Part shown: piece by piece, positions 1 through 64,000 of the stretch | How positions within the stretch are numbered: position 1 is the first letter of the stretch | How the letters are laid out: each line of letters begins with the position of its first letter | DNA from: Candidatus Omnitrophota bacterium | GTDB taxonomy: Bacteria; Omnitrophota; Gorgyraeia; Zapsychrales; JANLHA01 | Direction: 5' to 3' | NCBI GenBank assembly: GCA_020632535.1 | Contig: JACKFJ010000001.1 | Location: 282,890-346,889 of the forward strand | DNA: 64,000 nt | Program-made: the position numbers and the translations under genes | Notes under the pieces: generated by a model | Databases searched by the model: none | The model's input: only the letters and a program-made list of their open reading frames with translations | What the model was told of the DNA's origin: nothing

Positions 1-1
1 A

Positions 2-610
2 GACGAAGGATTAGCCATACTCAGTGATGTAAAAAAGAAATTTGGTGTTCCGATTCTCACGGATGTGCATTGTCACTGTGACATGAAAGCGGTCGCAAAA
101 GTCGTAGATATTATTCAGATTCCAGCTTTTCTCTGCCGTCAGACTGACTTGATTGTTGCGGCCGCGAAAACTGGCAAGATCATCAATGTGAAAAAAGGGC
201 AATTTCTCGCGCCGTGGGATATGAAATCTGTGGTTAAGAAGTTGGAAAAAGCAGGTAATCGTAAAATTCTTTTGGCAGAGCGCGGTGTCAGTTTTGGGTA
301 CAATAATTTAGTCACTGATTTTAGGTCGCTTGCGATGATGCGCGATTTAGGGTATCCCGTTGTTTTTGATGCTTCGCACAGTGTTCAGCAGCCGGGTGGT
401 TTAGGGGAAACATCGGGTGGGAAAAGTGAATTTATCCCTCTGCTTGCACGTTGTGCGATTGCGGCGGGATGCGACGCGATTTTTACCGAAACTCATTTTG
501 ATCCGTCTAAAGCGCTTTCCGATGGACCGAACATGATTCCATTAAGTAAATTAGGGCCGCTATTAAAAGATTTACAAGCTATCGATAAAGTTTTGAAGAA
601 AACCAAATAA
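2..610 (+). CDS. kdsA: 2-dehydro-3-deoxyphosphooctonate aldolase (KDO-8-P synthase), 5' end cut by the window edge
   Basis: The frame is open from nt 2 ([23 protein letters not shown]...). [14 protein letters not shown] and FDASHSVQ motifs are typical of KdsA. It is followed by kdsD and kdsC. Confidence 0.9.
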
Positions 611-613
611 TGC

Positions 614-711
614 TTAAAGACTATTGATAAATTTTTAAGGTGAATTGAACGCACGCTCCTGCGAAGCAGGAGACCGTTCATTGAGCCGTAAAATTTATCA
701 ATAGTCTTTAA
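614..711. repeat. 98-bp nested palindromic element between kdsA and kdsD
   Basis: Perfect 22-bp inverted arms TTAAAGACTATTGATAAATTTT (614-635) / AAAATTTATCAATAGTCTTTAA (690-711). Inner arms TGAACG/CGTTCA (646-651/675-680). Central hairpin CTCCTGC-GAA-GCAGGAG (656-672). Confidence 0.85.
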
Positions 712-724
712 AGAGAATATTTTT

Positions 725-1681
725 ATGCTTAATAAAGCCAAAGAAGTCATCAATATCGAAGCACAGGCGATTAAGAATTTAGCAAAAAAACTCGACGCTA
801 ATTTCCCAAAAGCTGTTGACCTTATTGCCAAATGCCAAGGTCGCGTTGTCGTAACCGGCATGGGTAAGACTGGGATCGTTGGTCGCAAGATTGCCGCAAC
901 GCTTTCATCTACGGGAACACCCAGTATTTTTATGCATAGTGCGGAAGGATTGCACGGGGATTTGGGTCAAGTCACACGGTACGATGTGCTTATTGTTATT
1001 TCCAATAGTGGTGAAACTGAAGAGACCGTTCGTCTTTTGCCCTTGATCAAGCGAATCGGTGTTAAAACGATTGCAATTACTGGAAATATTAAATCAAGTT
1101 TAGCCAAATACAGTGATGTGGTTTTAAATGTTTCCGTTGATAAGGAAGGTTGCCCACTTGGGCTCGCGCCAATGGCTTCAACGACCGCGACTTTGGTTAT
1201 GGGTGACGCTTTGGCCGCTTGTCTGATTGTCAAACGAGGATTTCGTAAAGAAGATTTTGCATTTTATCATCCCGGGGGAGCTTTGGGGCGTCGGCTTTTG
1301 CTCAAAGTTGAAGATTTAATGCGCAAGGGTGATCATTTTCCGAAAGTGCATCAGGATCGTAAAGTTCAGGATGTTTTGTTGGCCATTACAAAGGCGCGTT
1401 GTGGTTCAGCTTGTATTGTGGATGAAAAAGGAAAACTCAGAGGCATTTTTACTGATGGTGATTTGCGACGACATTTGGAGCAAGGACCGGGCGTTTTGCA
1501 AAAAACTGTGAAGACTGTTATGACAAAAAAGCCCGCAATGATTTTGTACAGCAAGTTGGCCGCGGAAGCGTTTGCGCTTTTAAAACAGCGCAAAATTGAC
1601 GAGTTGCCTGTTGTCGATGAAAAAGGAAAGCCAGTTGGACTTTTAGATGTTCAAGATCTTTTAAGAGCGGGGTTAATTTAA
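725..1681 (+). CDS. kdsD: arabinose-5-phosphate isomerase (SIS domain plus tandem CBS domains)
   Basis: SIS motif VVVTGMGKTGIVGRKIAATLSSTG and a C-terminal CBS pair. Positioned between kdsA and kdsC. Confidence 0.9.
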   Translation: MLNKAKEVINIEAQAIKNLAKKLDANFPKAVDLIAKCQGRVVVTGMGKTGIVGRKIAATLSSTGTPSIFMHSAEGLHGDLGQVTRYDVLIVISNSGETEETVRLLPLIKRIGVKTIAITGNIKSSLAKYSDVVLNVSVDKEGCPLGLAPMASTTATLVMGDALAACLIVKRGFRKEDFAFYHPGGALGRRLLLKVEDLMRKGDHFPKVHQDRKVQDVLLAITKARCGSACIVDEKGKLRGIFTDGDLRRHLEQGPGVLQKTVKTVMTKKPAMILYSKLAAEAFALLKQRKIDELPVVDEKGKPVGLLDVQDLLRAGLI

Positions 1682-2202
1682 TGGATTTAGTTATGAAGGA
1701 AAGAATCAAAAAGATCAAAGTTCTGGCTCTTGATGTGGATGGTGTTTTAAGCGACGGGAAAATTATCGTCGATAGCCGAGGAGATGAACTTAAGAATTTT
1801 GATGTGCAGGATGGATTGGGCATGGTTTTATTGCGTAAAGCGGGTTTTAAGATTGTAATTATTACGGCGCGTAATTCTAAGCCGGTTGATTTTCGCGCGA
1901 AGGATTTGCGCGTCGACAAAGTTTATCAGGACGCATATCCTAAGATGGAATCGTATAAACAAATGATTAAGGAGTTTGAGGTCAGCGATGATGAAGTTTG
2001 TTTCATCGGTGATGATCTCCCTGATTTGCAAGTATTGCGACAAGTTGGTTTTGCGGTTGCTGTTCCAAACGGTGTCAAAGACGTAAAAAAAGTCGTCCAT
2101 TATGTGACACACAAAGCTGGCGGTCATGGCGCGGTACGTGAAGTTATTGAATTGATTTTAAAAACACATGACAAGTGGGACGAAATTCTAAAGACTTTAT
2201 AA
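1681..2202 (+). CDS. kdsC: 3-deoxy-D-manno-octulosonate 8-phosphate phosphatase (HAD family)
   Basis: HAD motifs LALDVDGVLSDG and FIGDDLPD. The start overlaps the kdsD stop (TAATG). Confidence 0.85.
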   Translation: MDLVMKERIKKIKVLALDVDGVLSDGKIIVDSRGDELKNFDVQDGLGMVLLRKAGFKIVIITARNSKPVDFRAKDLRVDKVYQDAYPKMESYKQMIKEFEVSDDEVCFIGDDLPDLQVLRQVGFAVAVPNGVKDVKKVVHYVTHKAGGHGAVREVIELILKTHDKWDEILKTL

Positions 2203-2204
2203 TT

Positions 2205-3026
2205 ATGAAGAAAATCATTTTATTAATTCTCGCGGGCTTCATTACGTTGCCGGCTTTTGCTCAGCAGGGTGCTCAGCAGTTTGAGAAGTTTAAATTGCAG
2301 GGTTTTACTGATGCAGGCGCTAAATCATGGGATGTTATTGGAGATACCGCTCAGGTTGATGGTGATCATGTCAACATCAACAATGTCAACGCCAATCATT
2401 ATGGTCAACAGCAAGTCAACCTCACCGCAGAGACGGGACAACTCAATAAAAAGAACGGCAATGTTCATTTGGAAAATAACGTGGTCATTACCGCCAAGGA
2501 AGGCGGTCAGCTTAAAACAGATTATTTGGATTGGGACAAAGAAAAGGATATTGTTAAAACTGACGCGCCTGTGATTATTACGGATCCGGCGCAAGGCATG
2601 ACGGCGACGGGAATTGGGCTTAAGGCGCATCCAAATTTGCAAACAGCGCAAATGCGGGAAGATGTCAAAGTAACGGTAAAATCACAAAAACCAAACGAAA
2701 TTCAATCTGTGACAATTACCAGTGACGGACCAATGGAAATTGATCAAAAAAAAAGCAAAGCCACGTTTACCAAAAATGTTGTCGCCATTGAAACAGACAG
2801 GACATTGAAAGCTGATTTGATGGAAGTTTATTTTGATCCAGTGACAAATAAAATCAAGGAAGCGGTCTGCACGGGTAATGTGGAAATTCTTCAGGGAGGC
2901 AACACCACATATTCGGATAAAGCGGTTTACAATGGCGCCGATCAGACATTGACGCTTGTCGGCCGTCCGAAGCTTATTATGGTTACAGGTGACAAGGGAA
3001 TGATGCCAGCCTTAAAAGCAAAATAA
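2205..3026 (+). CDS. LPS export periplasmic protein with LptC-like and LptA/OstA-like halves in one polypeptide
   Basis: Start moved to ATG 2205, giving MKKIILLILAGFITLPAFAQQ (signal peptide or anchor) right after the kdsC stop. Two successive OstA-type repeat-like segments. Lies directly upstream of lptB. Confidence 0.6.
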   Translation: MKKIILLILAGFITLPAFAQQGAQQFEKFKLQGFTDAGAKSWDVIGDTAQVDGDHVNINNVNANHYGQQQVNLTAETGQLNKKNGNVHLENNVVITAKEGGQLKTDYLDWDKEKDIVKTDAPVIITDPAQGMTATGIGLKAHPNLQTAQMREDVKVTVKSQKPNEIQSVTITSDGPMEIDQKKSKATFTKNVVAIETDRTLKADLMEVYFDPVTNKIKEAVCTGNVEILQGGNTTYSDKAVYNGADQTLTLVGRPKLIMVTGDKGMMPALKAK

Positions 3027-3117
3027 TGAGCAAGAATGCTTGGTTTTTTGAATAAATATTACAAAATTTTTAAAACGCAGTATATAATATCCACTCATTT
3101 GTTTAAAGAAAAGAACT

Positions 3118-3846
3118 ATGTCGTTAAATCTCCTTGAAACTCGAAGTTTGACAAAAAGTTATAATGGTCGGCGTGTTGTTGATGGCTTGAGTATTTCTGT
3201 GGGGCGTTCGGAGATTGTGGGGATTTTGGGCCCCAATGGCGCGGGAAAGACCACGTCGTTTTATATGATTGTTGGGATCATCGCACCAGATTTTGGTCAG
3301 ATTCATTTTGACCAACTGGACATTACCAAAAATCCGATTCATGATCGTTGCAAGTTAGGCATGGGATACTTAGCGCAGGAGTCATCGATCTTTCGCAAGT
3401 TGACCGTCGAGGAAAATATTACGGCGGTTTTGGAAACATTAAATATCAGTCCACGCGAACGCAAAAAGCGTTTGGAGAGTTTGCTTGAAGAATTAAACAT
3501 CGCGCATTTGGCAAAGAATAAGGCGTACACACTATCAGGCGGTGAACGTCGGCGTTTGGAAATCACACGTGCTCTGGTGACAAATCCTTCATTTTTACTT
3601 TTGGACGAACCGTTTTCCGGTATTGATCCGATTGTTGTCGCAGAAGCGCAAGAAATCATCAAAGATTTAAAGAAAAAGGGACTAGGTATTTTGTTGACGG
3701 ATCATAATGTACGCGAAACTTTGTCGATTACGGATCGTGCGTATTTGGTTGCGGACGGCAAACTTTTGATATCAGGAACGGCAGAGGATTTGATCAATGA
3801 TCCTAAGGCCAAACAGATTTATCTCGGTGAAAAATTTAGAATGTAA
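3118..3846 (+). CDS. lptB: LPS export ABC transporter ATP-binding protein
   Basis: Walker A GPNGAGKTT, signature LSGGERRRLEI, Walker B LLLLDEP. The N-terminus is typical of LptB and the gene has lpt context. Confidence 0.9.
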   Translation: MSLNLLETRSLTKSYNGRRVVDGLSISVGRSEIVGILGPNGAGKTTSFYMIVGIIAPDFGQIHFDQLDITKNPIHDRCKLGMGYLAQESSIFRKLTVEENITAVLETLNISPRERKKRLESLLEELNIAHLAKNKAYTLSGGERRRLEITRALVTNPSFLLLDEPFSGIDPIVVAEAQEIIKDLKKKGLGILLTDHNVRETLSITDRAYLVADGKLLISGTAEDLINDPKAKQIYLGEKFRM

Positions 3847-3855
3847 AACTACACT

Positions 3856-3928
3856 TGTCATTCCCGCAATTTCTTAGTGGGAATCCATTTGAGTTTTGGA
3901 TCCCCGATAGAAGTATTCGGGGATGACA
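3856..3928. repeat. 73-bp double-hairpin palindromic element (TGTCATTCCC...GGGGATGACA)
   Basis: Terminal inverted TGTCAT/ATGACA. Hairpin ATTCCC-N13-GGGAAT (3860-3884) and hairpin TCCCCGA-N9-TCGGGGA (3901-3923). Lies between lptB and tig. Confidence 0.65.
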
Positions 3929-3959
3929 GAGGTTTAAAAATTAATAAGGAGTCAGAAAG

Positions 3960-4859
3960 ATGAAAGTTGCTGTTAAGAAAGTTGACGCATTAAAAAGAGA
4001 GTTATCGTTTGAAATCCCAAAAGATCGCGTTGCCAAAGCTCACGCGGAAATCATGCAGGAAATTTCTCGTGTTGCCAAAGTCAAAGGTTTTCGTCCCGGC
4101 AAAGCTCCGCGTCAAATCGTTGAAGCGGAACATGGTGCTTTAGCTCGTGAAGAAACAATTAAAAAACTTATCCCTGAAGTTTATCAGGAAGGTATTACGC
4201 AAGAGAAAATTGATACTCTCGATTTGCCGGAAATTCATGATGTGGAATTTAAGGATGGACTGATTCGTTTTACCGCGCATGTTGATATTAAACCCGAAAT
4301 CAAATTGGGCCAATATAAAGGAATCAAAGTCACACGCAAGAGTTCTAAAGTCACGGACGAAGAACTTAACAAAACTTTAGAGTATTTTAAAAAAGCACAA
4401 GGTGGGGAAAAGGAACAAGATATTAATGATGATTTTGTCAAAGGATTAGGTTATCCCAGTTTGGTAGAATTTAAGGAATCGTTGACCCGTCAAATGGAAC
4501 ATGACAAAGATCGTCAAAATCGTCTTGATGTCGAGCAGCAAATTGTCGACGCGCTTATTAAGGAAGCGAAGTTGGCTGTTCCGCAAAGTTTGGTCAAGCG
4601 TCAACTTGAACATCGTATGCATGAAACAATGCATCGCTTAAAAGAGCAAGGTATGCCCGAAGCCGACATTACCAAACGTGAAGCTGAAATGCGCACGGAA
4701 CTCGAGAAGACATCCGAAAAAGATGTCAAAGTGTATTTGATTTTGGATGCGATCGCGAAAGCAGAAGGTATTCATACTCATAATGAAAAAGAAAGTTTGC
4801 CGGCGAAAGTCATGGCGTTTTTATTAAAGGAAGCAAGCTGGGAAGAAGCAAAAATATAA
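3960..4859 (+). CDS. tig: trigger factor, short form (ribosome-binding N domain plus C-terminal chaperone arms; no PPIase domain)
   Basis: N-terminus contains GFRPGKAPRQIVE (TF signature). At 299 aa the sequence runs from the N-domain linker straight into C-domain-like sequence. SD AAGGAG lies upstream and clpP follows. Confidence 0.8.
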   Translation: MKVAVKKVDALKRELSFEIPKDRVAKAHAEIMQEISRVAKVKGFRPGKAPRQIVEAEHGALAREETIKKLIPEVYQEGITQEKIDTLDLPEIHDVEFKDGLIRFTAHVDIKPEIKLGQYKGIKVTRKSSKVTDEELNKTLEYFKKAQGGEKEQDINDDFVKGLGYPSLVEFKESLTRQMEHDKDRQNRLDVEQQIVDALIKEAKLAVPQSLVKRQLEHRMHETMHRLKEQGMPEADITKREAEMRTELEKTSEKDVKVYLILDAIAKAEGIHTHNEKESLPAKVMAFLLKEASWEEAKI

Positions 4860-4860
4860 T

Positions 4861-4939
4861 CGTTGTTGCGAGGAGCCCCGGTAGGGGTGACGTGGCAATC
4901 TACAAGAGATTGCTTTGGCCTTACGGCCTCGCAATGACA
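4861..4939 (+). repeat. intergenic nested-hairpin repeat, copy a (CATTGCGAG/GGCAATCT family)
   Basis: GTTGTTGCGAGG ... hairpin CCCC-GGTA-GGGG ... GACGTGGCAATCT-ACAAG-AGATTGCTTTG ... hairpin GCC-TTAC-GGC ... CCTCGCAATGACA. Confidence 0.75.
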
Positions 4940-4956
4940 CAATACAAGGAGTCATC

Positions 4957-5568
4957 ATGGAACCGATCTCACAATATTTAGTCCCGATGGTCGTCGAAAA
5001 AAGCGGACACGGCGAACGCGCTTACGACATATATTCCCGCTTGCTTAAAGATCGTATTCTTTTTATCGGTACTGCCATTGACGATAATGTTGCGAATTTG
5101 ATTATTGCGCAGCTTTTGTTTTTGCAAAGTGAAGATGCGACGAAAGATATTAATATTTACGTTAATAGTCCGGGTGGATCGGTTACGGCAGGTCTCGCGA
5201 TTTATGACACGATTCAATTTATCAAACCTGACGTGTGTACATATTGTATTGGTCAAGCGGCTAGTATGGGTGCAGTGCTGTTGGCAGCTGGTACCAAAGG
5301 CAAACGTTACTCGCTCCCGTATTCACGTATTATGATTCATCAACCGTGGGGTGGGGCACAAGGAACGGCCAGTGACATTTCAATTCAGGCCAAGGAAATT
5401 TTACGTATGAAAGAAGAGTTGACCAAGCTTTTGGCTCATCACACGGGTCAAAGCATAGAGAAAATCGCTGCCGATTCGGATCGTGATTTCTTTATGTCCG
5501 CGGAAGAATCTAAGAATTATGGACTTGTTGATGAGGTTTTGTTTACGGTTAAAGATAAAAAGAAATAG
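4957..5568 (+). CDS. clpP: ATP-dependent Clp protease proteolytic subunit
   Basis: Strong ClpP similarity ([28 protein letters not shown]). Start moved to ATG 4957 behind SD AAGGAG; the track start at 4915 reads through the repeat. Confidence 0.95.
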
Positions 5569-5588
5569 TTCGCCGAAAGGAAATAGAA

Positions 5589-6728
5589 ATGAAACGTACT
5601 TTGCTTTTAACTCCCGGCCCGACGCAAGTTCCAGCACGTTTATGTGAGGTTCTTGGGCGCCCGATTATTCATCATCGTACACCACAATTTCAGGCTTTTT
5701 TAAAAGAAGCTGTCGAAGGTTTAAAGTATGTCTTGAAAACACAGAATGATGTTTATGTTTTAGCTTCGTCGGGAACAGGCGCAATGGAAGCCAGTGTCGT
5801 TTCGTTGTTGTCTAGCGGTGATTCTGCCTTGGTCGTTGAAGGGGGCAAATTTGGTGAACGTTGGACTGAGCTGTGCAAAGCTTATGGTGTGAAAGCCACG
5901 GTCATTAAAGTGCAGTGGGGCAAAAGTGTTGACCCTGCTGAAATTAAGAAAGCGCTCGATGCTGATAAAAGCATCAAGGCGGTTTTTGTCACGCACAGCG
6001 AAACATCGACGGGTACCAATTCTGATATCGAAGGTATTGGTAAGGTTGTAAAGAATTGTGCCGCGGTTTTAGTTGTTGATGCGGTCAGTGGTTTGGGCGT
6101 GCAGGATTTACAAACTGATAATTGGCATGTCGATGTGGTGTGTTCAGCCGCACATAAAGGTTTGATGCTTCCTCCGGGGGTAGCTTTTATTTCAGTGAGT
6201 GCGAAAGCGGATGCTCTGATGGCTCAGTCGAAATTGCCAAAATATTATTTTGATTTACGCAAATATAAAAAGGCTTGGACACAAGTCGATACACCTTTTA
6301 CTCCTGCCATTGGCATTGTGATTGCGCTTGTAGAAAGCTTAAAAATGATTAAAGAAACCGGTATTGATAATATGCTTAGCCATTATGCTCGTCTCGCAAA
6401 AGCGACGCGCGCGGCGGCATTGGGATTAGGTTTGACACTTTTTGCTGATGAAAGCGCGATATCAAATGTTTTAACAGCTGTCAAACTCCCTGAAGGTATT
6501 GATGGCGATAAAGTCTTAAAGATGATGCGCGATACACACGGTATTTCTGTGGCGCCGGGACAGGATGCGATCAAAGGGAAAGTGATTCGTATCGCTCATA
6601 TGGGTGTGATTGATGAATATGATATTTTGACCGGCATTGCATGTTTGGAAAAAGTTTTAAAACAGTTAGGGCATAAATTTGAAATGGGTGCGGGTGTTGC
6701 CGCGGCACAAAAGGTTTTGAATCCGTAA
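5589..6728 (+). CDS. class V PLP aminotransferase, probable phosphoserine aminotransferase
   Basis: LTPGPT N-terminus and a SAAHKGL PLP-lysine region typical of the AGXT/short SerC family. Immediately upstream of serA. Confidence 0.7.
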   Translation: MKRTLLLTPGPTQVPARLCEVLGRPIIHHRTPQFQAFLKEAVEGLKYVLKTQNDVYVLASSGTGAMEASVVSLLSSGDSALVVEGGKFGERWTELCKAYGVKATVIKVQWGKSVDPAEIKKALDADKSIKAVFVTHSETSTGTNSDIEGIGKVVKNCAAVLVVDAVSGLGVQDLQTDNWHVDVVCSAAHKGLMLPPGVAFISVSAKADALMAQSKLPKYYFDLRKYKKAWTQVDTPFTPAIGIVIALVESLKMIKETGIDNMLSHYARLAKATRAAALGLGLTLFADESAISNVLTAVKLPEGIDGDKVLKMMRDTHGISVAPGQDAIKGKVIRIAHMGVIDEYDILTGIACLEKVLKQLGHKFEMGAGVAAAQKVLNP

Positions 6729-6748
6729 GGACAAGAAAGGTTATTTTT

Positions 6749-8332
6749 ATGAAGATTTTGATTAGCGATAAACTTGCCAGCGAAGGTATAGAAATTCTCA
6801 AGTCTGTAAAAGAATTTCAAGTTGACTTAAAAACAGGAATGTCGCCTGCCGAATTAAAAGCGATTATTAAAGATTATGACGCTTTAATCGTGCGCAGCGA
6901 AACAAAAGTTACTGCAGAGATTCTCGACGCTGCAGATAAACTCAAAGTCATTGGTCGCGCTGGGGTGGGCCTTGATAATGTTGATTTGGTCGCGGCAACA
7001 AAAAAGGGCGTTGTTGCCATGAATACACCCGCTGGGAATACCACGTCAACCGCAGAACATACGATGAGTTTGATTTTAGCGCTGTCACGTAATATTGCGC
7101 AAGCGGCTGCGTCGATGAAAAGTGGGCGTTGGGATCGTTCAAAATTCAGCGGTGTTGAAATTTATGGAAAAACTTTAGGGATTGTCGGACTTGGCCGTAT
7201 TGGCGCGACAGTCGCGAGTTTTGCAAAAGCCTTCGGTATGAAAGTTTTCGCGTTCGACCCGTTTTTATCAAAAGACGTGGCCGCTAAGATGGGTATCGAA
7301 ATTGTTGAGTTTGAAAAACTCATTAAAGATTCCGACTACATTACGGTTCATATTCCAAAGACGGAAGAGACGACAGATATTATCTCCGACAAGGAATTTG
7401 CTATGATGAAGAAAAATGCTCGCGTTCTAAATTGTGCGCGCGGCGGAATTATCAATGAAGCGGCGTTGGTTAGAGCTCTACAAGAGAAGCGTATTGCGGG
7501 TTGTGCTCTGGATGTTTTTGATGTTGAACCTTTGCCGGCAGATTCGCCACTTTTGAAATTTGACAATTGTATTATGACGCCTCATTTGGGTGCTTCCACA
7601 AGCGAAGCGCAAATCAATGTCGCCATTGAAATTGCTGAAACTGTAAAGAATGCGCTTTTGGGTCGTGGAATCATGAACGCGGCTAATTTCCCATCGTTAA
7701 GTGGAGAAGCTTATACGGTTCTTGCTCCGTATATTGATTTGTCGGAGCGCATCGGTAAATTTGCTGGTCAGTTGATTAATGGCCGTTTAAGCGGCGTAAA
7801 AATTACATATAGTGGCGTGGTTACCGAGTATAAATCCGCTCCGTTAACATTGTCTTTTGTTAAAGGCCTTTTGCTCCCGATTCTCGGTGAGACGGTCAAT
7901 TCAATTAACGCGATCGATGTGGCGCGTGAACGTGGCATTAATGTTCAAGAAGTCCAATCGAACGTTAAAGCTGAATTTGTTAATTTGGTCAACGTTGAAA
8001 TTACGACAGATAAAGAGACATTTACAGTTTGGGGAACGCTGTCTGCGAATCTTCAACCGCGTATCGTGCGTGTTAATAATGTCTACGTCGAAACGATGCC
8101 AAAGGGGCACATGCTGTTTATTAATAATAATGATAAGCCGGGTATCGTCGGTGGGGTGGGGACTGTTCTTGCCGAGAATAAAATTAATATTGCCGGTATT
8201 ACTTTAGGTCGTGAAGCGGCGGGCAAGCTCGCTATTAGTGTCGTAAATGTTGACAGTGAAGTACCACAGCCTGTGATTGAAAAAATCAAAGCTATGCCGA
8301 ATATTTTATTCGTTAAGCTGATCAAAGTTTAA
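6749..8332 (+). CDS. serA: D-3-phosphoglycerate dehydrogenase (long form with C-terminal ACT-type regulatory domain)
   Basis: NAD motif GIVGLGRIGATVA and 2-hydroxyacid dehydrogenase core. 527 aa with a C-terminal regulatory extension. Confidence 0.9.
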   Translation: MKILISDKLASEGIEILKSVKEFQVDLKTGMSPAELKAIIKDYDALIVRSETKVTAEILDAADKLKVIGRAGVGLDNVDLVAATKKGVVAMNTPAGNTTSTAEHTMSLILALSRNIAQAAASMKSGRWDRSKFSGVEIYGKTLGIVGLGRIGATVASFAKAFGMKVFAFDPFLSKDVAAKMGIEIVEFEKLIKDSDYITVHIPKTEETTDIISDKEFAMMKKNARVLNCARGGIINEAALVRALQEKRIAGCALDVFDVEPLPADSPLLKFDNCIMTPHLGASTSEAQINVAIEIAETVKNALLGRGIMNAANFPSLSGEAYTVLAPYIDLSERIGKFAGQLINGRLSGVKITYSGVVTEYKSAPLTLSFVKGLLLPILGETVNSINAIDVARERGINVQEVQSNVKAEFVNLVNVEITTDKETFTVWGTLSANLQPRIVRVNNVYVETMPKGHMLFINNNDKPGIVGGVGTVLAENKINIAGITLGREAAGKLAISVVNVDSEVPQPVIEKIKAMPNILFVKLIKV

Positions 8333-8337
8333 GAAAG

Positions 8338-9651
8338 ATGACTATGCCTAAAATTAAAAACGTAAAAGCAAAAACATCAAATGTTGTTGTTGTCGGAGCG
8401 CAATGGGGTGATGAGGGTAAGGGAAAGCTCATCGATTTTCTTTCGCAGAAAGTAGATATTACTGCGCGTTATCAAGGCGGAAACAACGCTGGACACACCG
8501 TTGTTGTTGGTGAAAAAGAATATGTTTTTCATCTCTTACCATCGGCAATTTTGCATAAAAGTAAAATTTGTGTGATTGGTAACGGTGTGGTCGTTGATCC
8601 AAAAGCTTTGCTTGGCGAAATCGATGATCTAAGGAAGAAAGGTGTCGATGTTACGCCTGCGCAATTAAAAGTTTCCGGTTTGTGTCATATTGTTATGCCG
8701 TATCATCGTGTCCTCGACGGATTGCGCGAATCAGTGAGAAAAAATAAAATTGGGACGACGGGTCGCGGGATCGGGCCATGTTATTCTGATAAAGTCGCGC
8801 GTTGTGGGATTAGGATGATTGATCTTTTGAATCCAGATCTTCTGCGATCAAAGCTTGAGGACAATCTAACGGAAAAAAACGAAATTTTCAGTAAGGTTTT
8901 TAAACAGAAAGACTTTCATTTTGAATCGCTGTACGCGGAATATTTGAATTATGGAAAATTGATTGGACCTTATGTTTGTGACACGGCGCTTTTTTTAAAT
9001 CGAGCTATCGACAATAAAAAATCTGTTCTTTTTGAAGGGGCGCAAGGGACTTTTTTGGATATTGATTTTGGAACATATCCGTTTGTCACATCTTCAAGTA
9101 CAATTTCCGGCGGTGTTTGTCCCGGCAGCGGTGTTGCTCCGACGAAAATCGATAAAATTCTTGCCGCGGTAAAAGCGTATACGACGCGTGTTGGTGAAGG
9201 GCCTTTTCCGACGGAATTTTCGGACAGTCTTGAGGATGAGATTCGCGCCAAGGGCAAGGAGTTTGGGGCGACAACTGGTCGTCCGCGTCGCTGTGGTTGG
9301 TTTGATAGTGTTTTAGTCAATTATTCGATTATGGTTAACGGCATTTCTGAATTAGCGATTATGAAGCTTGATGTGCTTGATAATATTAAGGAAATCAAAA
9401 TTTGTACAGCTTATGAGTATAAGGGCAAACGTTTTACGGATTTTCCGATGGATTTTGAAGTTTTAAATAATGCCAAGCCTGTGTATGAAACAATCGCGGG
9501 CTGGAGCGCGCCAACTCGCGGAGTGACAGAGTTTAAAAAATTGCCTGTGAATGCGCGAAAATATATCGAACGTTTAGAAAAGCTTTTAAAAGTCTCAATC
9601 CGTTATGTTTCAACTGGTTCAAAGCGGAGTGAAACGATTATTCGGTATTGA
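8338..9651 (+). CDS. purA: adenylosuccinate synthetase
   Basis: GAQWGDEGKGK P-loop, GGNNAGHTV and TTGRGIGP motifs. Confidence 0.95.
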   Translation: MTMPKIKNVKAKTSNVVVVGAQWGDEGKGKLIDFLSQKVDITARYQGGNNAGHTVVVGEKEYVFHLLPSAILHKSKICVIGNGVVVDPKALLGEIDDLRKKGVDVTPAQLKVSGLCHIVMPYHRVLDGLRESVRKNKIGTTGRGIGPCYSDKVARCGIRMIDLLNPDLLRSKLEDNLTEKNEIFSKVFKQKDFHFESLYAEYLNYGKLIGPYVCDTALFLNRAIDNKKSVLFEGAQGTFLDIDFGTYPFVTSSSTISGGVCPGSGVAPTKIDKILAAVKAYTTRVGEGPFPTEFSDSLEDEIRAKGKEFGATTGRPRRCGWFDSVLVNYSIMVNGISELAIMKLDVLDNIKEIKICTAYEYKGKRFTDFPMDFEVLNNAKPVYETIAGWSAPTRGVTEFKKLPVNARKYIERLEKLLKVSIRYVSTGSKRSETIIRY

Positions 9652-9757
9652 CACAGTTTTTTTTGTATCTTGTTGCGAGAGAAGAGATTTTGCTTTATGA
9701 ACTTGACTTTAAAAATCACCTATGTTAATTTGAAACAAACTTAAAGGAGGAAACACG

Positions 9758-10417
9758 ATGCGCAAATTCAAATTTTTATTCTCATCAATAATTTTACTGA
9801 CTTTGGTGACTTTTGGTCTCACGGGTTGCTCGGTCATTTTTCAGAGTGGACGTCGGCAAGACATTGAAAGAATAGCAAATTTACAAGATGAAAATGAGCG
9901 TCTCGCCAATGAAAAATCTGAGTTGGAACGTGCAAAAGCAGAACTTGAGAATAGGCTTCGTGGCGAAATCAATAGCGATCAAGTCAAAGTTGAAATGGGT
10001 GATCGGGGGCTTGTGATCACTTTCCTCGCTGAGGTTTTATTTGATTCTGGTAAAGCGAAATTAAAGGATGCTTCTTTGGAGACACTTTCTAAAGTTGCTG
10101 GTATTTTAAATACGACTGTTCGTGATCTTAATATAGGTATTGAGGGTCATACAGATAATGTGCCGATTACAAAATCCAATTGGAAGTCAAATTGGGAACT
10201 TTCCACGGCGAGAGCTTTAAGTGTGCTTCATTATATGGCTGAGGATCAAGGTCTTGATCCAAATCGGCTTGCGGCAACCGGTTATGGTGAATATCGCCCC
10301 GTTGCTGATAATGGCACGTCAGCGGGACGTCAAAAGAATCGTCGTGTTGAGATTGTGATTATTCCCAAGACTATTAAGAAAGTAGCTTCTGATCAGGTTC
10401 AAGAAAATTTGAAATAA
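9758..10417 (+). CDS. OmpA/MotB-domain lipoprotein with a coiled-coil linker
   Basis: Lipobox LTGC. C-terminal OmpA-like peptidoglycan-binding motifs (GHTDNVP, NWELSTARA, NRRVEIV). SD AAGGAGG upstream. Confidence 0.8.
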   Translation: MRKFKFLFSSIILLTLVTFGLTGCSVIFQSGRRQDIERIANLQDENERLANEKSELERAKAELENRLRGEINSDQVKVEMGDRGLVITFLAEVLFDSGKAKLKDASLETLSKVAGILNTTVRDLNIGIEGHTDNVPITKSNWKSNWELSTARALSVLHYMAEDQGLDPNRLAATGYGEYRPVADNGTSAGRQKNRRVEIVIIPKTIKKVASDQVQENLK

Positions 10418-10445
10418 TTTCATTGCAAAGAAGAGAGGTTGATCT

Positions 10446-10862
10446 GTGAATAAGAGCATTCTTCTTCCTGCAATTGTAGGTATTGCGGTATTGGCGTGTA
10501 TAATTGCTGTTAGTACAAACTTGAGTGCTTTAAAAAAGAGCATTGGTTTGGAGCGATATAACCGCATTGAAGCGGAGCGTAAGCTTGATGCGGCAGTAAA
10601 AAATTCAATACTTCTCGATCAGCAACTTGTTGAAGCAAGACGGAAGCTAGACGGCATTCAGAATATTCTTTCTGAAGGTCAGAATGTTACAAGTCAATTG
10701 AAATCAACCGTCGAAGCCACATCAAAAGAAAACGAGAATTTAAAAGCGACTATTAAAAAGTTGCAAGATGAGTTAATTGCTAGTCAAAAAGCAGCGCAAA
10801 CAGCAGCTCAGGAAGTCACCGATGTTGTTGCGCAAAGCCAGGTGCCTGCTGTTGTGAATTGA
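10446..10862 (+). CDS. hypothetical membrane-anchored coiled-coil protein (GTG start)
   Basis: N-terminal hydrophobic helix followed by a heptad-like, charged sequence. No recognisable family. An intrinsic terminator follows. Confidence 0.5.
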   Translation: MNKSILLPAIVGIAVLACIIAVSTNLSALKKSIGLERYNRIEAERKLDAAVKNSILLDQQLVEARRKLDGIQNILSEGQNVTSQLKSTVEATSKENENLKATIKKLQDELIASQKAAQTAAQEVTDVVAQSQVPAVVN

Positions 10863-10911
10863 TTGAGTTGTATGTGATGTGAGTTTAGGTGTTTTAATTT
10901 GTTTGACCAAC

Positions 10912-10938
10912 GGGGGATTTTAAATCCCCCATTTTGTT
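10912..10938 (+). terminator. intrinsic terminator
   Basis: GGGGGA-TTTTAAA-TCCCCC hairpin followed by ATTTTGTT. Confidence 0.75.
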
Positions 10939-10956
10939 GATACAGGGTTTTGTTTT

Positions 10957-11691
10957 ATGCCGGGGAATTCACTTCCAGAACATGTTGCAATTATTATGGA
11001 CGGTAACGGCCGCTGGGCAAAGACCAGGGGTTATCCCCGTTTTAAAGGACATTGGGAAGGTGTCGATCGTGTTGAGGATGTCGCGCATGCCGCGAATAAT
11101 ATGGGCATTAAGTATTTGACACTTTTTACTTTTTCGACGGAAAACTGGCGTCGCCCACAGGATGAAGTTTCAATGTTAATGAAAACGGTTTGTACCGTTT
11201 TAGAAACACGCATCGACAAATTGTTCAAGGTCAATATTCGTGTTTTATTTGTTGGGCGTCGAGAGGGCTTGCCGAAGGAAGTGCAAGACAGTATTGATAA
11301 AGCTGTTGCGATTACCGCGGGTAATACGGGCTTGACTCTTAATTTGGCGTTTAATTATGGTGGCCGTTTAGAAATTCTTGATGCGACGCGAAAGATTGCT
11401 GCCGCAGTAAAAGGTGGTAAGTTAAACGAGGAAGATATCGATGAGGCAGTTTTTGAAAAAGCGCTTTATACGACGGGAATGCCGGATCCGGATCTTCTTA
11501 TCAGAACGTCCGGTGAAAAACGCATTAGCAATTTCTTGTTGTGGCAGTTAGCATATTCGGAAATGTATTTTACCGAAAAATTTTGGCCTGACTTTGGTGA
11601 AAAAGAATTTAAGAAAGCGATCGCTGATTATCAAAAACGTGAACGGCGCTTTGGAAAATCAACAGTTGATAAAAAAGTAGTTGTCTCATGA
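10957..11691 (+). CDS. uppS: undecaprenyl diphosphate synthase
   Basis: HVAIIMDGNGRWA and RTSGEKRISNFLLWQ motifs. Confidence 0.95.
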   Translation: MPGNSLPEHVAIIMDGNGRWAKTRGYPRFKGHWEGVDRVEDVAHAANNMGIKYLTLFTFSTENWRRPQDEVSMLMKTVCTVLETRIDKLFKVNIRVLFVGRREGLPKEVQDSIDKAVAITAGNTGLTLNLAFNYGGRLEILDATRKIAAAVKGGKLNEEDIDEAVFEKALYTTGMPDPDLLIRTSGEKRISNFLLWQLAYSEMYFTEKFWPDFGEKEFKKAIADYQKRERRFGKSTVDKKVVVS

Positions 11692-12512
11692 CAAAAAACC
11701 GTTTTTTTAGCTCTGCCTTGATGATCGGGTTGACAGCCTTGGCGATCATTAATGATTGGGCTTTTTTGATCGGAGTTCTCGGGCTTACCATCGGTGGGCT
11801 TTATGAATTCTTTCATATGATAAAGCGTAAGGGAATTCCGATTTATAGTTATTTCGGGATTTTTATTGGAGTTTTGATACCCTTGACGATTTATAGTCGC
11901 TTTGAGTTGACTCGCAATTGGGAATTTCTTTTTATTGTTTTAGCGTTTTTGACAATTTTGCTCTTTCAATTTGCCCGTAAGGATAATGCCAATGCTATTG
12001 TCGGAATTTCAACGACGATGTTTGGTGTTTTTTATGTGTCATGGCTCTTATCGTTTTTGATTCGTATTCGATTCCTTTTGCCTGAGTCGGAGATGGCAGG
12101 TATTAAAATGTTGGCTTTCATTATTATCATTACGAAAGCCGGCGACATTGGTGCTTTATTGGTAGGGAGTATGTGGGGAAAGCACCCGCTTTTTCCGCGG
12201 GTAAGCCCGAACAAATCGATTGAAGGATCAATGGGGAGTTTTGCATTTAGTGTGGTGGCCGCGGTATTATGTAGTTCGCTTTTGCCGCCGGGATTACTGC
12301 CGTTGTGGAAAGTTGCTTTAATGGGAGCGTTTTTTGGTGGTATGGGGCAGCTTGGGGATATTTGTGAATCGCTTATTAAACGTGATTGCAATTTGAAAGA
12401 TTCTGGTAAATTTTTACCGGGTTTAGGCGGTGTTCTTGATGTGATTGATAGTTTGCTGTTTTCGGTTCCGCTATTTTATCTTTATATGAGTTCTATTCTT
12501 AAGTTGATGTAA
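11688..12512 (+). CDS. cdsA: phosphatidate cytidylyltransferase
   Basis: Multi-pass membrane protein with the CTP-transferase-1 signature region SxxKRxxxxKDxGxxxPGHGGxxD, present here in a variant form (SLIKRDCNLKDSGKFLPGLGGVLD). uppS-cdsA-dxr synteny. Confidence 0.85.
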   Translation: MTKNRFFSSALMIGLTALAIINDWAFLIGVLGLTIGGLYEFFHMIKRKGIPIYSYFGIFIGVLIPLTIYSRFELTRNWEFLFIVLAFLTILLFQFARKDNANAIVGISTTMFGVFYVSWLLSFLIRIRFLLPESEMAGIKMLAFIIIITKAGDIGALLVGSMWGKHPLFPRVSPNKSIEGSMGSFAFSVVAAVLCSSLLPPGLLPLWKVALMGAFFGGMGQLGDICESLIKRDCNLKDSGKFLPGLGGVLDVIDSLLFSVPLFYLYMSSILKLM

Positions 12513-13681
12513 TGATGGGTGATCGCAAAAAAAAAGTTGTAATTTTAGGATCTACGGGTTCGATAGGGATCAATGCCCTTGAAGTTATTCATCGTTTTCG
12601 GGATCGTTTTGAAGTTCTAGGTTTGACGGCGCATGACAATCATAAGCTGCTGGCTCAACAGTGTAGAGAGTTTTCGCCAAAATATGCGGCGATCAGTCAT
12701 TCGCGTATTGCTGATTTAAAATTAGCTTTAACAGGTCGTAAAATTAAAGTTCTTGATGCTAATTGCGATTTGCCGTTTTTGTCCGCTTTGCCTGATGTGG
12801 ATATTGTCATCGTTGCTATGAGTGGGCGGGCGGCTTTAGAGCCGTTTTTAAGTGCCGCTTCCGCTGGTAAGCAAATTGCTCCAGCGAATAAAGAGGCTTT
12901 GGTTATTGCCGGTGAAATGATCACGATGGCGGCGCGCAAATCTGGCAGCCGGATTATTCCGGTGGACAGTGAACAAAGCGCAATTTTTCAATGCCTTGAA
13001 GGGCAAAATAAGAAGGAGCTTAAAAAAATTTATTTGACGGCGTCCGGCGGCGCGCTTTACAATGTCCCTGCCAAGAAATTTGATAGTTTAACGATCGACG
13101 ATATTCTTAAACATCCACGTTGGAAAATGGGCAAAAAGATCACCGTTGATTCCGCGACGATGATGAATAAGGGTTTTGAAATTATTGAAGCGCAGCGGCT
13201 TTTTGACGTCGATGTGAAGCAAATTGAAGTGGTTATTCATCCGCAGGCGATTATACACTCGATGGTTAGTTTCCGTGATGGTTCTGTTTTGGCGCAGTTG
13301 GGTGTGACGGATATGCGTTTGCCAATTCAATATGCTTTGACATATCCACAGCGCTGGAGCAGTGGTTTAGATGATTTGGATTTTGCCGCTTTAGCACAGT
13401 TGACATTTGCGAAGCCTGATTTAAAGAAGTTTCCATGTTTAGATTTAGCTTTGTATGTCGCAAGTCAAGGCGGGACATTGCCAGCGGTTTTAAATGCTGC
13501 CGATGAAGAAGCGGTTCAGGCATTTCTATTAGGGCAAATTTATTTTACACAGATTTTTAAAGTTGTTAATAAAGTTGTACTTGCGCATAAAATTCAAAAG
13601 CGTATCAATTTAAAAGCAATTCAGGACGCTGATCTTTGGGCACGGGCACAAGCACAAATATTGATTAAGCGGATTACCTAG
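12512..13681 (+). CDS. dxr: 1-deoxy-D-xylulose 5-phosphate reductoisomerase
   Basis: ILGSTGSIG NADPH motif, PVDSEQSAIFQC and HPRWKMG motifs. Confidence 0.95.
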   Translation: MMGDRKKKVVILGSTGSIGINALEVIHRFRDRFEVLGLTAHDNHKLLAQQCREFSPKYAAISHSRIADLKLALTGRKIKVLDANCDLPFLSALPDVDIVIVAMSGRAALEPFLSAASAGKQIAPANKEALVIAGEMITMAARKSGSRIIPVDSEQSAIFQCLEGQNKKELKKIYLTASGGALYNVPAKKFDSLTIDDILKHPRWKMGKKITVDSATMMNKGFEIIEAQRLFDVDVKQIEVVIHPQAIIHSMVSFRDGSVLAQLGVTDMRLPIQYALTYPQRWSSGLDDLDFAALAQLTFAKPDLKKFPCLDLALYVASQGGTLPAVLNAADEEAVQAFLLGQIYFTQIFKVVNKVVLAHKIQKRINLKAIQDADLWARAQAQILIKRIT

Positions 13682-13690
13682 GAGTCATAA

Positions 13691-14782
13691 ATGAGTTTAA
13701 TTGTTTTTCTTATTGTTCTTGGTGTTCTTGTTATTGTTCATGAGTGGGGACATTATATAACTGCCCGTAAACTTGGGATTACTGTTGAACAATTCTCGGT
13801 TGGATTTGGTCCGAAGCTTTTTTCGTGGAAGGCTGACGGGACGGAGTTTATGGTTTGCGCTGTTCCTTTGGGTGGATTTGTTAAGCTCGCGGGGGATGAT
13901 CGGACAAAACTCAAAGGTGTGAAGGAGGAGTTTTATTCTCAATCTGTTGGTCGTCGCGCTTTGGTGATCGTTATGGGTCCGGTCATTAATATTATTTTCG
14001 CGTATTTGTGTTTTTGGGTTGTTTTTATGACTGGTTTCCCAGTTTTATCGTCTCGGATTGGCGCGGTTATGCCAGATTATCCCGCGCAAGAGGCAGGGCT
14101 CATCGCTGGAGATGTGGTCGTTAAAATTGATGAGAAGAAAGTTACGAGCTGGGATGATTTGCAGGAGTATGTTTCCAAGTCTGATGGTCATCCGATGACG
14201 TTTCGAATTCGACGCGATGGCAGTGAAATCGAAAAAGTTATTTCTCCAAAAGTTCATGTTGGGAAAAATATTTTTGGTCAGGAAGAAAAAGTAAAAATTG
14301 TCGGTGTGCAGCCCGGTGATGATCCCAAAGAAGATATTTTGCTTTTAAAATATGGCCCAGTTGAATCGTTTAGTAAAGCAGGAATACAGCTTTGGAAGTT
14401 AACGGTTTTAACTTTCAAAGGACTTTATCACGTGATTTCTGGCACTTTACCTGCCAAAGATGCTTTTGCTGGACCGATTAGAATCTTTGATGTTATAAGT
14501 TTTGCTGCGGAAAGAGGTTTTACGCATCTGCTTTATATTATGGGCATCATTAGTGCTAATCTCGCGATTTTTAATCTTTTTCCTGTTCCTGTTCTTGATG
14601 GAGGTCATTTGCTTTTCTTGGGAATTGAAAAATTGCGAAGGAAGCCGTTGTCCTTAAAGTTTGAAGAAAACCTGACAAAAATTGGTTTGGGACTTTTGCT
14701 GATGTTAATGGTTTTTGTAATTTACAATGATATCAGTGCCATGGGCTGGTTTGCCAAGTTGCAAAGTTTATTTCATAAATAA
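13691..14782 (+). CDS. rseP: RIP metalloprotease, site-2 protease family M50
   Basis: HEWGHY zinc motif, an internal PDZ-like segment, and a C-terminal NLFPVPVLDGG motif. Confidence 0.9.
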   Translation: MSLIVFLIVLGVLVIVHEWGHYITARKLGITVEQFSVGFGPKLFSWKADGTEFMVCAVPLGGFVKLAGDDRTKLKGVKEEFYSQSVGRRALVIVMGPVINIIFAYLCFWVVFMTGFPVLSSRIGAVMPDYPAQEAGLIAGDVVVKIDEKKVTSWDDLQEYVSKSDGHPMTFRIRRDGSEIEKVISPKVHVGKNIFGQEEKVKIVGVQPGDDPKEDILLLKYGPVESFSKAGIQLWKLTVLTFKGLYHVISGTLPAKDAFAGPIRIFDVISFAAERGFTHLLYIMGIISANLAIFNLFPVPVLDGGHLLFLGIEKLRRKPLSLKFEENLTKIGLGLLLMLMVFVIYNDISAMGWFAKLQSLFHK

Positions 14783-14817
14783 AGACGTGAATTCACTGTC
14801 CAACAGGAGAAAACACT

Positions 14818-16101
14818 ATGGAAATGGAACACAGTGATTTAAAGCAAATTGTTCATCAGTACTTGATTAAGAAAACTGATTTTCTTAAAGTCAAGGACAG
14901 TATGAATGACGATCAATTGCGCGTTTTTGTGGATAAGGCATTAACCAATCTTTGCAATGATGAGCGAATTGATCTCCCAACATCGACGAGGATTTTATTA
15001 ATTCGTGAACTTGTCAGTGCGGTTGTGAGTTTGGGGCCTTTGCGTCCGCTGATTGAAGATAAAAGTATTACCGAAATTATGATCAATGGACCGCAGTCGA
15101 TTTATGTTCAGCGCGAGGGGAAGATTACGCTAACGGATATCAAGTTCCCGGCAAATGAGCAACTGGTGCATACGATTCAAAAGATTTTAGCCGGTTCTGG
15201 TTCAAATCGTCGTGTGGATGAGTCTTCGCCGTACGTTGATTTTTCACTTCCGGATGGTTCGCGTGTCAATGTTCTTTTACCGCCGTGTTCTTTGGTCGGT
15301 CCTGTTGTCACGATTCGCAAGTTTGCCGATATTAATACCCTTGATGACTTATTAAATCGCGGCATGTTAAGTAAAAAAATGGCTATGTTGCTGATTGCGG
15401 GTATGAAAGCCAAGTTGAATATTGTTTTTTGCGGAGCAACTGGAACTGGTAAAACAACGACGTTAAATGTTTTGTCACGTCATTTGCCGGATCATGAACG
15501 AATTATTACCATCGAAGACACGCCGGAATTGCGTTTGATGCAAAAGCACGTTGTGTCGTTACAATCGAAGCCGGCGAATATCGAAGGTAAGGGTGCGATT
15601 ACGATTCGTGATTTATTTGTCAATTCGCTTCGTATGCGTCCGGATCGTATTATTATCGGCGAAATTCGTTCTGGTGAAATGCTGGATATGATTGAGTCGA
15701 TTTCTTCCGGTCACTCCGGTGCGCTCGCGATTGTTCACGCTGAGTCTCCCGAGGATTGTGTAAGCCGCATGGTCACCATGATGTTAATGACGGGGATTCG
15801 TTTAAGCACCGAAGTTATCACAAAGCAAGTGGTGCGAGCCATTGATTTGATTGTACATATCGAGCTTTTTCCGGATGGTGTTCGTCGTATTACGCATGTG
15901 AGTGATTTTACTTTTGATGATGCGACGCATGAACCAAAGCTTGATCATATTTTTGAATTTATACAGGAGAAGATTGAAGATGATGGTAAGGTCAAAGGGC
16001 ATTGGAACATGAGTGGACATAAGCCGTCGTTTTATAAGAAATTTGTTAAGAAAAATATCACATTCCCGGAAGGGTTTTTTGAATCCAAGGTGGGTGATTA
16101 A
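14818..16101 (+). CDS. CpaF/TadA/VirB11-type secretion (type II/IV) ATPase, orphan
   Basis: ITEIMINGP, Walker A GATGTGKTT, ITIEDTPEL, Walker B-like DRIIIGEIR and SGHSG motifs. No adjacent pilus or secretion platform genes. Confidence 0.8.
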   Translation: MEMEHSDLKQIVHQYLIKKTDFLKVKDSMNDDQLRVFVDKALTNLCNDERIDLPTSTRILLIRELVSAVVSLGPLRPLIEDKSITEIMINGPQSIYVQREGKITLTDIKFPANEQLVHTIQKILAGSGSNRRVDESSPYVDFSLPDGSRVNVLLPPCSLVGPVVTIRKFADINTLDDLLNRGMLSKKMAMLLIAGMKAKLNIVFCGATGTGKTTTLNVLSRHLPDHERIITIEDTPELRLMQKHVVSLQSKPANIEGKGAITIRDLFVNSLRMRPDRIIIGEIRSGEMLDMIESISSGHSGALAIVHAESPEDCVSRMVTMMLMTGIRLSTEVITKQVVRAIDLIVHIELFPDGVRRITHVSDFTFDDATHEPKLDHIFEFIQEKIEDDGKVKGHWNMSGHKPSFYKKFVKKNITFPEGFFESKVGD

Positions 16102-16104
16102 GAA

Positions 16105-17364
16105 ATGTTTTGGTCAAAATATTTTATTCCAACTCTTAAAGAAACACCCGTCGGGACAGAAGCCGTCAGCCACCAGTTGTCTCTGCGCGCCGGCTTAGTC
16201 AATATGTTGACATCGGGAGTGTATTCGTATTTACCGTTGGGTTTGCGTGTTTTGAAACGTATCGAAGCCATTATTCGTGAAGAAATGAATGCTGCGGGCG
16301 CTCATGAATTATTTCTTCCAGTTTTGCAGCCGATTGAATTATGGAAGACGACAGGTCGTGATAAAACTTTAGCGGAAATCATGATCACATTTGAAGATAA
16401 AAAAGGACGCACACTTTGTTTGGGGCCGACGCACGAAGAAGTTATTACGGATCTTGTTAAGAATTATGTGCAATCATATCGGCAATTGCCAGTTACACTG
16501 TATCAAATTCAAACAAAATTTCGTGATGAACTTAGAACACGTTATGGCATTGTGCGCGCGTGTGAATTTATTATGAAAGACGCGTATAGTTTTGATCGTG
16601 ATATAGAGGGTTTAAAAAAGAATTATCAGTTGATGTATGACGCATATGTCAGGATTTTTAAACGCTGTGGACTTAATGTTATTATCGCGGAAGCGGATTC
16701 CGGCGCTATGGGTGGAGATGTTTCACATGAATTTCTTGTGCCGGCGGCCATTGGTGAAGATGCGGTTGTGAAATGTTTGTCGTGTGATTTTGGAGGCGCT
16801 GTAAAATCAAATCAAGCACAAGGTGATGCGTGTCCCAAATGCAAAAGCGGAAAGCTTGCTAAGCAAGTTGCGATTGAATTAGGACATGTTTTTCAATTGG
16901 GTCTTAAGTACAGTAGCGCGCAACAAGCGCTTTTTCTTGATGAAGATGGTAAGCAAAAACCAATTGTCATGGGCTGTTACGGAATCGGTGTGAGTCGTTT
17001 GATTGCGGCTGTTATTGAGACAAATAATGACGCTAATGGTATTATTTGGCCTAAGGAAGTTGCCCCTTTTGATGTTGAGATTTTGCCTTTGCAGGTTTCG
17101 GATCAGGAAAGTCTTGAATTGACCAAGCAATATTATCGTGATTTAGAGAAAGCTGGTTTTTCAGTTCTTATTGATGATCGCGATGAAAGTGCTGGGCGTA
17201 AATTCAATGATGCGGATTTAATAGGCATTCCGTTTCGTATTACGATTGGCAAGCGTACTTTGAAAGAAGGAAAGGTTGAAGTAAAAAACCGTCGTACTGG
17301 TGAAACTTTGACGATTGCAAAAGACGAGGCGATAAAGCAATTGATCGCATCTTTGCGGAATTGA
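16105..17364 (+). CDS. proS: prolyl-tRNA synthetase, bacterial-type core lacking the INS editing domain
   Basis: Class II motifs (FRDELRTRYGIVRACEFIMKDAYSF; GCYGIGVSRL) and an anticodon-binding C-terminus. Only 419 aa; a CxxC-x15-CxxC segment (nt 16774-16842) sits where INS normally does. Confidence 0.9.
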   Translation: MFWSKYFIPTLKETPVGTEAVSHQLSLRAGLVNMLTSGVYSYLPLGLRVLKRIEAIIREEMNAAGAHELFLPVLQPIELWKTTGRDKTLAEIMITFEDKKGRTLCLGPTHEEVITDLVKNYVQSYRQLPVTLYQIQTKFRDELRTRYGIVRACEFIMKDAYSFDRDIEGLKKNYQLMYDAYVRIFKRCGLNVIIAEADSGAMGGDVSHEFLVPAAIGEDAVVKCLSCDFGGAVKSNQAQGDACPKCKSGKLAKQVAIELGHVFQLGLKYSSAQQALFLDEDGKQKPIVMGCYGIGVSRLIAAVIETNNDANGIIWPKEVAPFDVEILPLQVSDQESLELTKQYYRDLEKAGFSVLIDDRDESAGRKFNDADLIGIPFRITIGKRTLKEGKVEVKNRRTGETLTIAKDEAIKQLIASLRN

Positions 17365-17367
17365 TAT

Positions 17368-17823
17368 ATGTTGACGGATATTACGGCTGATATCGAGAAG
17401 ATTGTAAGTCCCATTGTTATTGACGCTGGGTTGGAGGTTGTGGAGTTGACGGTCGATCAGCGGAATGCGACTTACATGATTGAACTTCTTATTGATCGTC
17501 CACAAGGCGGGATTACTTTAGAAGAATGCGCTGTCGTTAATAAAAAAGTAGCTGAGATTTTTGATTTAACACAGTCGTGGGCCAATGATTATGAACTTGT
17601 CGTGGCGTCACCCGGCTTGGATCGTTTGTTAAAGAATGAAAAAGATTTTCGCAGAATGTTGACGCAGCGTGTTCGGTTTTTGTTGACCGAGAAGGTGGAT
17701 GGCAAGGGAGAATACTCCGGACATATCAAAGATGTGGGTTCTGCGGATGTTCTTGTTTCATTGAAAAGTAAAGAAGTCAGAATTCCATTTAACAAAATTA
17801 TGAAAGCGACATTAATTATATAG
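17368..17823 (+). CDS. rimP: ribosome maturation factor RimP
   Basis: Size, ASPGLDRLL motif and position upstream of nusA-infB. Confidence 0.85.
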   Translation: MLTDITADIEKIVSPIVIDAGLEVVELTVDQRNATYMIELLIDRPQGGITLEECAVVNKKVAEIFDLTQSWANDYELVVASPGLDRLLKNEKDFRRMLTQRVRFLLTEKVDGKGEYSGHIKDVGSADVLVSLKSKEVRIPFNKIMKATLII

Positions 17824-17869
17824 ATTTGGGACAATTCGCCTAAATCTAAGAAGAACGAAAGGTGATTTT

Positions 17870-19078
17870 ATGGATAATAATGAATTGATGACAATTTTGG
17901 AACAATTGGAACGTGATAAGGGAATTGATAAAGAAATCCTTATTGAAGCTGTTGAAGCTGCGGTTGCTTCGGCGGCACGAAAGATTTTAAGTGTCGGCGA
18001 GGAAGAAGAAGTCAAAGTTGTTCTTAATCGTAAGACTGGAAAACTTAAGGCTTATGCCGGCGAGCAAGAGATCCGTTCTAGTGAATTTGGTCGTATTGCC
18101 GCACAAACGGCAAAGCAGGTTGTTATTCAGAAAATTCGTGAAGCGGAAAAAGATGTTGTTTATACGGAATACCAAGCTCGCATTGGCCAAATTATCAGTG
18201 GGAGTGTTTATCGTTTTGAAAAAGGTAATATTATTATCGACCTTGGGAAAACGGAAGGTTGCCTATTGCGCAATGAGCAATCGCCAAAGGAAGAGTTTAA
18301 ACAAGGCGATCGTGTCCGCGCTTATGTTCTTAATGTCAGCCGAGAAACAAAAGGACCACAAATCATTTTGTCACGGTCCAATCCGAGTTTTGTAAAGCGT
18401 TTATTTGAACTCGAAGTTCCAGAAATTTATGAAGGGATTGTTGAGGTCAAATCCATCGCTCGCGCAACAGGCGAAAGAACAAAGATCGCAGTGTATTCCA
18501 AGGATGATAAAGTTGATTGTGTGGGTGCGTGTGTTGGTATGCGCGGATCACGAGTTAAGAATATCGTCACAGAACTTCAGGGTGAGCGTATTGACATTGT
18601 TCGTTATTCTGAAGATATTAAGGAATATATTCAAGCCGCACTTTCGCCAGCCGAGATTTCGCAAATTCAGGTTAAATCAGAAGAGAAAAAGGCGAATTTG
18701 ATTGTGGCGGAAGATCAATTATCTTTGTCGATAGGAAAGCGTGGGCAAAATGTACGCTTAGCCAGCGAATTGGTCGGATGGGATTTGAATATTTTTACCG
18801 CAGATCAGTGGAAGAAGCATTTGGATGAACTTTTGGGTGGTGCCGGACCGGCTAAAGAAAGTACCGAAGATAAGGCAATCGATTCTTCGGCCGTTGGCAT
18901 GGAAGATCTTCCCGGTGTTGGTGAAAAGTTGTTGGAAGCGCTCAAAGAAGCAGGTTTTGATTCGCTTGAGAAAATCACGGAAGCAACACTTGAACAATTA
19001 ACTGAAGTCAAAGGCTTGGGGGAGGCTAAGGCAGAGAAAGTCATCGCTAAAGCCAAGGCTTTACTGAAAAAAGACTAA
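17870..19078 (+). CDS. nusA: transcription termination/antitermination factor NusA
   Basis: N-terminal domain, S1 and KH regions (GACVGMRGSRV, SLSIGKRGQNVRLA) and a C-terminal HhH-like tail. Confidence 0.95.
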   Translation: MDNNELMTILEQLERDKGIDKEILIEAVEAAVASAARKILSVGEEEEVKVVLNRKTGKLKAYAGEQEIRSSEFGRIAAQTAKQVVIQKIREAEKDVVYTEYQARIGQIISGSVYRFEKGNIIIDLGKTEGCLLRNEQSPKEEFKQGDRVRAYVLNVSRETKGPQIILSRSNPSFVKRLFELEVPEIYEGIVEVKSIARATGERTKIAVYSKDDKVDCVGACVGMRGSRVKNIVTELQGERIDIVRYSEDIKEYIQAALSPAEISQIQVKSEEKKANLIVAEDQLSLSIGKRGQNVRLASELVGWDLNIFTADQWKKHLDELLGGAGPAKESTEDKAIDSSAVGMEDLPGVGEKLLEALKEAGFDSLEKITEATLEQLTEVKGLGEAKAEKVIAKAKALLKKD

Positions 19079-19132
19079 AATTCAGCGTTTTGCGTGATAT
19101 GATAAGGAATATTTTTTTAATCAATTTTATAG

Positions 19133-21574
19133 GTGACTATGTTAGTTTCAGAATTAGCTAAGGAATTCAATACTACAACCGCTACGGTTTTAGAAAAGTT
19201 AAAAACATTGCGTCTTAAAGCTACGGGCGGCAGTCAAGATTTGAGTAAGGCTGTTGTGACTGTGTTGCGCAGCGAGCTTGTGAAGGATTTAAAAACTGCA
19301 ACGGCAGCGCGAGTGGCCGCCAAAGTTGTGAAATCACGAACAAAGGAAGTTGTCAAAGCTCCCGAACCTGAAAAGGTTGCTGAGACCAAGACGAAAAAAG
19401 GTGTTGTAAAGAAAACAGCGACGAAAAAAGGCTCTTCCAAAAAGAAGCCTATAGAATCCGCTTTAGAGGACTCTTCTCCCGAGGTAAGTCCCCTTGTCGA
19501 AAATGTGGCTACACCTGCTGTTGTCGAAGTAATAAAATCTGAAGTCAAAGAAGTTAAAGAATCAGTTACCGAAAAGGTCGAGGTTCCCGTTGTTTCACCT
19601 CCCGCAAAAGCTCCTGTCACGCCTCAAATTTTGAAACCCACGGCTGAAGAAGAAGCCAAGGGTTTTGTTCCGCTTAAGCCGTTGGCTAAAAAGAAACGTA
19701 AGGTCATGGGTCGCTCGGATTCGTCGTATCGAACGCCGGATGCGACGTCAACAGACGCATCTTCGGCTGCAGCACAAGCGGCTGCCTCTGCCGCTTTGCC
19801 GGAAGTGCCCCAAGAGTTAAAAGAATTGGAAGTGCAATTACCGATCTCTGTCAAAGATTTCGCTGTTCGTATTTCTGAGAAGACCAGCGTCGTTTTAAAA
19901 AAACTGATGGAGATGGGGGTTTTAGCGAATATCAATCAGAACTTGAGTGAAGAAGTTGTTCGCGCTTTAGCATTGGCTTTGGGGTATTCGATTACCAAAA
20001 TTAAAACGAAAGAAGAAAAACTTCTTGAAGTGCATAAGGCTGAGGAAGAAGATCCTTCCTTGTTAACTCCGCGCGGGCCGGTTGTTACATTTATGGGTCA
20101 TGTTGATCATGGGAAAACGTCTTTGCTCGACAGAATTCGCAAGAGTCGTGTGGCGGATCGTGAACATGGTGGGATTACGCAGCACATTGGTGCTTATTCG
20201 GTCAAAGTTCCTAAAGGCCGCATCACATTTTTGGATACTCCGGGACATGAGGCATTTACCGCGATGCGGGCTCGTGGCGCGCATATCACCGATATTGTTG
20301 TTATTGTTATTGCCGCAGATGAAGGCATTATGCCGCAGACGGAAGAGGCAATTGATCACGCCCGCGCGGCGGGTGTTCCGATTGTTATCGCGCTTAATAA
20401 AATTGACAAGCGCAATGCCGATGTTGATCGGGTTAAAAAACAATTAATGGAACATGACTTGAGTCCGGAAGATTGGGGCGGGAAAACGATTGTGGTTGGT
20501 GTTTCCGCAACAACCGGAGAGGGTATTGATAAGCTTTTGGAAATGATGTTTCTAGAATCGGAAATGTTGGAGCTTAAAGCGAATAGTCAGAAAAAATCTT
20601 CAGGAATTGTTATTGAAGCGCATATGAGCCGTGGCAAAGGGTCACTTGCGACATTGATTGTGCAAAGCGGAACGCTGCGTTCGGGAGATATGATTGTTGT
20701 TGGACCGTATTATGGTCGTGTCAAAGCCATGTTTGATGATTTTGAAAAGCCAATTACTGAGGCTGGTCCATCGATGCCTGTTGAAATTCTTGGTCTTCCG
20801 GGGGTTCCAGATGCCGGTGAAATGTTCTATGTTGTCGATAATGAAGATCAAGCGCGCGAAATCACGTCTGTGCGCGTGGAGCAGTTAAAACATGAGCGTT
20901 TACACGCGACGAGTAAGATCACGTTGGAAGATCTTTACACGCAGATTCAGCAAGGGAAGATTAAAGAATTAAACGTTATTCTTAAGGCTGACGTTCAGGG
21001 ATCTGTGGAAGCGATCAAAGACTCATTAAATAAAATTTCGACCGCAGAAGTCAAAGTCAATTTTATTCATACGGGTGTTGGTGATGTGAATGCCGCGGAT
21101 GTTATTCTGGCTTTTGCGTCGAGCGCGATTATTATCGCGTTTCAGGTTGGGACCGGACCTAAGGCTACGCTTGAACTCGAAAAACAGCCGGTAGATATTC
21201 GGCAGTATCGTATTATTTATGATGCCGTTAGCGACGTAAAGAAAGCCATGGAAGGGCTGCTTGAGCCGAAGAAGCGTCGCAAGTTTCTCGCGCGTGTGGA
21301 AGTTCGTCAGGTCTTTAAACTAAGCAAAGGTTATACCGTTGCGGGTTGTTATGTCCTTAAGGGTAAGATTCTTCGTAAGGCTAGCGTTGACGTTATTCGC
21401 GGTGGCGAGATCATTCATACCGGAGCGGTCGATGCCTTGAAACGTTTTAAGGATGATGTCAAGGAAGTTGGAGAAGGTTATGAGTGCGGTGTTTCTCTGG
21501 GGAAATTTGAAGCCTTTGAGCCGGGAGATATTATCGAAGCTTTTGAAACAGAATCAATCGCGCGAACATTGTAA
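19133..21574 (+). CDS. infB: translation initiation factor IF-2
   Basis: GTPase motifs [14 protein letters not shown] and NKID. Low-complexity K/E/P/V-rich N-terminal region. The start could be GTG 19133 or ATG 19139; an in-frame TAG at 19130 bounds it. Confidence 0.95.
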
Positions 21575-21586
21575 TCACGTCCTATC

Positions 21587-22564
21587 ATGAGTAAAAAAAT
21601 CTTCAGCGGCATGCGCCCGACGGGAAAACTTCATCTCGGGCATTTGGTTGGCGCTCTTGCCAACTGGATCGAATTGCAGAAGAGTCATCCCTGTATTTTC
21701 TCGATTGTCGATTGGCATGCGTACATGGGCGAGTACGAGCAAAGCAAAGGGATTAAAGAAAATATCATTGATATGGCTGTGGATTGGCTCGCGTGTGGCA
21801 TTGACCCGGACAAATCTATTCTTTTCGTTCAATCCGAAGTTCCGGAACATTTAGAACTGGCGATGATTTTTGGTTCTCTGACGCCACTTGGTTGGCTTGA
21901 ACGCAATCCCACTTACAAAGAACAACTCCGTGAAATTACGACACGTGATTTGCAAACATTTGGGTTTTTAGGTTATCCGGTTTTGCAGGCCGCGGATATC
22001 TTGCTTTATAAAGCCAATGCGGTTCCCATCGGTGAAGACCAGTTGCCGCATTTGGAATTGACGCGCGAAATTGCCAGACGATTTAATTACTTGTATAAAA
22101 AAGAAATTTTTCCTGATTGCGAAGCGATTTTGACTCAAACGCCGCGGTTGTTAGGTCTCGATGGGCGCAAAATGAGTAAGAGTTATCAAAACGCGATTAA
22201 TCTTTCGGATTCATCTGATATGATCAAGTCGCGGGCCAAACAAATGGTGACTGATCCGCAGCGCGTTCGTCTGGCTGACCCCGGGCACCCCGAAGTTTGT
22301 AATGTGTACAGCTATTACAATGTTTTCTTTTCCGAAAAAAGTCCTGAAGTTTATGAATGGTGTACCAAAGCCCAGAAAGGGTGTACGGATTGCAAGGCTA
22401 TTCTTGCCGATGCGTTAATTCAATATCTCGCGCCGATTCAGCAGAAACGTGAAGAACTTTTAAAGAATCCGAAGCGTATCCGTGAAATATTAGACGAAGG
22501 ACAAAAAAAAGCCCGCGCTATTGCCCGCCAAACAATGCTTGAGGTCAAGGAGGCCATTTTTTAA
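21587..22564 (+). CDS. trpS: tryptophanyl-tRNA synthetase
   Basis: Class I motifs GKLHLGH (HIGH) and KMSKS. Confidence 0.95.
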   Translation: MSKKIFSGMRPTGKLHLGHLVGALANWIELQKSHPCIFSIVDWHAYMGEYEQSKGIKENIIDMAVDWLACGIDPDKSILFVQSEVPEHLELAMIFGSLTPLGWLERNPTYKEQLREITTRDLQTFGFLGYPVLQAADILLYKANAVPIGEDQLPHLELTREIARRFNYLYKKEIFPDCEAILTQTPRLLGLDGRKMSKSYQNAINLSDSSDMIKSRAKQMVTDPQRVRLADPGHPEVCNVYSYYNVFFSEKSPEVYEWCTKAQKGCTDCKAILADALIQYLAPIQQKREELLKNPKRIREILDEGQKKARAIARQTMLEVKEAIF

Positions 22565-23451
22565 TGAGTTATAAACTTAAGCTTGATATTTTTGAAGGTC
22601 CGCTTGATTTGCTTCTTTTTCTCATTAAGAAAAATGATATTGATATCGCGAACATCCCGATTACTAAAGTCACAGAGCAGTATCTTGAATATATTGAAAT
22701 GATGAAGATGCTTGATCTTGAGATCGTCGGAGAGTTTCTTGTTATGGCCGCGACACTTTTACAAATCAAGTCGCGGATGCTTTTGCCGCCAGATCCAGAT
22801 GGAATTCATGAAGATGAAATTGACCCTCGTGATGAATTGGTTCAACGCTTGCAGGAATATCGCGTGTTTAAAGAAATTGCTGAACAGCTTAAAGGGAAAG
22901 AGAATGAAAGACAGAATTTCTTTACGAGACAAATTGATGAAGAAGCCCGTAAGGAAATGGAGAATGACGCTAAGGAAGTCTTTTTTGAGGCCAGCCTTTT
23001 TGACTTGATTAATGCGTTTAGTACTGCGTTGAGCAAGATTAAAGAGGATAAAACATACGAAGTTTCTAAAGAAGAATTTACTGTTGAGCAAAAAATTCAT
23101 GATATTTTGCATTCACTTTTAAAAGAATCACGCTTATTGTTGACGGATATTTTTTCTAAGGCCAGAAGTAAGGTGGAAATGATTGTTTGCTTTATGGCCG
23201 TTTTAGAGCTGATCCGTTTGAAGGAAATTATTGTCGCGCAGAAAAGACTTTTTGCAGACATTGAAGTTTTGCGTAATTGTGACAATGTCATTCCAGCACA
23301 TGCTGAGGAAGTTGAGAATATTACGACAGCACCGGAAGAAAATGTCGCGTCGCAAGAACCAAGTGCAGATACGGCGGAAGAAGAAAATTCATCTGTAGCG
23401 GAAAAAGATCAAGAACCTTCAGAGCCAACGAAAGATTCGGAAAATGCCTGA
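22564..23451 (+). CDS. scpA: segregation and condensation protein A (kleisin)
   Basis: FEGPLDLLLFLIKKNDIDI N-terminus is typical of ScpA. Acidic C-terminal tail. Confidence 0.85.
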   Translation: MSYKLKLDIFEGPLDLLLFLIKKNDIDIANIPITKVTEQYLEYIEMMKMLDLEIVGEFLVMAATLLQIKSRMLLPPDPDGIHEDEIDPRDELVQRLQEYRVFKEIAEQLKGKENERQNFFTRQIDEEARKEMENDAKEVFFEASLFDLINAFSTALSKIKEDKTYEVSKEEFTVEQKIHDILHSLLKESRLLLTDIFSKARSKVEMIVCFMAVLELIRLKEIIVAQKRLFADIEVLRNCDNVIPAHAEEVENITTAPEENVASQEPSADTAEEENSSVAEKDQEPSEPTKDSENA

Positions 23452-24505
23452 ACTTCCCGACTTGCCAGAAACTCTCGAGCGCCGCAAGCTGATCCTTGAA
23501 CAGGAAACCGAAGAGGATAAAGTTGTTAGTCTGTCACTTCGTCCCTCCAAGCTTGATGAATTTACCGGTCAAAAAGATCTTGTTGAAAATTTACGCGTTT
23601 CATTAAAGGCCGCGACACAGCGTGGTGAGCCTCTTGAGCACATGCTTTTTTCTGGGCCACCGGGTTTAGGGAAAACATCCTTAGCCTATATCATTTCTCA
23701 TGAAATGGGTGTGCGTATCACGATTACGTCGGGACCAGCGATAACCCGCGCGGGTGATTTGATTGGGATTTTGACGAACTTGGAGCGGGGCGATATTTTG
23801 TTTATTGATGAAATCCATCGGCTTTCTAAAGTTGTGGAAGAATTTCTTTATCCCGCGATGGAGAATTTTAAGATTGATTTTATTGTCGACAAAGGGCCGT
23901 ATGCGCGTACTGTTAATTTTAATTTGAAGCCTTTTACAATTATCGGGGCGACAACACGAAGTGGTTTATTGGCTTCGCCTTTGCGTGATCGTTTTGGGAT
24001 TTTTCATCATTTGGAATTTTATAGTCCTGAGGATTTGCGGGATATTGTCATGTCTTCCGCAAGGAAACTTAATGTTGAGATTAACGCGGAAACTGCTATC
24101 GCAATTGCTCGTCGGGCACGCGGAACGCCGCGCATTGCCAATCGGTTATTGCGCCGAGTGCGTGATTTTGCGCAAGTTAAGACCGGCCGCCCCGTGATTG
24201 AATTAGAACTGGTTGGCGAGTCGATGCGGACTTTGCGCATTGATGAAATGGGTTTAGATGAAATTGATCGCCGACTTTTGCGTGTGATTAATGAGCAGTA
24301 TCAGGGCGGGCCCGTCGGTATTGAAACTTTAGCTGCGACTTTAAATGAAGAGGTTGACACGCTTGTTGATGTGTTGGAGCCCTATCTTTTAAAGATTGGA
24401 TTCTTAAAGCGTACCGCGCGCGGTCGAGAGATCACTGAATCTGCTTTGCGACATTTAGGTGCTGAAATCCTCCGCAGTAAAAAAATACATAACGAATTAT
24501 TTTGA
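23444..24505 (+). CDS. ruvB: Holliday junction branch migration ATPase RuvB
   Basis: LRPSKLDEFTGQ, Walker A GPPGLGKTS, FIDEIHRL and GTPRIANRLLRRVRD motifs. Confidence 0.95.
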   Translation: MPELPDLPETLERRKLILEQETEEDKVVSLSLRPSKLDEFTGQKDLVENLRVSLKAATQRGEPLEHMLFSGPPGLGKTSLAYIISHEMGVRITITSGPAITRAGDLIGILTNLERGDILFIDEIHRLSKVVEEFLYPAMENFKIDFIVDKGPYARTVNFNLKPFTIIGATTRSGLLASPLRDRFGIFHHLEFYSPEDLRDIVMSSARKLNVEINAETAIAIARRARGTPRIANRLLRRVRDFAQVKTGRPVIELELVGESMRTLRIDEMGLDEIDRRLLRVINEQYQGGPVGIETLAATLNEEVDTLVDVLEPYLLKIGFLKRTARGREITESALRHLGAEILRSKKIHNELF

Positions 24506-24515
24506 ACCAAATGCC

Positions 24516-24539
24516 AATTGCGGCCGCGCGGCCGCAATT
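24516..24539. repeat. perfect 24-bp GC-rich palindrome with two NotI sites
   Basis: AATTGCGGCCGC|GCGGCCGCAATT. Starts 11 nt after the ruvB stop and ends 16 nt before the cvpA-like start. Confidence 0.9.
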
Positions 24540-24554
24540 CAAATTTCAGCCAAT

Positions 24555-25283
24555 ATGTTTAATTTAACAGACTTAGTCTTTGGTTTTTTGGTTTTACTTT
24601 ATGCCTTTGGCGGGTGGCGGCAAGGTTTTGTCAAAAGTTTATTAGGCCCAATATCTTTTATTGTTTGCTTTGTCTTAGCTTGGATGTATTTTAAGAAGAC
24701 GCATAATATTTTAATTGCATTTTCAATTTCAATTCTTGGCCCATTTTTTATAAAAATGATTGCGTCTTGGATTATTGATGTGCAAAAGCCAACTGGGCCG
24801 GGGCCGCTGAATCGAGCTCTTGGGACTGTTGTTAGTTTGACTTGGGGAATGACCATTACCATTTTAATTATCATGTTTTTGGTTATCAGTCCTACGCCCA
24901 ATGTTCAGATGAAGTCAATTCGAAATAATGTTGTTGGATCCGCAGTATTTGCTTTGATTTCACCGCAATTAGCCAATTTCATGCCAATGCCTAAGGCAAG
25001 AGATCTTGGCAGCGAAAATATCGCGCCTGTTGAAACTACCACAGAGATGTCGGCTGCTGGTAATCCCACCGTTGACCCAGCTTTAATCAAAACCGTAGAA
25101 TATCAAAATGTCATCAATGACCCACGGATTCGAGATTTATATGATGATCCGGAAGTTAAGAAAATCATTGAGGATCAAGATTATATGAAGCTTTTGCAAA
25201 ATCCCAAATTTGCCAAAATTTTAGATGACCCGCAGTTAATCGGGAAGTTGTTGAAACTTCAGAGCAAAATAAGAAAGAATTAA
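24555..25283 (+). CDS. CvpA-family membrane protein with a C-terminal STI1/DP-like repeat tail
   Basis: Start moved to ATG 24555 (MFNLTDLVFGFLVLLYAFGGWRQGF, CvpA-like); the track start at 24459 overlaps ruvB and the palindrome. Four predicted TM helices, then the soluble tail. Confidence 0.65.
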   Translation: MFNLTDLVFGFLVLLYAFGGWRQGFVKSLLGPISFIVCFVLAWMYFKKTHNILIAFSISILGPFFIKMIASWIIDVQKPTGPGPLNRALGTVVSLTWGMTITILIIMFLVISPTPNVQMKSIRNNVVGSAVFALISPQLANFMPMPKARDLGSENIAPVETTTEMSAAGNPTVDPALIKTVEYQNVINDPRIRDLYDDPEVKKIIEDQDYMKLLQNPKFAKILDDPQLIGKLLKLQSKIRKN

Positions 25284-25285
25284 AT

Positions 25286-25501
25286 ATGTCGGATCTTGGA
25301 AAAACGCTTATTATAATCGGCGCTTTTATTCTTTTCATTGGAGTTGTTGTTATGTTTGTCGGAAAGATTCCCGGAGTGGGGAAGTTGCCTGGAGACTTTC
25401 TTATTAAGAAAGACAATTTCACATTTTATTTTCCATTATCGACGTGTATTTTACTGAGTGTTGTGTTAAGTTTAATTCTATATCTGTTTAATAAGCGATA
25501 A
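25286..25501 (+). CDS. small membrane protein, DUF2905-like
   Basis: Two hydrophobic helices flank GKLPGDFLIKKDNFTFYFP, which matches my recollection of the DUF2905 pattern. Confidence 0.6.
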   Translation: MSDLGKTLIIIGAFILFIGVVVMFVGKIPGVGKLPGDFLIKKDNFTFYFPLSTCILLSVVLSLILYLFNKR

Positions 25502-25510
25502 AGGATGGGC

Positions 25511-26698
25511 ATGTTAAATTTTAAACATTTGAATCTGCTTTTAGCGATTTTATTGATATTCGTTCAAGCATCTTTTGCGGTGGAAGCTGCGGCTGATAAT
25601 GGGCCTTTGATTCGCATTGCCATTGCCAAGGATATCGATGCCGTTGAGATTCAGATGACGGGTGCCTATGAAATTCTAAATCCTCTCACGCGTGAATCTT
25701 TGGAATCTGGTATGAAATTTACACCGACCGTTGTTACGAAAGGAAAGTCAGGGTTAATGCTGGGCAACAAGCAGTTTGCGGTTAATCGCATTCGTTTTTA
25801 CTGTCGTCGAGATGTGACCGTAGGTGTCAATAATAAAGAACGACGATATCGTGGTTTTGTTGATGTGGTCGTGACTCCAAATAATAAATTACTCGTCATC
25901 AATCAACTGGAAGTTGAAGATTATATTAAAGGCGTTCTTTATCATGAGGTTTCTAATCGCTGGCCGATGGAAGCGCTTAAAGTACAGGCCGTTGCCGCGC
26001 GCAGTTATGCTTTGTATCAGATTAAAGCTAGTGTGACTCGAGATTTTGATGTAACCAATGATATTTATTCTCAGGTTTATGGCGGACGTAATTCAGAACG
26101 GTACCGTACCAACTTGGCGGTTGACGGAACAAAGGGAGAAGTTTTGATGTTTCAAGGTAAGGTTTTGCCAGCATATTTTCATGCGACATGTGGTGGACAT
26201 ACTGAGAATTCAAAGGAATTGTGGCCAAGAGAATCTCTTTCTCCGCTTGAGGGTATACGGTGTATTTATTGCCGTGAGTCCCCGCATTATTTTTGGAAAA
26301 GAAATCTTCAATTGAAAGAAATTCAAGAAAAACTCAATGCTAAGGGTTTGAAGATCGGTTTGATTGATGATATTGCTGTCACACAGCGTAATCGAAGCGA
26401 GCGAATTTTGACTTTAATCATTACGGATAAACAAGGACAACAGTTAACGATATCCGGCAAAGATTTTCGTGAAATTGTTGGGCCCAACATTATTCGCAGT
26501 AATAATTATTACGTTGTTATGCAGGGTTATTATTGTGATTTTTTTGGTAAGGGTTGGGGGCATGGCGTCGGAATGTGTCAATGGGGTGCGCAGGGTATGG
26601 CAACTCAAGGATATCATTATGACAAAATTCTGCAGTTTTATTATCCGGGATCAACGATTAAAGTCATCAAAGGTTCTGATTCGATAAGGGCTTATTGA
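25511..26698 (+). CDS. SpoIID/LytB-domain protein (peptidoglycan remodelling)
   Basis: Signal peptide plus a SpoIID-like core (EDYIKGVLYHEV...EALKVQAVAARSYAL...QVYGG). Start taken at the second ATG, which is better spaced from AAAGGA. Confidence 0.8.
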   Translation: MLNFKHLNLLLAILLIFVQASFAVEAAADNGPLIRIAIAKDIDAVEIQMTGAYEILNPLTRESLESGMKFTPTVVTKGKSGLMLGNKQFAVNRIRFYCRRDVTVGVNNKERRYRGFVDVVVTPNNKLLVINQLEVEDYIKGVLYHEVSNRWPMEALKVQAVAARSYALYQIKASVTRDFDVTNDIYSQVYGGRNSERYRTNLAVDGTKGEVLMFQGKVLPAYFHATCGGHTENSKELWPRESLSPLEGIRCIYCRESPHYFWKRNLQLKEIQEKLNAKGLKIGLIDDIAVTQRNRSERILTLIITDKQGQQLTISGKDFREIVGPNIIRSNNYYVVMQGYYCDFFGKGWGHGVGMCQWGAQGMATQGYHYDKILQFYYPGSTIKVIKGSDSIRAY

Positions 26699-26701
26699 TC
26701 G

Positions 26702-27712
26702 ATGGACCTTCAAGATTTCGTTTACGACCTTCCCAAATCACTTATTGCGCAACATCCTTTGCCGAGGCGTGATCACGCGCGTCTGATGGTTATTGATCGC
26801 GCGGCGGGGACTATTCGTCACAGTCGCTTTGATGAGTTAGAAGCATTTTTACCACAGAAAAGTTTTTTTATACTCAATGACAGTAAGGTGATTCCGGCGC
26901 GCCTGTTTGGTCGTAAAGAGCGTAGCGATGGCATGGTCGAAATATTCTTACTCAAAAAGTTAATCGACGGGTATACTTATGAAGCGCTTTTGCGGCCAGC
27001 GAAGAAAATCCGCAGTGGTGATCGAATCAATTTTGAAAAGAGTTCGCTGTATGCAACGATTGTCGATGTTGACGCGCGATTGGTGAAATTTAATTATAAA
27101 AATATTATGCCGCATATTCAGCGTATTGGGCATATTCCTCTGCCGCCATATATTCGGCGGGATGATGAGAAATCGGATCATGAATTTTATCAAACTGTTT
27201 ATGCTAAGAATGCTGGGTCTGTCGCGGCGCCAACGGCGGGTTTGCATTTTACAAAGCCACATTTGCGAGCATTAGAAAAGAATGGGCATAAAATTCTTAG
27301 AACAACATTGCATGTGAATTACGCGACATTCAAAGCTGTTGAAGAAGAGGATGTCACGAAACACCACATGCATTATGAAAGCTATGAAATTTCAGCCGCT
27401 ACATTGCGTAAGATTAAGGCTAATCGTGCTGAAAATAAAAAGGCGATTGCCGTCGGAACAACAAGTTGCCGTGTGATAGAATCGGTGGCCAAGACCGGAA
27501 TATTAAAAGGGGAGACTAATCTTTTTATTTATCCGGGTTATCAATTTCGAATGACAGATGCTTTGCTCACGAATTTTCATTTGCCGTATAGTTCATTGTT
27601 GATGCTCGTTTTTGCATTTGGCGGAATGGATTTATTAAAGCGTGCGTACAACCAAGCGATTGAAAAAAAGTACCGTTTTTTTAGTTACGGTGATTGTATG
27701 TTGCTTCTATAA
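26702..27712 (+). CDS. queA: S-adenosylmethionine:tRNA ribosyltransferase-isomerase
   Basis: FDYDLP-like N-terminus (FVYDLPKSLIAQHP), GSVAAPTAGLHFT and VGTTSCR motifs. Confidence 0.95.
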   Translation: MDLQDFVYDLPKSLIAQHPLPRRDHARLMVIDRAAGTIRHSRFDELEAFLPQKSFFILNDSKVIPARLFGRKERSDGMVEIFLLKKLIDGYTYEALLRPAKKIRSGDRINFEKSSLYATIVDVDARLVKFNYKNIMPHIQRIGHIPLPPYIRRDDEKSDHEFYQTVYAKNAGSVAAPTAGLHFTKPHLRALEKNGHKILRTTLHVNYATFKAVEEEDVTKHHMHYESYEISAATLRKIKANRAENKKAIAVGTTSCRVIESVAKTGILKGETNLFIYPGYQFRMTDALLTNFHLPYSSLLMLVFAFGGMDLLKRAYNQAIEKKYRFFSYGDCMLLL

Positions 27713-27716
27713 CTAT

Positions 27717-28956
<1,240 letters not shown>

Positions 28957-28964
28957 GAAGAGTC

Positions 28965-29654
28965 ATGTTGCGTTTTGATATTATCACAATTTTCCCAGAA
29001 ATGTTTAGCGGTGTCGTTAACGAGTCAATCGTTAAGCGCGCGCAGGAAAAGAAAAGGGTTGTAATCCGCATTCATGATCTTCGTGATTACACGCATGATA
29101 ACCATAGAAAAGTTGATGATCGCCCCTTTGGTGGTGGTCCGGGAATGGTGATGATGCCTGAGCCTATTTTTGATGCGATGAAGAAAATTAAAGGGGCAAA
29201 AAAGGCGCATGTGATTTTGACATGCGCGGGTGGCACTCAATTTACACAGATCAAGGCGCAGGAACTTTCGAAAAAGAAAAATATTATTATGATCTGTGGT
29301 CATTATGAGGGTGTCGATGAACGCGTGCGTGAAGAGCTTGTTGACGAAAGCATTTCAATTGGTGATTATGTTTTGACCGGAGGAGAACTGCCGGCTATGG
29401 TCATGATTGACGCGATCACACGGCTTTTGCCGGGCGTTTTAGGGAAAGAAGAATCATTGACTTTTGAATCTTTTCAGAATGGTTTGCTCGAATATCCACA
29501 GTACACGCGTCCAGCAGATTATAAGGGTAAGAAAGTTCCAAAAGTTCTTTTGTCCGGTAATCACCAGGATATTGAGGCGTGGCGTCAGTCGCAAGCCTTA
29601 AAACGTACCCAGAAATATCGTCCGGATATTCTTAAGGGGCGTACTAAAGAATAA
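28965..29654 (+). CDS. trmD: tRNA (guanine37-N1)-methyltransferase
   Basis: [12 protein letters not shown]-terminus, [10 protein letters not shown] and [14 protein letters not shown] motifs. Confidence 0.95.
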
Positions 29655-29655
29655 T

Positions 29656-29684
29656 TTGACAGAAAAGCCAAATTACGCTAGAAT
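29656..29684 (+). promoter_or_regulatory. sigma-70-type promoter upstream of rplS
   Basis: TTGACA (29656-61), 17-nt spacer, TAGAAT (29679-84). About 65-nt leader before rplS. Confidence 0.6.
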
Positions 29685-29753
29685 TGCACCACTTTCAAGG
29701 GAAAATTTATTTGTATATTCGACTGCTAAAGCGCGGTCCTAAGGAGAGCAATC

Positions 29754-30134
29754 ATGGTTAGTACATTAGAAAAAATGAAATTGATTAATAGCCCATTTCT
29801 TCGCTCGGATCTTCCAGCGTTTAAAGCTGGTGATGTTGTTAAGATGAAACTCAGAGTTAAAGAAGCTGATAAAATCCGTCTTCATCCCTTTGAAGGTACA
29901 GTGATCCGCGTGACGGGTGGTGGTATCAATGCCAGTTTTACAGTTCGCAAAGTTTCTTTTGGTGAAGGTGTTGAAAAAGTTTTCCCACTTCATTCACCGG
30001 TCATTGATAGCTTGCAGGTTGTTAGCAAGGGTAAAACCAATCGCGCCAAACTATATTATTTGCGCACACGTGTTGGTAAAGCGGCGAAGGTTAAGAAAAT
30101 TGAAGAAAAGCAAACCGTTTCAACAGCTGCTTAA
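29754..30134 (+). CDS. rplS: 50S ribosomal protein L19
   Basis: FKAGDVVKMKLRVKE...RLHPFEGTVI pattern. SD AAGGAG. trmD-rplS synteny. Confidence 0.95.
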   Translation: MVSTLEKMKLINSPFLRSDLPAFKAGDVVKMKLRVKEADKIRLHPFEGTVIRVTGGGINASFTVRKVSFGEGVEKVFPLHSPVIDSLQVVSKGKTNRAKLYYLRTRVGKAAKVKKIEEKQTVSTAA

Positions 30135-30180
30135 TAGCGTTTCCCCATAAAATATTTATGATGTCGAGGGCCCCGATTTG

Positions 30181-30786
30181 ATGTTAGCCCACGAAAGACA
30201 AGCCCGCTTAGAAGGTTTTGATCTTATTATTGGCATCGATGAGGCCGGACGTGGTCCTTTGGCAGGACCAGTAGTTGCTGCCGCAGTTCATATCAACGAT
30301 AGCAATTTTTCCACGCGTATTGACGATTCTAAAACACTTTCACATAAACAACGTGAGCAAGCTTTTGACGAAATCATGGGCAAATGTGATTTTGGCGTTG
30401 GGCTTATGAGCGAAGCGATTATCGATGAACATAATATTTTGCAGGCAACATTTATGGCGATGAACGCCGCGGTTTTAGATTTGATTTCGCATTTGCCCTT
30501 GGGCGAGCGGAAGACATGTTTATTGATTGACGGCAATCGCTTTGTTTCGGATTTGCCATATGAGAAACGCACGATTATTGGTGGTGACGCGCAGAGTCTT
30601 TCCATCGCTTGCGCGTCGATTATCGCAAAGGTGACACGCGATCGTTTATTGCTCGCATATGACGAGGTTTTTCCACAATATGGTTTTGCCAAGCACAAGG
30701 GTTACCCCACGCTCGATCACAAACGCGCGATAGCCCAACACGGACTTTCCCCAATTCATCGGCGGACATTCCGGTATGCTCAATAA
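30181..30786 (+). CDS. rnhB: ribonuclease HII
   Basis: GIDEAGRGPLAGPVV and DDSKTLS motifs and a LIDG region. Confidence 0.9.
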   Translation: MLAHERQARLEGFDLIIGIDEAGRGPLAGPVVAAAVHINDSNFSTRIDDSKTLSHKQREQAFDEIMGKCDFGVGLMSEAIIDEHNILQATFMAMNAAVLDLISHLPLGERKTCLLIDGNRFVSDLPYEKRTIIGGDAQSLSIACASIIAKVTRDRLLLAYDEVFPQYGFAKHKGYPTLDHKRAIAQHGLSPIHRRTFRYAQ

Positions 30787-31159
30787 AATAAAAGATATTT
30801 TACGAAAAAAAGTTGGCGTCACCGGTGAAGATTTTGCTGCGGCATATTTGCTAAAGCGAGGTTTGCGCGTCATTGAAAAGAATTTTCGTTCTCGTTGCGG
30901 TGAAATTGATTTGATTGCGCTTGATCGTGATACAGTATGTTTCATTGAAGTCAAAACACGACGGTCTTTGGCGTTTGGCGAGGGGAGTGAATCTGTCTTG
31001 CGGAATAAGCAACGCAAAATTATCAAAACCGCGTTTTACTATTTGAAGTGCAAAAACTGGGATGAGCGTGACTTTCGATTTGATGTGATTTCAATTCTTG
31101 TCAATGATTTTGGCGAGCCGCAAATCGAGTATCTTAAAGACGCCTTTGAAGGGTTTTAG
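30776..31159 (+). CDS. yraN: YraN-family (UPF0102) endonuclease-like protein
   Basis: GEDFAAAYLLKRGLRVIEKNFRSRCGEIDLIA...FIEVKTR is the typical UPF0102 pattern. rnhB-yraN synteny. Confidence 0.8.
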   Translation: MLNKIKDILRKKVGVTGEDFAAAYLLKRGLRVIEKNFRSRCGEIDLIALDRDTVCFIEVKTRRSLAFGEGSESVLRNKQRKIIKTAFYYLKCKNWDERDFRFDVISILVNDFGEPQIEYLKDAFEGF

Positions 31160-31279
31160 TGGCTAACTTAAAAGCTGGATTCTTGATAAAATTCTTGAAA
31201 TGATTGCAAAAGTCCGTCCGATCAGTTAATATTGACCAGTATTCAATTCTTCAACAATTTCCCAGCAACAGGATCGAAT

Positions 31280-31765
31280 GTGAAAAAGTTTCAGGATCAT
31301 ACCCTTAAAGAGTATTGTGATCGTTTATCCTTAAAAGTCCCGGTACCCGGTGGTGGTTCTGCCGCGGCTTTATCGGCGGCTCTAGGGGCAGCCTTAATTT
31401 CCATGGTTGTTAATTATTCTTTGGGTAAGAAAACAGAGGATGTTGATGCAGAATTAAATAAGATTTTACTGAAAAGTGAAAAATTGCGAAAGCGATTTAT
31501 GGAATTGGTTGATTTGGATGCGGAAGCTTATTTGAGTTTTGTTCAGGCTCGTAAAGCCGACGATAAAACAAGAGAACTCGCGCGTCAACGCGCTTGTGAT
31601 GTTCCCCTTGAAGTCGCAAAGTTGTGTTATGAAGCCATTGACCTAACTCCGTATCTTGTTTTAGAAGGTAATCAATATTTAGTCAGTGACGTTGAGGTTG
31701 CTCTCGAATTATTGGGCGCGGCATATAAGTCCGCAATGTTTAACGTTAAAATCAATCAGCAATAA
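31280..31765 (+). CDS. cyclodeaminase/cyclohydrolase family protein (FtcD C-domain / FchA-like)
   Basis: PGGGSAAALSAALGAALISMV motif, and the gene is paired with folD. Start taken at GTG 31280 behind AGGA; the track TTG at 31232 is possible but has no SD. Confidence 0.7.
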   Translation: MKKFQDHTLKEYCDRLSLKVPVPGGGSAAALSAALGAALISMVVNYSLGKKTEDVDAELNKILLKSEKLRKRFMELVDLDAEAYLSFVQARKADDKTRELARQRACDVPLEVAKLCYEAIDLTPYLVLEGNQYLVSDVEVALELLGAAYKSAMFNVKINQQ

Positions 31766-31773
31766 ATTCTTTT

Positions 31774-32637
31774 ATGACAGCAACAATTCTTGATGGAAAA
31801 CTCCTCGCGCAAAAGTTAAGCGAAGACCTTAAGGTAGAAATTATCCGTCTTAAATCTTCTTCAGGAAAAACTGTGAATATGGTCAATGTCATGGTCGGGG
31901 ACGATCATGGTGCGTCGGCTTATGCCAATTCGCAGAAACGTATCGCTGATCGTGTTGGAATTAACTATCAACTTCTCGCATTGCCTGTGAAAACGACACA
32001 ACGACAATTAGAGGGTGAGTTAGAACGGTTGAGCCAAGACGTTTCTGTCAATGCGATCATGTTGCATAAGCCTGTTCCCGATGGTATTGATTTTCAAAAA
32101 GCAGTGAGGCATATTGCAGTCGTAAAGGATGTTGAGGGACTTAATGCGGCTAATTTAGGTCATTTGTTTTTGAGTGGTACTCAGATTTTACCTTGCACGC
32201 CTGCGGCGGTTATGGAGCATTTGCGCGCCATTCCAAACTTTTCATTGCGTGGTAAGGAGGCTGTTGTCGTCGGGCGAAGCGAAATTGTCGGAAAACCTGT
32301 CGCGATGATGTTGTTGGCAGAAAGCGCGACAGTCACAGTTTGTCATAGCGGCACCAGTCAGGCAGGTCAATTAGAACAACACATCGGACAGGCGGAAGTT
32401 TTGATTGCGGCAATCGGCCAAGCCAAATTTATCAAAGGTGAGTGGATTAAAAAAGGTGCCGTCGTGATTGATGTTGGAATCAATTCCATTGACGATAAAA
32501 TTGTCGGTGATGTGGATTTTGAATCTGCGCAAACGCGCGCGGCATATATTACGCCTGTCCCCGGTGGTGTTGGTCCCGTGACCGTTGTTTGTCTTATGCG
32601 CAATGCGGTTGAAGCATTCAAATTGCAAAATAAATAA
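31774..32637 (+). CDS. folD: bifunctional methylene-THF dehydrogenase / methenyl-THF cyclohydrolase
   Basis: ILDGK N-terminus, VVGRSEIVGKPVAMMLL and TPVPGGVGPVTV motifs. Confidence 0.95.
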   Translation: MTATILDGKLLAQKLSEDLKVEIIRLKSSSGKTVNMVNVMVGDDHGASAYANSQKRIADRVGINYQLLALPVKTTQRQLEGELERLSQDVSVNAIMLHKPVPDGIDFQKAVRHIAVVKDVEGLNAANLGHLFLSGTQILPCTPAAVMEHLRAIPNFSLRGKEAVVVGRSEIVGKPVAMMLLAESATVTVCHSGTSQAGQLEQHIGQAEVLIAAIGQAKFIKGEWIKKGAVVIDVGINSIDDKIVGDVDFESAQTRAAYITPVPGGVGPVTVVCLMRNAVEAFKLQNK

Positions 32638-32666
32638 TTTTTCAATTTTAGAAAATCTATTATCTT

Positions 32667-32675
32667 TGTTATAAT
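32667..32675 (+). promoter_or_regulatory. extended -10 box TGTTATAAT, 7 nt before ATG 32683 (a leaderless transcript is implied)
   Basis: TGnTATAAT at 32667-75. No SD in the 7 nt (AAAGCCC) before the ATG. The same box and spacing occur at 47742. Confidence 0.5.
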
Positions 32676-32682
32676 AAAGCCC

Positions 32683-33741
32683 ATGAAAAAAATTGCCATT
32701 CTCGGAAATTCATTAAGCGCTATCAAAGTCGTTGAACATCTTAAGGCGCACGATCAAGACATTGAAGCCGTCATCATTTCACAGGAAAATACGTTTCCCT
32801 ATTATCGAAATCGAGTTTCACAATTACCTGTTAAGAAAATCAATTCGAATCAGCTTTTTTATCGAGCAAACGCAGAATATCTAGATGAAAAGATCACATT
32901 TATTTTTGAAAAAAAAGTCACGCGTGTCAATTTTAAACGTCGACGATTAACTTTGGATGATAAAGAGCAAATTGATTACGATGTCCTTTTGTTGGCGGAT
33001 CTTTCGCAGCAGCCGTTTTTTGGCGTGAAGGGAGCGAATAAATCCGGTCTTTATAATTTAAAGAAATTGGCGGATACCACAACAGTATTAAAGCTTATAC
33101 CACTTATTGAAACGATTGTGATTCAATCTGATCATTTGGCAGGACTTAAAATGGCGATTGCTTTTAGCGAAATTCAAAAGGAAGTCATTCTTGTCACGTT
33201 GGGGAAGAATATTTTAAATGGTTTATTGAGTGAAACCGACGCGCTTGCCTTGGAAGTGCTTTTACAAGAAAGTGGTGTGCGAGTAATGACGGATAGTCAA
33301 ATTGTTGAAATCTTGGGTGATACTGACGCAAAAGCAGTTCGTTTGCAAAATGGAAAAGTCTTTGGTTGTCAGGCGGTTTTGACCGACGCGGATCTTCCTG
33401 ATTTGCGATTGTTTAAAGAAACCGAACTGCAATCTTCGCAACGGGTTTCGGTAAATGAAAGTTATCAAACGAATTTTGATAATGTCTTTGCCTTGGATGC
33501 AGTTTGTGCTAACATGAAATTCACTGATTGGGATGTTTCTGAAAATTTTTCGTCTTTAGCTGAGGAACAGGGAAAAATCATTGCCGCGCGAATCGTAAAT
33601 AAAGAGTACAGCCCTGTAGCGCAGACATTGGTTTGGGATTTAGAATTAAAAGGTGAGCTTGTCAAAATATCCGTTGAAAATGATGCTTTTGGAAACCCCA
33701 TTTTGAAGGTTGTTCGAACGGAAACTGCGGTTAGTGCTTGA
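32683..33741 (+). CDS. pyridine nucleotide-disulfide oxidoreductase-like protein with degenerate dinucleotide-binding motifs
   Basis: Length and beta-alpha-beta spacing resemble NADH oxidase or rubredoxin reductase-type flavoproteins. However, GxGxxG reads GNSLSA, the second Rossmann motif reads IQSDHLAGL, and the GD motif reads LDAV. Confidence 0.5.
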   Translation: MKKIAILGNSLSAIKVVEHLKAHDQDIEAVIISQENTFPYYRNRVSQLPVKKINSNQLFYRANAEYLDEKITFIFEKKVTRVNFKRRRLTLDDKEQIDYDVLLLADLSQQPFFGVKGANKSGLYNLKKLADTTTVLKLIPLIETIVIQSDHLAGLKMAIAFSEIQKEVILVTLGKNILNGLLSETDALALEVLLQESGVRVMTDSQIVEILGDTDAKAVRLQNGKVFGCQAVLTDADLPDLRLFKETELQSSQRVSVNESYQTNFDNVFALDAVCANMKFTDWDVSENFSSLAEEQGKIIAARIVNKEYSPVAQTLVWDLELKGELVKISVENDAFGNPILKVVRTETAVSA

Positions 33742-33781
33742 GTTTATTGGTATCGTTTCACGCAACAAATTTCTTGCATAA

Positions 33782-34648
33782 ATGTCTGGTTTATATTATC
33801 CTATGACTATTAATTATCAGCGATTCATAGTTTTATTGTTTCTCTTCAGTGTTTTCTTCGTCACTTTTAATTCCAAAATTGAAGCCAGTGTTTTAGACCC
33901 GCAAGCTGATTATTACCGCACAAAGGGTTTGGAGGAACAGGCTAAGGGAAGATATCAAAGCGCTTTAAATTTTTATTTGAAAGCAGTTTCAATGGGGCCC
34001 GAAAGCCCGCTTCTTTACAATGATATAGGTATTGCGTACGAACAGCTTGGATACACGGATCGCGCCGAGCAATATTATCTACGCATTTTAAAAGTGGATC
34101 CGAATTATTTAGCTGCGTATTCGAATTTGGCTTATTTGTATGCGAGTCAAGGACAGACCGATAAAGCCAAGCAGTTTTTTATGGAGCGTCTCAAAAGAGG
34201 TCCTGCAGACGATCCCGTTAAAGATAAAATACGCAATGAGCTTTATAGGCTGGATCCAACTCTTAAGGCTAGCGCGATTGCTCAGGAATTAGAAGAGACC
34301 CGTGTTCGCTTAGCGCATGAAGCTCAGAAAAAGGCTCAAGCAGAATTCGCATTGTCGGTGGAGCGAGCGGAAAAGCATTATAAGCGAGGTGAAAATTTTC
34401 GCAGCGCTAAGAAATATAAAGAAGCGATCAGTGAATTTGATAAAGCTTTAAAAGTAACACCCCAAAATCCCAAGCTGGTCAAAGCTAAGGAGAGGGCTCT
34501 TTACGAGGAAAGGATAGACGAGGTCAAACAAAGAATCGGCGTAGCCACCGAACAGTTAAACACCGGTGAAGTTAACTCCGCAAAAAAAGAAATTCAACAA
34601 ATACTCGCCATAATCCCAAAAGAATCTATTCAGAACTCTGGAAATTAA
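33782..34648 (+). CDS. TPR-repeat protein with an N-terminal signal or anchor
   Basis: Hydrophobic N-terminus, then several 34-aa TPR-like units (YNDIGIAYEQLGYTDRAEQYYLRILKVDPNY...). The C-terminal half is helical and charged. Confidence 0.7.
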   Translation: MSGLYYPMTINYQRFIVLLFLFSVFFVTFNSKIEASVLDPQADYYRTKGLEEQAKGRYQSALNFYLKAVSMGPESPLLYNDIGIAYEQLGYTDRAEQYYLRILKVDPNYLAAYSNLAYLYASQGQTDKAKQFFMERLKRGPADDPVKDKIRNELYRLDPTLKASAIAQELEETRVRLAHEAQKKAQAEFALSVERAEKHYKRGENFRSAKKYKEAISEFDKALKVTPQNPKLVKAKERALYEERIDEVKQRIGVATEQLNTGEVNSAKKEIQQILAIIPKESIQNSGN

Positions 34649-34674
34649 TACATATCCCCCTTTAAGGTTTTTGA

Positions 34675-37251
34675 ATGTCTGTTTCGCGACTCTTTTTGAT
34701 TGATGCTCACGCCCTATGTTATCGCGCATTTTATGCGATTAAGGAACTGCGAAATACCAAAGGGCAAGCGACGAATGCGGTGTATGGTTTTGTCGCCGCT
34801 TTAAAGAAAATTTTACGTGAGTATGAACCACAGTATTTGGCGGTTTGTTTTGACATGAAAGGTAAAACCCGTCGGCAGGATCGTTACGCGGAGTACAAAA
34901 TCCAGCGTCCCACGATGCCTGATGATTTGATTAGCCAAATTCCGATTATCAAGGAAATCTTACGGGCTTATAATCTTCCGGTCATTGAATTGGAGGGTTA
35001 TGAAGCCGATGACATTATTGCCACGATCGCGCGGCGGATTAAGGACAATGATTTGGAAACAGTGATTGTCAGTGATGACAAAGACATGTTTCAACTGGTT
35101 GGTGACCGAGTAAAAATCTTAAGTTCTCGTCATGAAAAAATTCTTGGAATTACGGAGGCACAGGAAATATTAGGGTTTGCGCCGCGGCTTATTCCGGATT
35201 ATTTGGCTTTGGCTGGTGATCAGGTAGACAATATCCCGGGGGTAAAAGGGATTGGTGAAGTTTCGGCTAAGAATTTATTGGCACACTATGGTTCTTTGAA
35301 AAAAATTCTTGCGAATATTGCAGAGATCAAACCTGAACGTGTTCGTCAAGCGATTATGATGAATAAAAGCATGGCGGTGTTGAGTCATGAACTTGCGCTA
35401 CTTGAAGATGATGCCGCGATTTCGCTTGATATTGATTCGATGCGGGTTGGGAAAGCGGATGAAAGTCGTTTGCGGGAAATTTTCAGTGAGTTGGAATTTC
35501 GCAAGTTTGTCTCCGAATTAAATCCGTTGGAATCAGAAGCGGTCATCAATTTTAATATCAAAAAAATCCATTCTGATTCCGAATTTGAGGTTTTACTAAA
35601 GACATTGGAGCAAAAGAAATTTTTTGCTTTCAAGTGTGAATGTCGACCGGTTCAGGGTGAAATCGCGCCACCACAGAAAATAATAATCGGTAGTGATGTT
35701 GCGGATTTCTATGAGCTATCTTTGGACGAAAATAATTGGATGGAGGCTTTATTTGGTACCGCGGGTGTTGTTAAGGTCACATATGATATTAAGGACCAGT
35801 TAAAGCAATTGGCTTTGCCGGTCGACAAAATTAAGGGCAGAATATTTGATGTGATGCTTGCCGGATATTTGTCGTCGCCGTCGCGTGGCAATTATGATTT
35901 GGGGACGTTGGCTTGGGAATATTTAAAGAGAACAGGCTTAGAAAATCTTGATTTGGCGAAGGAAGTTCAGATTATTGGCGAATTATATAAACCACTTCAT
36001 GAAGAATTGCAGAATCGTGAATTATTGAAATTGTTCGATGAGTTGGAAGTCCCTTTGGCTTTTGTTCTTTCAAATATGGAAAAGGAAGGTGTGTGTATTG
36101 ACGAACAATTGCTCAGCCGCCTATCCATACAGGCAACTGAGCGAATTGAGGCTTTGGTCAAAAGTGTGTATGCTTTAGCCGGAGAAGAGTTTAATCTCAA
36201 TTCACCCAAACAACTTAGCCAGATATTGTTCGAAAAGTTGAAATTGCCGGTCGTAAAAAAAACAAAGACCGGATTTTCCACGGATGAAGGCGTGTTGTTA
36301 AAACTTGCGGAAGTTCATGATATGCCGGCGAAATTGCTGGAGTATCGTCAGTTGGCAAAACTCAAGTCAACGTATATTGATGCTTTGCCGAAATTGATTG
36401 ATCCAGTAACGGGTCGTGTCCATACGACATTTAATCAGAGTGGGACAGAGACGGGGCGGTTAAGTTCTAATAATCCCAATTTACAGAATATTCCCATTCG
36501 AACTGAGTTAGGTCGGCAAATTCGTGCTGCATTTATTCCTTCGGCAAAAGATCGGATGATTATTGCCGCGGATTATTCGCAGATTGAACTGCGGGTTTTA
36601 GCACATCTTTCTGGAGATGAGAATTTGAAGATGGCATTTGAAAAGGGTGAAGATATTCACGCTTACACAGCGGCACAGATTTTTGACATTAAGGAAGTTG
36701 ATGTTACCGCCGATATGCGCAACAGCGCTAAAAGAGTGAACTTTGGTATTATTTATGGGATGAGCGCATTTGGACTGTCCAAAGATTTAGGGATTAGTGT
36801 GCCGCAGGCTCAGGATTTTATTGATCGCTATTTTACGCGATATCCTAGCGTTAAAAAGTTTATGGATTCAGAGATTGTCAAGTGTCGCCAACAGGGCTAT
36901 GTAACAACATTGCTTAATCGTCGTCGATATATTCCTGAAATCAATAGTTCAAATATGGGGATTCGACAATTTGCGGAGCGACAGGCGATTAATACGCCGG
37001 TACAGGGTTCAGCCGCAGATTTGATCAAGTTGGCAATGATTCAGATTTCGCAAGACCTTGTGAGCAAGAATTTTGCTTCGCGTATGATTATCACGGTTCA
37101 CGATGAACTTGTTTTTGATGCTCTTTCGTCGGAAGAGAAGACATTAATTGTTTTGGTTCGTGAACGTATGGAGCATACGATGCCGCTGGATGTTCCAATT
37201 GTGGTTGGTATCAAAAAAGGGCAGAATTGGCTCGAGACTGAGAAAATCTGA
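34675..37251 (+). CDS. polA: DNA polymerase I (5' nuclease, degenerate 3'-5' exonuclease-like domain, and polymerase)
   Basis: The 5' nuclease N-terminus, and polymerase motifs DYSQIELRVLAH, RNSAKRVNFGIIYG and QVHDE-like ITVHDEL. Confidence 0.95.
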   Translation: MSVSRLFLIDAHALCYRAFYAIKELRNTKGQATNAVYGFVAALKKILREYEPQYLAVCFDMKGKTRRQDRYAEYKIQRPTMPDDLISQIPIIKEILRAYNLPVIELEGYEADDIIATIARRIKDNDLETVIVSDDKDMFQLVGDRVKILSSRHEKILGITEAQEILGFAPRLIPDYLALAGDQVDNIPGVKGIGEVSAKNLLAHYGSLKKILANIAEIKPERVRQAIMMNKSMAVLSHELALLEDDAAISLDIDSMRVGKADESRLREIFSELEFRKFVSELNPLESEAVINFNIKKIHSDSEFEVLLKTLEQKKFFAFKCECRPVQGEIAPPQKIIIGSDVADFYELSLDENNWMEALFGTAGVVKVTYDIKDQLKQLALPVDKIKGRIFDVMLAGYLSSPSRGNYDLGTLAWEYLKRTGLENLDLAKEVQIIGELYKPLHEELQNRELLKLFDELEVPLAFVLSNMEKEGVCIDEQLLSRLSIQATERIEALVKSVYALAGEEFNLNSPKQLSQILFEKLKLPVVKKTKTGFSTDEGVLLKLAEVHDMPAKLLEYRQLAKLKSTYIDALPKLIDPVTGRVHTTFNQSGTETGRLSSNNPNLQNIPIRTELGRQIRAAFIPSAKDRMIIAADYSQIELRVLAHLSGDENLKMAFEKGEDIHAYTAAQIFDIKEVDVTADMRNSAKRVNFGIIYGMSAFGLSKDLGISVPQAQDFIDRYFTRYPSVKKFMDSEIVKCRQQGYVTTLLNRRRYIPEINSSNMGIRQFAERQAINTPVQGSAADLIKLAMIQISQDLVSKNFASRMIITVHDELVFDALSSEEKTLIVLVRERMEHTMPLDVPIVVGIKKGQNWLETEKI

Positions 37252-37253
37252 GT

Positions 37254-38648
37254 ATGAAAATCGCCTTTTGTTCATCGGAAGTCGTTCCCTTCGCCAAGAC
37301 TGGTGGGATGGCGGATGTGTGTGGTAGCTTGCCTTTGGCCTTGGAAAAATTGGGACAAGATATCATTATTGTACTCCCGGGATACAGTTCGATTGATCGT
37401 AAAAAGCATGGATTTACCAAAATCAGGGAGGACATTTCACAGGCGATTGTTGGTAAGAATATTCACGTTTATTTGATTGAGCATAGTTATTTTGATCGAT
37501 TGGGATTGTATGGTGATAAAAGTGGTGATTATTCGGATAATCTTGAGCGATTTAATTTTTATTGTCGACGGACGCTTGAACTTTTTAAAGAATTAAAACT
37601 GAGCATTGATATTATTCATTGTCATGATTGGCAATCCGCGCTGATTCCGGTTTATTTGAAACAGGTTTTTAATAAAGATCCGTTTTTTAGCAAGACGCGA
37701 ACAATTTTATCTTTGCATAATTTGGCGTATCAAGGAGTTTTTTCGGCGGAACAATACAAGTTGTTGCCATTTGATTCAAAGATTTATTTAAGTACATTCG
37801 AGTTTTACAATAAAACGAACGTATTAAAAAGCGGTATTGTCACCAGTGATGTGGTGGCGACTGTTAGTCCGCAATACGCGCGCGAAATACAAACTAAGGA
37901 ATTTGGTAGTGGTCTTGAAGGCGTGTTGTTGGCTCGTGGTGAAAGCATCATCGGGATATTAAACGGCCTTGATTATAATTATTGGGATCCGCGACGTGAC
38001 CGTTATATCGCGTCTCAGTATTCGCCAGACGACCCCAGTTATAAAGCTAATAATAAGGCAGTTTTGCAAGCAAAGATGAATTTGCCGCAGAAGCCCGCTG
38101 TTCCTTTGTTTGGTTTTGTGAGTCGTTTGTCACATCAAAAAGGTCTTGATCTTTTAAATAAAGCCATTGCTCAGATTATGAAGTTTGATATTCAAGTTGC
38201 ATTTCTCGGGGTAGGTGAAGACAAATATCACCAAATGCTCAACTTATGGGCAAAACAGTATCCTGGTCAAATTGCTATTCAGTTGGCATTTGATGAGGAA
38301 TTTTCACATCAGGTTTATGCGGGATCGGATGTATTTCTTATGCCGTCGGTGTATGAGCCGTGCGGTTTAAGTCAAATGATCAGTTTGCGGTATGGAACGA
38401 TCCCTTTGGTTTATCGTGTGGGTGGTTTGGCGGATACGGTCATTCCTCATGATCAGGGCGGGAATGGCTTTGTTTTTACCGATTATACGGTTGACGCCTT
38501 TGTTGAAGCAGTTCGAGAAGCAAAGAACGTTTATCGCGATAAAAGTGCTTTTAATCAAATTGTCCAAGAAGCGTTTAAGGCAGATTTTTCATGGGAAAGT
38601 TCCGCGCGTCAGTACGTTGGCTTGTATCATCAGTGTCAGAAAAATTGA
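37254..38648 (+). CDS. glgA: glycogen synthase (ADP-glucose type, GT5)
   Basis: SSEVVPFAKTGGMADV N-terminal motif and the C-terminal PSVYEPCGLSQM motif. Confidence 0.9.
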   Translation: MKIAFCSSEVVPFAKTGGMADVCGSLPLALEKLGQDIIIVLPGYSSIDRKKHGFTKIREDISQAIVGKNIHVYLIEHSYFDRLGLYGDKSGDYSDNLERFNFYCRRTLELFKELKLSIDIIHCHDWQSALIPVYLKQVFNKDPFFSKTRTILSLHNLAYQGVFSAEQYKLLPFDSKIYLSTFEFYNKTNVLKSGIVTSDVVATVSPQYAREIQTKEFGSGLEGVLLARGESIIGILNGLDYNYWDPRRDRYIASQYSPDDPSYKANNKAVLQAKMNLPQKPAVPLFGFVSRLSHQKGLDLLNKAIAQIMKFDIQVAFLGVGEDKYHQMLNLWAKQYPGQIAIQLAFDEEFSHQVYAGSDVFLMPSVYEPCGLSQMISLRYGTIPLVYRVGGLADTVIPHDQGGNGFVFTDYTVDAFVEAVREAKNVYRDKSAFNQIVQEAFKADFSWESSARQYVGLYHQCQKN

Positions 38649-38649
38649 T

Positions 38650-39261
38650 ATGAAAAAAAATGTTGTTATTGGCGTTACGGGGCAATTGGGGACGGGAAAG
38701 TCAACCGTTGCGGCAATGTTTGCCGAATTCGGCGCAAGTGTAATTAACGCGGATCTTTTAGCGCATCGAGCTTTGCGATCGCGTGGTGCATGCTATAGAA
38801 AAGTTGTAAAAACTTTTGGTAAAGGTATTTTAAGCAAAACGGAAATTGATCATGCGAAACTGAGTCAAATTGTTTTTGCCGATGAAAAGCAATTAAGAAA
38901 ACTTGAGAACATCGTTCATCCTTTTGTGATAAAGGAAACACGTAAGCAAGTAGCCGCGTTTAAGAGGGCAGGCCAAAAAGTCATTATTCTTGATGTCCCG
39001 TTGCTTTTTGAAACAGGTATGGATAAGTTGACCGATATGACGATCGCGGTCAAAGCCAGTAAAGTAAAACAGTTGGCGCGATGTGCGCGGCAAGGCCGTT
39101 TGAATCGCAGTCAGGCAATTCAACGAATGCGTTTTCAATTGCCTATGTTTGAGAAAGTTCGTCGGGCTGATATGATTGTTAACAATGACGGAACTCTGTC
39201 GCAGACAAAAAAGCAAGTGAAAAAAATCTGGGAAGTTATACAGCGAAGATACATTTATTAA
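38650..39261 (+). CDS. coaE: dephospho-CoA kinase
   Basis: Start at ATG 38650 (MKKNVVIGVTGQLGTGKST P-loop). The in-frame upstream part of track ORF 38392 overlaps glgA and is not coding. Confidence 0.9.
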   Translation: MKKNVVIGVTGQLGTGKSTVAAMFAEFGASVINADLLAHRALRSRGACYRKVVKTFGKGILSKTEIDHAKLSQIVFADEKQLRKLENIVHPFVIKETRKQVAAFKRAGQKVIILDVPLLFETGMDKLTDMTIAVKASKVKQLARCARQGRLNRSQAIQRMRFQLPMFEKVRRADMIVNNDGTLSQTKKQVKKIWEVIQRRYIY

Positions 39262-39298
39262 GGTTTAAAAACAACATCAACTAATGAGGAAACAGAAC

Positions 39299-40675
39299 AT
39301 GGCAAGAACGACAAAAGAAAAAAACAATGAAGAAGAAATGGAACCTGTGAAGTCTGTAGCTAAGGCTGCGGAAAAGGAAAAGAGTGGTGACGACGATGTC
39401 GTTGTTCCTATGGGGGCTGGTACCCAAATCGATATTACGAAGTTAAAAGACATGAAAATGTCTGACTTGACAAAACTTGCGCGTGATATAGGCGTTGAGA
39501 ATTCGAGTGGCTTAAAAAAGCAAGACTTGATTTTCAAAACGCTGCAACGGCAGGCGGAAAAGGAAGGTTTAATGTTCGGCGAAGGTACGCTGGAAATTTT
39601 GCCTGAAGGTTTTGGTTTTTTACGCAGTGCCAATTATAATTATCTTCCGTGTCCGGATGATATTTATATTTCGCCGTCACAAATTCGCCGGTTTGATTTG
39701 AAAACTGGAGACAATGTCAGTGGACATATTCGTCCACCTAAAGAAGGCGAGAAATATTTCGCGCTTTTAAAAGTTGAAGCGGTTAATTATGAGAATCCAG
39801 AAAAGAGTAAGGATAAAATCTTTTTTGATAATTTAACGCCGCTTTATCCGCGTGATCGTATTAAATTGGAAACAACGTCGACAGAAATTTCCACACGCGT
39901 TATGGATCTTTTGACGCCATTAGGTAAAGGCCAGAGGGCGTTAATTGTTGCTCCGCCATATAGCGGGAAGACGGTACTGTTACAAAAGATCGCGAATTCG
40001 ATTACGATGAATAATCCGGATGTCGTTTTGATTGTCCTTCTAATTGATGAACGTCCGGAAGAAGTTACCGATATGCAAAGAGGGGTTAAAGGGGAAGTCA
40101 TTGCGTCAACTTTTGATGAACCTGCCGAACGTCACGTGCAAATCGCGGAAATTGTTTTAGAAAAGGCGAAGCGTCTTGTTGAACATAAGCGGGACGTCGT
40201 CATTTTACTTGACAGTATTACTCGTTTAGCGCGCGCTTATAATACCGTGGTTCCTCACAGCGGTAAAATTCTTTCCGGTGGTGTGGATTCCAACGCTTTG
40301 CATAAACCGAAGCGTTTTTTTGGTGCGGCGCGTGGGGTTGAGGAAGGCGGGAGCTTAACAATTATCGCGACCGCTCTCGTCGATACGGGTAGTCGTATGG
40401 ACGAAGTTATTTTTGAAGAGTTCAAGGGTACCGGTAATATGGAATTGCAGCTTGATCGCAATTTGTTTCAACGACGAATTTATCCGGCCATTGACATCAA
40501 GCGTTCTAATACGCGGCATGAAGAACTGCTTCTTAAAGAAGATGAATTACAGAGGATTTGGTTATTGCGTAAGGCGATTAATGACCTTAACACGGCGGAA
40601 TCGATGGAATTACTCATCGACCGTTTAAGCAAGTACAAGAGCAACAAAGAGTTCTTAGATAATATGAATAAATAA
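39299..40675 (+). CDS. rho: transcription termination factor Rho
   Basis: GFGFLR RNA-binding region, Walker A PPYSGKT, and [10 protein letters not shown]. Start at ATG 39299, 8 nt after GAGGA. N-terminal extension of about 40 aa, rich in charged residues. Confidence 0.95.
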
Positions 40676-40758
40676 GGTCAAAGGCTATTTAAAGTCTGAG
40701 TCCATCCTATAAGTCGCTACGGTGACGGAGTGGGATAAATAAAACAGGAGAAAGAAAC

Positions 40759-40965
40759 ATGAAAGCTGAAATCCATCCAAATTATGCTGTAACAACCATT
40801 ACGTGTGCTTGTGGTGAAGTGATTCACACGCGTTCGGTCAAGCAGAACATTCGTGTCGAAATTTGTTCGAAATGTCATCCTTTTTATACGGGTGAGAAAA
40901 AGTTCGTTGATTCTGCTGGCCGTATTGAGCGTTTTGAGCAGCGATACAAAAAAGGTAAAAAATGA
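40759..40965 (+). CDS. rpmE: 50S ribosomal protein L31 (Cys-containing type)
   Basis: [10 protein letters not shown]-terminus and [10 protein letters not shown] motif. Confidence 0.95.
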
Positions 40966-42041
40966 TCAATTTCGAGAAGCTCAAAAAAACCAGAGATCGC
41001 TATCGCGAACTGGAAGGGCTCCTCGGAGATCCGAAGGTTATCGAAGATCAGCCGCAGTATCAGAAGTTCGCTAAGGAATTTTCCGGAATCAGTCCTCTTG
41101 TCGATGCTTTAAAGGAATACGATGCCGCGGTGGCACAAGCAGAGGAATTAAAAAAACTCCTTGAAGAAAAGCAGGACAAGGAATTTGAGGCACTTATCCG
41201 TTCGGAGATCACGCAGTTAGAAGCTAATCGTCTTGATTTGGAAAAAAAGATCGATGAATTGGCAAATCCAAAGCGTGTTGAAAAGGATAATGGCGTTATT
41301 ATTGAAATTCGTGCCGGCACCGGAGGACAAGAAGCTTCGCTTTTTGCCGCGGATCTTTATCGGATGTATTCTCGCTTTGCTGAACGTCAGGGTTGGACGA
41401 ATGAAATTATGAGCAGCCATGAGTCAGAGGCTGGCGGGTTTAAGGAAGTCGTTTTAAGCGTTTCCGGCAAAGGTGCCGCCCGTCATTTAAAATGGGAAAG
41501 CGGTGTTCATCGTGTCCAGCGTGTTCCGACGACCGAGGCATCTGGCCGAATTCACACTTCGGCCGCGACCGTCGCAGTTTTGGAAGAGCCCGAAGAGGAA
41601 GTGGTCATTAAAATTGATCCTAAAGATCTTAAAATTGACGTGTATCGTTCATCCGGGCCCGGTGGGCAGAGTGTAAATACGACGGATTCCGCGGTGCGGA
41701 TGACACATTTTCCGACTGGAATCGTTGTGGTTTGTCAAGATGAACGCTCACAGTTAAAAAATAGAGCTAAGGCGATGCGTGTTTTACGTGCTCGGATCAA
41801 AGATAAAATGGATCAGGAAAACTTTGAAAAAACAAGTAAGCATCGCAAGTCGCAAATCGGTACGGGAGATCGCAGCGAAAAAATTCGCACATATAATTTT
41901 TCTGATCATCGTGTAACGGATCATCGCATTGGTTTTACAAGTCATCAATTAAGCAGTGTTATGGATGGTGATCTTGGCGATTTGACCGCGGCTTTGATAA
42001 AAGCGGAAGATCAAAATTTAGCAGAGCAGGACCAGTCATGA
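40962..42041 (+). CDS. prfA: peptide chain release factor 1
   Basis: GGQ motif (SGPGGQSVN) and [17 protein letters not shown] (PxT-type codon-recognition loop). prfA-prmC synteny. Confidence 0.95.
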
Positions 42042-42832
42042 CCGAAAAAGAATTAATGTTAACTGCGATTTTAGAGTGTGACCGAAGCAATCTTTATGCA
42101 CAACCTACTCCGTTATCAGCTCAACAGACAGAAAAATTGCAAGATATGGAAGAGCGTCGTCGTCGCAATGAACCCTTGCAATATATTCTCAGGACAACGG
42201 ATTTCTTCGGATTGAAATTTAAAGTGGACCCCCGTGTTCTCATTCCTCGCCCAGAAACAGAACTTCTTGTTGAAAAAATTATTGAGTTTTCTTCTCGCCA
42301 ACATGGAGCGCAATTGCGGATTCTCGATGTTGGGACTGGTTCAGGTAATATCGCGATTGCTTTGGCAAAATCTTTTATTCAAGCTCGCATTGTTGCGATG
42401 GATATTTCGTCTGATGCTTTAAATGTAGCCCGTGAAAATGCTCGCATTAATTGCGTGAACCATCAGGTTGATTTTGTACATTGCGACTTTATGGAATTTG
42501 CTGAGAATTATCGTGAGGCAGAAAAACGCTTTGATATAATAGTTTCCAATCCTCCGTATATTGCAACGCCATTGCTTGCGACTTTACCGTTGGATGTTAA
42601 AGAGGAGCCTAATCTCGCCTTAGATGGAGGGGAAGATGGCTTGGATTTTTATCGTGTCCTTATTGGGCACGCAAAGTATTTTTTGAATGATGGCGGATTT
42701 CTCGCTTGCGAGATTGCGGATGGGCAGAAGAAAAGTCTAACCCAGTTGCTTGCGGACAATCATTTTACGAACTTCACTTTTTATAATGACTTTCGCGAGA
42801 CACCAAGATTTTTCTTAGCTCAGGCAATATGA
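42038..42832 (+). CDS. prmC: release factor glutamine N5-methyltransferase
   Basis: SAM motif [11 protein letters not shown] and catalytic NPPY. Confidence 0.9.
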
Positions 42833-42903
42833 GAAATTTTATAAAGACGACGTGACGATCGTAGATGATTGCCACCGCAGTATAAAATAAAGGATAATCG
42901 CTC

Positions 42904-44163
42904 ATGGACAAATTGGTTATTGAAGGCGGGAAAAAGCTTAAAGGTGAAATCCGCGTAAGCGGTTCTAAGAATTCAACCTTACCTATTCTTGCGGCAACAC
43001 TTCTGACCGACGAGAAGTGTGTTATTCGCAATGTACCTAAATTGCGTGACACATTGACAATGATTAAATTATTGCGGTCATTGGGAAAAAGTGTTGACTA
43101 CAACAATAATATCGCAGTTATCAGTGGTCCTGCGAATAGCTCGACGGCGGAATATAAGCTTGTTTCTACCATGCGGGGGTCATTTTGTGTCATGGGGCCG
43201 TTACTAGGAAAGTTCAAAACCGCTAAAGTTTCTTTACCCGGTGGATGCGTCATTGGAATTCGTCCTGTCGATTTGCATATCAAAGGCTTCAAAGCGCTTG
43301 GTGCTAAAATTGAAGTTGCCGCCGGTTATGTCATTGCGACCGCGCGTCAACTCAAAGGCAACTTGATTTATCTTGGTGGCATTTTTGGCCCATCTGTTTT
43401 AGCCACTGGGAATGTCATGATGGCGGCAGTTTTGGCTCATGGTGAAACAATTATTGAAAGTGCGGCGTGTGAACCGGAAGTTGAAGAACTCACCGAATTC
43501 TTAATCAAGATGGGCGCGCATATTGAGGGTAAAGGCACGTCGCGTTTAGTGATACGTGGTGTAAAGCGATTGCATGGTGCCGAGTATGACATTGGACCTG
43601 ATCGAATTGAAGCTGGAACATTTGTGCTTATGGCCGCGGCAACCGGAAGCACGTTGACTTTAAAGAATGTTAAATATGCGCAGCTTCTCGTTTTAATGGA
43701 TCGACTTGAACACGCGGGCGTTAAATTTAAAAAGGGCAAGGATTCATTAACGATCATTGGTCCGAAGAAATTAAAACCGGTCAGTGTTACGACATATCCT
43801 TATCCGGGTTTTCCGACAGATTTGCAAGCTCAATTTATGGCGCTGATGGCTATTACTCAAGGTGTGAGTGTAATTACCGATAAGGTTTTTCCCGACCGCT
43901 TTATTCATATCGCGGAATTAAATCGTATGGGTGCTAATATCCGTCGTGATAGCGGAGTTGCGATTGTGGAAGGTGTTAAATATCTTTATGGCGCTCCGGT
44001 TATGGCTTCTGATTTGCGTGCTTCCGCGGCGTTAGTTTTAGCTGGGTTAGCGGCGAAGGGCAAAACAGAAATTCATCGTATTTATCATTTAGAACGTGGT
44101 TATGAAAATATTGATGAGAAATTAAAAAAAGTCGGCGCTGTTATTTATCGTGAGAAAGAATAA
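42904..44163 (+). CDS. murA: UDP-N-acetylglucosamine 1-carboxyvinyltransferase
   Basis: GSKNSTLPILAA, LPGGCVIGIRPVDLH (active-site Cys) and FPTDLQAQ motifs. Confidence 0.95.
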   Translation: MDKLVIEGGKKLKGEIRVSGSKNSTLPILAATLLTDEKCVIRNVPKLRDTLTMIKLLRSLGKSVDYNNNIAVISGPANSSTAEYKLVSTMRGSFCVMGPLLGKFKTAKVSLPGGCVIGIRPVDLHIKGFKALGAKIEVAAGYVIATARQLKGNLIYLGGIFGPSVLATGNVMMAAVLAHGETIIESAACEPEVEELTEFLIKMGAHIEGKGTSRLVIRGVKRLHGAEYDIGPDRIEAGTFVLMAAATGSTLTLKNVKYAQLLVLMDRLEHAGVKFKKGKDSLTIIGPKKLKPVSVTTYPYPGFPTDLQAQFMALMAITQGVSVITDKVFPDRFIHIAELNRMGANIRRDSGVAIVEGVKYLYGAPVMASDLRASAALVLAGLAAKGKTEIHRIYHLERGYENIDEKLKKVGAVIYREKE

Positions 44164-44167
44164 CTGA

Positions 44168-44282
44168 TCCATTGCGAGCCACAGAAAACGTAAATTGTTT
44201 TTAGGAAGAGCTTTGATGTGGCGCGGCAATCTTTTAGAGATTGCTTCGTCGCCATGAATAATTGAACGGCTCATCGCAATGG
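44168..44282 (+). repeat. intergenic nested-hairpin repeat, copy c (long form)
   Basis: TCCATTGCGAGCC (44168-80) ... GGCGCGGCAATCT-TTTAG-AGATTGCTTCGTCGCC (44220-44253) ... GGCTCATCGCAATGG (44268-82). Confidence 0.75.
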
Positions 44283-44294
44283 TTGGAGACATCA

Positions 44295-44867
44295 ATGCTG
44301 CTTATTATCGACAATTACGATTCTTTTACATACAACTTGGTTCAGTATTTTGGCGAGTTGAAAGCAAGCATGAAGATTTTTCGTAATGATGCATTGACGA
44401 TTGAAAAGATTCGTCGTTTAAAACCGTCTCGGATTGTGATTTCACCGGGACCCGGTCGTCCGGAGGACGCAGGGATTTCTGTAAATGTCATTAAGAGTTT
44501 TAGTGGTAAAGTCCCGATTTTGGGTGTGTGTCTGGGTCATCAGGCTATTGGTTACGCGTTTGGTGGTAAAATTATTGGGGCTAAGCATTTGATGCACGGT
44601 AAAACATCTTTGATTGAACATGCTGGAACGGATATTTTTAAGAATTTGGAAGTTCCGTTTGAAGCTACCCGTTATCATTCACTTGTCATTGACCCGAAGT
44701 CTTTGCCGGATTGTCTTGAAGTGACAGCTTGGACGAAGGACAAGGATAAGGAAATTATGGGTATTCGTCACAAAAAAATCCCACTATGGGGTGTCCAATT
44801 TCATCCTGAATCTATTCTCACCAAAGCCGGAATGGGAATTTTAAAGAATTTCCTGAAAATTTCATAA
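44295..44867 (+). CDS. trpG: anthranilate synthase component II / aminodeoxychorismate synthase glutamine amidotransferase
   Basis: [16 protein letters not shown]-terminus and triad region GVCLGHQ ... QFHPES. Start at ATG 44295 behind GGAG; the track TTG at 44262 is inside the repeat. Confidence 0.9.
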
Positions 44868-44868
44868 T

Positions 44869-45885
44869 ATGGATCGATATATTCATATATTGCAGGATCG
44901 TCAAGATTTAAGCGAAAGCGAAATTGCGACGGTAATGCACCTGATCATGTCCGGCAAAGCGCCGAAGGAAGCTTTGGGGAGATTTTTATTGGCTTTGAAT
45001 CTCAAAGGTCCTACCGTCGATGAAATTACGGGTGCTGCCAAAATGTTGCGCCAGTTTTCACTTGAAGTTAAAACGAAACATAAGGTTGTCCTCGATACGT
45101 GTGGTACGGGTGGAGACAAGAAAAATACTTTTAATATTTCCACGATCACAGCTTTTGTTGTTGCGGGTACGGGTGTTGTTTTAGCCAAGCATGGGAATCG
45201 TTCCGTTTCAAGTCGTTGTGGGAGTGCTGATGTTTTGGAAGCCCTTGGTGTAAATCTCGATGTTAAACAGGAACATTTGGGTGAATGTTTGGACAAAGTT
45301 GGGATTGCGTTTCTTTTCGCACAAAAACTTCATCCAGCGATGAAAAACGTTGCGCCGGTTCGAAAGGATCTTGGCGTCGAAACAATCTTTAATATTCTAG
45401 GACCACTCTTGAACCCGGCAAAAGCGACACATCAAATGATGGGTGTTTATAATCGTGATTATGTTGAACCATTGGCGAGGGTTTTGAAGAATTTGGGTTT
45501 GCGGCGAGCTTTGGTTGTGTATGGCAGCGATGGACTCGATGAAGTCACGACCACAGCAAAGACCTTTGTTAGTGAGTATAATGGCAAAGAGATTTTAAGT
45601 TATGATATTGATCCTAAAGAATTAGGATTGAGTTTGGCGCAAGAATCTGATCTTAAGGGTGGTGATTTGCCCGAGAATGCCGCAATTGCCCTTGATATTT
45701 TGATGGGAAAGTCTGGCCCAAGAAGAGATATTGTTGTTTTAAATGCGGCGTGTGCTTTGTATTGCGCGGAAAAAGTTTCAGCAATTTCTGACGGTATTGT
45801 TCTTGCAAAGCAATCGATTGACAGTGGTAAGGCTATGAAGAAGTTGGAAGAATTGATCGCCTTCACGCAAGGATTAAAGACGTGA
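44869..45885 (+). CDS. trpD: anthranilate phosphoribosyltransferase
   Basis: DTCGTGGD, KHGNRSVSS and GPLLNP motifs. Confidence 0.95.
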   Translation: MDRYIHILQDRQDLSESEIATVMHLIMSGKAPKEALGRFLLALNLKGPTVDEITGAAKMLRQFSLEVKTKHKVVLDTCGTGGDKKNTFNISTITAFVVAGTGVVLAKHGNRSVSSRCGSADVLEALGVNLDVKQEHLGECLDKVGIAFLFAQKLHPAMKNVAPVRKDLGVETIFNILGPLLNPAKATHQMMGVYNRDYVEPLARVLKNLGLRRALVVYGSDGLDEVTTTAKTFVSEYNGKEILSYDIDPKELGLSLAQESDLKGGDLPENAAIALDILMGKSGPRRDIVVLNAACALYCAEKVSAISDGIVLAKQSIDSGKAMKKLEELIAFTQGLKT

Positions 45886-46670
45886 AAAGGGATTTCTTAA
45901 AAGAGATCGTCGCTTATAAAAGAGAGCTTCTAGAGCAAAAAAGCGGGTATTATGGTGCCCTTAAGAAAAATGTTAAGACGACACCGCATAGTCGGTATGG
46001 CCTTTTTAAGAAAGCGATCAGTAATCCTGGTCGTGTGAATTTGATCGCAGAGATTAAGAAAGCTTCGCCTTCAGTTGGAATTATCCGAGAGCCCTTTGAT
46101 TTGAATGGATTGGCACGAACATATAAGGAAAACGGCGCGGCGGCGATTTCTGTTTTAACGGAGGATAAGTATTTCTTGGGTAAACCAACGTATGTCCGTC
46201 GGGTCTGTGAAGAAGTTGCGATGCCTGTTTTAACAAAGGATTTTATTATTGATGAACATCAGATTTATGAAACATTTTGTCAAGGATCAAGCGCTGTTCT
46301 TTTGATTGTCGCGATTTTAGACGACGCTTTGTTGAAAGATTTGATGCAAATTGCCGCGGATTTAGATATGGATTCTCTTGTTGAAGTTCATGATGAAGCT
46401 GAGTTGCAGCGAGCGCTGAAAGTTGGGGCAGATATTATCGGAATTAATCATCGCAATTTGGCGACATTAGCAATTGATTTGTCCGTTAGCGAAAAACTCG
46501 TTTCGCAAATTCCGCGCGGAAAAGTAATTGTTGCGGAGAGTGGAATTAAAACGAACGAAGAAATTAAGCAATTGCAATCTTTGGGAGTCCATGCTGTTTT
46601 GATTGGGGAAAGTTTTTTGCGATCCGCTGATGTTGGAGCGAAAGTTAGAGAAATCATGGGAGTAAAATAG
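45882..46670 (+). CDS. trpC: indole-3-glycerol phosphate synthase
   Basis: IAEIKKASPS, LTKDFIID and GINHRNL motifs. Confidence 0.95.
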   Translation: MKRDFLKEIVAYKRELLEQKSGYYGALKKNVKTTPHSRYGLFKKAISNPGRVNLIAEIKKASPSVGIIREPFDLNGLARTYKENGAAAISVLTEDKYFLGKPTYVRRVCEEVAMPVLTKDFIIDEHQIYETFCQGSSAVLLIVAILDDALLKDLMQIAADLDMDSLVEVHDEAELQRALKVGADIIGINHRNLATLAIDLSVSEKLVSQIPRGKVIVAESGIKTNEEIKQLQSLGVHAVLIGESFLRSADVGAKVREIMGVK

Positions 46671-46743
46671 TTTAGCAATTCCTGCAGGATTACTAAATTA
46701 TTTTTAAATATGGAAGCAGGAAGTCGAAAGGATTTAAAAATAA

Positions 46744-47376
46744 ATGTTAAAAGCAAAAATTTGTGGAATGACAGATTCGAAAGATGCCCTTTTGGCCGCG
46801 TCATTGGGCGCGTGGGCTGTTGGGTTCATTTTTTATAAAAAAAGTAAGCGATTTGTCGGGCCGTATAAGGCTAAGAAAATCATTTCTGATTTGCCGCCAT
46901 TTGTCACACCAGTTGGTGTCTTTGTCGATCAAAAACAGGGAGCCGTTAAGGAGATCGCGGAGTTTTGTGGATTAAGGGTTTTACAATTCCATGGTAATGA
47001 AACGCCCGATTTTTGTAAGCGGTTTGATACGTACAAAATTATTAAAGCCTTTCGTGTTGGCGAAGCATTTAACATTGATCTTTTGCGTCCTTACAAGTCG
47101 ATTGTCAGTGCTTTTCTTTTTGATCGTCATGAAGAGGGCGTGCAAGGTGGAACAGGAAAAACATTTGATTGGAAGTTGATTAAGGAAGCAAAGAATTTTG
47201 GTGTACCGATTATTCTTTCTGGTGGAATTCATTCCAATAATGTTCGCACGGCGTTTGAGGAAATTGGTCCGTACGCGGTGGATTTATCTAGCGGTGTTGA
47301 GGATGCGCCGGGCAAGAAGAGTGAGCGTTCTATGACCGAGTTTTTTAAACAACTTGTTCTTCCAGTATCTATTTAG
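46744..47376 (+). CDS. trpF: phosphoribosylanthranilate isomerase
   Basis: KICGMT N-terminus, LQFHGNE and LSGG...VDLSSGVE motifs. Confidence 0.9.
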   Translation: MLKAKICGMTDSKDALLAASLGAWAVGFIFYKKSKRFVGPYKAKKIISDLPPFVTPVGVFVDQKQGAVKEIAEFCGLRVLQFHGNETPDFCKRFDTYKIIKAFRVGEAFNIDLLRPYKSIVSAFLFDRHEEGVQGGTGKTFDWKLIKEAKNFGVPIILSGGIHSNNVRTAFEEIGPYAVDLSSGVEDAPGKKSERSMTEFFKQLVLPVSI

Positions 47377-47414
47377 TCTTTCGTAAGTTATTGCTGGCCT
47401 TTGGTTTTGTGCTC

Positions 47415-47443
47415 TTGTGGAGTTCAAATGCATATGCTATCTT
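47415..47443 (+). promoter_or_regulatory. candidate promoter for the structured RNA
   Basis: TTGTGG (47415-20), 17-nt spacer, TATCTT (47438-43). The predicted start near 47450 coincides with the 5' edge of the closing helix. Weak match, so low confidence. Confidence 0.35.
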
Positions 47444-47449
47444 TGGATT

Positions 47450-47680
47450 AAGCCGATAAAGGCAAACCCGCCGAAAGACGGGGACGTCCCGTAAGGGACC
47501 GCGGCGTCTAATCGGACGACGTGGCAAAGCTACAGGCCTAAATTGTCTTCAAACCAGGAAGGCCCCCTAGCTGTGGGCAGTGTGTAGACACGGTGAAGGT
47601 GAAGGGACAATAAGGTGGCTGAGTTGCCGAAGAGAGGTACTGGCGGCATAGGTTGCTGCCGGCTTTATCGGCCCTCTTTT
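47450..47680 (+). ncRNA. structured RNA of unknown class (about 230 nt, plus a terminator)
   Basis: No plausible ORF in a 382-bp gap. 10-bp closing helix 47452-61/47663-72. Tandem GNRA hairpins at 47467-82 (GAAA) and 47486-99 (GUAA), with further hairpins at 47502-21, 47581-92, 47616-29 and 47642-60. A canonical terminator follows immediately. Boundaries are approximate. Confidence 0.6.
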
Positions 47681-47712
47681 CCCTTAAGTGATTAAGGGAT
47701 TTTTTATTTTTT
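47681..47712 (+). terminator. intrinsic terminator
   Basis: CCCTTAA-GTGA-TTAAGGG hairpin followed by ATTTTTTATTTTTT. Confidence 0.85.
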
Positions 47713-47741
47713 AAGGAAATTCGCTGCATATTTTTCTCTTA

Positions 47742-47750
47742 TGTTATAAT
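47742..47750 (+). promoter_or_regulatory. extended -10 box TGTTATAAT, 7 nt before ATG 47758 (a leaderless transcript is implied)
   Basis: TGnTATAAT at 47742-50. The 7 nt before the ATG are ACCCCCC, with no SD. Confidence 0.5.
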
Positions 47751-47757
47751 ACCCCCC

Positions 47758-48060
47758 ATGTCAGAAAAACTTTTACGTGTTTATAAGCCTTTTGATCTGA
47801 GTAAGGTTAAAGAGCATCTTTTGATTTACGGTGATTTGTCAGGGCAATGCAGTCATTGTCAGAATATGGACGTGAAACTGGAAATGGTTTCCTGCCCGAA
47901 TTGTCGAACAGATTTTCGTTATATCGCCTTCCGCAATGTTCAGCATCACATGCCTAAAATTGTGAATATTAATCTTAACCGCCAAGATTTGACGATTATT
48001 GACTATGATGATTTTAGTCGTACGTTGGGGGCTAAAAAAGCAGAGGATTTTTTTAAATGA
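47758..48060 (+). CDS. hypothetical zinc-ribbon protein (CxxC-x15-CxxC)
   Basis: 100 aa with CSHCQ...CPNC. The stop overlaps the next start (ATGA at 48057). No family recognised. Confidence 0.6.
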   Translation: MSEKLLRVYKPFDLSKVKEHLLIYGDLSGQCSHCQNMDVKLEMVSCPNCRTDFRYIAFRNVQHHMPKIVNINLNRQDLTIIDYDDFSRTLGAKKAEDFFK

Positions 48061-49193
48061 TTAATGATAAACGTTTGATTAAATTAACACAAAAGGTTCT
48101 CAGCTATAATTCTGAAAATCCGCCGGGGAATGAATTGGCTTTAGCAGATTTTATTGAAAAAGACATGCGTTCATTGGGGATTGACGTTAAAATTCATACT
48201 TTTGCAAAAAACCGGCCCAATATTATTGCGACGCTTAAAGGAAAAGGTCCTCATGCCGCTAAAGATTCCGTTCTTTTAACGCCGCATTTTGATACAGTCC
48301 CCATTGGCAGCGGTTGGAAATTTGACCCGCTGGGTGGACAGATTAAAGGTGGCAAAATTTATGGTCGCGGGGCGAGTGATGATAAGGGGAATTTAGCCTG
48401 TTGTATGGAAGTGATGAGGAGTTTGGTTGAAGACAAAGTGATTTTAAAACGTGATATCATTATGGCCGCGACTGTCGACGAGGAAACAGGCAGCAAGGCG
48501 GGCATTATTCCTTTGCTTGATAAGAAGATTTTGAAACCGGGTTATGGTTTGATTGTCGATTCGGACGAGTTTTATACAATCATTTGTCAAAAAGGTTTGT
48601 TGCACACGCGCGTTCAGATTTTTGGAAAAAAAGCGCATGGCGCGTACAATTGGCGCGGTGTCAATGCGATTGAACAGGCGAGTAAAGTAATACAGCTTTT
48701 GAAAGCTCATCAATTTAAATATAAGAAGCATGCCATTTTGCATCCACCAACGATGAATATTGGGACGATTCGTGGAGGCGATAAGGTCAATATGGTTGCC
48801 GATTTTTGTGAATTTTCGTTGGATACTCGCTTTTTACCGGGTATGAAATCAAGTGATGTTGTAGCAGAAATTAAATCGATTGTTCGAAAAGTCACGCCAA
48901 AATTTAAAATTATTATTGATGATTTACAGCAGCCGTATGAAATTGCGCCAAATCATCCTTTTGTCCGCACATACGTCGATACCGCTAAGAAAATGAAAAT
49001 TCACGCTGAAGTCAAGGGTAGTGAAGGCGCGACGGTTATTACGTTTTTCAAGAAGCATGGGATTCCTGCTTTCGCGACGGGGTATGGTGCTCGAGGGACG
49101 GCGCATACGACAGATGAATACGCTAAAGTGAATACCTTGATAAAAGGCGCTAAGTTAATGGAAAGATTTATTAAAGATTTTGATCGGACATAA
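48057..49193 (+). CDS. M20-family metallopeptidase (ArgE/DapE-like deacylase)
   Basis: LLTPHFDTVP, GRGASDDKG and ATVDEETGS metal-ligand motifs of M20A enzymes. Confidence 0.85.
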   Translation: MINDKRLIKLTQKVLSYNSENPPGNELALADFIEKDMRSLGIDVKIHTFAKNRPNIIATLKGKGPHAAKDSVLLTPHFDTVPIGSGWKFDPLGGQIKGGKIYGRGASDDKGNLACCMEVMRSLVEDKVILKRDIIMAATVDEETGSKAGIIPLLDKKILKPGYGLIVDSDEFYTIICQKGLLHTRVQIFGKKAHGAYNWRGVNAIEQASKVIQLLKAHQFKYKKHAILHPPTMNIGTIRGGDKVNMVADFCEFSLDTRFLPGMKSSDVVAEIKSIVRKVTPKFKIIIDDLQQPYEIAPNHPFVRTYVDTAKKMKIHAEVKGSEGATVITFFKKHGIPAFATGYGARGTAHTTDEYAKVNTLIKGAKLMERFIKDFDRT

Positions 49194-49194
49194 T

Positions 49195-49938
49195 ATGAAA
49201 ACGATTGTGTTTGGTTTTCTTGGGGTATTTGTATTGGCTACATCTGTACAAGCCGCGAATGATTTGTCGGATTTTATCGGTGAAAAAATCACATATTCGA
49301 TTAAGCAAATGGGTGTGAAAGCTGGTGAAGCAACGTTAAGTTATGAAGGTCCAGCTTTTAAGGAAACGAAAGATTACCTTCTTATTGTTTTCAAAGCTGA
49401 TGGATTTAATTTTATGGATACAGAAATGATTTACGCTGATCCGCAGACACTTTTACCACAAATTGTCGTCCGTGATCTTAATATTTTTGGCAAGAAAGAA
49501 CAGATCACCGAATATTACGATACGCAAAAAGGAACCGTGAGAATTGTTAAAACAGTTTCCGGTACAACGACAGAGGAGACGATTAATAAAAAAGGCATGA
49601 TTGACAATATTTATTGCTTTATTTATCGTTATCGTCGTGACGGCGAGTTTAAGGTTGGGGAGACAATCGCCATTTTTTTGCCGACAATGGATTTGAATAT
49701 TAAGGTGGAAAATAAGCGCAATTTATCGACAGCTGGGAAGAAGTATGACGCCATTTTTATGCAAAGTACGCCGTCGAAATACAAGTTGTGGTTTGACGCC
49801 AACGCTGGGAAAATTCCTTTGCGTATTGATGGCGCTGTCGGTGTTGGGAGTACGTCGATGACAATGACAAGCTATGAATCCAAACGCGCGTACGCTTTAA
49901 ATCACACAGGACTTGAATTCAATGTCAGTGCCCGATAA
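49195..49938 (+). CDS. secreted DUF3108-like protein
   Basis: Signal peptide [20 protein letters not shown] and a beta-rich sequence resembling my recollection of DUF3108. The start lies 2 nt after the M20 stop, and the 3' end overlaps the trpB start. Confidence 0.6.
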
Positions 49939-51100
49939 ATCAGGTCATTTTGGTGAGTTTGGTGGCAAGTATGTTCCCGAGACTTTGATGTCGGTTTTAG
50001 AGGAATTGGAAACAACTTTCACGAAAGCTCGCAAAGACAAAAAGTTTAAGGATGAATTTGCGTATTATTTGAAAGAGTATGCCGGTCGTCCAACAAATTT
50101 GTATCTCGCTAAGCGTCTTACCAGTCAATTCAAAAATCTCAAAATTTATTTAAAGCGCGAAGATTTGCTTCATACTGGCGCGCACAAAATTAATAATACG
50201 TTGGGTCAAATTATTTTAGCCAAGCGAATGGGTAAAAAGCGGATCATTGCCGAGACTGGTGCTGGTCAGCATGGCGTTGCGACCGCGACTGCGGCGGCGC
50301 TTTTTGGATTGCAGTGTGAGATTTACATGGGCGCGGAAGATATCAATCGTCAGTCGCTCAATGTTTTTCGTATGAAGCTTATGGGCGCTAAAGTTATTCC
50401 GGTTACAAGTGGCTCAAAAACACTTAAAGATGCGATGAATGAAGCTATCCGCGATTGGGTCACGAATGTTCGTAATACGTTTTATATCATCGGATCTGTT
50501 GCCGGTCCACATCCGTATCCTTTGATGGTTCGTGAATTTCAATCAGTGATTGGTCGCGAAGCTCGTCGACAATTTCGGGCTAAAGAAAAGCGGCTGCCAA
50601 GCTATCTGGTCGCGTGTGTTGGCGGGGGTAGTAATGCCATGGGTTTATTTCATGCTTTTTTTAATGACACACAAGTTAAAATTATTGGTGTTGAAGCCGC
50701 TGGTCACGGATTACAAAGTGGGGAACATTCTGCCGCGATATGTGCCGGACAAACCGGAGTTTTGCATGGTAGTAAAAGTCAATTATTACAGACATCCGAA
50801 GGTCAGGTCAAAATTGCACATTCGATTGCCGCTGGTTTGGATTATCCCGGTGTTGGGCCGGAACATTCGTACTATAAGAAAATTGGTCGCGCGGATTATG
50901 TTGGTGTCACGGATAAAGAAGCTATCATCGGATTGAAATTGCTATCTCAGACGGAAGGGATTATTCCCGCGCTTGAAACGAGTCATGCGATTGGATATTT
51001 GTCACGTCTTGATAGTAAAGCCAAGAAGAATTCGACAGTTATCGTCTGCCTTTCGGGACGAGGGGACAAAGATGTGAACACGATGAAGGAATTGATATAG
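49922..51100 (+). CDS. trpB: tryptophan synthase beta chain
   Basis: [24 protein letters not shown] (PLP lysine) and GGGSNAMG motifs. The start is ATG 49922 or TTG 49913; both overlap the upstream gene. Confidence 0.95.
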
Positions 51101-51108
51101 AAACTTTT

Positions 51109-51188
51109 TGTCCATTGCGAGAAGTCCTGCAGGGACGACGTGGCAATCTTAAATAGATTGCTTTGTCACTGCGTTGCTCGCAATGGCA
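51109..51188 (+). repeat. intergenic nested-hairpin repeat, copy d (most complete)
   Basis: TGTCCATTGCGAG (51109-21); hairpin GTCC-TGCAG-GGAC (51124-36); GACGTGGCAATCT (51137-49)-TAAAT-AGATTGCTTTGTC (51155-67); CTCGCAATGGCA (51177-88). Confidence 0.8.
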
Positions 51189-51199
51189 GGTATAGGATA

Positions 51200-52000
51200 A
51201 TGCAAAATAGAATTGACAAAAAATTCGCGGAATTAAAGAAGAAAGGCCAAAAAGCTTTTATTGCTTTTGTCACGGCCGGTGATCCTGATCTCGAAACGAC
51301 GGTTGATTTGGTTCGTGGTTTTGAGAAAGCGGGTGTTGATATCGTCGAGTTAGGTGTGCCTTTTTCGGATCCCTTAGCGGACGGGCCGATTATTCAAGCC
51401 GCTTCCCAGCGTGCATTATCAAATGGAACAACAATCCCTAAGATTTTTGCGGCTGTACGCGCAATCCGTCAGTTTTCAGAAATTCCTCTTGCCTTAATGA
51501 CGTATTACAATCCTGTTTTTCATTATGGTGAATCTAATTTTGTTAAAGATGCAAAAGCTGCCGGCGTTGATGGCATCATTGTTCCGGATTTGCCTCCGGA
51601 AGAAGCCAAAACTTTGATCGCAATGAGCCGCAAGTCTGATTTTGCGACCGTGTTTTTTTTGTCGCCAACAACGACAGATCGCCGAATTAAAAAGATCGTC
51701 AATGCTTCCACAGGTTTTATTTATTATGTTTCTCTAACGGGAGTAACGGGAACTCAGCAAGGTTTGCCCAAGGATATTATTGAGCGTATTAAGAAAGTCA
51801 AACGTGCCACAAACATGCCGATTTGTGTTGGCTTTGGTGTTTCCACCGCTCAAGACGTTCAATTGATTAGCCGTGTCGCGGACGGTGTTATTGTGGGGAG
51901 CGCAATTATCAATGAAATCCAAAAGCATAAGGATTCGGCGGCTTTAACTCCGTTGATTGTAAAATTTGTTCAACAGTTGTCCTCAAATCTGAAGGAATAG
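51200..52000 (+). CDS. trpA: tryptophan synthase alpha chain
   Basis: FVTAGDPD, ELGVPFSDPLADGP and YVSLTGVTG motifs. Start at ATG 51200 behind AGGA; the track start at 51140 reads through the repeat. Confidence 0.95.
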   Translation: MQNRIDKKFAELKKKGQKAFIAFVTAGDPDLETTVDLVRGFEKAGVDIVELGVPFSDPLADGPIIQAASQRALSNGTTIPKIFAAVRAIRQFSEIPLALMTYYNPVFHYGESNFVKDAKAAGVDGIIVPDLPPEEAKTLIAMSRKSDFATVFFLSPTTTDRRIKKIVNASTGFIYYVSLTGVTGTQQGLPKDIIERIKKVKRATNMPICVGFGVSTAQDVQLISRVADGVIVGSAIINEIQKHKDSAALTPLIVKFVQQLSSNLKE

Positions 52001-52001
52001 C

Positions 52002-53270
52002 ATGTATCAAAAAACAATATTGGATCATGGTTTAAGAGTTGTCACTCATGATATGAGTGAACGGGAAAGTGTGGCTTTGGGATTTTGGGTTGGTGTCGGC
52101 GGTCGTTATGAAGTGGATCGTATCAAAGGCGCGGCGCATTTTCTTGAACATATGGCTTTTAAGGGGAGCGCCAAATATTCTTGCGAAAAAGTTAAGATGC
52201 TTATTGAAGGTGTCGGTGGGTCGGTTAACGCGTTTACATCAGAGGAACAGACTTGTTTTTATGCGAAGTTTCCGGCACGGCATGTTGAAAAAATTTTTGA
52301 TGTTTTAAGTGATATCGTTTTTCACCCATCGATTCATAGTAAAGATGTTCGTAAGGAAAGTACTGTCATTGTTGAGGAAATCAAAATGTATCATGATTTG
52401 CCGCAATATTATGTTCATGAACTTCTTGATGAATTGATGTGGCCAAATCATCCATTGGGTAAAGGGTTGGCCGGTACGCCGCAGACCGTTTCGGCAATGA
52501 CAAGTCAAGACCTTAAAGTATTTCATAAAGAGCATTATCATTCTGGAAATATTGTTATTGCGGCCGCGGGGAAGGTGAGTCATAGTCAAATTCGTGGTCT
52601 TGTGGATAAAAAATTTCACAAAATACCGGGTGGATTGCGTTCAGAATTTCTTAAGGCTGATAATTCTCAGAAAAAGCCAAAGATCAAGATTTTTAGAAAG
52701 ACAACCGAGCAGATGCATTTGGCGATCGGTGTTCTTGGGTTAGAAAGTGAGCATAAAGACAAATACGCCCTTAATTTGTTAAATATTATTCTCGGCGGGA
52801 ACATGTCGAGTCGACTTTTTGATGAGGTACGTGAAAAACGTGGATTGGCGTATTCAATCGGCTCTTCGGTTAAGTATTTAAAGGACACTGGTATGCTTAT
52901 GGTTCGTGCTGGCGTGGATAATACCAAGTTGGTCAATGCCGTAGATGTTGTGATCAAGGAGCTGGCTAAAATCAAGCGTAATGGCGTGAAGATTGATGAA
53001 TTGCAAAGAGCCAAGGATTTTTACCTTGGGCAAGTGCTTTTGGCATTGGAGGACACGATGGATCACATGCTGTGGATTGGTGAATCAACCCTGACACGTG
53101 ACAAAATGCGCAGCATGGCAGAAATTATCAAGCTTGTTAAAGGGGTCATGATTGAAGATATTAAGCGTGTCGCGCAAATGGTTTTAAATGAACACCGGTA
53201 CAACTTTGCCGTCGTGGGGCCTGTTGATGCCCAACAGGAAAAGCAGTTGAATCGGCTTCTGGGGATATAA
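52002..53270 (+). CDS. M16-family zinc peptidase (insulinase/pitrilysin-like)
   Basis: HxxEH motif (HFLEHMAFKG) and a downstream conserved E region. 422 aa. Confidence 0.85.
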   Translation: MYQKTILDHGLRVVTHDMSERESVALGFWVGVGGRYEVDRIKGAAHFLEHMAFKGSAKYSCEKVKMLIEGVGGSVNAFTSEEQTCFYAKFPARHVEKIFDVLSDIVFHPSIHSKDVRKESTVIVEEIKMYHDLPQYYVHELLDELMWPNHPLGKGLAGTPQTVSAMTSQDLKVFHKEHYHSGNIVIAAAGKVSHSQIRGLVDKKFHKIPGGLRSEFLKADNSQKKPKIKIFRKTTEQMHLAIGVLGLESEHKDKYALNLLNIILGGNMSSRLFDEVREKRGLAYSIGSSVKYLKDTGMLMVRAGVDNTKLVNAVDVVIKELAKIKRNGVKIDELQRAKDFYLGQVLLALEDTMDHMLWIGESTLTRDKMRSMAEIIKLVKGVMIEDIKRVAQMVLNEHRYNFAVVGPVDAQQEKQLNRLLGI

Positions 53271-53296
53271 AACAATACACATGTTCGATTTTTGAT

Positions 53297-53325
53297 TTGA
53301 CAAGGGTATTATTATTCGGTAGACT
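53297..53325 (+). promoter_or_regulatory. sigma-70-type promoter
   Basis: TTGACA (53297-302), 17-nt spacer, TAGACT (53320-25). Confidence 0.65.
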
Positions 53326-53370
53326 TTACCTACTCTTGAGGTTAAGTAAACAAATTAATGGAGGAACTAA

Positions 53371-53544
53371 ATGGAAAAGTTATCTTTTTACGATGTGAAG
53401 ACCAAATCAAAATTTGATGCTGATGATTACAAAGTTGTCGAAAAGTCAGGTAGATTTTTTGCTGTTACTAAATCCCCGAAAGGCACACATGAGTGCTGGA
53501 GAGTTTTAGGTAAGGATCAGGCTGCTAAATTAAAGAAAAAGTAG
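53371..53544 (+). CDS. small basic protein, 57 aa (not in the supplied ORF track)
   Basis: My translation: MEKLSFYDVKTKSKFDADDYKVVEKSGRFFAVTKSPKGTHECWRVLGKDQAAKLKKK. SD GGAGG lies 7 nt upstream and a consensus promoter lies 46 nt upstream. Confidence 0.6.
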   Translation: MEKLSFYDVKTKSKFDADDYKVVEKSGRFFAVTKSPKGTHECWRVLGKDQAAKLKKK

Positions 53545-53631
53545 GCTCGTTTGAGCACAATTTCGCCAGCGAACGCTGTTGCGGAATCATTTAACTTTGA
53601 CCCAATTAGGGTTAGGACTAGGCTTTAGATT

Positions 53632-54009
53632 TTGGAAGCAAAGCGTACACTCAAAAAAGCGCCTCAAACATCCCTGCAGATAGCTAAAATAGCCGCTAAG
53701 TTTGCGTCGGAAATAAAGGCAGAAGAGATCACTGTTTTGGACATGCGCCAAGTCGTGAATTTCTGTGATTTCTTTGTAATCGCGAGTGGCACATCAACAC
53801 GTCACGCTCAATCGATTGCCGAAGGTGTCGTAGACGGGTTTGCAAGTTTGGGGTTGAAAGTTAGACGTAAAGAAGGTCATCGCGAAGGTGTGTGGGTTCT
53901 CGTGGACGTTGGGGATGTTGTGATCCATGTGTTTGAAAAAGAAACTCGCGAATTTTACGGTCTTGATCATCTTTGGCAGGACGCCAAGCCGGTGAAGTGG
54001 AAGCGCTAA
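53632..54009 (+). CDS. rsfS: ribosomal silencing factor RsfS (Iojap family), TTG start
   Basis: The DFFVIASGTSTRHAQSIAE and WVLVDVGDVVIHVF...REFYGLDHLW pattern is typical of RsfS. Confidence 0.85.
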   Translation: MEAKRTLKKAPQTSLQIAKIAAKFASEIKAEEITVLDMRQVVNFCDFFVIASGTSTRHAQSIAEGVVDGFASLGLKVRRKEGHREGVWVLVDVGDVVIHVFEKETREFYGLDHLWQDAKPVKWKR

Positions 54010-54120
54010 AGCTTTAGACCAGGGTTTAGTGCATTGCTTAATAAAGTCCTAACTGTTCAAAGTGCACCAGTATACTGTGCAAAGCATACTTTCAAAAACA
54101 CAGTACTTTAGATTAAAATT

Positions 54121-54172
54121 TGGGCTCTCATCCTTGCACGCGTATCGCATATAAGGGGAGAGCCCATTTTCT
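54121..54172 (+). terminator. terminator-like hairpin 26 nt before argS
   Basis: TGGGCTCTC (54121-29) / GAGAGCCCA (54158-66), with inner CC/GG pairs, followed by TTTTCTC. Confidence 0.5.
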
Positions 54173-54197
54173 CGAATAGGTTGTTTATCATTCCGTT

Positions 54198-55871
54198 ATG
54201 CTGATTAGATTACGTCAAAAAATTATTGAAACAACACAAAAGTCGTTAAAATCTTTTTTCGACGGCCAAACCATGCCTTTGGTGGAGGTGGAAGTCCCCG
54301 CGGATAAAACACACGGAGATTTTTCCACTAATATTGCCCTTAAATCTACCAAACTTTTAAAACGTCCACCTTTAGAAGTTGCAGCAACTTTTTGTGACGC
54401 GATTCGCGCCGGTTTTCAGAAGGCTGGAATGAATGATAAAATTGCTAAAATTGAAGTTTTAAAGCCCGGCTTTATTAATTTCTATCTTTCGCCAGTTTCG
54501 CTTTGTGACATTTTAGAGCAAACATTGCGGGATAAGGAAAATTATGGCAAAAGTGATTTTGGAAAAAGTCGTAAAATTAATATTGAATTTGTGAGCGCGA
54601 ACCCAACGGGGCCTTTAAGTGTGGCGCATGCCCGTCAGGCCGCGGTCGGGGATGCTTTAGCCAATATTTTTAATTTTATCGGTTTTTCCGCGACCAAAGA
54701 ATATTACGTGAATGATGAGGGGAATCAGATAAATATTTTAGGAAATTCTGTTTATTTGCGAGCTTTAGAGCGTCTGGGGCAAAAAGAGGAATTTCCCGAA
54801 GATTGTTATCAGGGGCAGTATATTTATGAAATGGCGGATGTTTATTTGGCAGGAAAGAAAATAAAGACAGTTCAGCAATTACAGGCTTTATCACAAGAAG
54901 ACATTCGACAATTTGCTGTTGGATACTTGATGACGGTGATTAAAGATGAGTTAAAAGATTTTGGTGTAACGTTTGACGTCTGGTCACATCAGAGCAAAAT
55001 TGCCGGAGAAGATCAGATTAAAAAGACATTATCTGAACTTCAATCAAAGCGACATATTTATGAGAAAGAAGGCGCGCTTTGGTTTAATACAACGCAGTAC
55101 GGTGATGATAAGGATCGCGTCGTTCGTAAAAGTGATGGCAGTTATACATATTTTATGCCGGACATTGTTTATCATCAGGATAAATTCCGACGAGGATTTG
55201 AAAAAGTCTTTAATTTGTGGGGACCAGATCATCACGGGTATATTCAACGTTTATCGGCAGCAATACAGTCATTAGGTCAGCCTAAGGAAGCTTTGCATGT
55301 TTTGATTGTGCAATTAGCGACCTTGTATCGGGATGGTCAGGAAATTCAAATGTCGACTCGCCGAGGTCAGTATATTACATTGCGCGAGGTCATTGAAGAG
55401 GTCGGTGTGGATGCGGCGCGCTTCTTCTTTTTGATGCGTTTGGTCGAAGCTCACTTGGACTTTGACCTTGCGCTTGCGAAAAAGGAAACACCGGAGAACC
55501 CAGTGTATTACATTCAATACGCGCATGCTCGCACCTATTCTGTTGAAGCAAAAGCCAAGGAAGTGAATTTATCTGCTAAAGCCACCGGATTTAAAAATTT
55601 ACAGGAAGCGGAAGAAGTCGACTTGATTAAGAAAATCGGTCATTTTCCGATGATTCTTTTGTTTTGCTGGCGTCAAGCTGATGTTTTTGCTCTTGTCAAT
55701 TATTTACAGGAATTGGCAGCGGTGTTCCATCGTTTTTATGATCGTCAACGTGTTGTCGATGTTGAGAAACCTGAGTTATCCGCGGAGCGTTTGGCTTTGA
55801 TCAACGCGAGTCGTATTGTTATTGCTAATGGTTTACGGCTTTTGGGTGTAAGTTCGCCTCAAAAGATGTAG
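54198..55871 (+). CDS. argS: arginyl-tRNA synthetase
   Basis: SANPTGPLSVAHAR (HIGH region), a MSTRRG-type KMSKS variant, and a C-terminal DALR anticodon-binding region. Confidence 0.95.
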   Translation: MLIRLRQKIIETTQKSLKSFFDGQTMPLVEVEVPADKTHGDFSTNIALKSTKLLKRPPLEVAATFCDAIRAGFQKAGMNDKIAKIEVLKPGFINFYLSPVSLCDILEQTLRDKENYGKSDFGKSRKINIEFVSANPTGPLSVAHARQAAVGDALANIFNFIGFSATKEYYVNDEGNQINILGNSVYLRALERLGQKEEFPEDCYQGQYIYEMADVYLAGKKIKTVQQLQALSQEDIRQFAVGYLMTVIKDELKDFGVTFDVWSHQSKIAGEDQIKKTLSELQSKRHIYEKEGALWFNTTQYGDDKDRVVRKSDGSYTYFMPDIVYHQDKFRRGFEKVFNLWGPDHHGYIQRLSAAIQSLGQPKEALHVLIVQLATLYRDGQEIQMSTRRGQYITLREVIEEVGVDAARFFFLMRLVEAHLDFDLALAKKETPENPVYYIQYAHARTYSVEAKAKEVNLSAKATGFKNLQEAEEVDLIKKIGHFPMILLFCWRQADVFALVNYLQELAAVFHRFYDRQRVVDVEKPELSAERLALINASRIVIANGLRLLGVSSPQKM

Positions 55872-55950
55872 TAAATGTGGCCTCGAATATTGAAACTCGA
55901 TTACGAGAAGTCTTGTAGCGATGACAAAGCAATTTTAACTAAATTCATTT

Positions 55951-57654
55951 ATGCCTACTGTCCTGACACAAAAATTTTGGCAAGTCCGCAACCCCGATCC
56001 CCGTCTTCAAGTTCTTCTGAGTAATGCATTAAAAGTTCATCCTTTGATCGCGCAAGTTCTTGCTAACCGCGGGATTATCACACCGGAGGAAGGCCATGAG
56101 TTCTTATTCGCGGATATGGAGAAACTGCATAATCCTTTTCTTATGAAAGATATGGAAAGAGCGATTGGGAGGATTAAAGAGGCAGGAGAGAAGGGTGAAA
56201 AGGTTTTAATTTTTGGTGATTATGATGTTGATGGTGTGACATCGTCGGCACTTTTGCATAAAATTCTTACGCGCTTAGGTATAAATGTCAGTAATCATAT
56301 TCCGCATCGCATGTCAGATGGGTATGGTTTAAATGACACGATCGGGCAAGTCGCTAAGGACGCGGGTATTAATTTGATTATTGCCGTTGATTGTGGAATT
56401 ACCGCGAGCCGTGAAGTAGATATTCTTAATGAACTCGGCATTGACGTGATCATTGTCGATCATCATGAACCGTCCCCCGAAGGTCTTCCAAAAGCTTTTG
56501 CGATTATTGATCCTAAGCGCCGCGATTGTTCATACCCCTTTAAGCATTTGGCATCAGTCGGTTTGGTGGCTAAAATGAGTCAGGCGCTTTTTGGTAAGGT
56601 TCCAGAAGAATATTTGGATTTGATTGCCTTAGGGACAATCGCTGATGTTGTTCCTTTGCGGGGAGAAAATCGTATTTTTGTAAAGTATGGCTTGCCCAAA
56701 ATGAGCGAGACCAAAAATTTTGGTTTGTCCGCACTTATTGACGCGGCTAAAATCCGCGGTAAGAAATTTCGTCCGTATTATGTTGGTTTTATTTTAGGTC
56801 CACGCATTAACGCGACAGGGCGAATGGGCTCAGCGCATAAATCGCTTGATCTTCTTTTGGCGGCTGATAATGTGACCGCGTGTGCTTTAGCACAAGAATT
56901 AGAGACTTTTAATACGGAACGCCAGCGGCTACAGCGTGAGGTTGTCGAACAGGCCATGCAAATGGTTGAGCAAGAAATCAATTTTAAGGAACATAAAATC
57001 ATTGTTTTATGTAAAGAAGGCTGGCATAAAGGTGTTCTTGGTATTGTCGCGTCTCGTGTGGCTGAAACATATTATCGTCCGACGATTATTATTTCAATAG
57101 AGGATGGAGTTGGTACAGCTTCCGCGCGATCAATTGCTGGTTTTCATCTTAATGAAGCCCTTCATCATTGCGCTGAAATTCTTGTGACTTTTGGCGGGCA
57201 TAAGCTTGCCGCTGGTTTGACGATTAAAGAGGAACATGTTGAGGATTTTAAAAAGAAGATTAATCTTTTCGCGAAAGACATTCTTGAAATTCGAGATATG
57301 GTTCCGATAATTCATATGGACGCCGAAGTGACATTGTCATCGCTGAGTCTTGAAGTCGCGCAATTGATTGAAGGCCTCGAGCCTTATGGCGAAGGCAATT
57401 CTTCGCCAGTTTTTTGTTCCCGTCAGTTGGTTGTGAAAAGTGCGCCTCAAATCATGGGGAAAGATACGATCAAATTTTGGGTGACAGATGGTCAGGCCAG
57501 TATTTCCGCGGTAGGTTTTGGTATGGCGAAATATGTGGATTTGGTTCGCCCGGGTCAACAAGTTGATTTAGCCTATGAATTGACGATTGATGATTGGAAC
57601 AAATCTCCTACGATACAACTTAAGCTCAAAGATATTCGTGAGAGCACAAACTAA
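55951..57654 (+). CDS. recJ: single-stranded-DNA-specific exonuclease RecJ
   Basis: DHH motifs (IFGDYDVDGVTS, DCGI, VDHH) and the DHHA1 region GGHKLAAG. Confidence 0.9.
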   Translation: MPTVLTQKFWQVRNPDPRLQVLLSNALKVHPLIAQVLANRGIITPEEGHEFLFADMEKLHNPFLMKDMERAIGRIKEAGEKGEKVLIFGDYDVDGVTSSALLHKILTRLGINVSNHIPHRMSDGYGLNDTIGQVAKDAGINLIIAVDCGITASREVDILNELGIDVIIVDHHEPSPEGLPKAFAIIDPKRRDCSYPFKHLASVGLVAKMSQALFGKVPEEYLDLIALGTIADVVPLRGENRIFVKYGLPKMSETKNFGLSALIDAAKIRGKKFRPYYVGFILGPRINATGRMGSAHKSLDLLLAADNVTACALAQELETFNTERQRLQREVVEQAMQMVEQEINFKEHKIIVLCKEGWHKGVLGIVASRVAETYYRPTIIISIEDGVGTASARSIAGFHLNEALHHCAEILVTFGGHKLAAGLTIKEEHVEDFKKKINLFAKDILEIRDMVPIIHMDAEVTLSSLSLEVAQLIEGLEPYGEGNSSPVFCSRQLVVKSAPQIMGKDTIKFWVTDGQASISAVGFGMAKYVDLVRPGQQVDLAYELTIDDWNKSPTIQLKLKDIRESTN

Positions 57655-57655
57655 A

Positions 57656-57683
57656 AAGCCTGTTCTCGCTAAAGAACAGGCTT
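57656..57683 (-). terminator. intrinsic terminator between convergent recJ and rpmB
   Basis: AAGCCTGTTCT-CGCTAA-AGAACAGGCTT. The T-run is present on the minus-strand side (complement of AAAAA at 57653-57), so it serves rpmB best. Confidence 0.7.
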
Positions 57684-57706
57684 AATTGCAAATCTAAAAA
57701 AAGTTT

Positions 57707-57937
57707 TTATGCCGCGCGGACGACTTTGTTTGCTTTTAAACACTTGGTGCAAACAAGGATTTTTGTGATTGTTCCGCCAATTTTTGTTTTGACAGATTGA
57801 AGATTCGGAAGAAAGGTGCGTAGAGTTTTACCAACGATCTTTGAACCCGCGCCGCCTTTACGACGAATCATACCTCGTCTTTTATATTTGTTTCCGGATG
57901 CGGAAGTTTTTTCGCAAATTGCGCATGCTTTTGCCAT
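57707..57937 (-). CDS. rpmB: 50S ribosomal protein L28 (CxxC...CxxC type)
   Basis: MAKACAICEK...RTFLPNLQ...VCTKCLKANKV matches the L28 pattern. SD GAGGT. This is the only minus-strand gene I accept. Confidence 0.85.
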   Translation of the reverse strand: MAKACAICEKTSASGNKYKRRGMIRRKGGAGSKIVGKTLRTFLPNLQSVKTKIGGTITKILVCTKCLKANKVVRAA

Positions 57938-57992
57938 TAAAGTGACCTCATTAAGCTAGATTAAAATGTTCAATACTCTCGTAAGAAGCCTA

Positions 57993-58020
57993 AGTATACT
58001 GAATATGAAAATTTTGTCAA
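57993..58020 (-). promoter_or_regulatory. sigma-70-type promoter for rpmB
   Basis: On the minus strand: TTGACA (58020-15), 16-nt spacer, TATACT (57998-93). Confidence 0.6.
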
Positions 58021-58213
58021 GCGGAAATAATTAACGACATTGTATTAAGTTAGGAATGCTCGATTTAGTAGTTTTTTGGTAATAGCTTTGATAATTACTT
58101 CTAAAAATTTAGTATTCGAATAAAAATTTGCTATAATGCCAACATTGTCCAGCAAAGCGGCCGCTGTGACAATTCCGAAATTTATCAACAGCCCTAAAAA
58201 TTTAGGACAAATC

Positions 58214-59947
58214 ATGACAAACTCAACTCAAACGCTTGATATCAGTGCTTTACCGCATTATCAGAAACGGCGCTTTGTTCCTGCGGATTTTGATTTTTAT
58301 TCGGTCGAAGCGGTCGTCGGATTATATGAAAAACTGCGTGATCGTTCGGTACTGTCCGCGGACGAGTTACAAGAGTGGCTTATCGATCGCAGTGAGATGG
58401 AAGCGGCTTTTGACCAAGCTGGTTCTCTGCTTTACATTCGCATGACATGCCAAACGGATAATCCGGACTATGCTTCTCGATATACGAAGTTTATTGAAGA
58501 GATTGTTCCTGCCGTTCGTCCCATCGAAGATCAACTGAATCAAAAATATCTTTCCTTGCGTCAGCAATTTATTGTCGATAAGAAGCGTCTGGAAGTTTAT
58601 GATCGTAAATTAAAGAATGATGTCGAGCTTTTTCGTAAAGAAAATGTGCCTTTGCAGCGTGATGTACAGCTTTTGAGTCAGGAATACCAGACCATTTGTG
58701 GCGCGATTACGGTCAATTTTCAAGGTGAAGAACGTACGTTACCGCAAATGGCAAAATTTTTGCAAGAACCTGACCGTGATATACGCGAAGCGGCGTGGCG
58801 CGCGACTGCTCAACGGCGCTATCAGGAAAAAGACCGCCTTAATGAATTATTTGACCGTATGTTAAAAATGCGTCATGAAATCGCTCTTAATGCCGGATGC
58901 CGGAATTTTATGGAATATCAATTTCGTTCGTATCACCGTTTTGACTATACTCCGGACGACTGCAAGAAATATCATGTTGCTGTTGAGGAAATCGTTGTTC
59001 CTGTTTGCGAAAAAATTTCTGCGCGGCGAACCAGTCAAATGGGCTTAGATCAATTAAAACCATGGGACACGCAGGTTGATTCGTTAAATCGGCCGGCTCT
59101 TAAGCCTTTTTCAGAAGTCTCGGAGTTGATCGCGGGAGTTGATAAAATATTTTCGAATATTAATGCTGAACTTGGAGCACAATTTCGTGAGATGGCCGCG
59201 TCCAATCTTTTGGATTTGGCAAGTCGCAAAGGCAAAGCTCCCGGCGGATACCAAAATACATTGTCCGAAATTCGTAAGCCATTTATTTTTATGAATGCGG
59301 TTGGCGTGGATGATGATGTTCGCACTCTTTTGCATGAAGGAGGCCATGCCTTTCATGCGTATGCGTCGGCATCGGAATCGCTGTATCCTTATCGTCACGC
59401 GCCGATGGAATTTTGCGAAGTCGCTTCAATGAGTATGGAGCTTTTAGCGAATGATTATCTGACAGAATTTTATTCCCCGGAAGATCGGACACGTTCATGT
59501 TATTCGCATCTTGAGGATGTTATACAGCTTTTAGCGTGGGTCGCGACGGTCGACTCATTTCAACACTGGATTTATGAAAATCCTAAGCATACCGCGGCAC
59601 AAAGAGAAGAGAAGTGGACCGAAATTTATGAGCGCTTTGGCGGAAAGTTTTTAGACTGGAGCGGATTGAAAGAATTTGAGGCAACGCTCTGGCATCGTCA
59701 ACTGCATGTCTTTGAAGTTCCGTTTTATTATATCGAATACGGTATCGCGCAATTAGGTGCACTTCAAATTTGGTTAAAGGCTAAAAAAAATTTACCGCAA
59801 GCGATCGCGGATTATCGGGGCGCTTTGAAGTTGGGTGGAAGCCGCCCTTTGCCAGAGTTGTTTGCCGCTGCGGGTTTGAAATTTGATTTTTCTGCCGCCA
59901 CCATTGAACCGTTGGTCAAAGCGGCGCAGGCGGAATTGGGTTTATAA
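58214..59947 (+). CDS. M3-family oligoendopeptidase (PepF-like)
   Basis: HEGGHAFH zinc motif and M3B-like length. Start moved to ATG 58214 because a TGCTATAAT -10 box (58129-37) overlaps the track ATG at 58136. Confidence 0.85.
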   Translation: MTNSTQTLDISALPHYQKRRFVPADFDFYSVEAVVGLYEKLRDRSVLSADELQEWLIDRSEMEAAFDQAGSLLYIRMTCQTDNPDYASRYTKFIEEIVPAVRPIEDQLNQKYLSLRQQFIVDKKRLEVYDRKLKNDVELFRKENVPLQRDVQLLSQEYQTICGAITVNFQGEERTLPQMAKFLQEPDRDIREAAWRATAQRRYQEKDRLNELFDRMLKMRHEIALNAGCRNFMEYQFRSYHRFDYTPDDCKKYHVAVEEIVVPVCEKISARRTSQMGLDQLKPWDTQVDSLNRPALKPFSEVSELIAGVDKIFSNINAELGAQFREMAASNLLDLASRKGKAPGGYQNTLSEIRKPFIFMNAVGVDDDVRTLLHEGGHAFHAYASASESLYPYRHAPMEFCEVASMSMELLANDYLTEFYSPEDRTRSCYSHLEDVIQLLAWVATVDSFQHWIYENPKHTAAQREEKWTEIYERFGGKFLDWSGLKEFEATLWHRQLHVFEVPFYYIEYGIAQLGALQIWLKAKKNLPQAIADYRGALKLGGSRPLPELFAAAGLKFDFSAATIEPLVKAAQAELGL

Positions 59948-60594
59948 TGAAAAATTTGCAAAAATATTTTATTGTGGTTGTCATGAGTGTTGTCTGGGGG
60001 TTGGAATTGGTGCTCCCGGGATTCGCGCAGAGTCAACAAAACAGCAATGCGAAGATTGACGAATTGCGCAGTCGCGTTGCTGCTTTGGAAGACTATACGC
60101 AAAAATTGCAAGGAAGTCTTAATGATTTTTCCCGCAATCTTGTCAGCAATGTTGATCAACAACTGCAGGCGGTTAAAAGCAATGCGGTTGTTGTAAACCC
60201 GCTTTCCAAGAAAGTGTCTAAGATTGAAACCAATACCGGCACATTTCTTCTGGCGGTTTCGCGTATGGATAAAATTGACAAAGGTTATCGATTGTATTTG
60301 CAAATTGGTAATCCCAATTCCGCAAATTATGGTGATGTAAAATTGCGTTTGTTTTGGGGAAGTATCGAGAATCCTAGTGCTGGAAAAATGACTTATGAGA
60401 AATGGCGTCAATCTTTGACGGGCGCGGAATTTGTTTATTCAGGTGTTTTGGAAGCCGGAGTGTGGACGGATATCGCAGTGGATTTAAAGCCTGCCGAGTA
60501 TAGTCAATTGCATTACATTGAATGCGAGATGGAAGTAAACACGGTTAGGTTGCAAAAGTCCCGCAATTTTGATTCTGCCGACCCTTTGCGTTAA
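59947..60594 (+). CDS. hypothetical secreted protein
   Basis: Signal-like N-terminus, a short coiled coil, then a beta-rich domain. No family recognised. The start overlaps the pepF stop (TAATG). Confidence 0.55.
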   Translation: MKNLQKYFIVVVMSVVWGLELVLPGFAQSQQNSNAKIDELRSRVAALEDYTQKLQGSLNDFSRNLVSNVDQQLQAVKSNAVVVNPLSKKVSKIETNTGTFLLAVSRMDKIDKGYRLYLQIGNPNSANYGDVKLRLFWGSIENPSAGKMTYEKWRQSLTGAEFVYSGVLEAGVWTDIAVDLKPAEYSQLHYIECEMEVNTVRLQKSRNFDSADPLR

Positions 60595-60595
60595 C

Positions 60596-61150
60596 ATGAA
60601 GCCGTCGACACGAAAACTTTCTCAAGTTCGAGTTTTGAAAGAGGGGCGTTTCTTAAGTCTTATGTCTCGGGATGGATGGGAATTCGTCTCTCGAAGAAAT
60701 TGTACGGGCGTCGTCATTGTTCTTGCGGTAACAGATGAAGGCAATGTGATTTTGGTTGAGCAGTTTCGCGTTCCATTAGGCAAGAAAGTTATTGAGTTCC
60801 CAGCAGGTTTAGTTAATGATTGCGGTTTAACACGTAAGGAAAGTATTGTTGCCGCGGCGCGACGTGAGCTTTTTGAAGAAACGGGGTATCGCGCCAAGAC
60901 GATGAATATCGTTATCGATGGTCCAAGTTCGGGTGGAAGCAGTGCGGATGTCGTGACGATTGCTCGAGCGCAAGGGTTGCGGAAAGTCGGCAAGGGCGGC
61001 GGGGTGGATTGTGAGGTTATTGAAGTTTTTGAAGTTCCACTTGCTAAAATCGATCAGTGGCTCGCGCGAAAACGCAAAGCAGGTGTCGCGGTTGATCCCA
61101 AAATTTATGCTGGACTTTATTTCTTAAAGCAATATCATTCAATCTGCTAA
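60596..61150 (+). CDS. Nudix hydrolase (ADP-ribose pyrophosphatase-like)
   Basis: Nudix-box-like segment GLVNDCGLTRKESIVAAARRELFEETGY (the G-to-E spacing looks longer than canonical). Start at ATG 60596 just after the upstream stop. Confidence 0.85.
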   Translation: MKPSTRKLSQVRVLKEGRFLSLMSRDGWEFVSRRNCTGVVIVLAVTDEGNVILVEQFRVPLGKKVIEFPAGLVNDCGLTRKESIVAAARRELFEETGYRAKTMNIVIDGPSSGGSSADVVTIARAQGLRKVGKGGGVDCEVIEVFEVPLAKIDQWLARKRKAGVAVDPKIYAGLYFLKQYHSIC

Positions 61151-61228
61151 AAAAATTTCTACACTTTTTAAAAACACGCTATATAATGTTCGGGTTTATA
61201 AAACACAATAAAATACAGGAGTCGCATA

Positions 61229-62281
61229 ATGAGTAAGATTGTTGAATTATTAGGTAATGATGCAAAATCTCTTCTGGATCACAAGTGCCAGACAATTTCT
61301 AAAGATCAACTTACGCTTCCGAGTCCAGACTATTTGGATAAGGTTTTTATCAATTCGGATCGTTCTAATACCGTATTAAAAAATTTGAATTGGATGTATA
61401 ACAGCGGACGTTTGGGTGCCACAGGATATTTGTCCATTCTTCCTGTTGATCAAGGGATCGAGCATTCGGCTGGCGCGTCTTTTGCCCCGAATCCGGCTTA
61501 TTTTGATCCCGAAAATATTGTGAAGCTCGCGATCGAAGGCGGATGCAATGCAGTTGCCTCCACGGTTGGCGTTTTGGGTCTGACATCACGTAAATACGCA
61601 CACAAAATTCCTTTTGTCGTAAAAATCAATCATAATGAATTTTTATCGTACCCGAACAAATTTGATCAAATCATGTTTTCAACAGTTGAGCAATGCGCGG
61701 ATATGGGTGCTGCGGGTGTTGGTGCGACGATTTATTTTGGTTCTGATGAATCTGCTCGTCAGATCATTGAGGTTTCTAAGGCATTTCACCGCGCGCATCA
61801 ATTGGGGATGTTCACGATTCTCTGGTGCTATACTCGCAATTCGGCGTTTTTGAAAGATGGCGTTGATTATCACACTGCCGCTGATTTGACCGGGCAGGCG
61901 AATCATTTGGGTGTCACGATTGAAGCCGACATCATTAAGCAGAAACTTCCAACAAACAATGGTGGTTACAATGCCGTCAAGTTTGGTAAAACGCATAAAC
62001 TTGTTTATGATAAGCTTTCTAGCGATCATCCGATCGATTTGACGCGATATCAATTGGCCAACTGTTATATGGGCAAAATTGGTTTGATCAATTCGGGTGG
62101 GGCATCGGCTGGTGAGAGTGATTTAGCTGAAGCTGTCAAGACCGCGGTCATTAATAAGCGTGCGGGTGGTATGGGACTCATTTCGGGTCGTAAGGCGTTT
62201 CAGCGTCCAATGAAAGAGGGGATTGGTTTATTAAACGCGATTCAGGATGTTTATCTCGATAAAACAGTCACGATTGCTTGA
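61229..62281 (+). CDS. fbaB: class I fructose-bisphosphate aldolase (FbaB/DhnA family)
   Basis: 350 aa, with the [13 protein letters not shown] region and a K-containing IIKQKLP segment typical of the DhnA-type family. Confidence 0.85.
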
Positions 62282-62306
62282 GAATTCGTGCTTTAGGTTT
62301 TGCGCA

Positions 62307-62342
62307 ACGGCCTTGTCGAAATTTTCGATAAGGCCGTTTTTA
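62307..62342 (+). terminator. intrinsic terminator
   Basis: ACGGCCTTGTCGAA-ATT-TTCGATAAGGCCGT followed by TTTTT. Confidence 0.85.
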
Positions 62343-62354
62343 TGTAAAAGAACT

Positions 62355-62383
62355 TTGACAAGACATTTATCAAGACGTAGAAT
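62355..62383 (+). promoter_or_regulatory. sigma-70-type promoter
   Basis: TTGACA (62355-60), 17-nt spacer, TAGAAT (62378-83). Confidence 0.65.
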
Positions 62384-62439
62384 AAAAACACGCTAAGATG
62401 AATTTTATTTGTTAATCGTTTGTGCAGAGGGGGTATGAA

Positions 62440-62769
62440 ATGGCCGCAAATAATTACGAAGCAGAAAAACTACTTAAGGATCAACGAGTTATAGAAGAAA
62501 TACAACGTCATTTGTGGATTGAAAGTGAAAAGGTTGGGCATGATGTTGGTTTTGAAACAGCCAAGGCGGATTGGTTAAAGAAATTTTCGAAAGCGTGGAT
62601 GGCATACAATATGCCGGAAGCGATTGTTAAAGAGCGAAAAAGTGAGTCTGCTCCAAAAGTAAAAGAAGCAAAAGCGCAAGCGCAAACTCAAGCCTTAGCT
62701 GGCAAAGAAGCACAAGCATCGGCTGCAGCTGCGACATCTCCGAAACGCCGCGCAAAATCTTATATTTGA
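62440..62769 (+). CDS. hypothetical protein (conserved-looking N domain, then a low-complexity A/K/Q tail)
   Basis: Start at ATG 62440, 6 nt after AGAGGGGG. The N-terminal RHLWIESEKVGHDVGFETAKADWLKKF looks like a conserved small domain I cannot name. Confidence 0.5.
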   Translation: MAANNYEAEKLLKDQRVIEEIQRHLWIESEKVGHDVGFETAKADWLKKFSKAWMAYNMPEAIVKERKSESAPKVKEAKAQAQTQALAGKEAQASAAAATSPKRRAKSYI

Positions 62770-62807
62770 TTTTCGTGTTTTCTGTGCGCTCTTTCCCTCT
62801 AATTTAT

Positions 62808-62854
62808 ATGAACAAATATTAAGAAAGCAAAAAGCTTTCTTAATATTTGTTCAT
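62808..62854. repeat. perfect 21-bp-stem hairpin
   Basis: ATGAACAAATATTAAGAAAGC-AAAAA-GCTTTCTTAATATTTGTTCAT. It ends 14 nt before the gpmI ATG. Confidence 0.85.
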
Positions 62855-62868
62855 TGAAAAGGATTTTA

Positions 62869-64000
62869 ATGAAAGTCGAAAAATTACAAAAAATTGCAAA
62901 TTTTGCTGGTCGTCCAGGTCCATTGCTTTTGGTTATTATGGATGGGGTTGGTTTAGGAAAGAATGATGATAGCGATGGTGTTTTTCTAGCCAAGACTCCG
63001 TTTCTTGATAATCTTATGAAGGGCAAACTTTATACGACACTTAAGGCTCATGGAAAAGCTGTTGGTATGCCATCCGACGATGATATGGGTAACAGCGAAG
63101 TTGGTCACAATGCCTTGGGAGCTGGTCGTGTTTTTGCGCAAGGGGCAAGTTTGGTTAATGATGTCATTAAAAATGGAGCTGTTTTTACAACTCCGGTTTG
63201 GAAGCAACTTGTTCACAATGCGAAAAAGCCACAACAAACATTTCATTTTATTGGTTTATTGTCAGACGGCAATGTTCATTCGCACATTGATCATCTTTTG
63301 GCCATGCTGCGGAATTGCGCTCAAGAAGGTGTGAAAAAAGTTCGTTTACATGTTTTACTCGACGGCCGGGACGTTTATGAAAAATCAGCGCCGCAATATT
63401 TGGAGAAGACAGAAGCTCTTTTAAAAGAACTTAATGCCAAGGGATGTGATTATCGTATCGCGTCGGGTGGTGGACGTATGGTGACGACGATGGATCGTTA
63501 CAATGCGGATTGGACAATTGTTCAACGTGGCTGGGATGCGCATGTTTTGGGCAAAGGTCGACAATTTGCGAGCGCGAGTGAAGCGGTAGCAACCTTTTAT
63601 CAGGAAGACCCTCAAATCACTGATCAATATTTGCCAGCATTTGTTATTGCGGATGGTGCGAAAGCAGTTGGAACAATCCAAGATGGCGATTCGGTTGTGC
63701 TTTTTAATTTTCGCGGTGATCGGGCAATTGAATTGTCACGCGCTTTTGAAGACGAACAATTTGACAAGTTTGATCGTGTTCGTCGGCCTAAAGTTGTTTT
63801 TGCCGGCATGATGCAGTACGACGGCGATATGCATATTCCACATCATTTTCTTGTAAATCCACCAGCCATTGATCGACCGATGAGCCAATACGTTTGTGAT
63901 TTAGGTATCAAGGCTTTTGCGATTTCGGAAACACAAAAATTTGGTCATGTGACATATTTTTGGAATGGTAATAATTCGGGATATGTTTGTGAGTCTCTTG
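62869..64000 (+). CDS. gpmI: 2,3-bisphosphoglycerate-independent phosphoglycerate mutase, 3' end cut by the window edge
   Basis: My translation of frame 1 from ATG 62869 is open to the window end: MKVEKLQKIANFAGRPGPLLLVIMDGVGLG...MGNSEVGHNALGAGR...LLSDGNVHSH...SGGGRM...ISETQKFGHVTYFWNG. SD AAGGA upstream. The ORF is absent from the track because it has no stop. Confidence 0.9.
   Translation, partial: MKVEKLQKIANFAGRPGPLLLVIMDGVGLGKNDDSDGVFLAKTPFLDNLMKGKLYTTLKAHGKAVGMPSDDDMGNSEVGHNALGAGRVFAQGASLVNDVIKNGAVFTTPVWKQLVHNAKKPQQTFHFIGLLSDGNVHSHIDHLLAMLRNCAQEGVKKVRLHVLLDGRDVYEKSAPQYLEKTEALLKELNAKGCDYRIASGGGRMVTTMDRYNADWTIVQRGWDAHVLGKGRQFASASEAVATFYQEDPQITDQYLPAFVIADGAKAVGTIQDGDSVVLFNFRGDRAIELSRAFEDEQFDKFDRVRRPKVVFAGMMQYDGDMHIPHHFLVNPPAIDRPMSQYVCDLGIKAFAISETQKFGHVTYFWNGNNSGYVCESL

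Follow-up and report, generated by a model that had tools for sequence, protein, structure and literature searches.

The 64,000-nt stretch of DNA analysed here (the window) carries a structured region on the + strand between trpF and the next gene, for which an initial annotation had proposed an RNA of no recognised class with its own promoter and terminator. We asked to which family this RNA belongs and whether it controls the genes behind it or acts as an RNA in its own right. The folded RNA covers ∼260 nt (47451-47712, + strand; all coordinates are those of the window). The region had been called GC-rich, and its GC content is ∼54% against a background of ∼40%. Its folding beats 199 of 200 dinucleotide shuffles (z = -3.3), and the promoter and the terminator are both conserved, in agreement with the proposal of a structured + strand RNA with signals of its own. 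Two minus-strand ORFs (47369-47527 and 47538-47729) were dismissed because the indels among homologues are not multiples of three, a pattern that argues against coding sequence; these indels are restricted to hairpin tips.

The Rfam covariance model RF01051 (c-di-GMP-I) matched the 47451-47712 RNA at 40.6 bits, above the gathering threshold of 35 bits, with E-values of 1.7e-4 in a whole-window scan and 9.9e-7 in a local scan; the alignment is obtained only with local inserts of 40 and 59 nt. Weak Rfam matches to HIV_FE, L10_leader and PyrR were dismissed (E ≥ 1, far under gathering). The RNA had been described as fitting no riboswitch consensus, and a confident hit to a known family had been named as the finding that would count against that description; the RF01051 match is such a hit. 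The core elements follow each other in consensus order: AAAG-GC-AAA, a GNRA-capped 6-bp P2, GAC, GC-AAA-GC, the CCUAAA/UA(A/U)GG receptor, and UGCCGAA. The following parts of the core were delimited:

47526 to 47527, + strand: J2/3 adenosines, with A47526 as the A47 equivalent (alignment and GCAAAGC motif).
47537 to 47542 (CCUAAA) and 47611 to 47615 (UAAGG), + strand: tetraloop-receptor-like internal loop.
47626 to 47637, + strand: J3/1 and purine linker, GCCGAAGAGAGG, with C47627 as the C92 equivalent (Rfam alignments).

In the RF01051 alignment G47461, A47526, and C47627 occupy the consensus positions of G20, A47, and C92 (Vc2 numbering), and they are invariant in 8/8 copies. In Vc2, A47 stacks between both ligand bases. 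Published work on Vc2 identifies G20, A47, and C92 as ligand-contacting nucleotides, A47 also making a backbone contact with the ligand. The P2 element reads GC-AAA-CCCGCC-GAAA-GACGGG-GAC...GC, that is, a 2-bp base, an AAA/GAC internal loop, a 6-bp stem with one C.A mismatch, and a GNRA cap. The sequence CCUAAA opposite UAAGG aligns with the receptor consensus CUAA...uAuG; in L006 and L008 the receptor strand is UAUGG, which we take to match the 11-nt receptor motif. The J2/3 motif is GCAAAGC, as opposed to GCGAAGC in the GGC variant, and with a G at the G20 equivalent the RNA is not of the A20 cGAMP type. As a side observation, elements already picked out in the initial annotation are canonical GEMM-I parts: its first GNRA hairpin corresponds to P2, CCUAAA...UAAGG to the receptor, and GCCGAAG to J3/1.

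An alternative is that the RNA represents a new, unclassified class and that the Rfam match arose by chance from common GNRA loop and receptor motifs. The score exceeds gathering by just 5.6 bits and two large inserts are needed to reach it, and L010, L120, L061, and L077b all fall below the threshold. Against this, E = 1e-6 in the local scan, four or five homologues independently reach or exceed gathering (L006, 40.1; L003, 37.2; L007, 35.1; L008, 42.5; L009, 42.5 bits), the agreement extends beyond loop and receptor to the junctions (AAAGGCAAA, GACN...GCAAAGC, and UGCCGAA), and the same expanded architecture was found upstream of PilZ and receiver-domain genes. A chance match is thus very improbable, and the unclassified-class view appears largely refuted by the Rfam matches. 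We concluded that, judged by its sequence, the RNA between trpF and the next gene is an enlarged member of the c-di-GMP-I (GEMM-I) family, and we infer that it binds c-di-GMP.

The enlargement lies in the periphery of the fold, where P2 and P3 carry inserts and an additional hairpin, P4, is found near the 3' end:

47462 to 47525, + strand: expanded P2 domain forming a four-way junction (Rfam alignment, folds, compensatory changes).
G47462-C47525 and C47463-G47524, + strand: 2-bp base of P2, followed by AAA.
47467 to 47482, + strand: P2 hairpin with GAAA loop and the C.A mismatch, followed by GAC.
47486 to 47499, + strand: extra hairpin hp2 with GUAA loop.
47500 to 47523, + strand: extra hairpin hp3.
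47528 to 47625, + strand: P3 domain (Rfam alignment with the 59-nt insert, folds, covariation in P3a and P3b).
47528 to 47538 with 47614 to 47625, + strand: P3a.
47543 to 47547 with 47606 to 47610, + strand: P3b.
47553 to 47555 with 47598 to 47600, + strand: base of the ∼55-nt branched P3 insert, which holds P3c (47562-78), P3d (47581-92), and the purine tract GGUGAAGGUGAAGG.
47640 to 47662, + strand: P4, extra 3' hairpin, CUGGCGGC / GCUGCCGG.

Compensatory changes were seen among homologues in P2, hp2, and hp3, and in folding the P2 insert formed two abutting hairpins in 11/11 sequences examined. The sub-helices of the P3 insert are supported mainly by conservation. In P4, 95% of cells are paired and one pair shows a double change; the hairpin is missing from L010 and retains only ∼4 bp in L120. 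Nearly all features of the initial annotation lie at the positions it gives, both GNRA hairpins (47467-82 and 47486-99) included. Its hairpins at 47502-21, 47581-92, and 47642-60 are also real, on grounds of covariation or conservation, with limits of 47500-23, 47581-92, and 47640-62, whereas its hairpin at 47616-29 turned out in the Rfam alignment to be the P3 3' strand plus J3/1 of the GEMM-I fold. The window RNA has a single aptamer core, and the extra hairpins are inserts inside one aptamer, not added aptamers.

Conservation of the helices in relatives, which had been suggested as a check, was examined in an alignment of the RNA with its homologues. The RNA was found in 7 distinct relatives; the copies compared were those of Candidatus Omnitrophota MAGs plus the unrelated metagenomic L120. 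Across the aligned copies 97.4% of cells are paired, and double changes occur at 14 pairs, compared with 4.5 ± 1.5 in shuffles and 1-3 in slid controls. The nucleotides of the ligand and tertiary contacts are strictly conserved in copies whose helices have diverged, L120 included.

Outside the canonical core, the two ends of the aptamer can pair with each other, and the 3' end continues into a pyrimidine tail:

47452 to 47461, + strand: long helix 5' arm, GCCGAUAAAG (sequence, MFE fold, Rfam mapping).
47663 to 47672, + strand: long helix 3' arm, CUUUAUCGGC (sequence, MFE fold).
47673 to 47680, + strand: pyrimidine tail, CCUCUUUU, complementary to the purine linker at 47630-37.

The closing helix of 10 bp proposed between 47452-61 and 47663-72 is a perfect Watson-Crick helix and was recovered in the MFE fold; among 300 shuffles, 3 gave a perfect long-range helix of 10 bp or more. 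Both arms are invariant in 8/8 copies, so that covariation neither supports nor refutes this helix. The 5' arm doubles as the P1a 5' strand (C47453-G47455), J1/2 (47456-60), and the G20 equivalent (G47461), all of which the long helix sequesters, and the helix therefore competes with the ligand pocket. The possible canonical P1a consists of 3 bp (C47453-G47632, C47454-G47629, and G47455-C47628), in agreement with the P1 annotation of RF03167. It shares one 5' strand with the competing 10-bp helix, both pairings are invariant, and covariation is uninformative between them. For c-di-GMP to bind, the long helix would have to open, at least at G47461-C47663; the canonical P1a has only 3 bp, so that weakening or loss of the pocket is possible. 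The complementarity of linker and tail is retained in all Omnitrophota copies, offset by one position in L008, and includes one in-register compensatory pair (A-U in the window, G-C in five others).

The signals that bound the RNA and the start of the following gene are these:

47415 to 47443, + strand: promoter of the RNA, with a -35-like TTGTGG (47415-20), a 17-nt spacer, and a -10 TATCTT (47438-43).
47680 to 47712, + strand: intrinsic terminator, stem UCCCUUAA / UUAAGGGA (47680-99) with loop GUGA, and a T-run to 47712 (U-run in the RNA).
47742 to 47760, + strand: promoter of the downstream small ORF, outside the RNA, TGTTATAAT followed by 7 nt and an ATG at 47758.

The promoter TTGTGG-17-TATCTT lies where it had been predicted. 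A TG at 47435-36 makes it an extended -10 promoter (TGcTATCTT, 47435-43), and its boxes are common to L003, L006, L007, L008, L010, and L136 (CTTGT(T/G) ... TGnTAT(C/G)(G/T)T). In L120 the corresponding promoter, TTGAAA-17-TGTTATTCT, is equally far from where the helix begins. Transcription would thus be expected to start at ∼47450-51, at the first base of the long helix, and likewise in L120. The terminator, earlier placed at 47681-47712, has its stem one position further upstream and does not overlap the aptamer. In thermodynamic folding its hairpin was predicted unchanged in 7/7 copies tested, whether the 5' strand was free, blocked or absent, a prediction with which kinetic co-transcriptional coupling is compatible. 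The same folding of 7 copies gave no terminator or RBS helix mutually exclusive with the ligand-bound aptamer, the mark of a classical riboswitch. The earlier suggestion that AAGGGA (47602-07) invades the terminator 5' arm failed on conservation, since L007 and L003 have AUGGGA vs ACCCUU. A linker-tail antiterminator was likewise rejected: its 2-nt overlap with the terminator exists in the window only and fails in L006, L007, and L136.

The small ORF has no Shine-Dalgarno sequence and looks leaderless; its TGTTATAAT-N7-ATG start is conserved in loci with and without the RNA, and in L006 the gap between the terminator and the -10 box is just 4 nt. The RNA is absent from the relatives L002, L004, L005, and L011, and toxin-antitoxin cassettes replace it in close relatives. 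It lies on the same strand directly upstream of the small-ORF operon in 7/7 Omnitrophota copies, a pattern that is biased since these copies were all located via the small ORF. The initial annotation had set the RNA inside the trp operon, which holds in the window but not in L003, L007, and L136, where a different gene precedes it. Its suggestion of a link to a tryptophan-pathway metabolite found no support, and the split trp cluster of the window should not be read as tryptophan-related RNA control. A regex search of the ORFs of the 64-kb window for GGDEF, EAL, HD-GYP, and PilZ motifs gave nothing convincing, and no diguanylate cyclase motif was seen within the window; GGDEF and PilZ domains are known from Omnitrophota.

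The reading that we prefer, at a probability of about one half, is an enlarged GEMM-I aptamer made as a discrete ∼260-nt RNA from its own extended -10 promoter and ended by an intrinsic terminator that is uncoupled from the sensor. The RNA would toggle between two folds. Without ligand, the 5' strand (P1a, J1/2, and G20) would be tied up by 47663-72 in the 10-bp helix, and the 3' half of P1a by the pyrimidine tail; once ligand binds, the canonical junction would form and both the 47663-72 arm and the tail would be freed. Since termination is predicted to be independent of this toggle, the RNA is most likely a free-standing c-di-GMP-binding RNA, an option that the initial annotation had listed as a stand-alone sRNA and that the evidence favours. 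It could be a sponge or buffer for c-di-GMP, the role suggested for Bdellovibrio merRNA, or it could act on other molecules under the control of its ligand; in neither role would it attenuate the gene behind. The conserved promoter and terminator, and an ORF with its own promoter and no Shine-Dalgarno sequence, fit a stand-alone RNA, yet there is an ORF behind it in the same orientation. A classical riboswitch, too, has an aptamer, a terminator, and a gene in this order on one strand.

A classical attenuator is a serious rival, although we regard it as the less probable reading. As a cis-acting c-di-GMP riboswitch, the RNA would choose between a stop at 47712 and read-through into small ORF-M20-DUF3108-trpBA for transcripts that begin at the 47415-43 promoter or enter from the trp genes upstream, using the long helix and the linker-tail helix as expression platform. 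Its position upstream of the operon in every Omnitrophota copy speaks for this, as do a 5' strand with two mutually exclusive partners, which is typical of switches, the coverage of the first two terminator pairs by the linker-tail helix in the window, and the ordinary terminator-type riboswitches found among the distant members L016, L061, and L077b. The spacing of the parts cuts both ways: 7-12 nt lie between the long helix and the terminator in five copies, among them L120 with its unrelated terminator sequence, but 77 nt in L010 and ∼100 nt in L008, and a 195-nt insertion breaks the terminator loop of L003, so that in these copies the platform would be split by unrelated or inserted sequence. 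A terminator predicted in every folding scenario and a linker-tail overlap lost in L006, L007, and L136 also weigh against attenuation. The small ORF has its own conserved promoter, which close relatives without the RNA retain, and no Shine-Dalgarno sequence; a read-through RNA would therefore translate it poorly. Quite unlikely, in our view, is an exapted or decaying GEMM-I scaffold that has lost ligand sensing and persists as a stable RNA closed by the 10-bp helix, either with a structural or protein-binding role or simply to separate the trpGDCF unit from the next transcription unit as a terminator or insulator. Burial of J1/2 and the G20 equivalent in that helix, the 3-bp P1a, the dispensability of the RNA in close relatives with toxin-antitoxin cassettes instead, and the lack of a GGDEF motif within the window would all suit such a relic. 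The contact nucleotides, however, are strictly conserved amid diverged helices, in L120 too, a sign that the pocket is under selection. The 3' arm of the helix varies no more than the conserved 5' junction sequence, better explained by a dual constraint than by a simple stem, and for a terminator and nothing more, 220 nt of conserved structure would be superfluous.

We also considered whether the two-hairpin P2 defines a wider group. A metagenome scan with three GEMM-core anchors returned at least 120 loci; among the matches listed, 116 were chance matches, and L016, L061, L077b, and L120 also have the two-hairpin P2 insert, with unrelated hairpin sequences, three of these four distant members lying under Rfam gathering. 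The insert motif ACGGTGAAGGTGA had been dropped as an anchor because it is mutated in L010, and the same three-anchor pattern on viral contigs gave only chance matches within coding sequence. PilZ, receiver-domain, and secreted-protein genes follow L016, L061, and L077, whose terminators overlap the aptamer. As a subclass, the two-hairpin form would be spread over unrelated bacteria and largely missed at the Rfam threshold. No earlier description of extra hairpins in GEMM-I was found in the literature, of which our coverage was incomplete, so that novelty is not proven. That the two-hairpin P2 is an unrecognised GEMM-I subclass and that, jointly, the Omnitrophota form is a c-di-GMP-gated trans-acting sRNA is rather unlikely as a combined proposal. 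On binding, the ligand would then draw both the 5' strand and the GAAG linker into the junction of the canonical fold and free a pyrimidine-rich single strand of ∼18-28 nt (47663-47680, CUUUAUCGGCCCUCUUUU) adjoining the terminator hairpin; this strand could pair with purine-rich, Shine-Dalgarno-like sites of other mRNAs or bind a protein.

If these readings are true, the GEMM-I fold can accommodate large peripheral domains and has gained them repeatedly, a natural experiment on how peripheral elements tune a second-messenger sensor, and an insert-aware covariance model would recover members that now fall under the Rfam threshold. At ∼220 nt and with extra junctions, a natural c-di-GMP aptamer of this kind would lend itself to cryo-EM. 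The free-standing RNA would be a second case, independent of Bdellovibrio merRNA, of a riboswitch aptamer put to use as a separate RNA, and it comes from a phylum of small bacteria that may be predatory or depend on hosts and whose signalling is barely known.

Compared with the Vc2/RF01051 archetype, the window RNA shares the three-helix-junction core, the sequence order, and the canonical G20/A47/C92 triad. It differs in the two hairpins after the GAC of P2, which create the four-way junction, in the ∼55-nt branched insert of P3, in P4 between J3/1 and the 3' strand, and in a 10-bp helix that draws on P1a, J1/2, and G20 nucleotides; its terminator is clear of the aptamer and the downstream gene has its own promoter. 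The specificity variants RF03167 (c-di-GMP-I-GGC), c-di-GMP-I-UAU, and the GEMM-Ib cGAMP riboswitch belong to the same scaffold and clan (CL00126), and partial RF03167 matches were seen on L010, L120, L061, and L077 (25-36 bits vs a gathering threshold of 59). These variants alter ligand-contacting nucleotides (GCGAAGC in GGC), whereas the window RNA keeps the triad and alters the periphery. Tandem c-di-GMP-I riboswitches, e.g., Bc3-5 of Bacillus thuringiensis, are also enlarged c-di-GMP-sensing leaders (PMC4759541), and the distant expanded-type member L077 is itself a tandem; the window RNA differs from them in having one aptamer core only. The Bdellovibrio bacteriovorus merRNA places a c-di-GMP-I aptamer in a discrete non-coding RNA of 445 nt that apparently controls no downstream ORF; it was proposed to be a c-di-GMP sponge or store, its defining trait is enormous attack-phase expression, and it was reported as Bdellovibrio-restricted (PMC3627812). 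The likeness of the window RNA to merRNA is one of description: merRNA set the precedent of a c-di-GMP-I aptamer in a stand-alone RNA, and the window RNA would be another.

In the Rfam 15 scan of the whole window, the sole gathering-level match was RF01051 (c-di-GMP-I, also GEMM-I) at 47451-47631 of the forward strand, with a score of 40.6 bits (gathering 35; E = 1e-6 in a local scan). The match lies in a structured RNA (~47451-47712) between trpF and a 100-aa ORF (small ORF, ATG at 47758), and its alignment needs two local inserts, one of 40 nt and the other of 59 nt. The following elements were placed by the alignment:

47451-47631 (+), conserved junction sequences, placed exactly: AAAG-GC-AAA; GAC; GC-AAA-GC; UGCCGAA
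P2, within this interval: 6 bp with a GAAA loop
P3 receptor loop, within this interval: CCUAAA / UAAGG

In Vc2, the Vibrio cholerae archetype, the ligand is recognized by G20 (Watson-Crick/Hoogsteen contact), C92 (Watson-Crick pair) and A47. The equivalents are all canonical: G47461 (G20), A47526 (A47) and C47627 (C92). The A47-region motif is GCAAAGC (the GGC variant consensus is GCGAAGC), and position 20 is A in the cGAMP-specific GEMM-Ib type. The initial annotation had left the element unclassified, holding that no riboswitch consensus fits. The Rfam check it proposed returned a known family, the very result it had named as counting against its view, and given this match and the canonical triad that claim was wrong.

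The structured element itself (47415-47712) was confirmed. The promoter-like TTGTGG-17-TATCTT is present and is actually of the extended -10 type (TGcTATCTT at 47435-43). The 10-bp long-range helix (47452-61 with 47663-72, the long helix) pairs perfectly and, together with the two GNRA-capped hairpins (47467-82 and 47486-99) and those at 47500-23, 47581-92 and 47640-62, was recovered by the MFE fold. Direct reading of the segment, which is ~54% GC vs a background of ~40%, also located the purine tract, the pyrimidine tail and an intrinsic terminator (stem 47680-99, T-run to 47712). The supposed hairpin at 47616-29 was a misreading of the P3 3' strand and junction. Of 200 dinucleotide shuffles, 199 had a poorer MFE than the segment (-102.8 kcal/mol; z = -3.3). 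Perfect long-range helices of ≥10 bp appeared by chance in 3/300 shuffles.

The small ORF has no Pfam match and in a homologue search is known solely from Candidatus Omnitrophota MAGs. Used as a search handle, it yielded seven further distinct loci with the RNA (L003, L006, L007, L008, L010, L136 and L001, the last an identical fragment; L009 is identical to L008), and RF01051 reached gathering level also in L003, L006, L007 and L008. In an 8-sequence alignment, 97.4% of cells were paired in the proposed structure, and 14 pairs showed both-sided changes; column shuffles gave 4.5 ± 1.5 such pairs, and slid controls 1-3. Compensatory changes were located in P2, its two extra hairpins (hp2 and hp3), P3a, P3b and one P4 pair. 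The ~38-49-nt insert between the P2 GAC and the closing GC folds into exactly two abutting hairpins with every nucleotide used (11/11 sequences), which makes P2 a four-way junction. A branched insert lengthens P3; L010 has no P4, and in L120, a metagenomic relative, P4 is minimal.

We also scanned metagenomes with three GEMM-core anchors, spaced to exclude ordinary aptamers. Most of the matches listed were due to chance, and at least four among them (L120, L016, L061 and L077b) were genuine expanded GEMM-I RNAs, of which only L016 reached the Rfam gathering score. Each of the four carries the two-hairpin insert, and these hairpins are unrelated in sequence to those of the window. We found no earlier description of this P2 expansion in the literature searched, whose coverage was incomplete. 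The terminators of L016, L061 and L077b overlap the aptamer 3' strand, and their downstream genes are typical c-di-GMP riboswitch contexts:

L016: secreted protein and PilZ protein
L061: receiver-domain protein
L077b: secreted proteins

L077 is a tandem of two expanded aptamers (7136-7313 and 7411-7580) that precedes genes for secreted proteins; in the first aptamer the order of the three P2-domain hairpins is changed, the GNRA-capped one coming last. The nearest relative outside the Omnitrophota context, L120 (minus strand, about 150-345), shares the 10-bp helix unchanged, has a promoter of its own and carries a terminator of unrelated sequence; it is followed by a glycoside hydrolase family 1 gene, not the small ORF.

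The 5' arm of the long helix, GCCGAUAAAG, comprises the 5' strand of canonical P1a (C47453-G47455) as well as J1/2 and the nucleotide equivalent to G20, so that the ligand pocket cannot fully coexist with the 10-bp helix. By analogy, the canonical P1a partners of C47453-G47455 would be C47628, G47629 and G47632, a pattern as annotated in RF03167 and described for Vc2, in which P1a includes G14 and G94 and the C92-paired ligand guanine adjoins G14. While G47461 is paired with C47663, it cannot contact the ligand. The long helix is 100% invariant in 8/8 copies, even in L120, where every other helix has changed; covariation is consequently uninformative either way, and the invariance fits a dual constraint on conserved junction sequence and its complement. 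In all Omnitrophota copies the purine linker (47630-37) and the pyrimidine tail (47673-80) are complementary, with one in-register compensatory pair and a register-shifted version in L008; this pairing is suggestive only.

Seven copies were folded in three versions (complete RNA, complete RNA with a blocked 5' strand, 3' part alone), and the predicted terminator hairpin was identical in all three in 7/7 copies. It lies 7-12 nt from the long helix in five copies, 77 nt in L010 and ~100 nt in L008, the last two spacers being filled with unrelated sequence. These structured inserts occupy L010 2774-2855, with a 10-bp hairpin (CCCCUUUAAA / UUUAAAGGGG), and L008 2827-2925. In L003 (3729-3943) the terminator loop, between arms 3729-38 and 3934-43, is interrupted by a 195-nt element that looks like a miniature transposable element, its terminal inverted repeats (3734-54 / 3911-31) being imperfect and 21 nt long. 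The RNA's own promoter is conserved; the inferred start, also in L120, is the base with which the long helix begins. The small ORF has a separate promoter, and a second gene shares its layout:

window 47742-47760: small-ORF extended -10 box TGTTATAAT, 7 nt before the start
window 32667-32685: TGTTATAAT-AAAGCCC-ATG, at 32667

Because the small ORF has TGTTATAAT-N7-ATG and no Shine-Dalgarno sequence at all its loci, those lacking the RNA included, a leaderless mRNA is suggested; neighboring genes, and most others in the window, have AGGA-type ribosome-binding sites. Given the constant predicted terminator fold, the variable spacing and the two predicted promoters, we favor a discrete RNA of ~260 nt over an attenuator as the probable product.

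In the window the trp cluster is split (44262-52000): aroA and trpG-D-C-F are followed by the RNA, the small ORF, an M20 peptidase, DUF3108 and trpB-trpA. The placement inside the trp operon was correct here and does not hold as a general rule, since the upstream gene in L003, L007 and L136 encodes a ~1000-aa protein instead of trpF; the position is therefore incidental. L004 is devoid of the RNA, trpF running directly into the small-ORF promoter, and in the close relatives L002, L005 and L011, also without it, the slot holds type II toxin-antitoxin cassettes:

L002 3408-3947 and L011 479-742: Phd/YoeB
L005 3274-3929: Phd/PIN

Since the 3' half of the RNA's terminator survives in L005, the RNA was apparently displaced. 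The more distant L012-L015 and L137 have no RNA; in L012-L015 the ORF-M20 pair stands in a different context, with no trp genes seen in the flanks retrieved.

We propose, with a probability of about 0.5, that the RNA is a free-standing c-di-GMP-binding RNA. In the ligand-free form the long helix and linker-tail pairing would lock the RNA, the bound form would adopt the canonical junction, and the output would be something other than ending its own transcription. A classical riboswitch acting on the small ORF-M20-DUF3108-trpBA genes would suit their place behind the terminator; with that hairpin predicted to be indifferent to the upstream fold and the small ORF carrying its own promoter, we regard it as a serious but less probable rival. 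An exapted scaffold that has lost ligand binding would agree with the invariant helix that occludes the pocket, and is unlikely with all three ligand-contacting positions canonical. A truly new RNA class, matched to Rfam by chance, could be argued from the two large inserts; set against the exactly placed junctions, it is very improbable.

The earlier interpretation was partly supported. By sequence and structure the RNA belongs to a known family, with an expanded architecture and an unusual genetic organization, and does not constitute a system of a new kind; it merits the attention of a riboswitch specialist and would help to improve the family model. GGDEF and PilZ domains have been reported from Omnitrophota; a motif search of the ORFs in the 64-kb window gave no convincing one. 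The closest functional precedent is the Bdellovibrio merRNA, an sRNA that contains a c-di-GMP-I aptamer, appears to control no ORF and has been proposed to serve as a sponge for c-di-GMP (PMC3627812).

Follow-up and report, generated by a model that had tools for sequence, protein, structure and literature searches.

The stretch of DNA analyzed here (the window) comprises 64 kb of a Candidatus Omnitrophota MAG and carries four full copies, a to d, of one structured palindromic element. Copy d, an 80-bp element at positions 51109-51188 of the plus strand, lies in the gap between trpB (stop codon TAG, 51098-51100) and trpA (start codon ATG, 51200). Its outer inverted repeat, TGTCCATTGCGAG/CTCGCAATGGCA, provides the two arms of a stem, P1 (5' arm, 51109-51121; 3' arm, 51177-51188), between which follow the small hairpin P2 (GTCC-TGCAG-GGAC; 51124-51136), the conserved hairpin P3 (51139-51165) with the core GACGTGGCAATCT-TAAAT-AGATTGCTTTGTC, and a linker with P4 (51166-51176). 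This is exactly the nested-hairpin architecture that the first-pass annotation of this DNA had read from its sequence. A covariance model, R1, built from 86 copies that all come from other genomes, scores copy d at 57.3 bits (E value of 5.5e-13), and the predicted RNA fold of the copy has an energy of -39.5 kcal/mol (z score of -4.7 against shuffles).

Copy a (4861-4939, plus strand; 55.5 bits) sits between tig (stop codon TAA, 4857-4859) and clpP (start codon ATG, 4957). It has a clean four-way fold consisting of P1, P2 (GCCCC/GGGGT), P3, and P4 (GGCC/GGCC), with two G-U pairs in P1 on the plus strand and an energy of -39.7 kcal/mol (z score of -5.4). Copy c (44167-44283, plus strand; 38.9 bits) occupies the gap between aroA (stop codon TAA, 44161-44163) and trpG (start codon ATG, 44295); its P2 and P4 are enlarged, and it folds with -43.8 kcal/mol (z score of -3.5). 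A compensated P1 variant, CCATTGCGAG/..GCAATGG, is common to copies c and d, and this change from U-A to C-G is unique among the 86 aligned sequences. Copy b (about 27715-27801, minus strand) lies between queA (stop codon, 27710-27712) and tgt (start codon ATG, 27817, in agreement with the 379-amino-acid NCBI protein). Copies a and c were recovered where the first-pass annotation had placed them, by both the covariance model and a pattern search. Copy b is inverted, as had been noted, and its far arm extends past the earlier end point of 27775 to approximately 27801. This copy is partly decayed, the degenerate arm being the one on the side adjoining tgt; it scores 27.9 bits on the minus strand versus 15.1 bits on the plus strand, and its minus strand folds with -28.3 kcal/mol (z score of -3.0). 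Taken together, the RNA folds of a, c, d, and minus-strand b range from -28 to -44 kcal/mol, with z scores from -3.0 to -5.4.

All four copies are intergenic, the neighboring genes having been assigned by Pfam. Each begins 1 to 8 nt past a stop codon and ends 11 to 17 nt before the true start codon of the next gene, a space with room for a Shine-Dalgarno sequence alone; the earlier description of the copies as intergenic and close to the next start codon fits all four. The N-terminal open reading frame (ORF) extensions beginning at TTG 4915, TTG 27763, TTG 44262, and GTG 51140 were rightly called spurious, as all four start codons lie inside copies. For this genome, the element is mostly an annotation issue of these four extensions, and R1 is suited to masking such elements ahead of gene calling in MAGs.

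How complete is this set of copies? The pattern GGCAATCT-N5-AGATTGC, with up to 2 mismatches allowed, matches 4 loci (8 strand hits) in the window, while the shuffled window gave a mean of 0.22 hits and none of 100 shuffles reached 8. In an unfiltered search of the entire window, R1 recovered only copies a, b, c, and d, and every other match had 15 bits or fewer and an E value of at least 0.1. Of three degenerate traces proposed earlier, the one at 55899-55936 stands. It belongs to a decayed half copy at 55897-55945 (plus strand) in the argS-recJ spacer, which retains the left half of the element (P1 5' arm, P2, and P3 5' arm), is identical to copy d at 38 of 49 positions, and is the top-scoring noncopy window of the 64 kb, about 8 standard deviations over the mean. 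The covariance model missed it because the right half is absent. The other two traces are not supported as family members: the one at 42846-42878 lies in a spacer whose ortholog is also present in a related genome (L111, see below), and the one at 9668-9695 has only a 10-nt word in common with the element.

Distribution across bacterial phyla

A scan of 185,579 species-representative genomes with the pattern CGYGGCAATCT-N5-RGATTGCTTYG found the core on at least 109 MAG contigs from about 12 phyla, the calculated number of chance matches being below 1. The first-pass annotation had suggested that uncultivated lineages commonly contain similar CATTGCGAG...GGCAATC palindromes, and the scan bears this out; the copies found in other genomes also keep the architecture, with both outer arms present around the core in 105 of 117 hits among the matches listed. 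These listed matches include the Patescibacteria (Parcubacteria, Berkelbacteria, Gottesmanbacteria, Levyibacteria, and Saccharibacteria), Planctomycetota, Omnitrophota, Atribacterota, Alpha- and Gammaproteobacteria, Treponema, Chloroflexota/Dehalococcoidia, Clostridia, Melioribacteraceae, Thermodesulfovibrionales, Aerophobetes, and Acidiferrales, and many of the loci among them hold 2 to 7 copies per 8 kb. A plasmid search gave only five hits, all unannotated, and a cyanobacterial plasmid adds one more group. Cultivable carriers among the hits are Methylosinus, Novosphingobium, and Aulosira species. In IMG/VR viral contigs, the exact core had no hits and a relaxed pattern found 13 loci; given this rarity, phages are not an obvious carrier. 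A metagenome scan for the P1 variant specific to copies c and d, in which filled and empty alleles were sought, returned one unrelated degenerate match. Judged by its sequence, the element family spans phyla and is not lineage specific, and its core is conserved.

Some of these loci have arrangements of their own. A Melioribacteraceae MAG contig (CBDUTO010000141.1; L068, positions 2990-7179) carries seven copies in approximately 4 kb. They fill almost all intercistronic gaps in a string of co-directional genes, one or two per gap, have the same orientation as the genes, and include two tandem pairs with about 6 nt between the copies. At another locus (L007, approximately 5060-5200), a complete element sits in the P3 apical loop of another copy (GGCAATCT-ttttcaat-[element]-atta-AGATTGC), an arrangement that is direct evidence of nesting. 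The sole contig labeled as archaeal (L004, "Bathyarchaeota") shares many homologous ORFs with a gammaproteobacterial contig (L057), and because of these shared genes it is probably misbinned bacterial DNA; we do not count it as an archaeal occurrence. The element copies of these two contigs have a single-base difference.

Folding, covariation, and the absence of target-site duplications

To describe the fold, we aligned 86 copies from other genomes among the matches listed (alignment A2). The element ranges in size from 65 to 115 bp. P1 is a 12-bp outer stem, YGTCATTGCGAG/CTCGCAATGACR, which is 96.5% paired over the 86 copies, and its terminal pair covaries (UA in 29 copies, CG in 22, UG in 13, and CA in 9). 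P3 is a conserved inner hairpin, CGYGGCAATCT-N5-RGATTGCTTCG, with an invariant Y.T mismatch and a G.T pair near its base and a closing pair that is T-A or T.G; its conservation is partly built in, as the search pattern imposed much of it. Relaxed hits have 6 to 9 nt between GCAATC and GATTGC and keep the pairing, for example as CCAG...CTGG. The side hairpins P2 and P4 differ between genomes in sequence and length and track the GC content of the host. P2 retains its pairing through exchanges (GC 23/CG 19 and, at 17/34, GC 39/CG 17) or has the alternative of tandem G.A/A.G pairs, and 60% of copies have a standard pair at the single modeled closing pair of P4 (CG 40, GC 7).

Over the whole structure, both-side changes occupy 87 cells versus 37 in shuffles, and none of 500 shuffles reached as high a number. 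Hence, pairing is kept while the sequence drifts, and we conclude from this covariation that the constraint acts on a folded single strand. The top strand, as set by the asymmetry of P3, has 35 G.T versus 16 A.C oppositions and folds slightly better than the bottom strand (-37.7 versus -34.2 kcal/mol; p = 5e-12). Because the element is a palindrome and both strands fold well, covariation does not separate folding as single-stranded DNA from folding as RNA. About 45 core nucleotides are nearly unchanged across a dozen phyla.

These data bear on the proposal that the element is a classical miniature inverted-repeat element (MITE), i.e., an internally deleted insertion sequence that moves as double-stranded DNA by means of a DDE transposase binding to the 12-bp terminal inverted repeats. 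The element resembles bacterial MITEs such as Correia/NEMIS, ERIC, RUP, and Nezha in its length of 65 to 115 bp, its terminal inverted repeats, and its nonautonomous, multicopy nature, and also in that such MITEs are cotranscribed with neighboring genes and may form RNA hairpins. Moreover, its 12-bp terminal inverted repeats are perfect, about half of the copies start with TG and end with CA, and it is noncoding and polymorphic for presence and absence. However, target-site duplications of 2 to 9 bp, a check suggested by the first-pass annotation, did not exceed the shuffled-flank control at any of three boundary offsets in 104 copies. The terminal base pair covaries (UA/CG) as in a stem, and the side hairpins keep their pairing despite changes in sequence and length, which cut-and-paste movement of double-stranded DNA does not need; the element also differs from known MITEs in these structurally constrained internal hairpins and in having no known parent insertion sequence. 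Neither a gene-bearing version nor a transposase was seen near the 109 loci. In addition, no target motif was found in the flanks of the copies, and an all-versus-all BLAST comparison of the ORFs in the 8-kb pieces around the 109 loci revealed no recurrent neighboring protein, the largest cluster covering 9 loci. We consider a classical MITE quite improbable. Of the earlier description as a noncoding MITE/REP/BIME-like family, the multicopy and structured character holds, and the MITE part falls with the missing target-site duplications.

Empty junctions in relatives and possible roles in mRNA

The first-pass annotation had also proposed to compare orthologous junctions, and in the closest relatives these junctions are without the element. 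The closest relative found is another Omnitrophota MAG (L111), with 87% identity in TrpA and the same gene order from prfA to deoC. Here, trpB and trpA overlap (TGATG) with no element between them, and the aroA-trpG gap is just 6 nt long. The trpB and trpA genes overlap in a 78% relative (L113), too, and in an 84% relative (L130) the queA-tgt junction is an empty spacer of 33 nt. A counterpart of the decayed half copy at 55897-55945 is absent from the corresponding 50-nt spacer of L111. When R1 was run on the syntenic DNA of relatives with 76 to 87% protein identity (43 kb plus 62 kb, approximately 105 kb), it found no copy, which contrasts with 4 copies in the 64-kb window. As these 105 kb of the relatives' DNA contain no copy, we take the window copies as lineage-specific insertions; parsimony and the usual coupled arrangement of overlapping trpB and trpA genes lead us to infer that they are gains. 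The choice of insertion over precise loss is an argument from parsimony and from the ancestral trpB-trpA overlap; the filled and empty flanks are too diverged (87% protein identity) for the events to be reconstructed. The insertions would physically uncouple the trp, tig-clpP, and queA-tgt gene pairs. What our comparisons add to the earlier description, at the level of sequence, is that the insertions are lineage specific and presumably recent and that the family is conserved across phyla.

Other structured spacers occur at the same junctions. In an 85% relative (L128, 9896-9978), the queA-tgt gap holds a different, GC-rich nested palindrome with outer arms CGCTCGGGT...ACCCGAGC. Together with the bare spacer of L130 and copy b of the window, this palindrome suggests that unrelated structured insertions land repeatedly in the gaps between a stop codon and a ribosome-binding site. 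In a 76% relative (L114, 2516-2597), trpB and trpA are separated by 82 nt of G-rich GGGGTTAG/GGGTTGG-like repeats that are unrelated to the element; this telomere-like spacer could form a G-quadruplex. The 72-nt prmC-aroA spacer (window 42832-42904; L111, 1858-1930), which includes an imperfect hairpin, GACGACGTGACGATC...GATTGCCACCGC, is conserved in both genomes and could be a native aroA leader or a very old remnant of the element.

Does the element regulate the genes next to it? It lies directly upstream of start codons, and two of its copies are in the trp/aro gene string, as might be expected of a cis-regulatory leader (an attenuator or a riboswitch-like RNA) for trpA and the other downstream genes. 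However, the genes downstream are unrelated in the window (clpP, tgt, trpG, and trpA) and arbitrary in other phyla, and the close relatives lack the element. Furthermore, it is the stems that are conserved and not the junctions or loops. There are no terminator/antiterminator features and no match in Rfam: at gathering thresholds, the only hit in the whole window was a c-di-GMP-I riboswitch elsewhere, and a permissive search around copy d (E values up to 10) found nothing better than an E value of 1.6. A scan of 44000-52000 detected nothing terminator-like at copies c and d, and the four window copies do not qualify as intrinsic terminators, as they have no U-tract and the sequence past the 3' arm is the Shine-Dalgarno region. 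Nor did Pfam contain a family for the translations of the element. A sigma-54 promoter (TGGCA...TTGC) was rejected as well, the spacing from GG to GC being 18 nt and not 12. Finally, one window copy is inverted, and across genomes the orientation is even. With the elements masked, 33 of 90 classified copies have the same orientation as their co-directional neighbors and 33 have the opposite one, with 15 further copies between convergent genes and 9 between divergent genes. An apparent bias of 26:14 was gone after this masking and was an artifact of ORFs that extended into elements. The 33:33 orientation makes a strand-specific cis-acting RNA role unlikely, and we regard a leader as an extremely improbable explanation.

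The main rival to a mobile element is a shape-dependent role in RNA. According to this explanation, the element is a host-beneficial RNA "punctuation" in which a coaxial stack of P1 and P3 of about 24 bp serves as an RNase III/E site or as a barrier to 3' exonucleases. It would set differential stability and uncouple the translation of neighboring cistrons, and it would be retained, and perhaps spread, for this function. The window copies are consistent with such a role in that all of them lie in co-directional operons, right behind a stop codon and shortly before the next start codon, and the gaps of the Melioribacteraceae contig are nearly all filled with co-oriented copies. The folds are very stable, transcription should read through them as they have no terminator tail, and the near identity of the two strands makes the 33:33 orientation compatible with a role that depends on shape. 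Yet close relatives run the same operons without the element, 24 of the 90 classified copies are flanked by convergent or divergent genes, and a function of shape alone leaves the near-invariant stem sequences across phyla unexplained. We consider RNA punctuation unlikely as the reason for the existence of the element.

Relation to known repeats and possible mobility

We favor the view, with fair confidence, that the element is a small noncoding, nonautonomous mobile element of the REP/REPIN kind. Like REP and REPIN sequences, which RAYT (TnpA-REP) HUH transposases mobilize, it is a short, noncoding, imperfect palindrome of high copy number that is found between the genes of operons, follows an inverted-doublet logic, and makes no target-site duplication; REPs and REPINs, like other HUH-type substrates, have been proposed to act as folded single strands. 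REP elements stabilize upstream mRNA in E. coli, and a REP-like effect of the element on mRNA decay or processing is possible. There are also differences. The GTAG tag of REPs is absent from the consensus, whose 5' end is YGTC instead, and the element is 2 to 3 times longer, with a multibranch interior. REP sequences are species or genus specific and are inherited vertically with a RAYT, whereas the core of the element is nearly invariant in about 12 phyla. A RAYT gene flanked by repeats was not seen in the 64 kb analyzed here or in the 8-kb pieces from other genomes.

The closest likeness is probably to the orphan CGTC-tagged REPs, and on the basis of the sequence features below we file the element as a distinct compound variant. 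As set out in the accessible part of their description, the CGTC-tagged REP superfamily, which includes Neisseria dRS3 and Rickettsia RPE-4/RPE-6, has a CGTC or TGTC tag, an 8- to 9-bp stem beginning with AT, a loop of 4 to 5 nt, and an unpaired 3' tail that is mostly CCA; its members form inverted pairs, occur in several phyla at mostly intergenic positions, and are called orphans, without a transposase (Di Nocera, De Gregorio & Rocco 2013, BMC Genomics 14:522, PMC3733652). As far as this account goes, the element shares with them the 5' end YGTC-ATTGCGAG, with an 8-bp stem after the tag that starts with AT, as well as the inverted-pair layout, the mostly intergenic position, the occurrence in several phyla, and the lack of a linked transposase at 109 loci. 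At position -1 of the element, 42 of 104 copies have C and 55 have T, and an invariant GTC follows. Unlike in the CGTC-tagged REPs as described there, the tag is base paired with a 3' GACR, and the stem ATTGCGAG/CTCGCAAT encloses 35 to 90 nt of structured interior (P2, P3, and P4). The simple hairpin form GTCATTGCGAG-N2-20-CTCGCAATGAC was found in none of 127 loci. Read as two inverted units, the element is a dimer, YGTC-AT[TGC]...[GCA]AT-CTN / NRG-AT[TGC]...[GCA]AT-GACR, in which the pairing within a unit is only 5 bp (ATTGC/GCAAT); the positions after GCAAT read CTN in most copies and CCA(G) in some (for example, in L067 and in copies on viral contigs). Peptides predicted from the element (RFARND, LLAMT, and VIARSEA) are absent from the supplementary lists of PMC3733652.

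A full-text literature search with the arm sequences and peptide words, which covered text outside figures and subscription journals, gave only primers and noise and no description or name, and nothing further came from follow-up papers on the CGTC-tagged REPs. The element has surely been seen before, since its translations (...RFARND..., ...LLAMT...) are presumably common among junk "hypothetical proteins."

We hypothesize that a trans-acting enzyme would recognize and move a folded single strand of the REP-like element, a hairpin of single-stranded DNA; candidates for this mobilizer are a recombinase and a transposase of the HUH/RAYT type. Copies would persist only at tolerated positions, in the few bases that separate a stop codon from the Shine-Dalgarno sequence of the following gene. 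At trpB-trpA, a spacer of about 100 nt would have taken the place of the overlap of stop and start codons that provides translational coupling in the relatives. In the polycistronic mRNA, this spacer is predicted to fold with approximately -40 kcal/mol, and translation of trpA would depend on a ribosome-binding site of its own.

Repeats of the REP type are normally passengers of a resident RAYT and specific to a species, and a core that crosses phyla raises the questions of what moves the element, how phyla were crossed, and whether a conserved host protein constrains the core. For REPs, it is unusual that the core is conserved across phyla, the small-genome Patescibacteria among them, and this could alternatively reflect a host-beneficial function. 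A further explanation is that a host protein or recombinase uses the element as its DNA site, with four ATTGC/GCAAT half-sites in two nested palindromes, for example, a site for a Xer-like or other tyrosine recombinase in folded single-stranded DNA, or a nucleoid- or gyrase-binding site like those of BIMEs; the bound protein would be either the mobilizer of the element or its user. The invariant sequence is concentrated in four related half-sites (TCATTGC, GGCAATC, GATTGC, and GCAATGA), P3 has a conserved, asymmetric imperfection at its base, and the element is found in small-genome Patescibacteria, in which dedicated transposases are presumably few. However, the distance between the inner half-sites ranges from 6 to 9 nt with the pairing kept, which fits a hairpin and not a duplex core with a fixed spacer, and no candidate protein was found. 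We rate such a DNA site as very doubtful.

A related and more speculative idea, which we think is rather unlikely to be correct, joins movement with a host factor: the element would be a pan-bacterial, transposase-less hairpin whose nested core of four half-sites (ATTGC/GCAAT) is read, in folded form, by a widely conserved host enzyme. The candidates would be a housekeeping tyrosine recombinase, a nuclease, or a repair protein. If true, this would explain why bacteria ranging from Patescibacteria to Proteobacteria have a near identical core but side hairpins that drift with host GC content, and it would provide a mechanism for the long-unexplained orphan CGTC-type REPs. Being well defined and easy to search for, the element lends itself to tests of how orphan palindromic repeats spread.

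The window contains further structured features. The c-di-GMP-I riboswitch lies at 47451-47631 on the plus strand (40.6 bits versus a gathering score of 35) and is followed by a terminator-like hairpin with a T-run at 47680-47699. Downstream of it are a 100-amino-acid ORF with no Pfam hit, an M20/M28 peptidase gene, and a DUF3108 gene. This gene group is wedged between trpF and trpB in the trp string, and the same arrangement is present in L111. In addition, two strong local inverted repeats that are unrelated to the element family lie at 614-711 and 62803-62859; one has perfect arms of 22 nt that are 54 nt apart, and the other has AT-rich arms of 26 nt (92% complementary) that are 5 nt apart.
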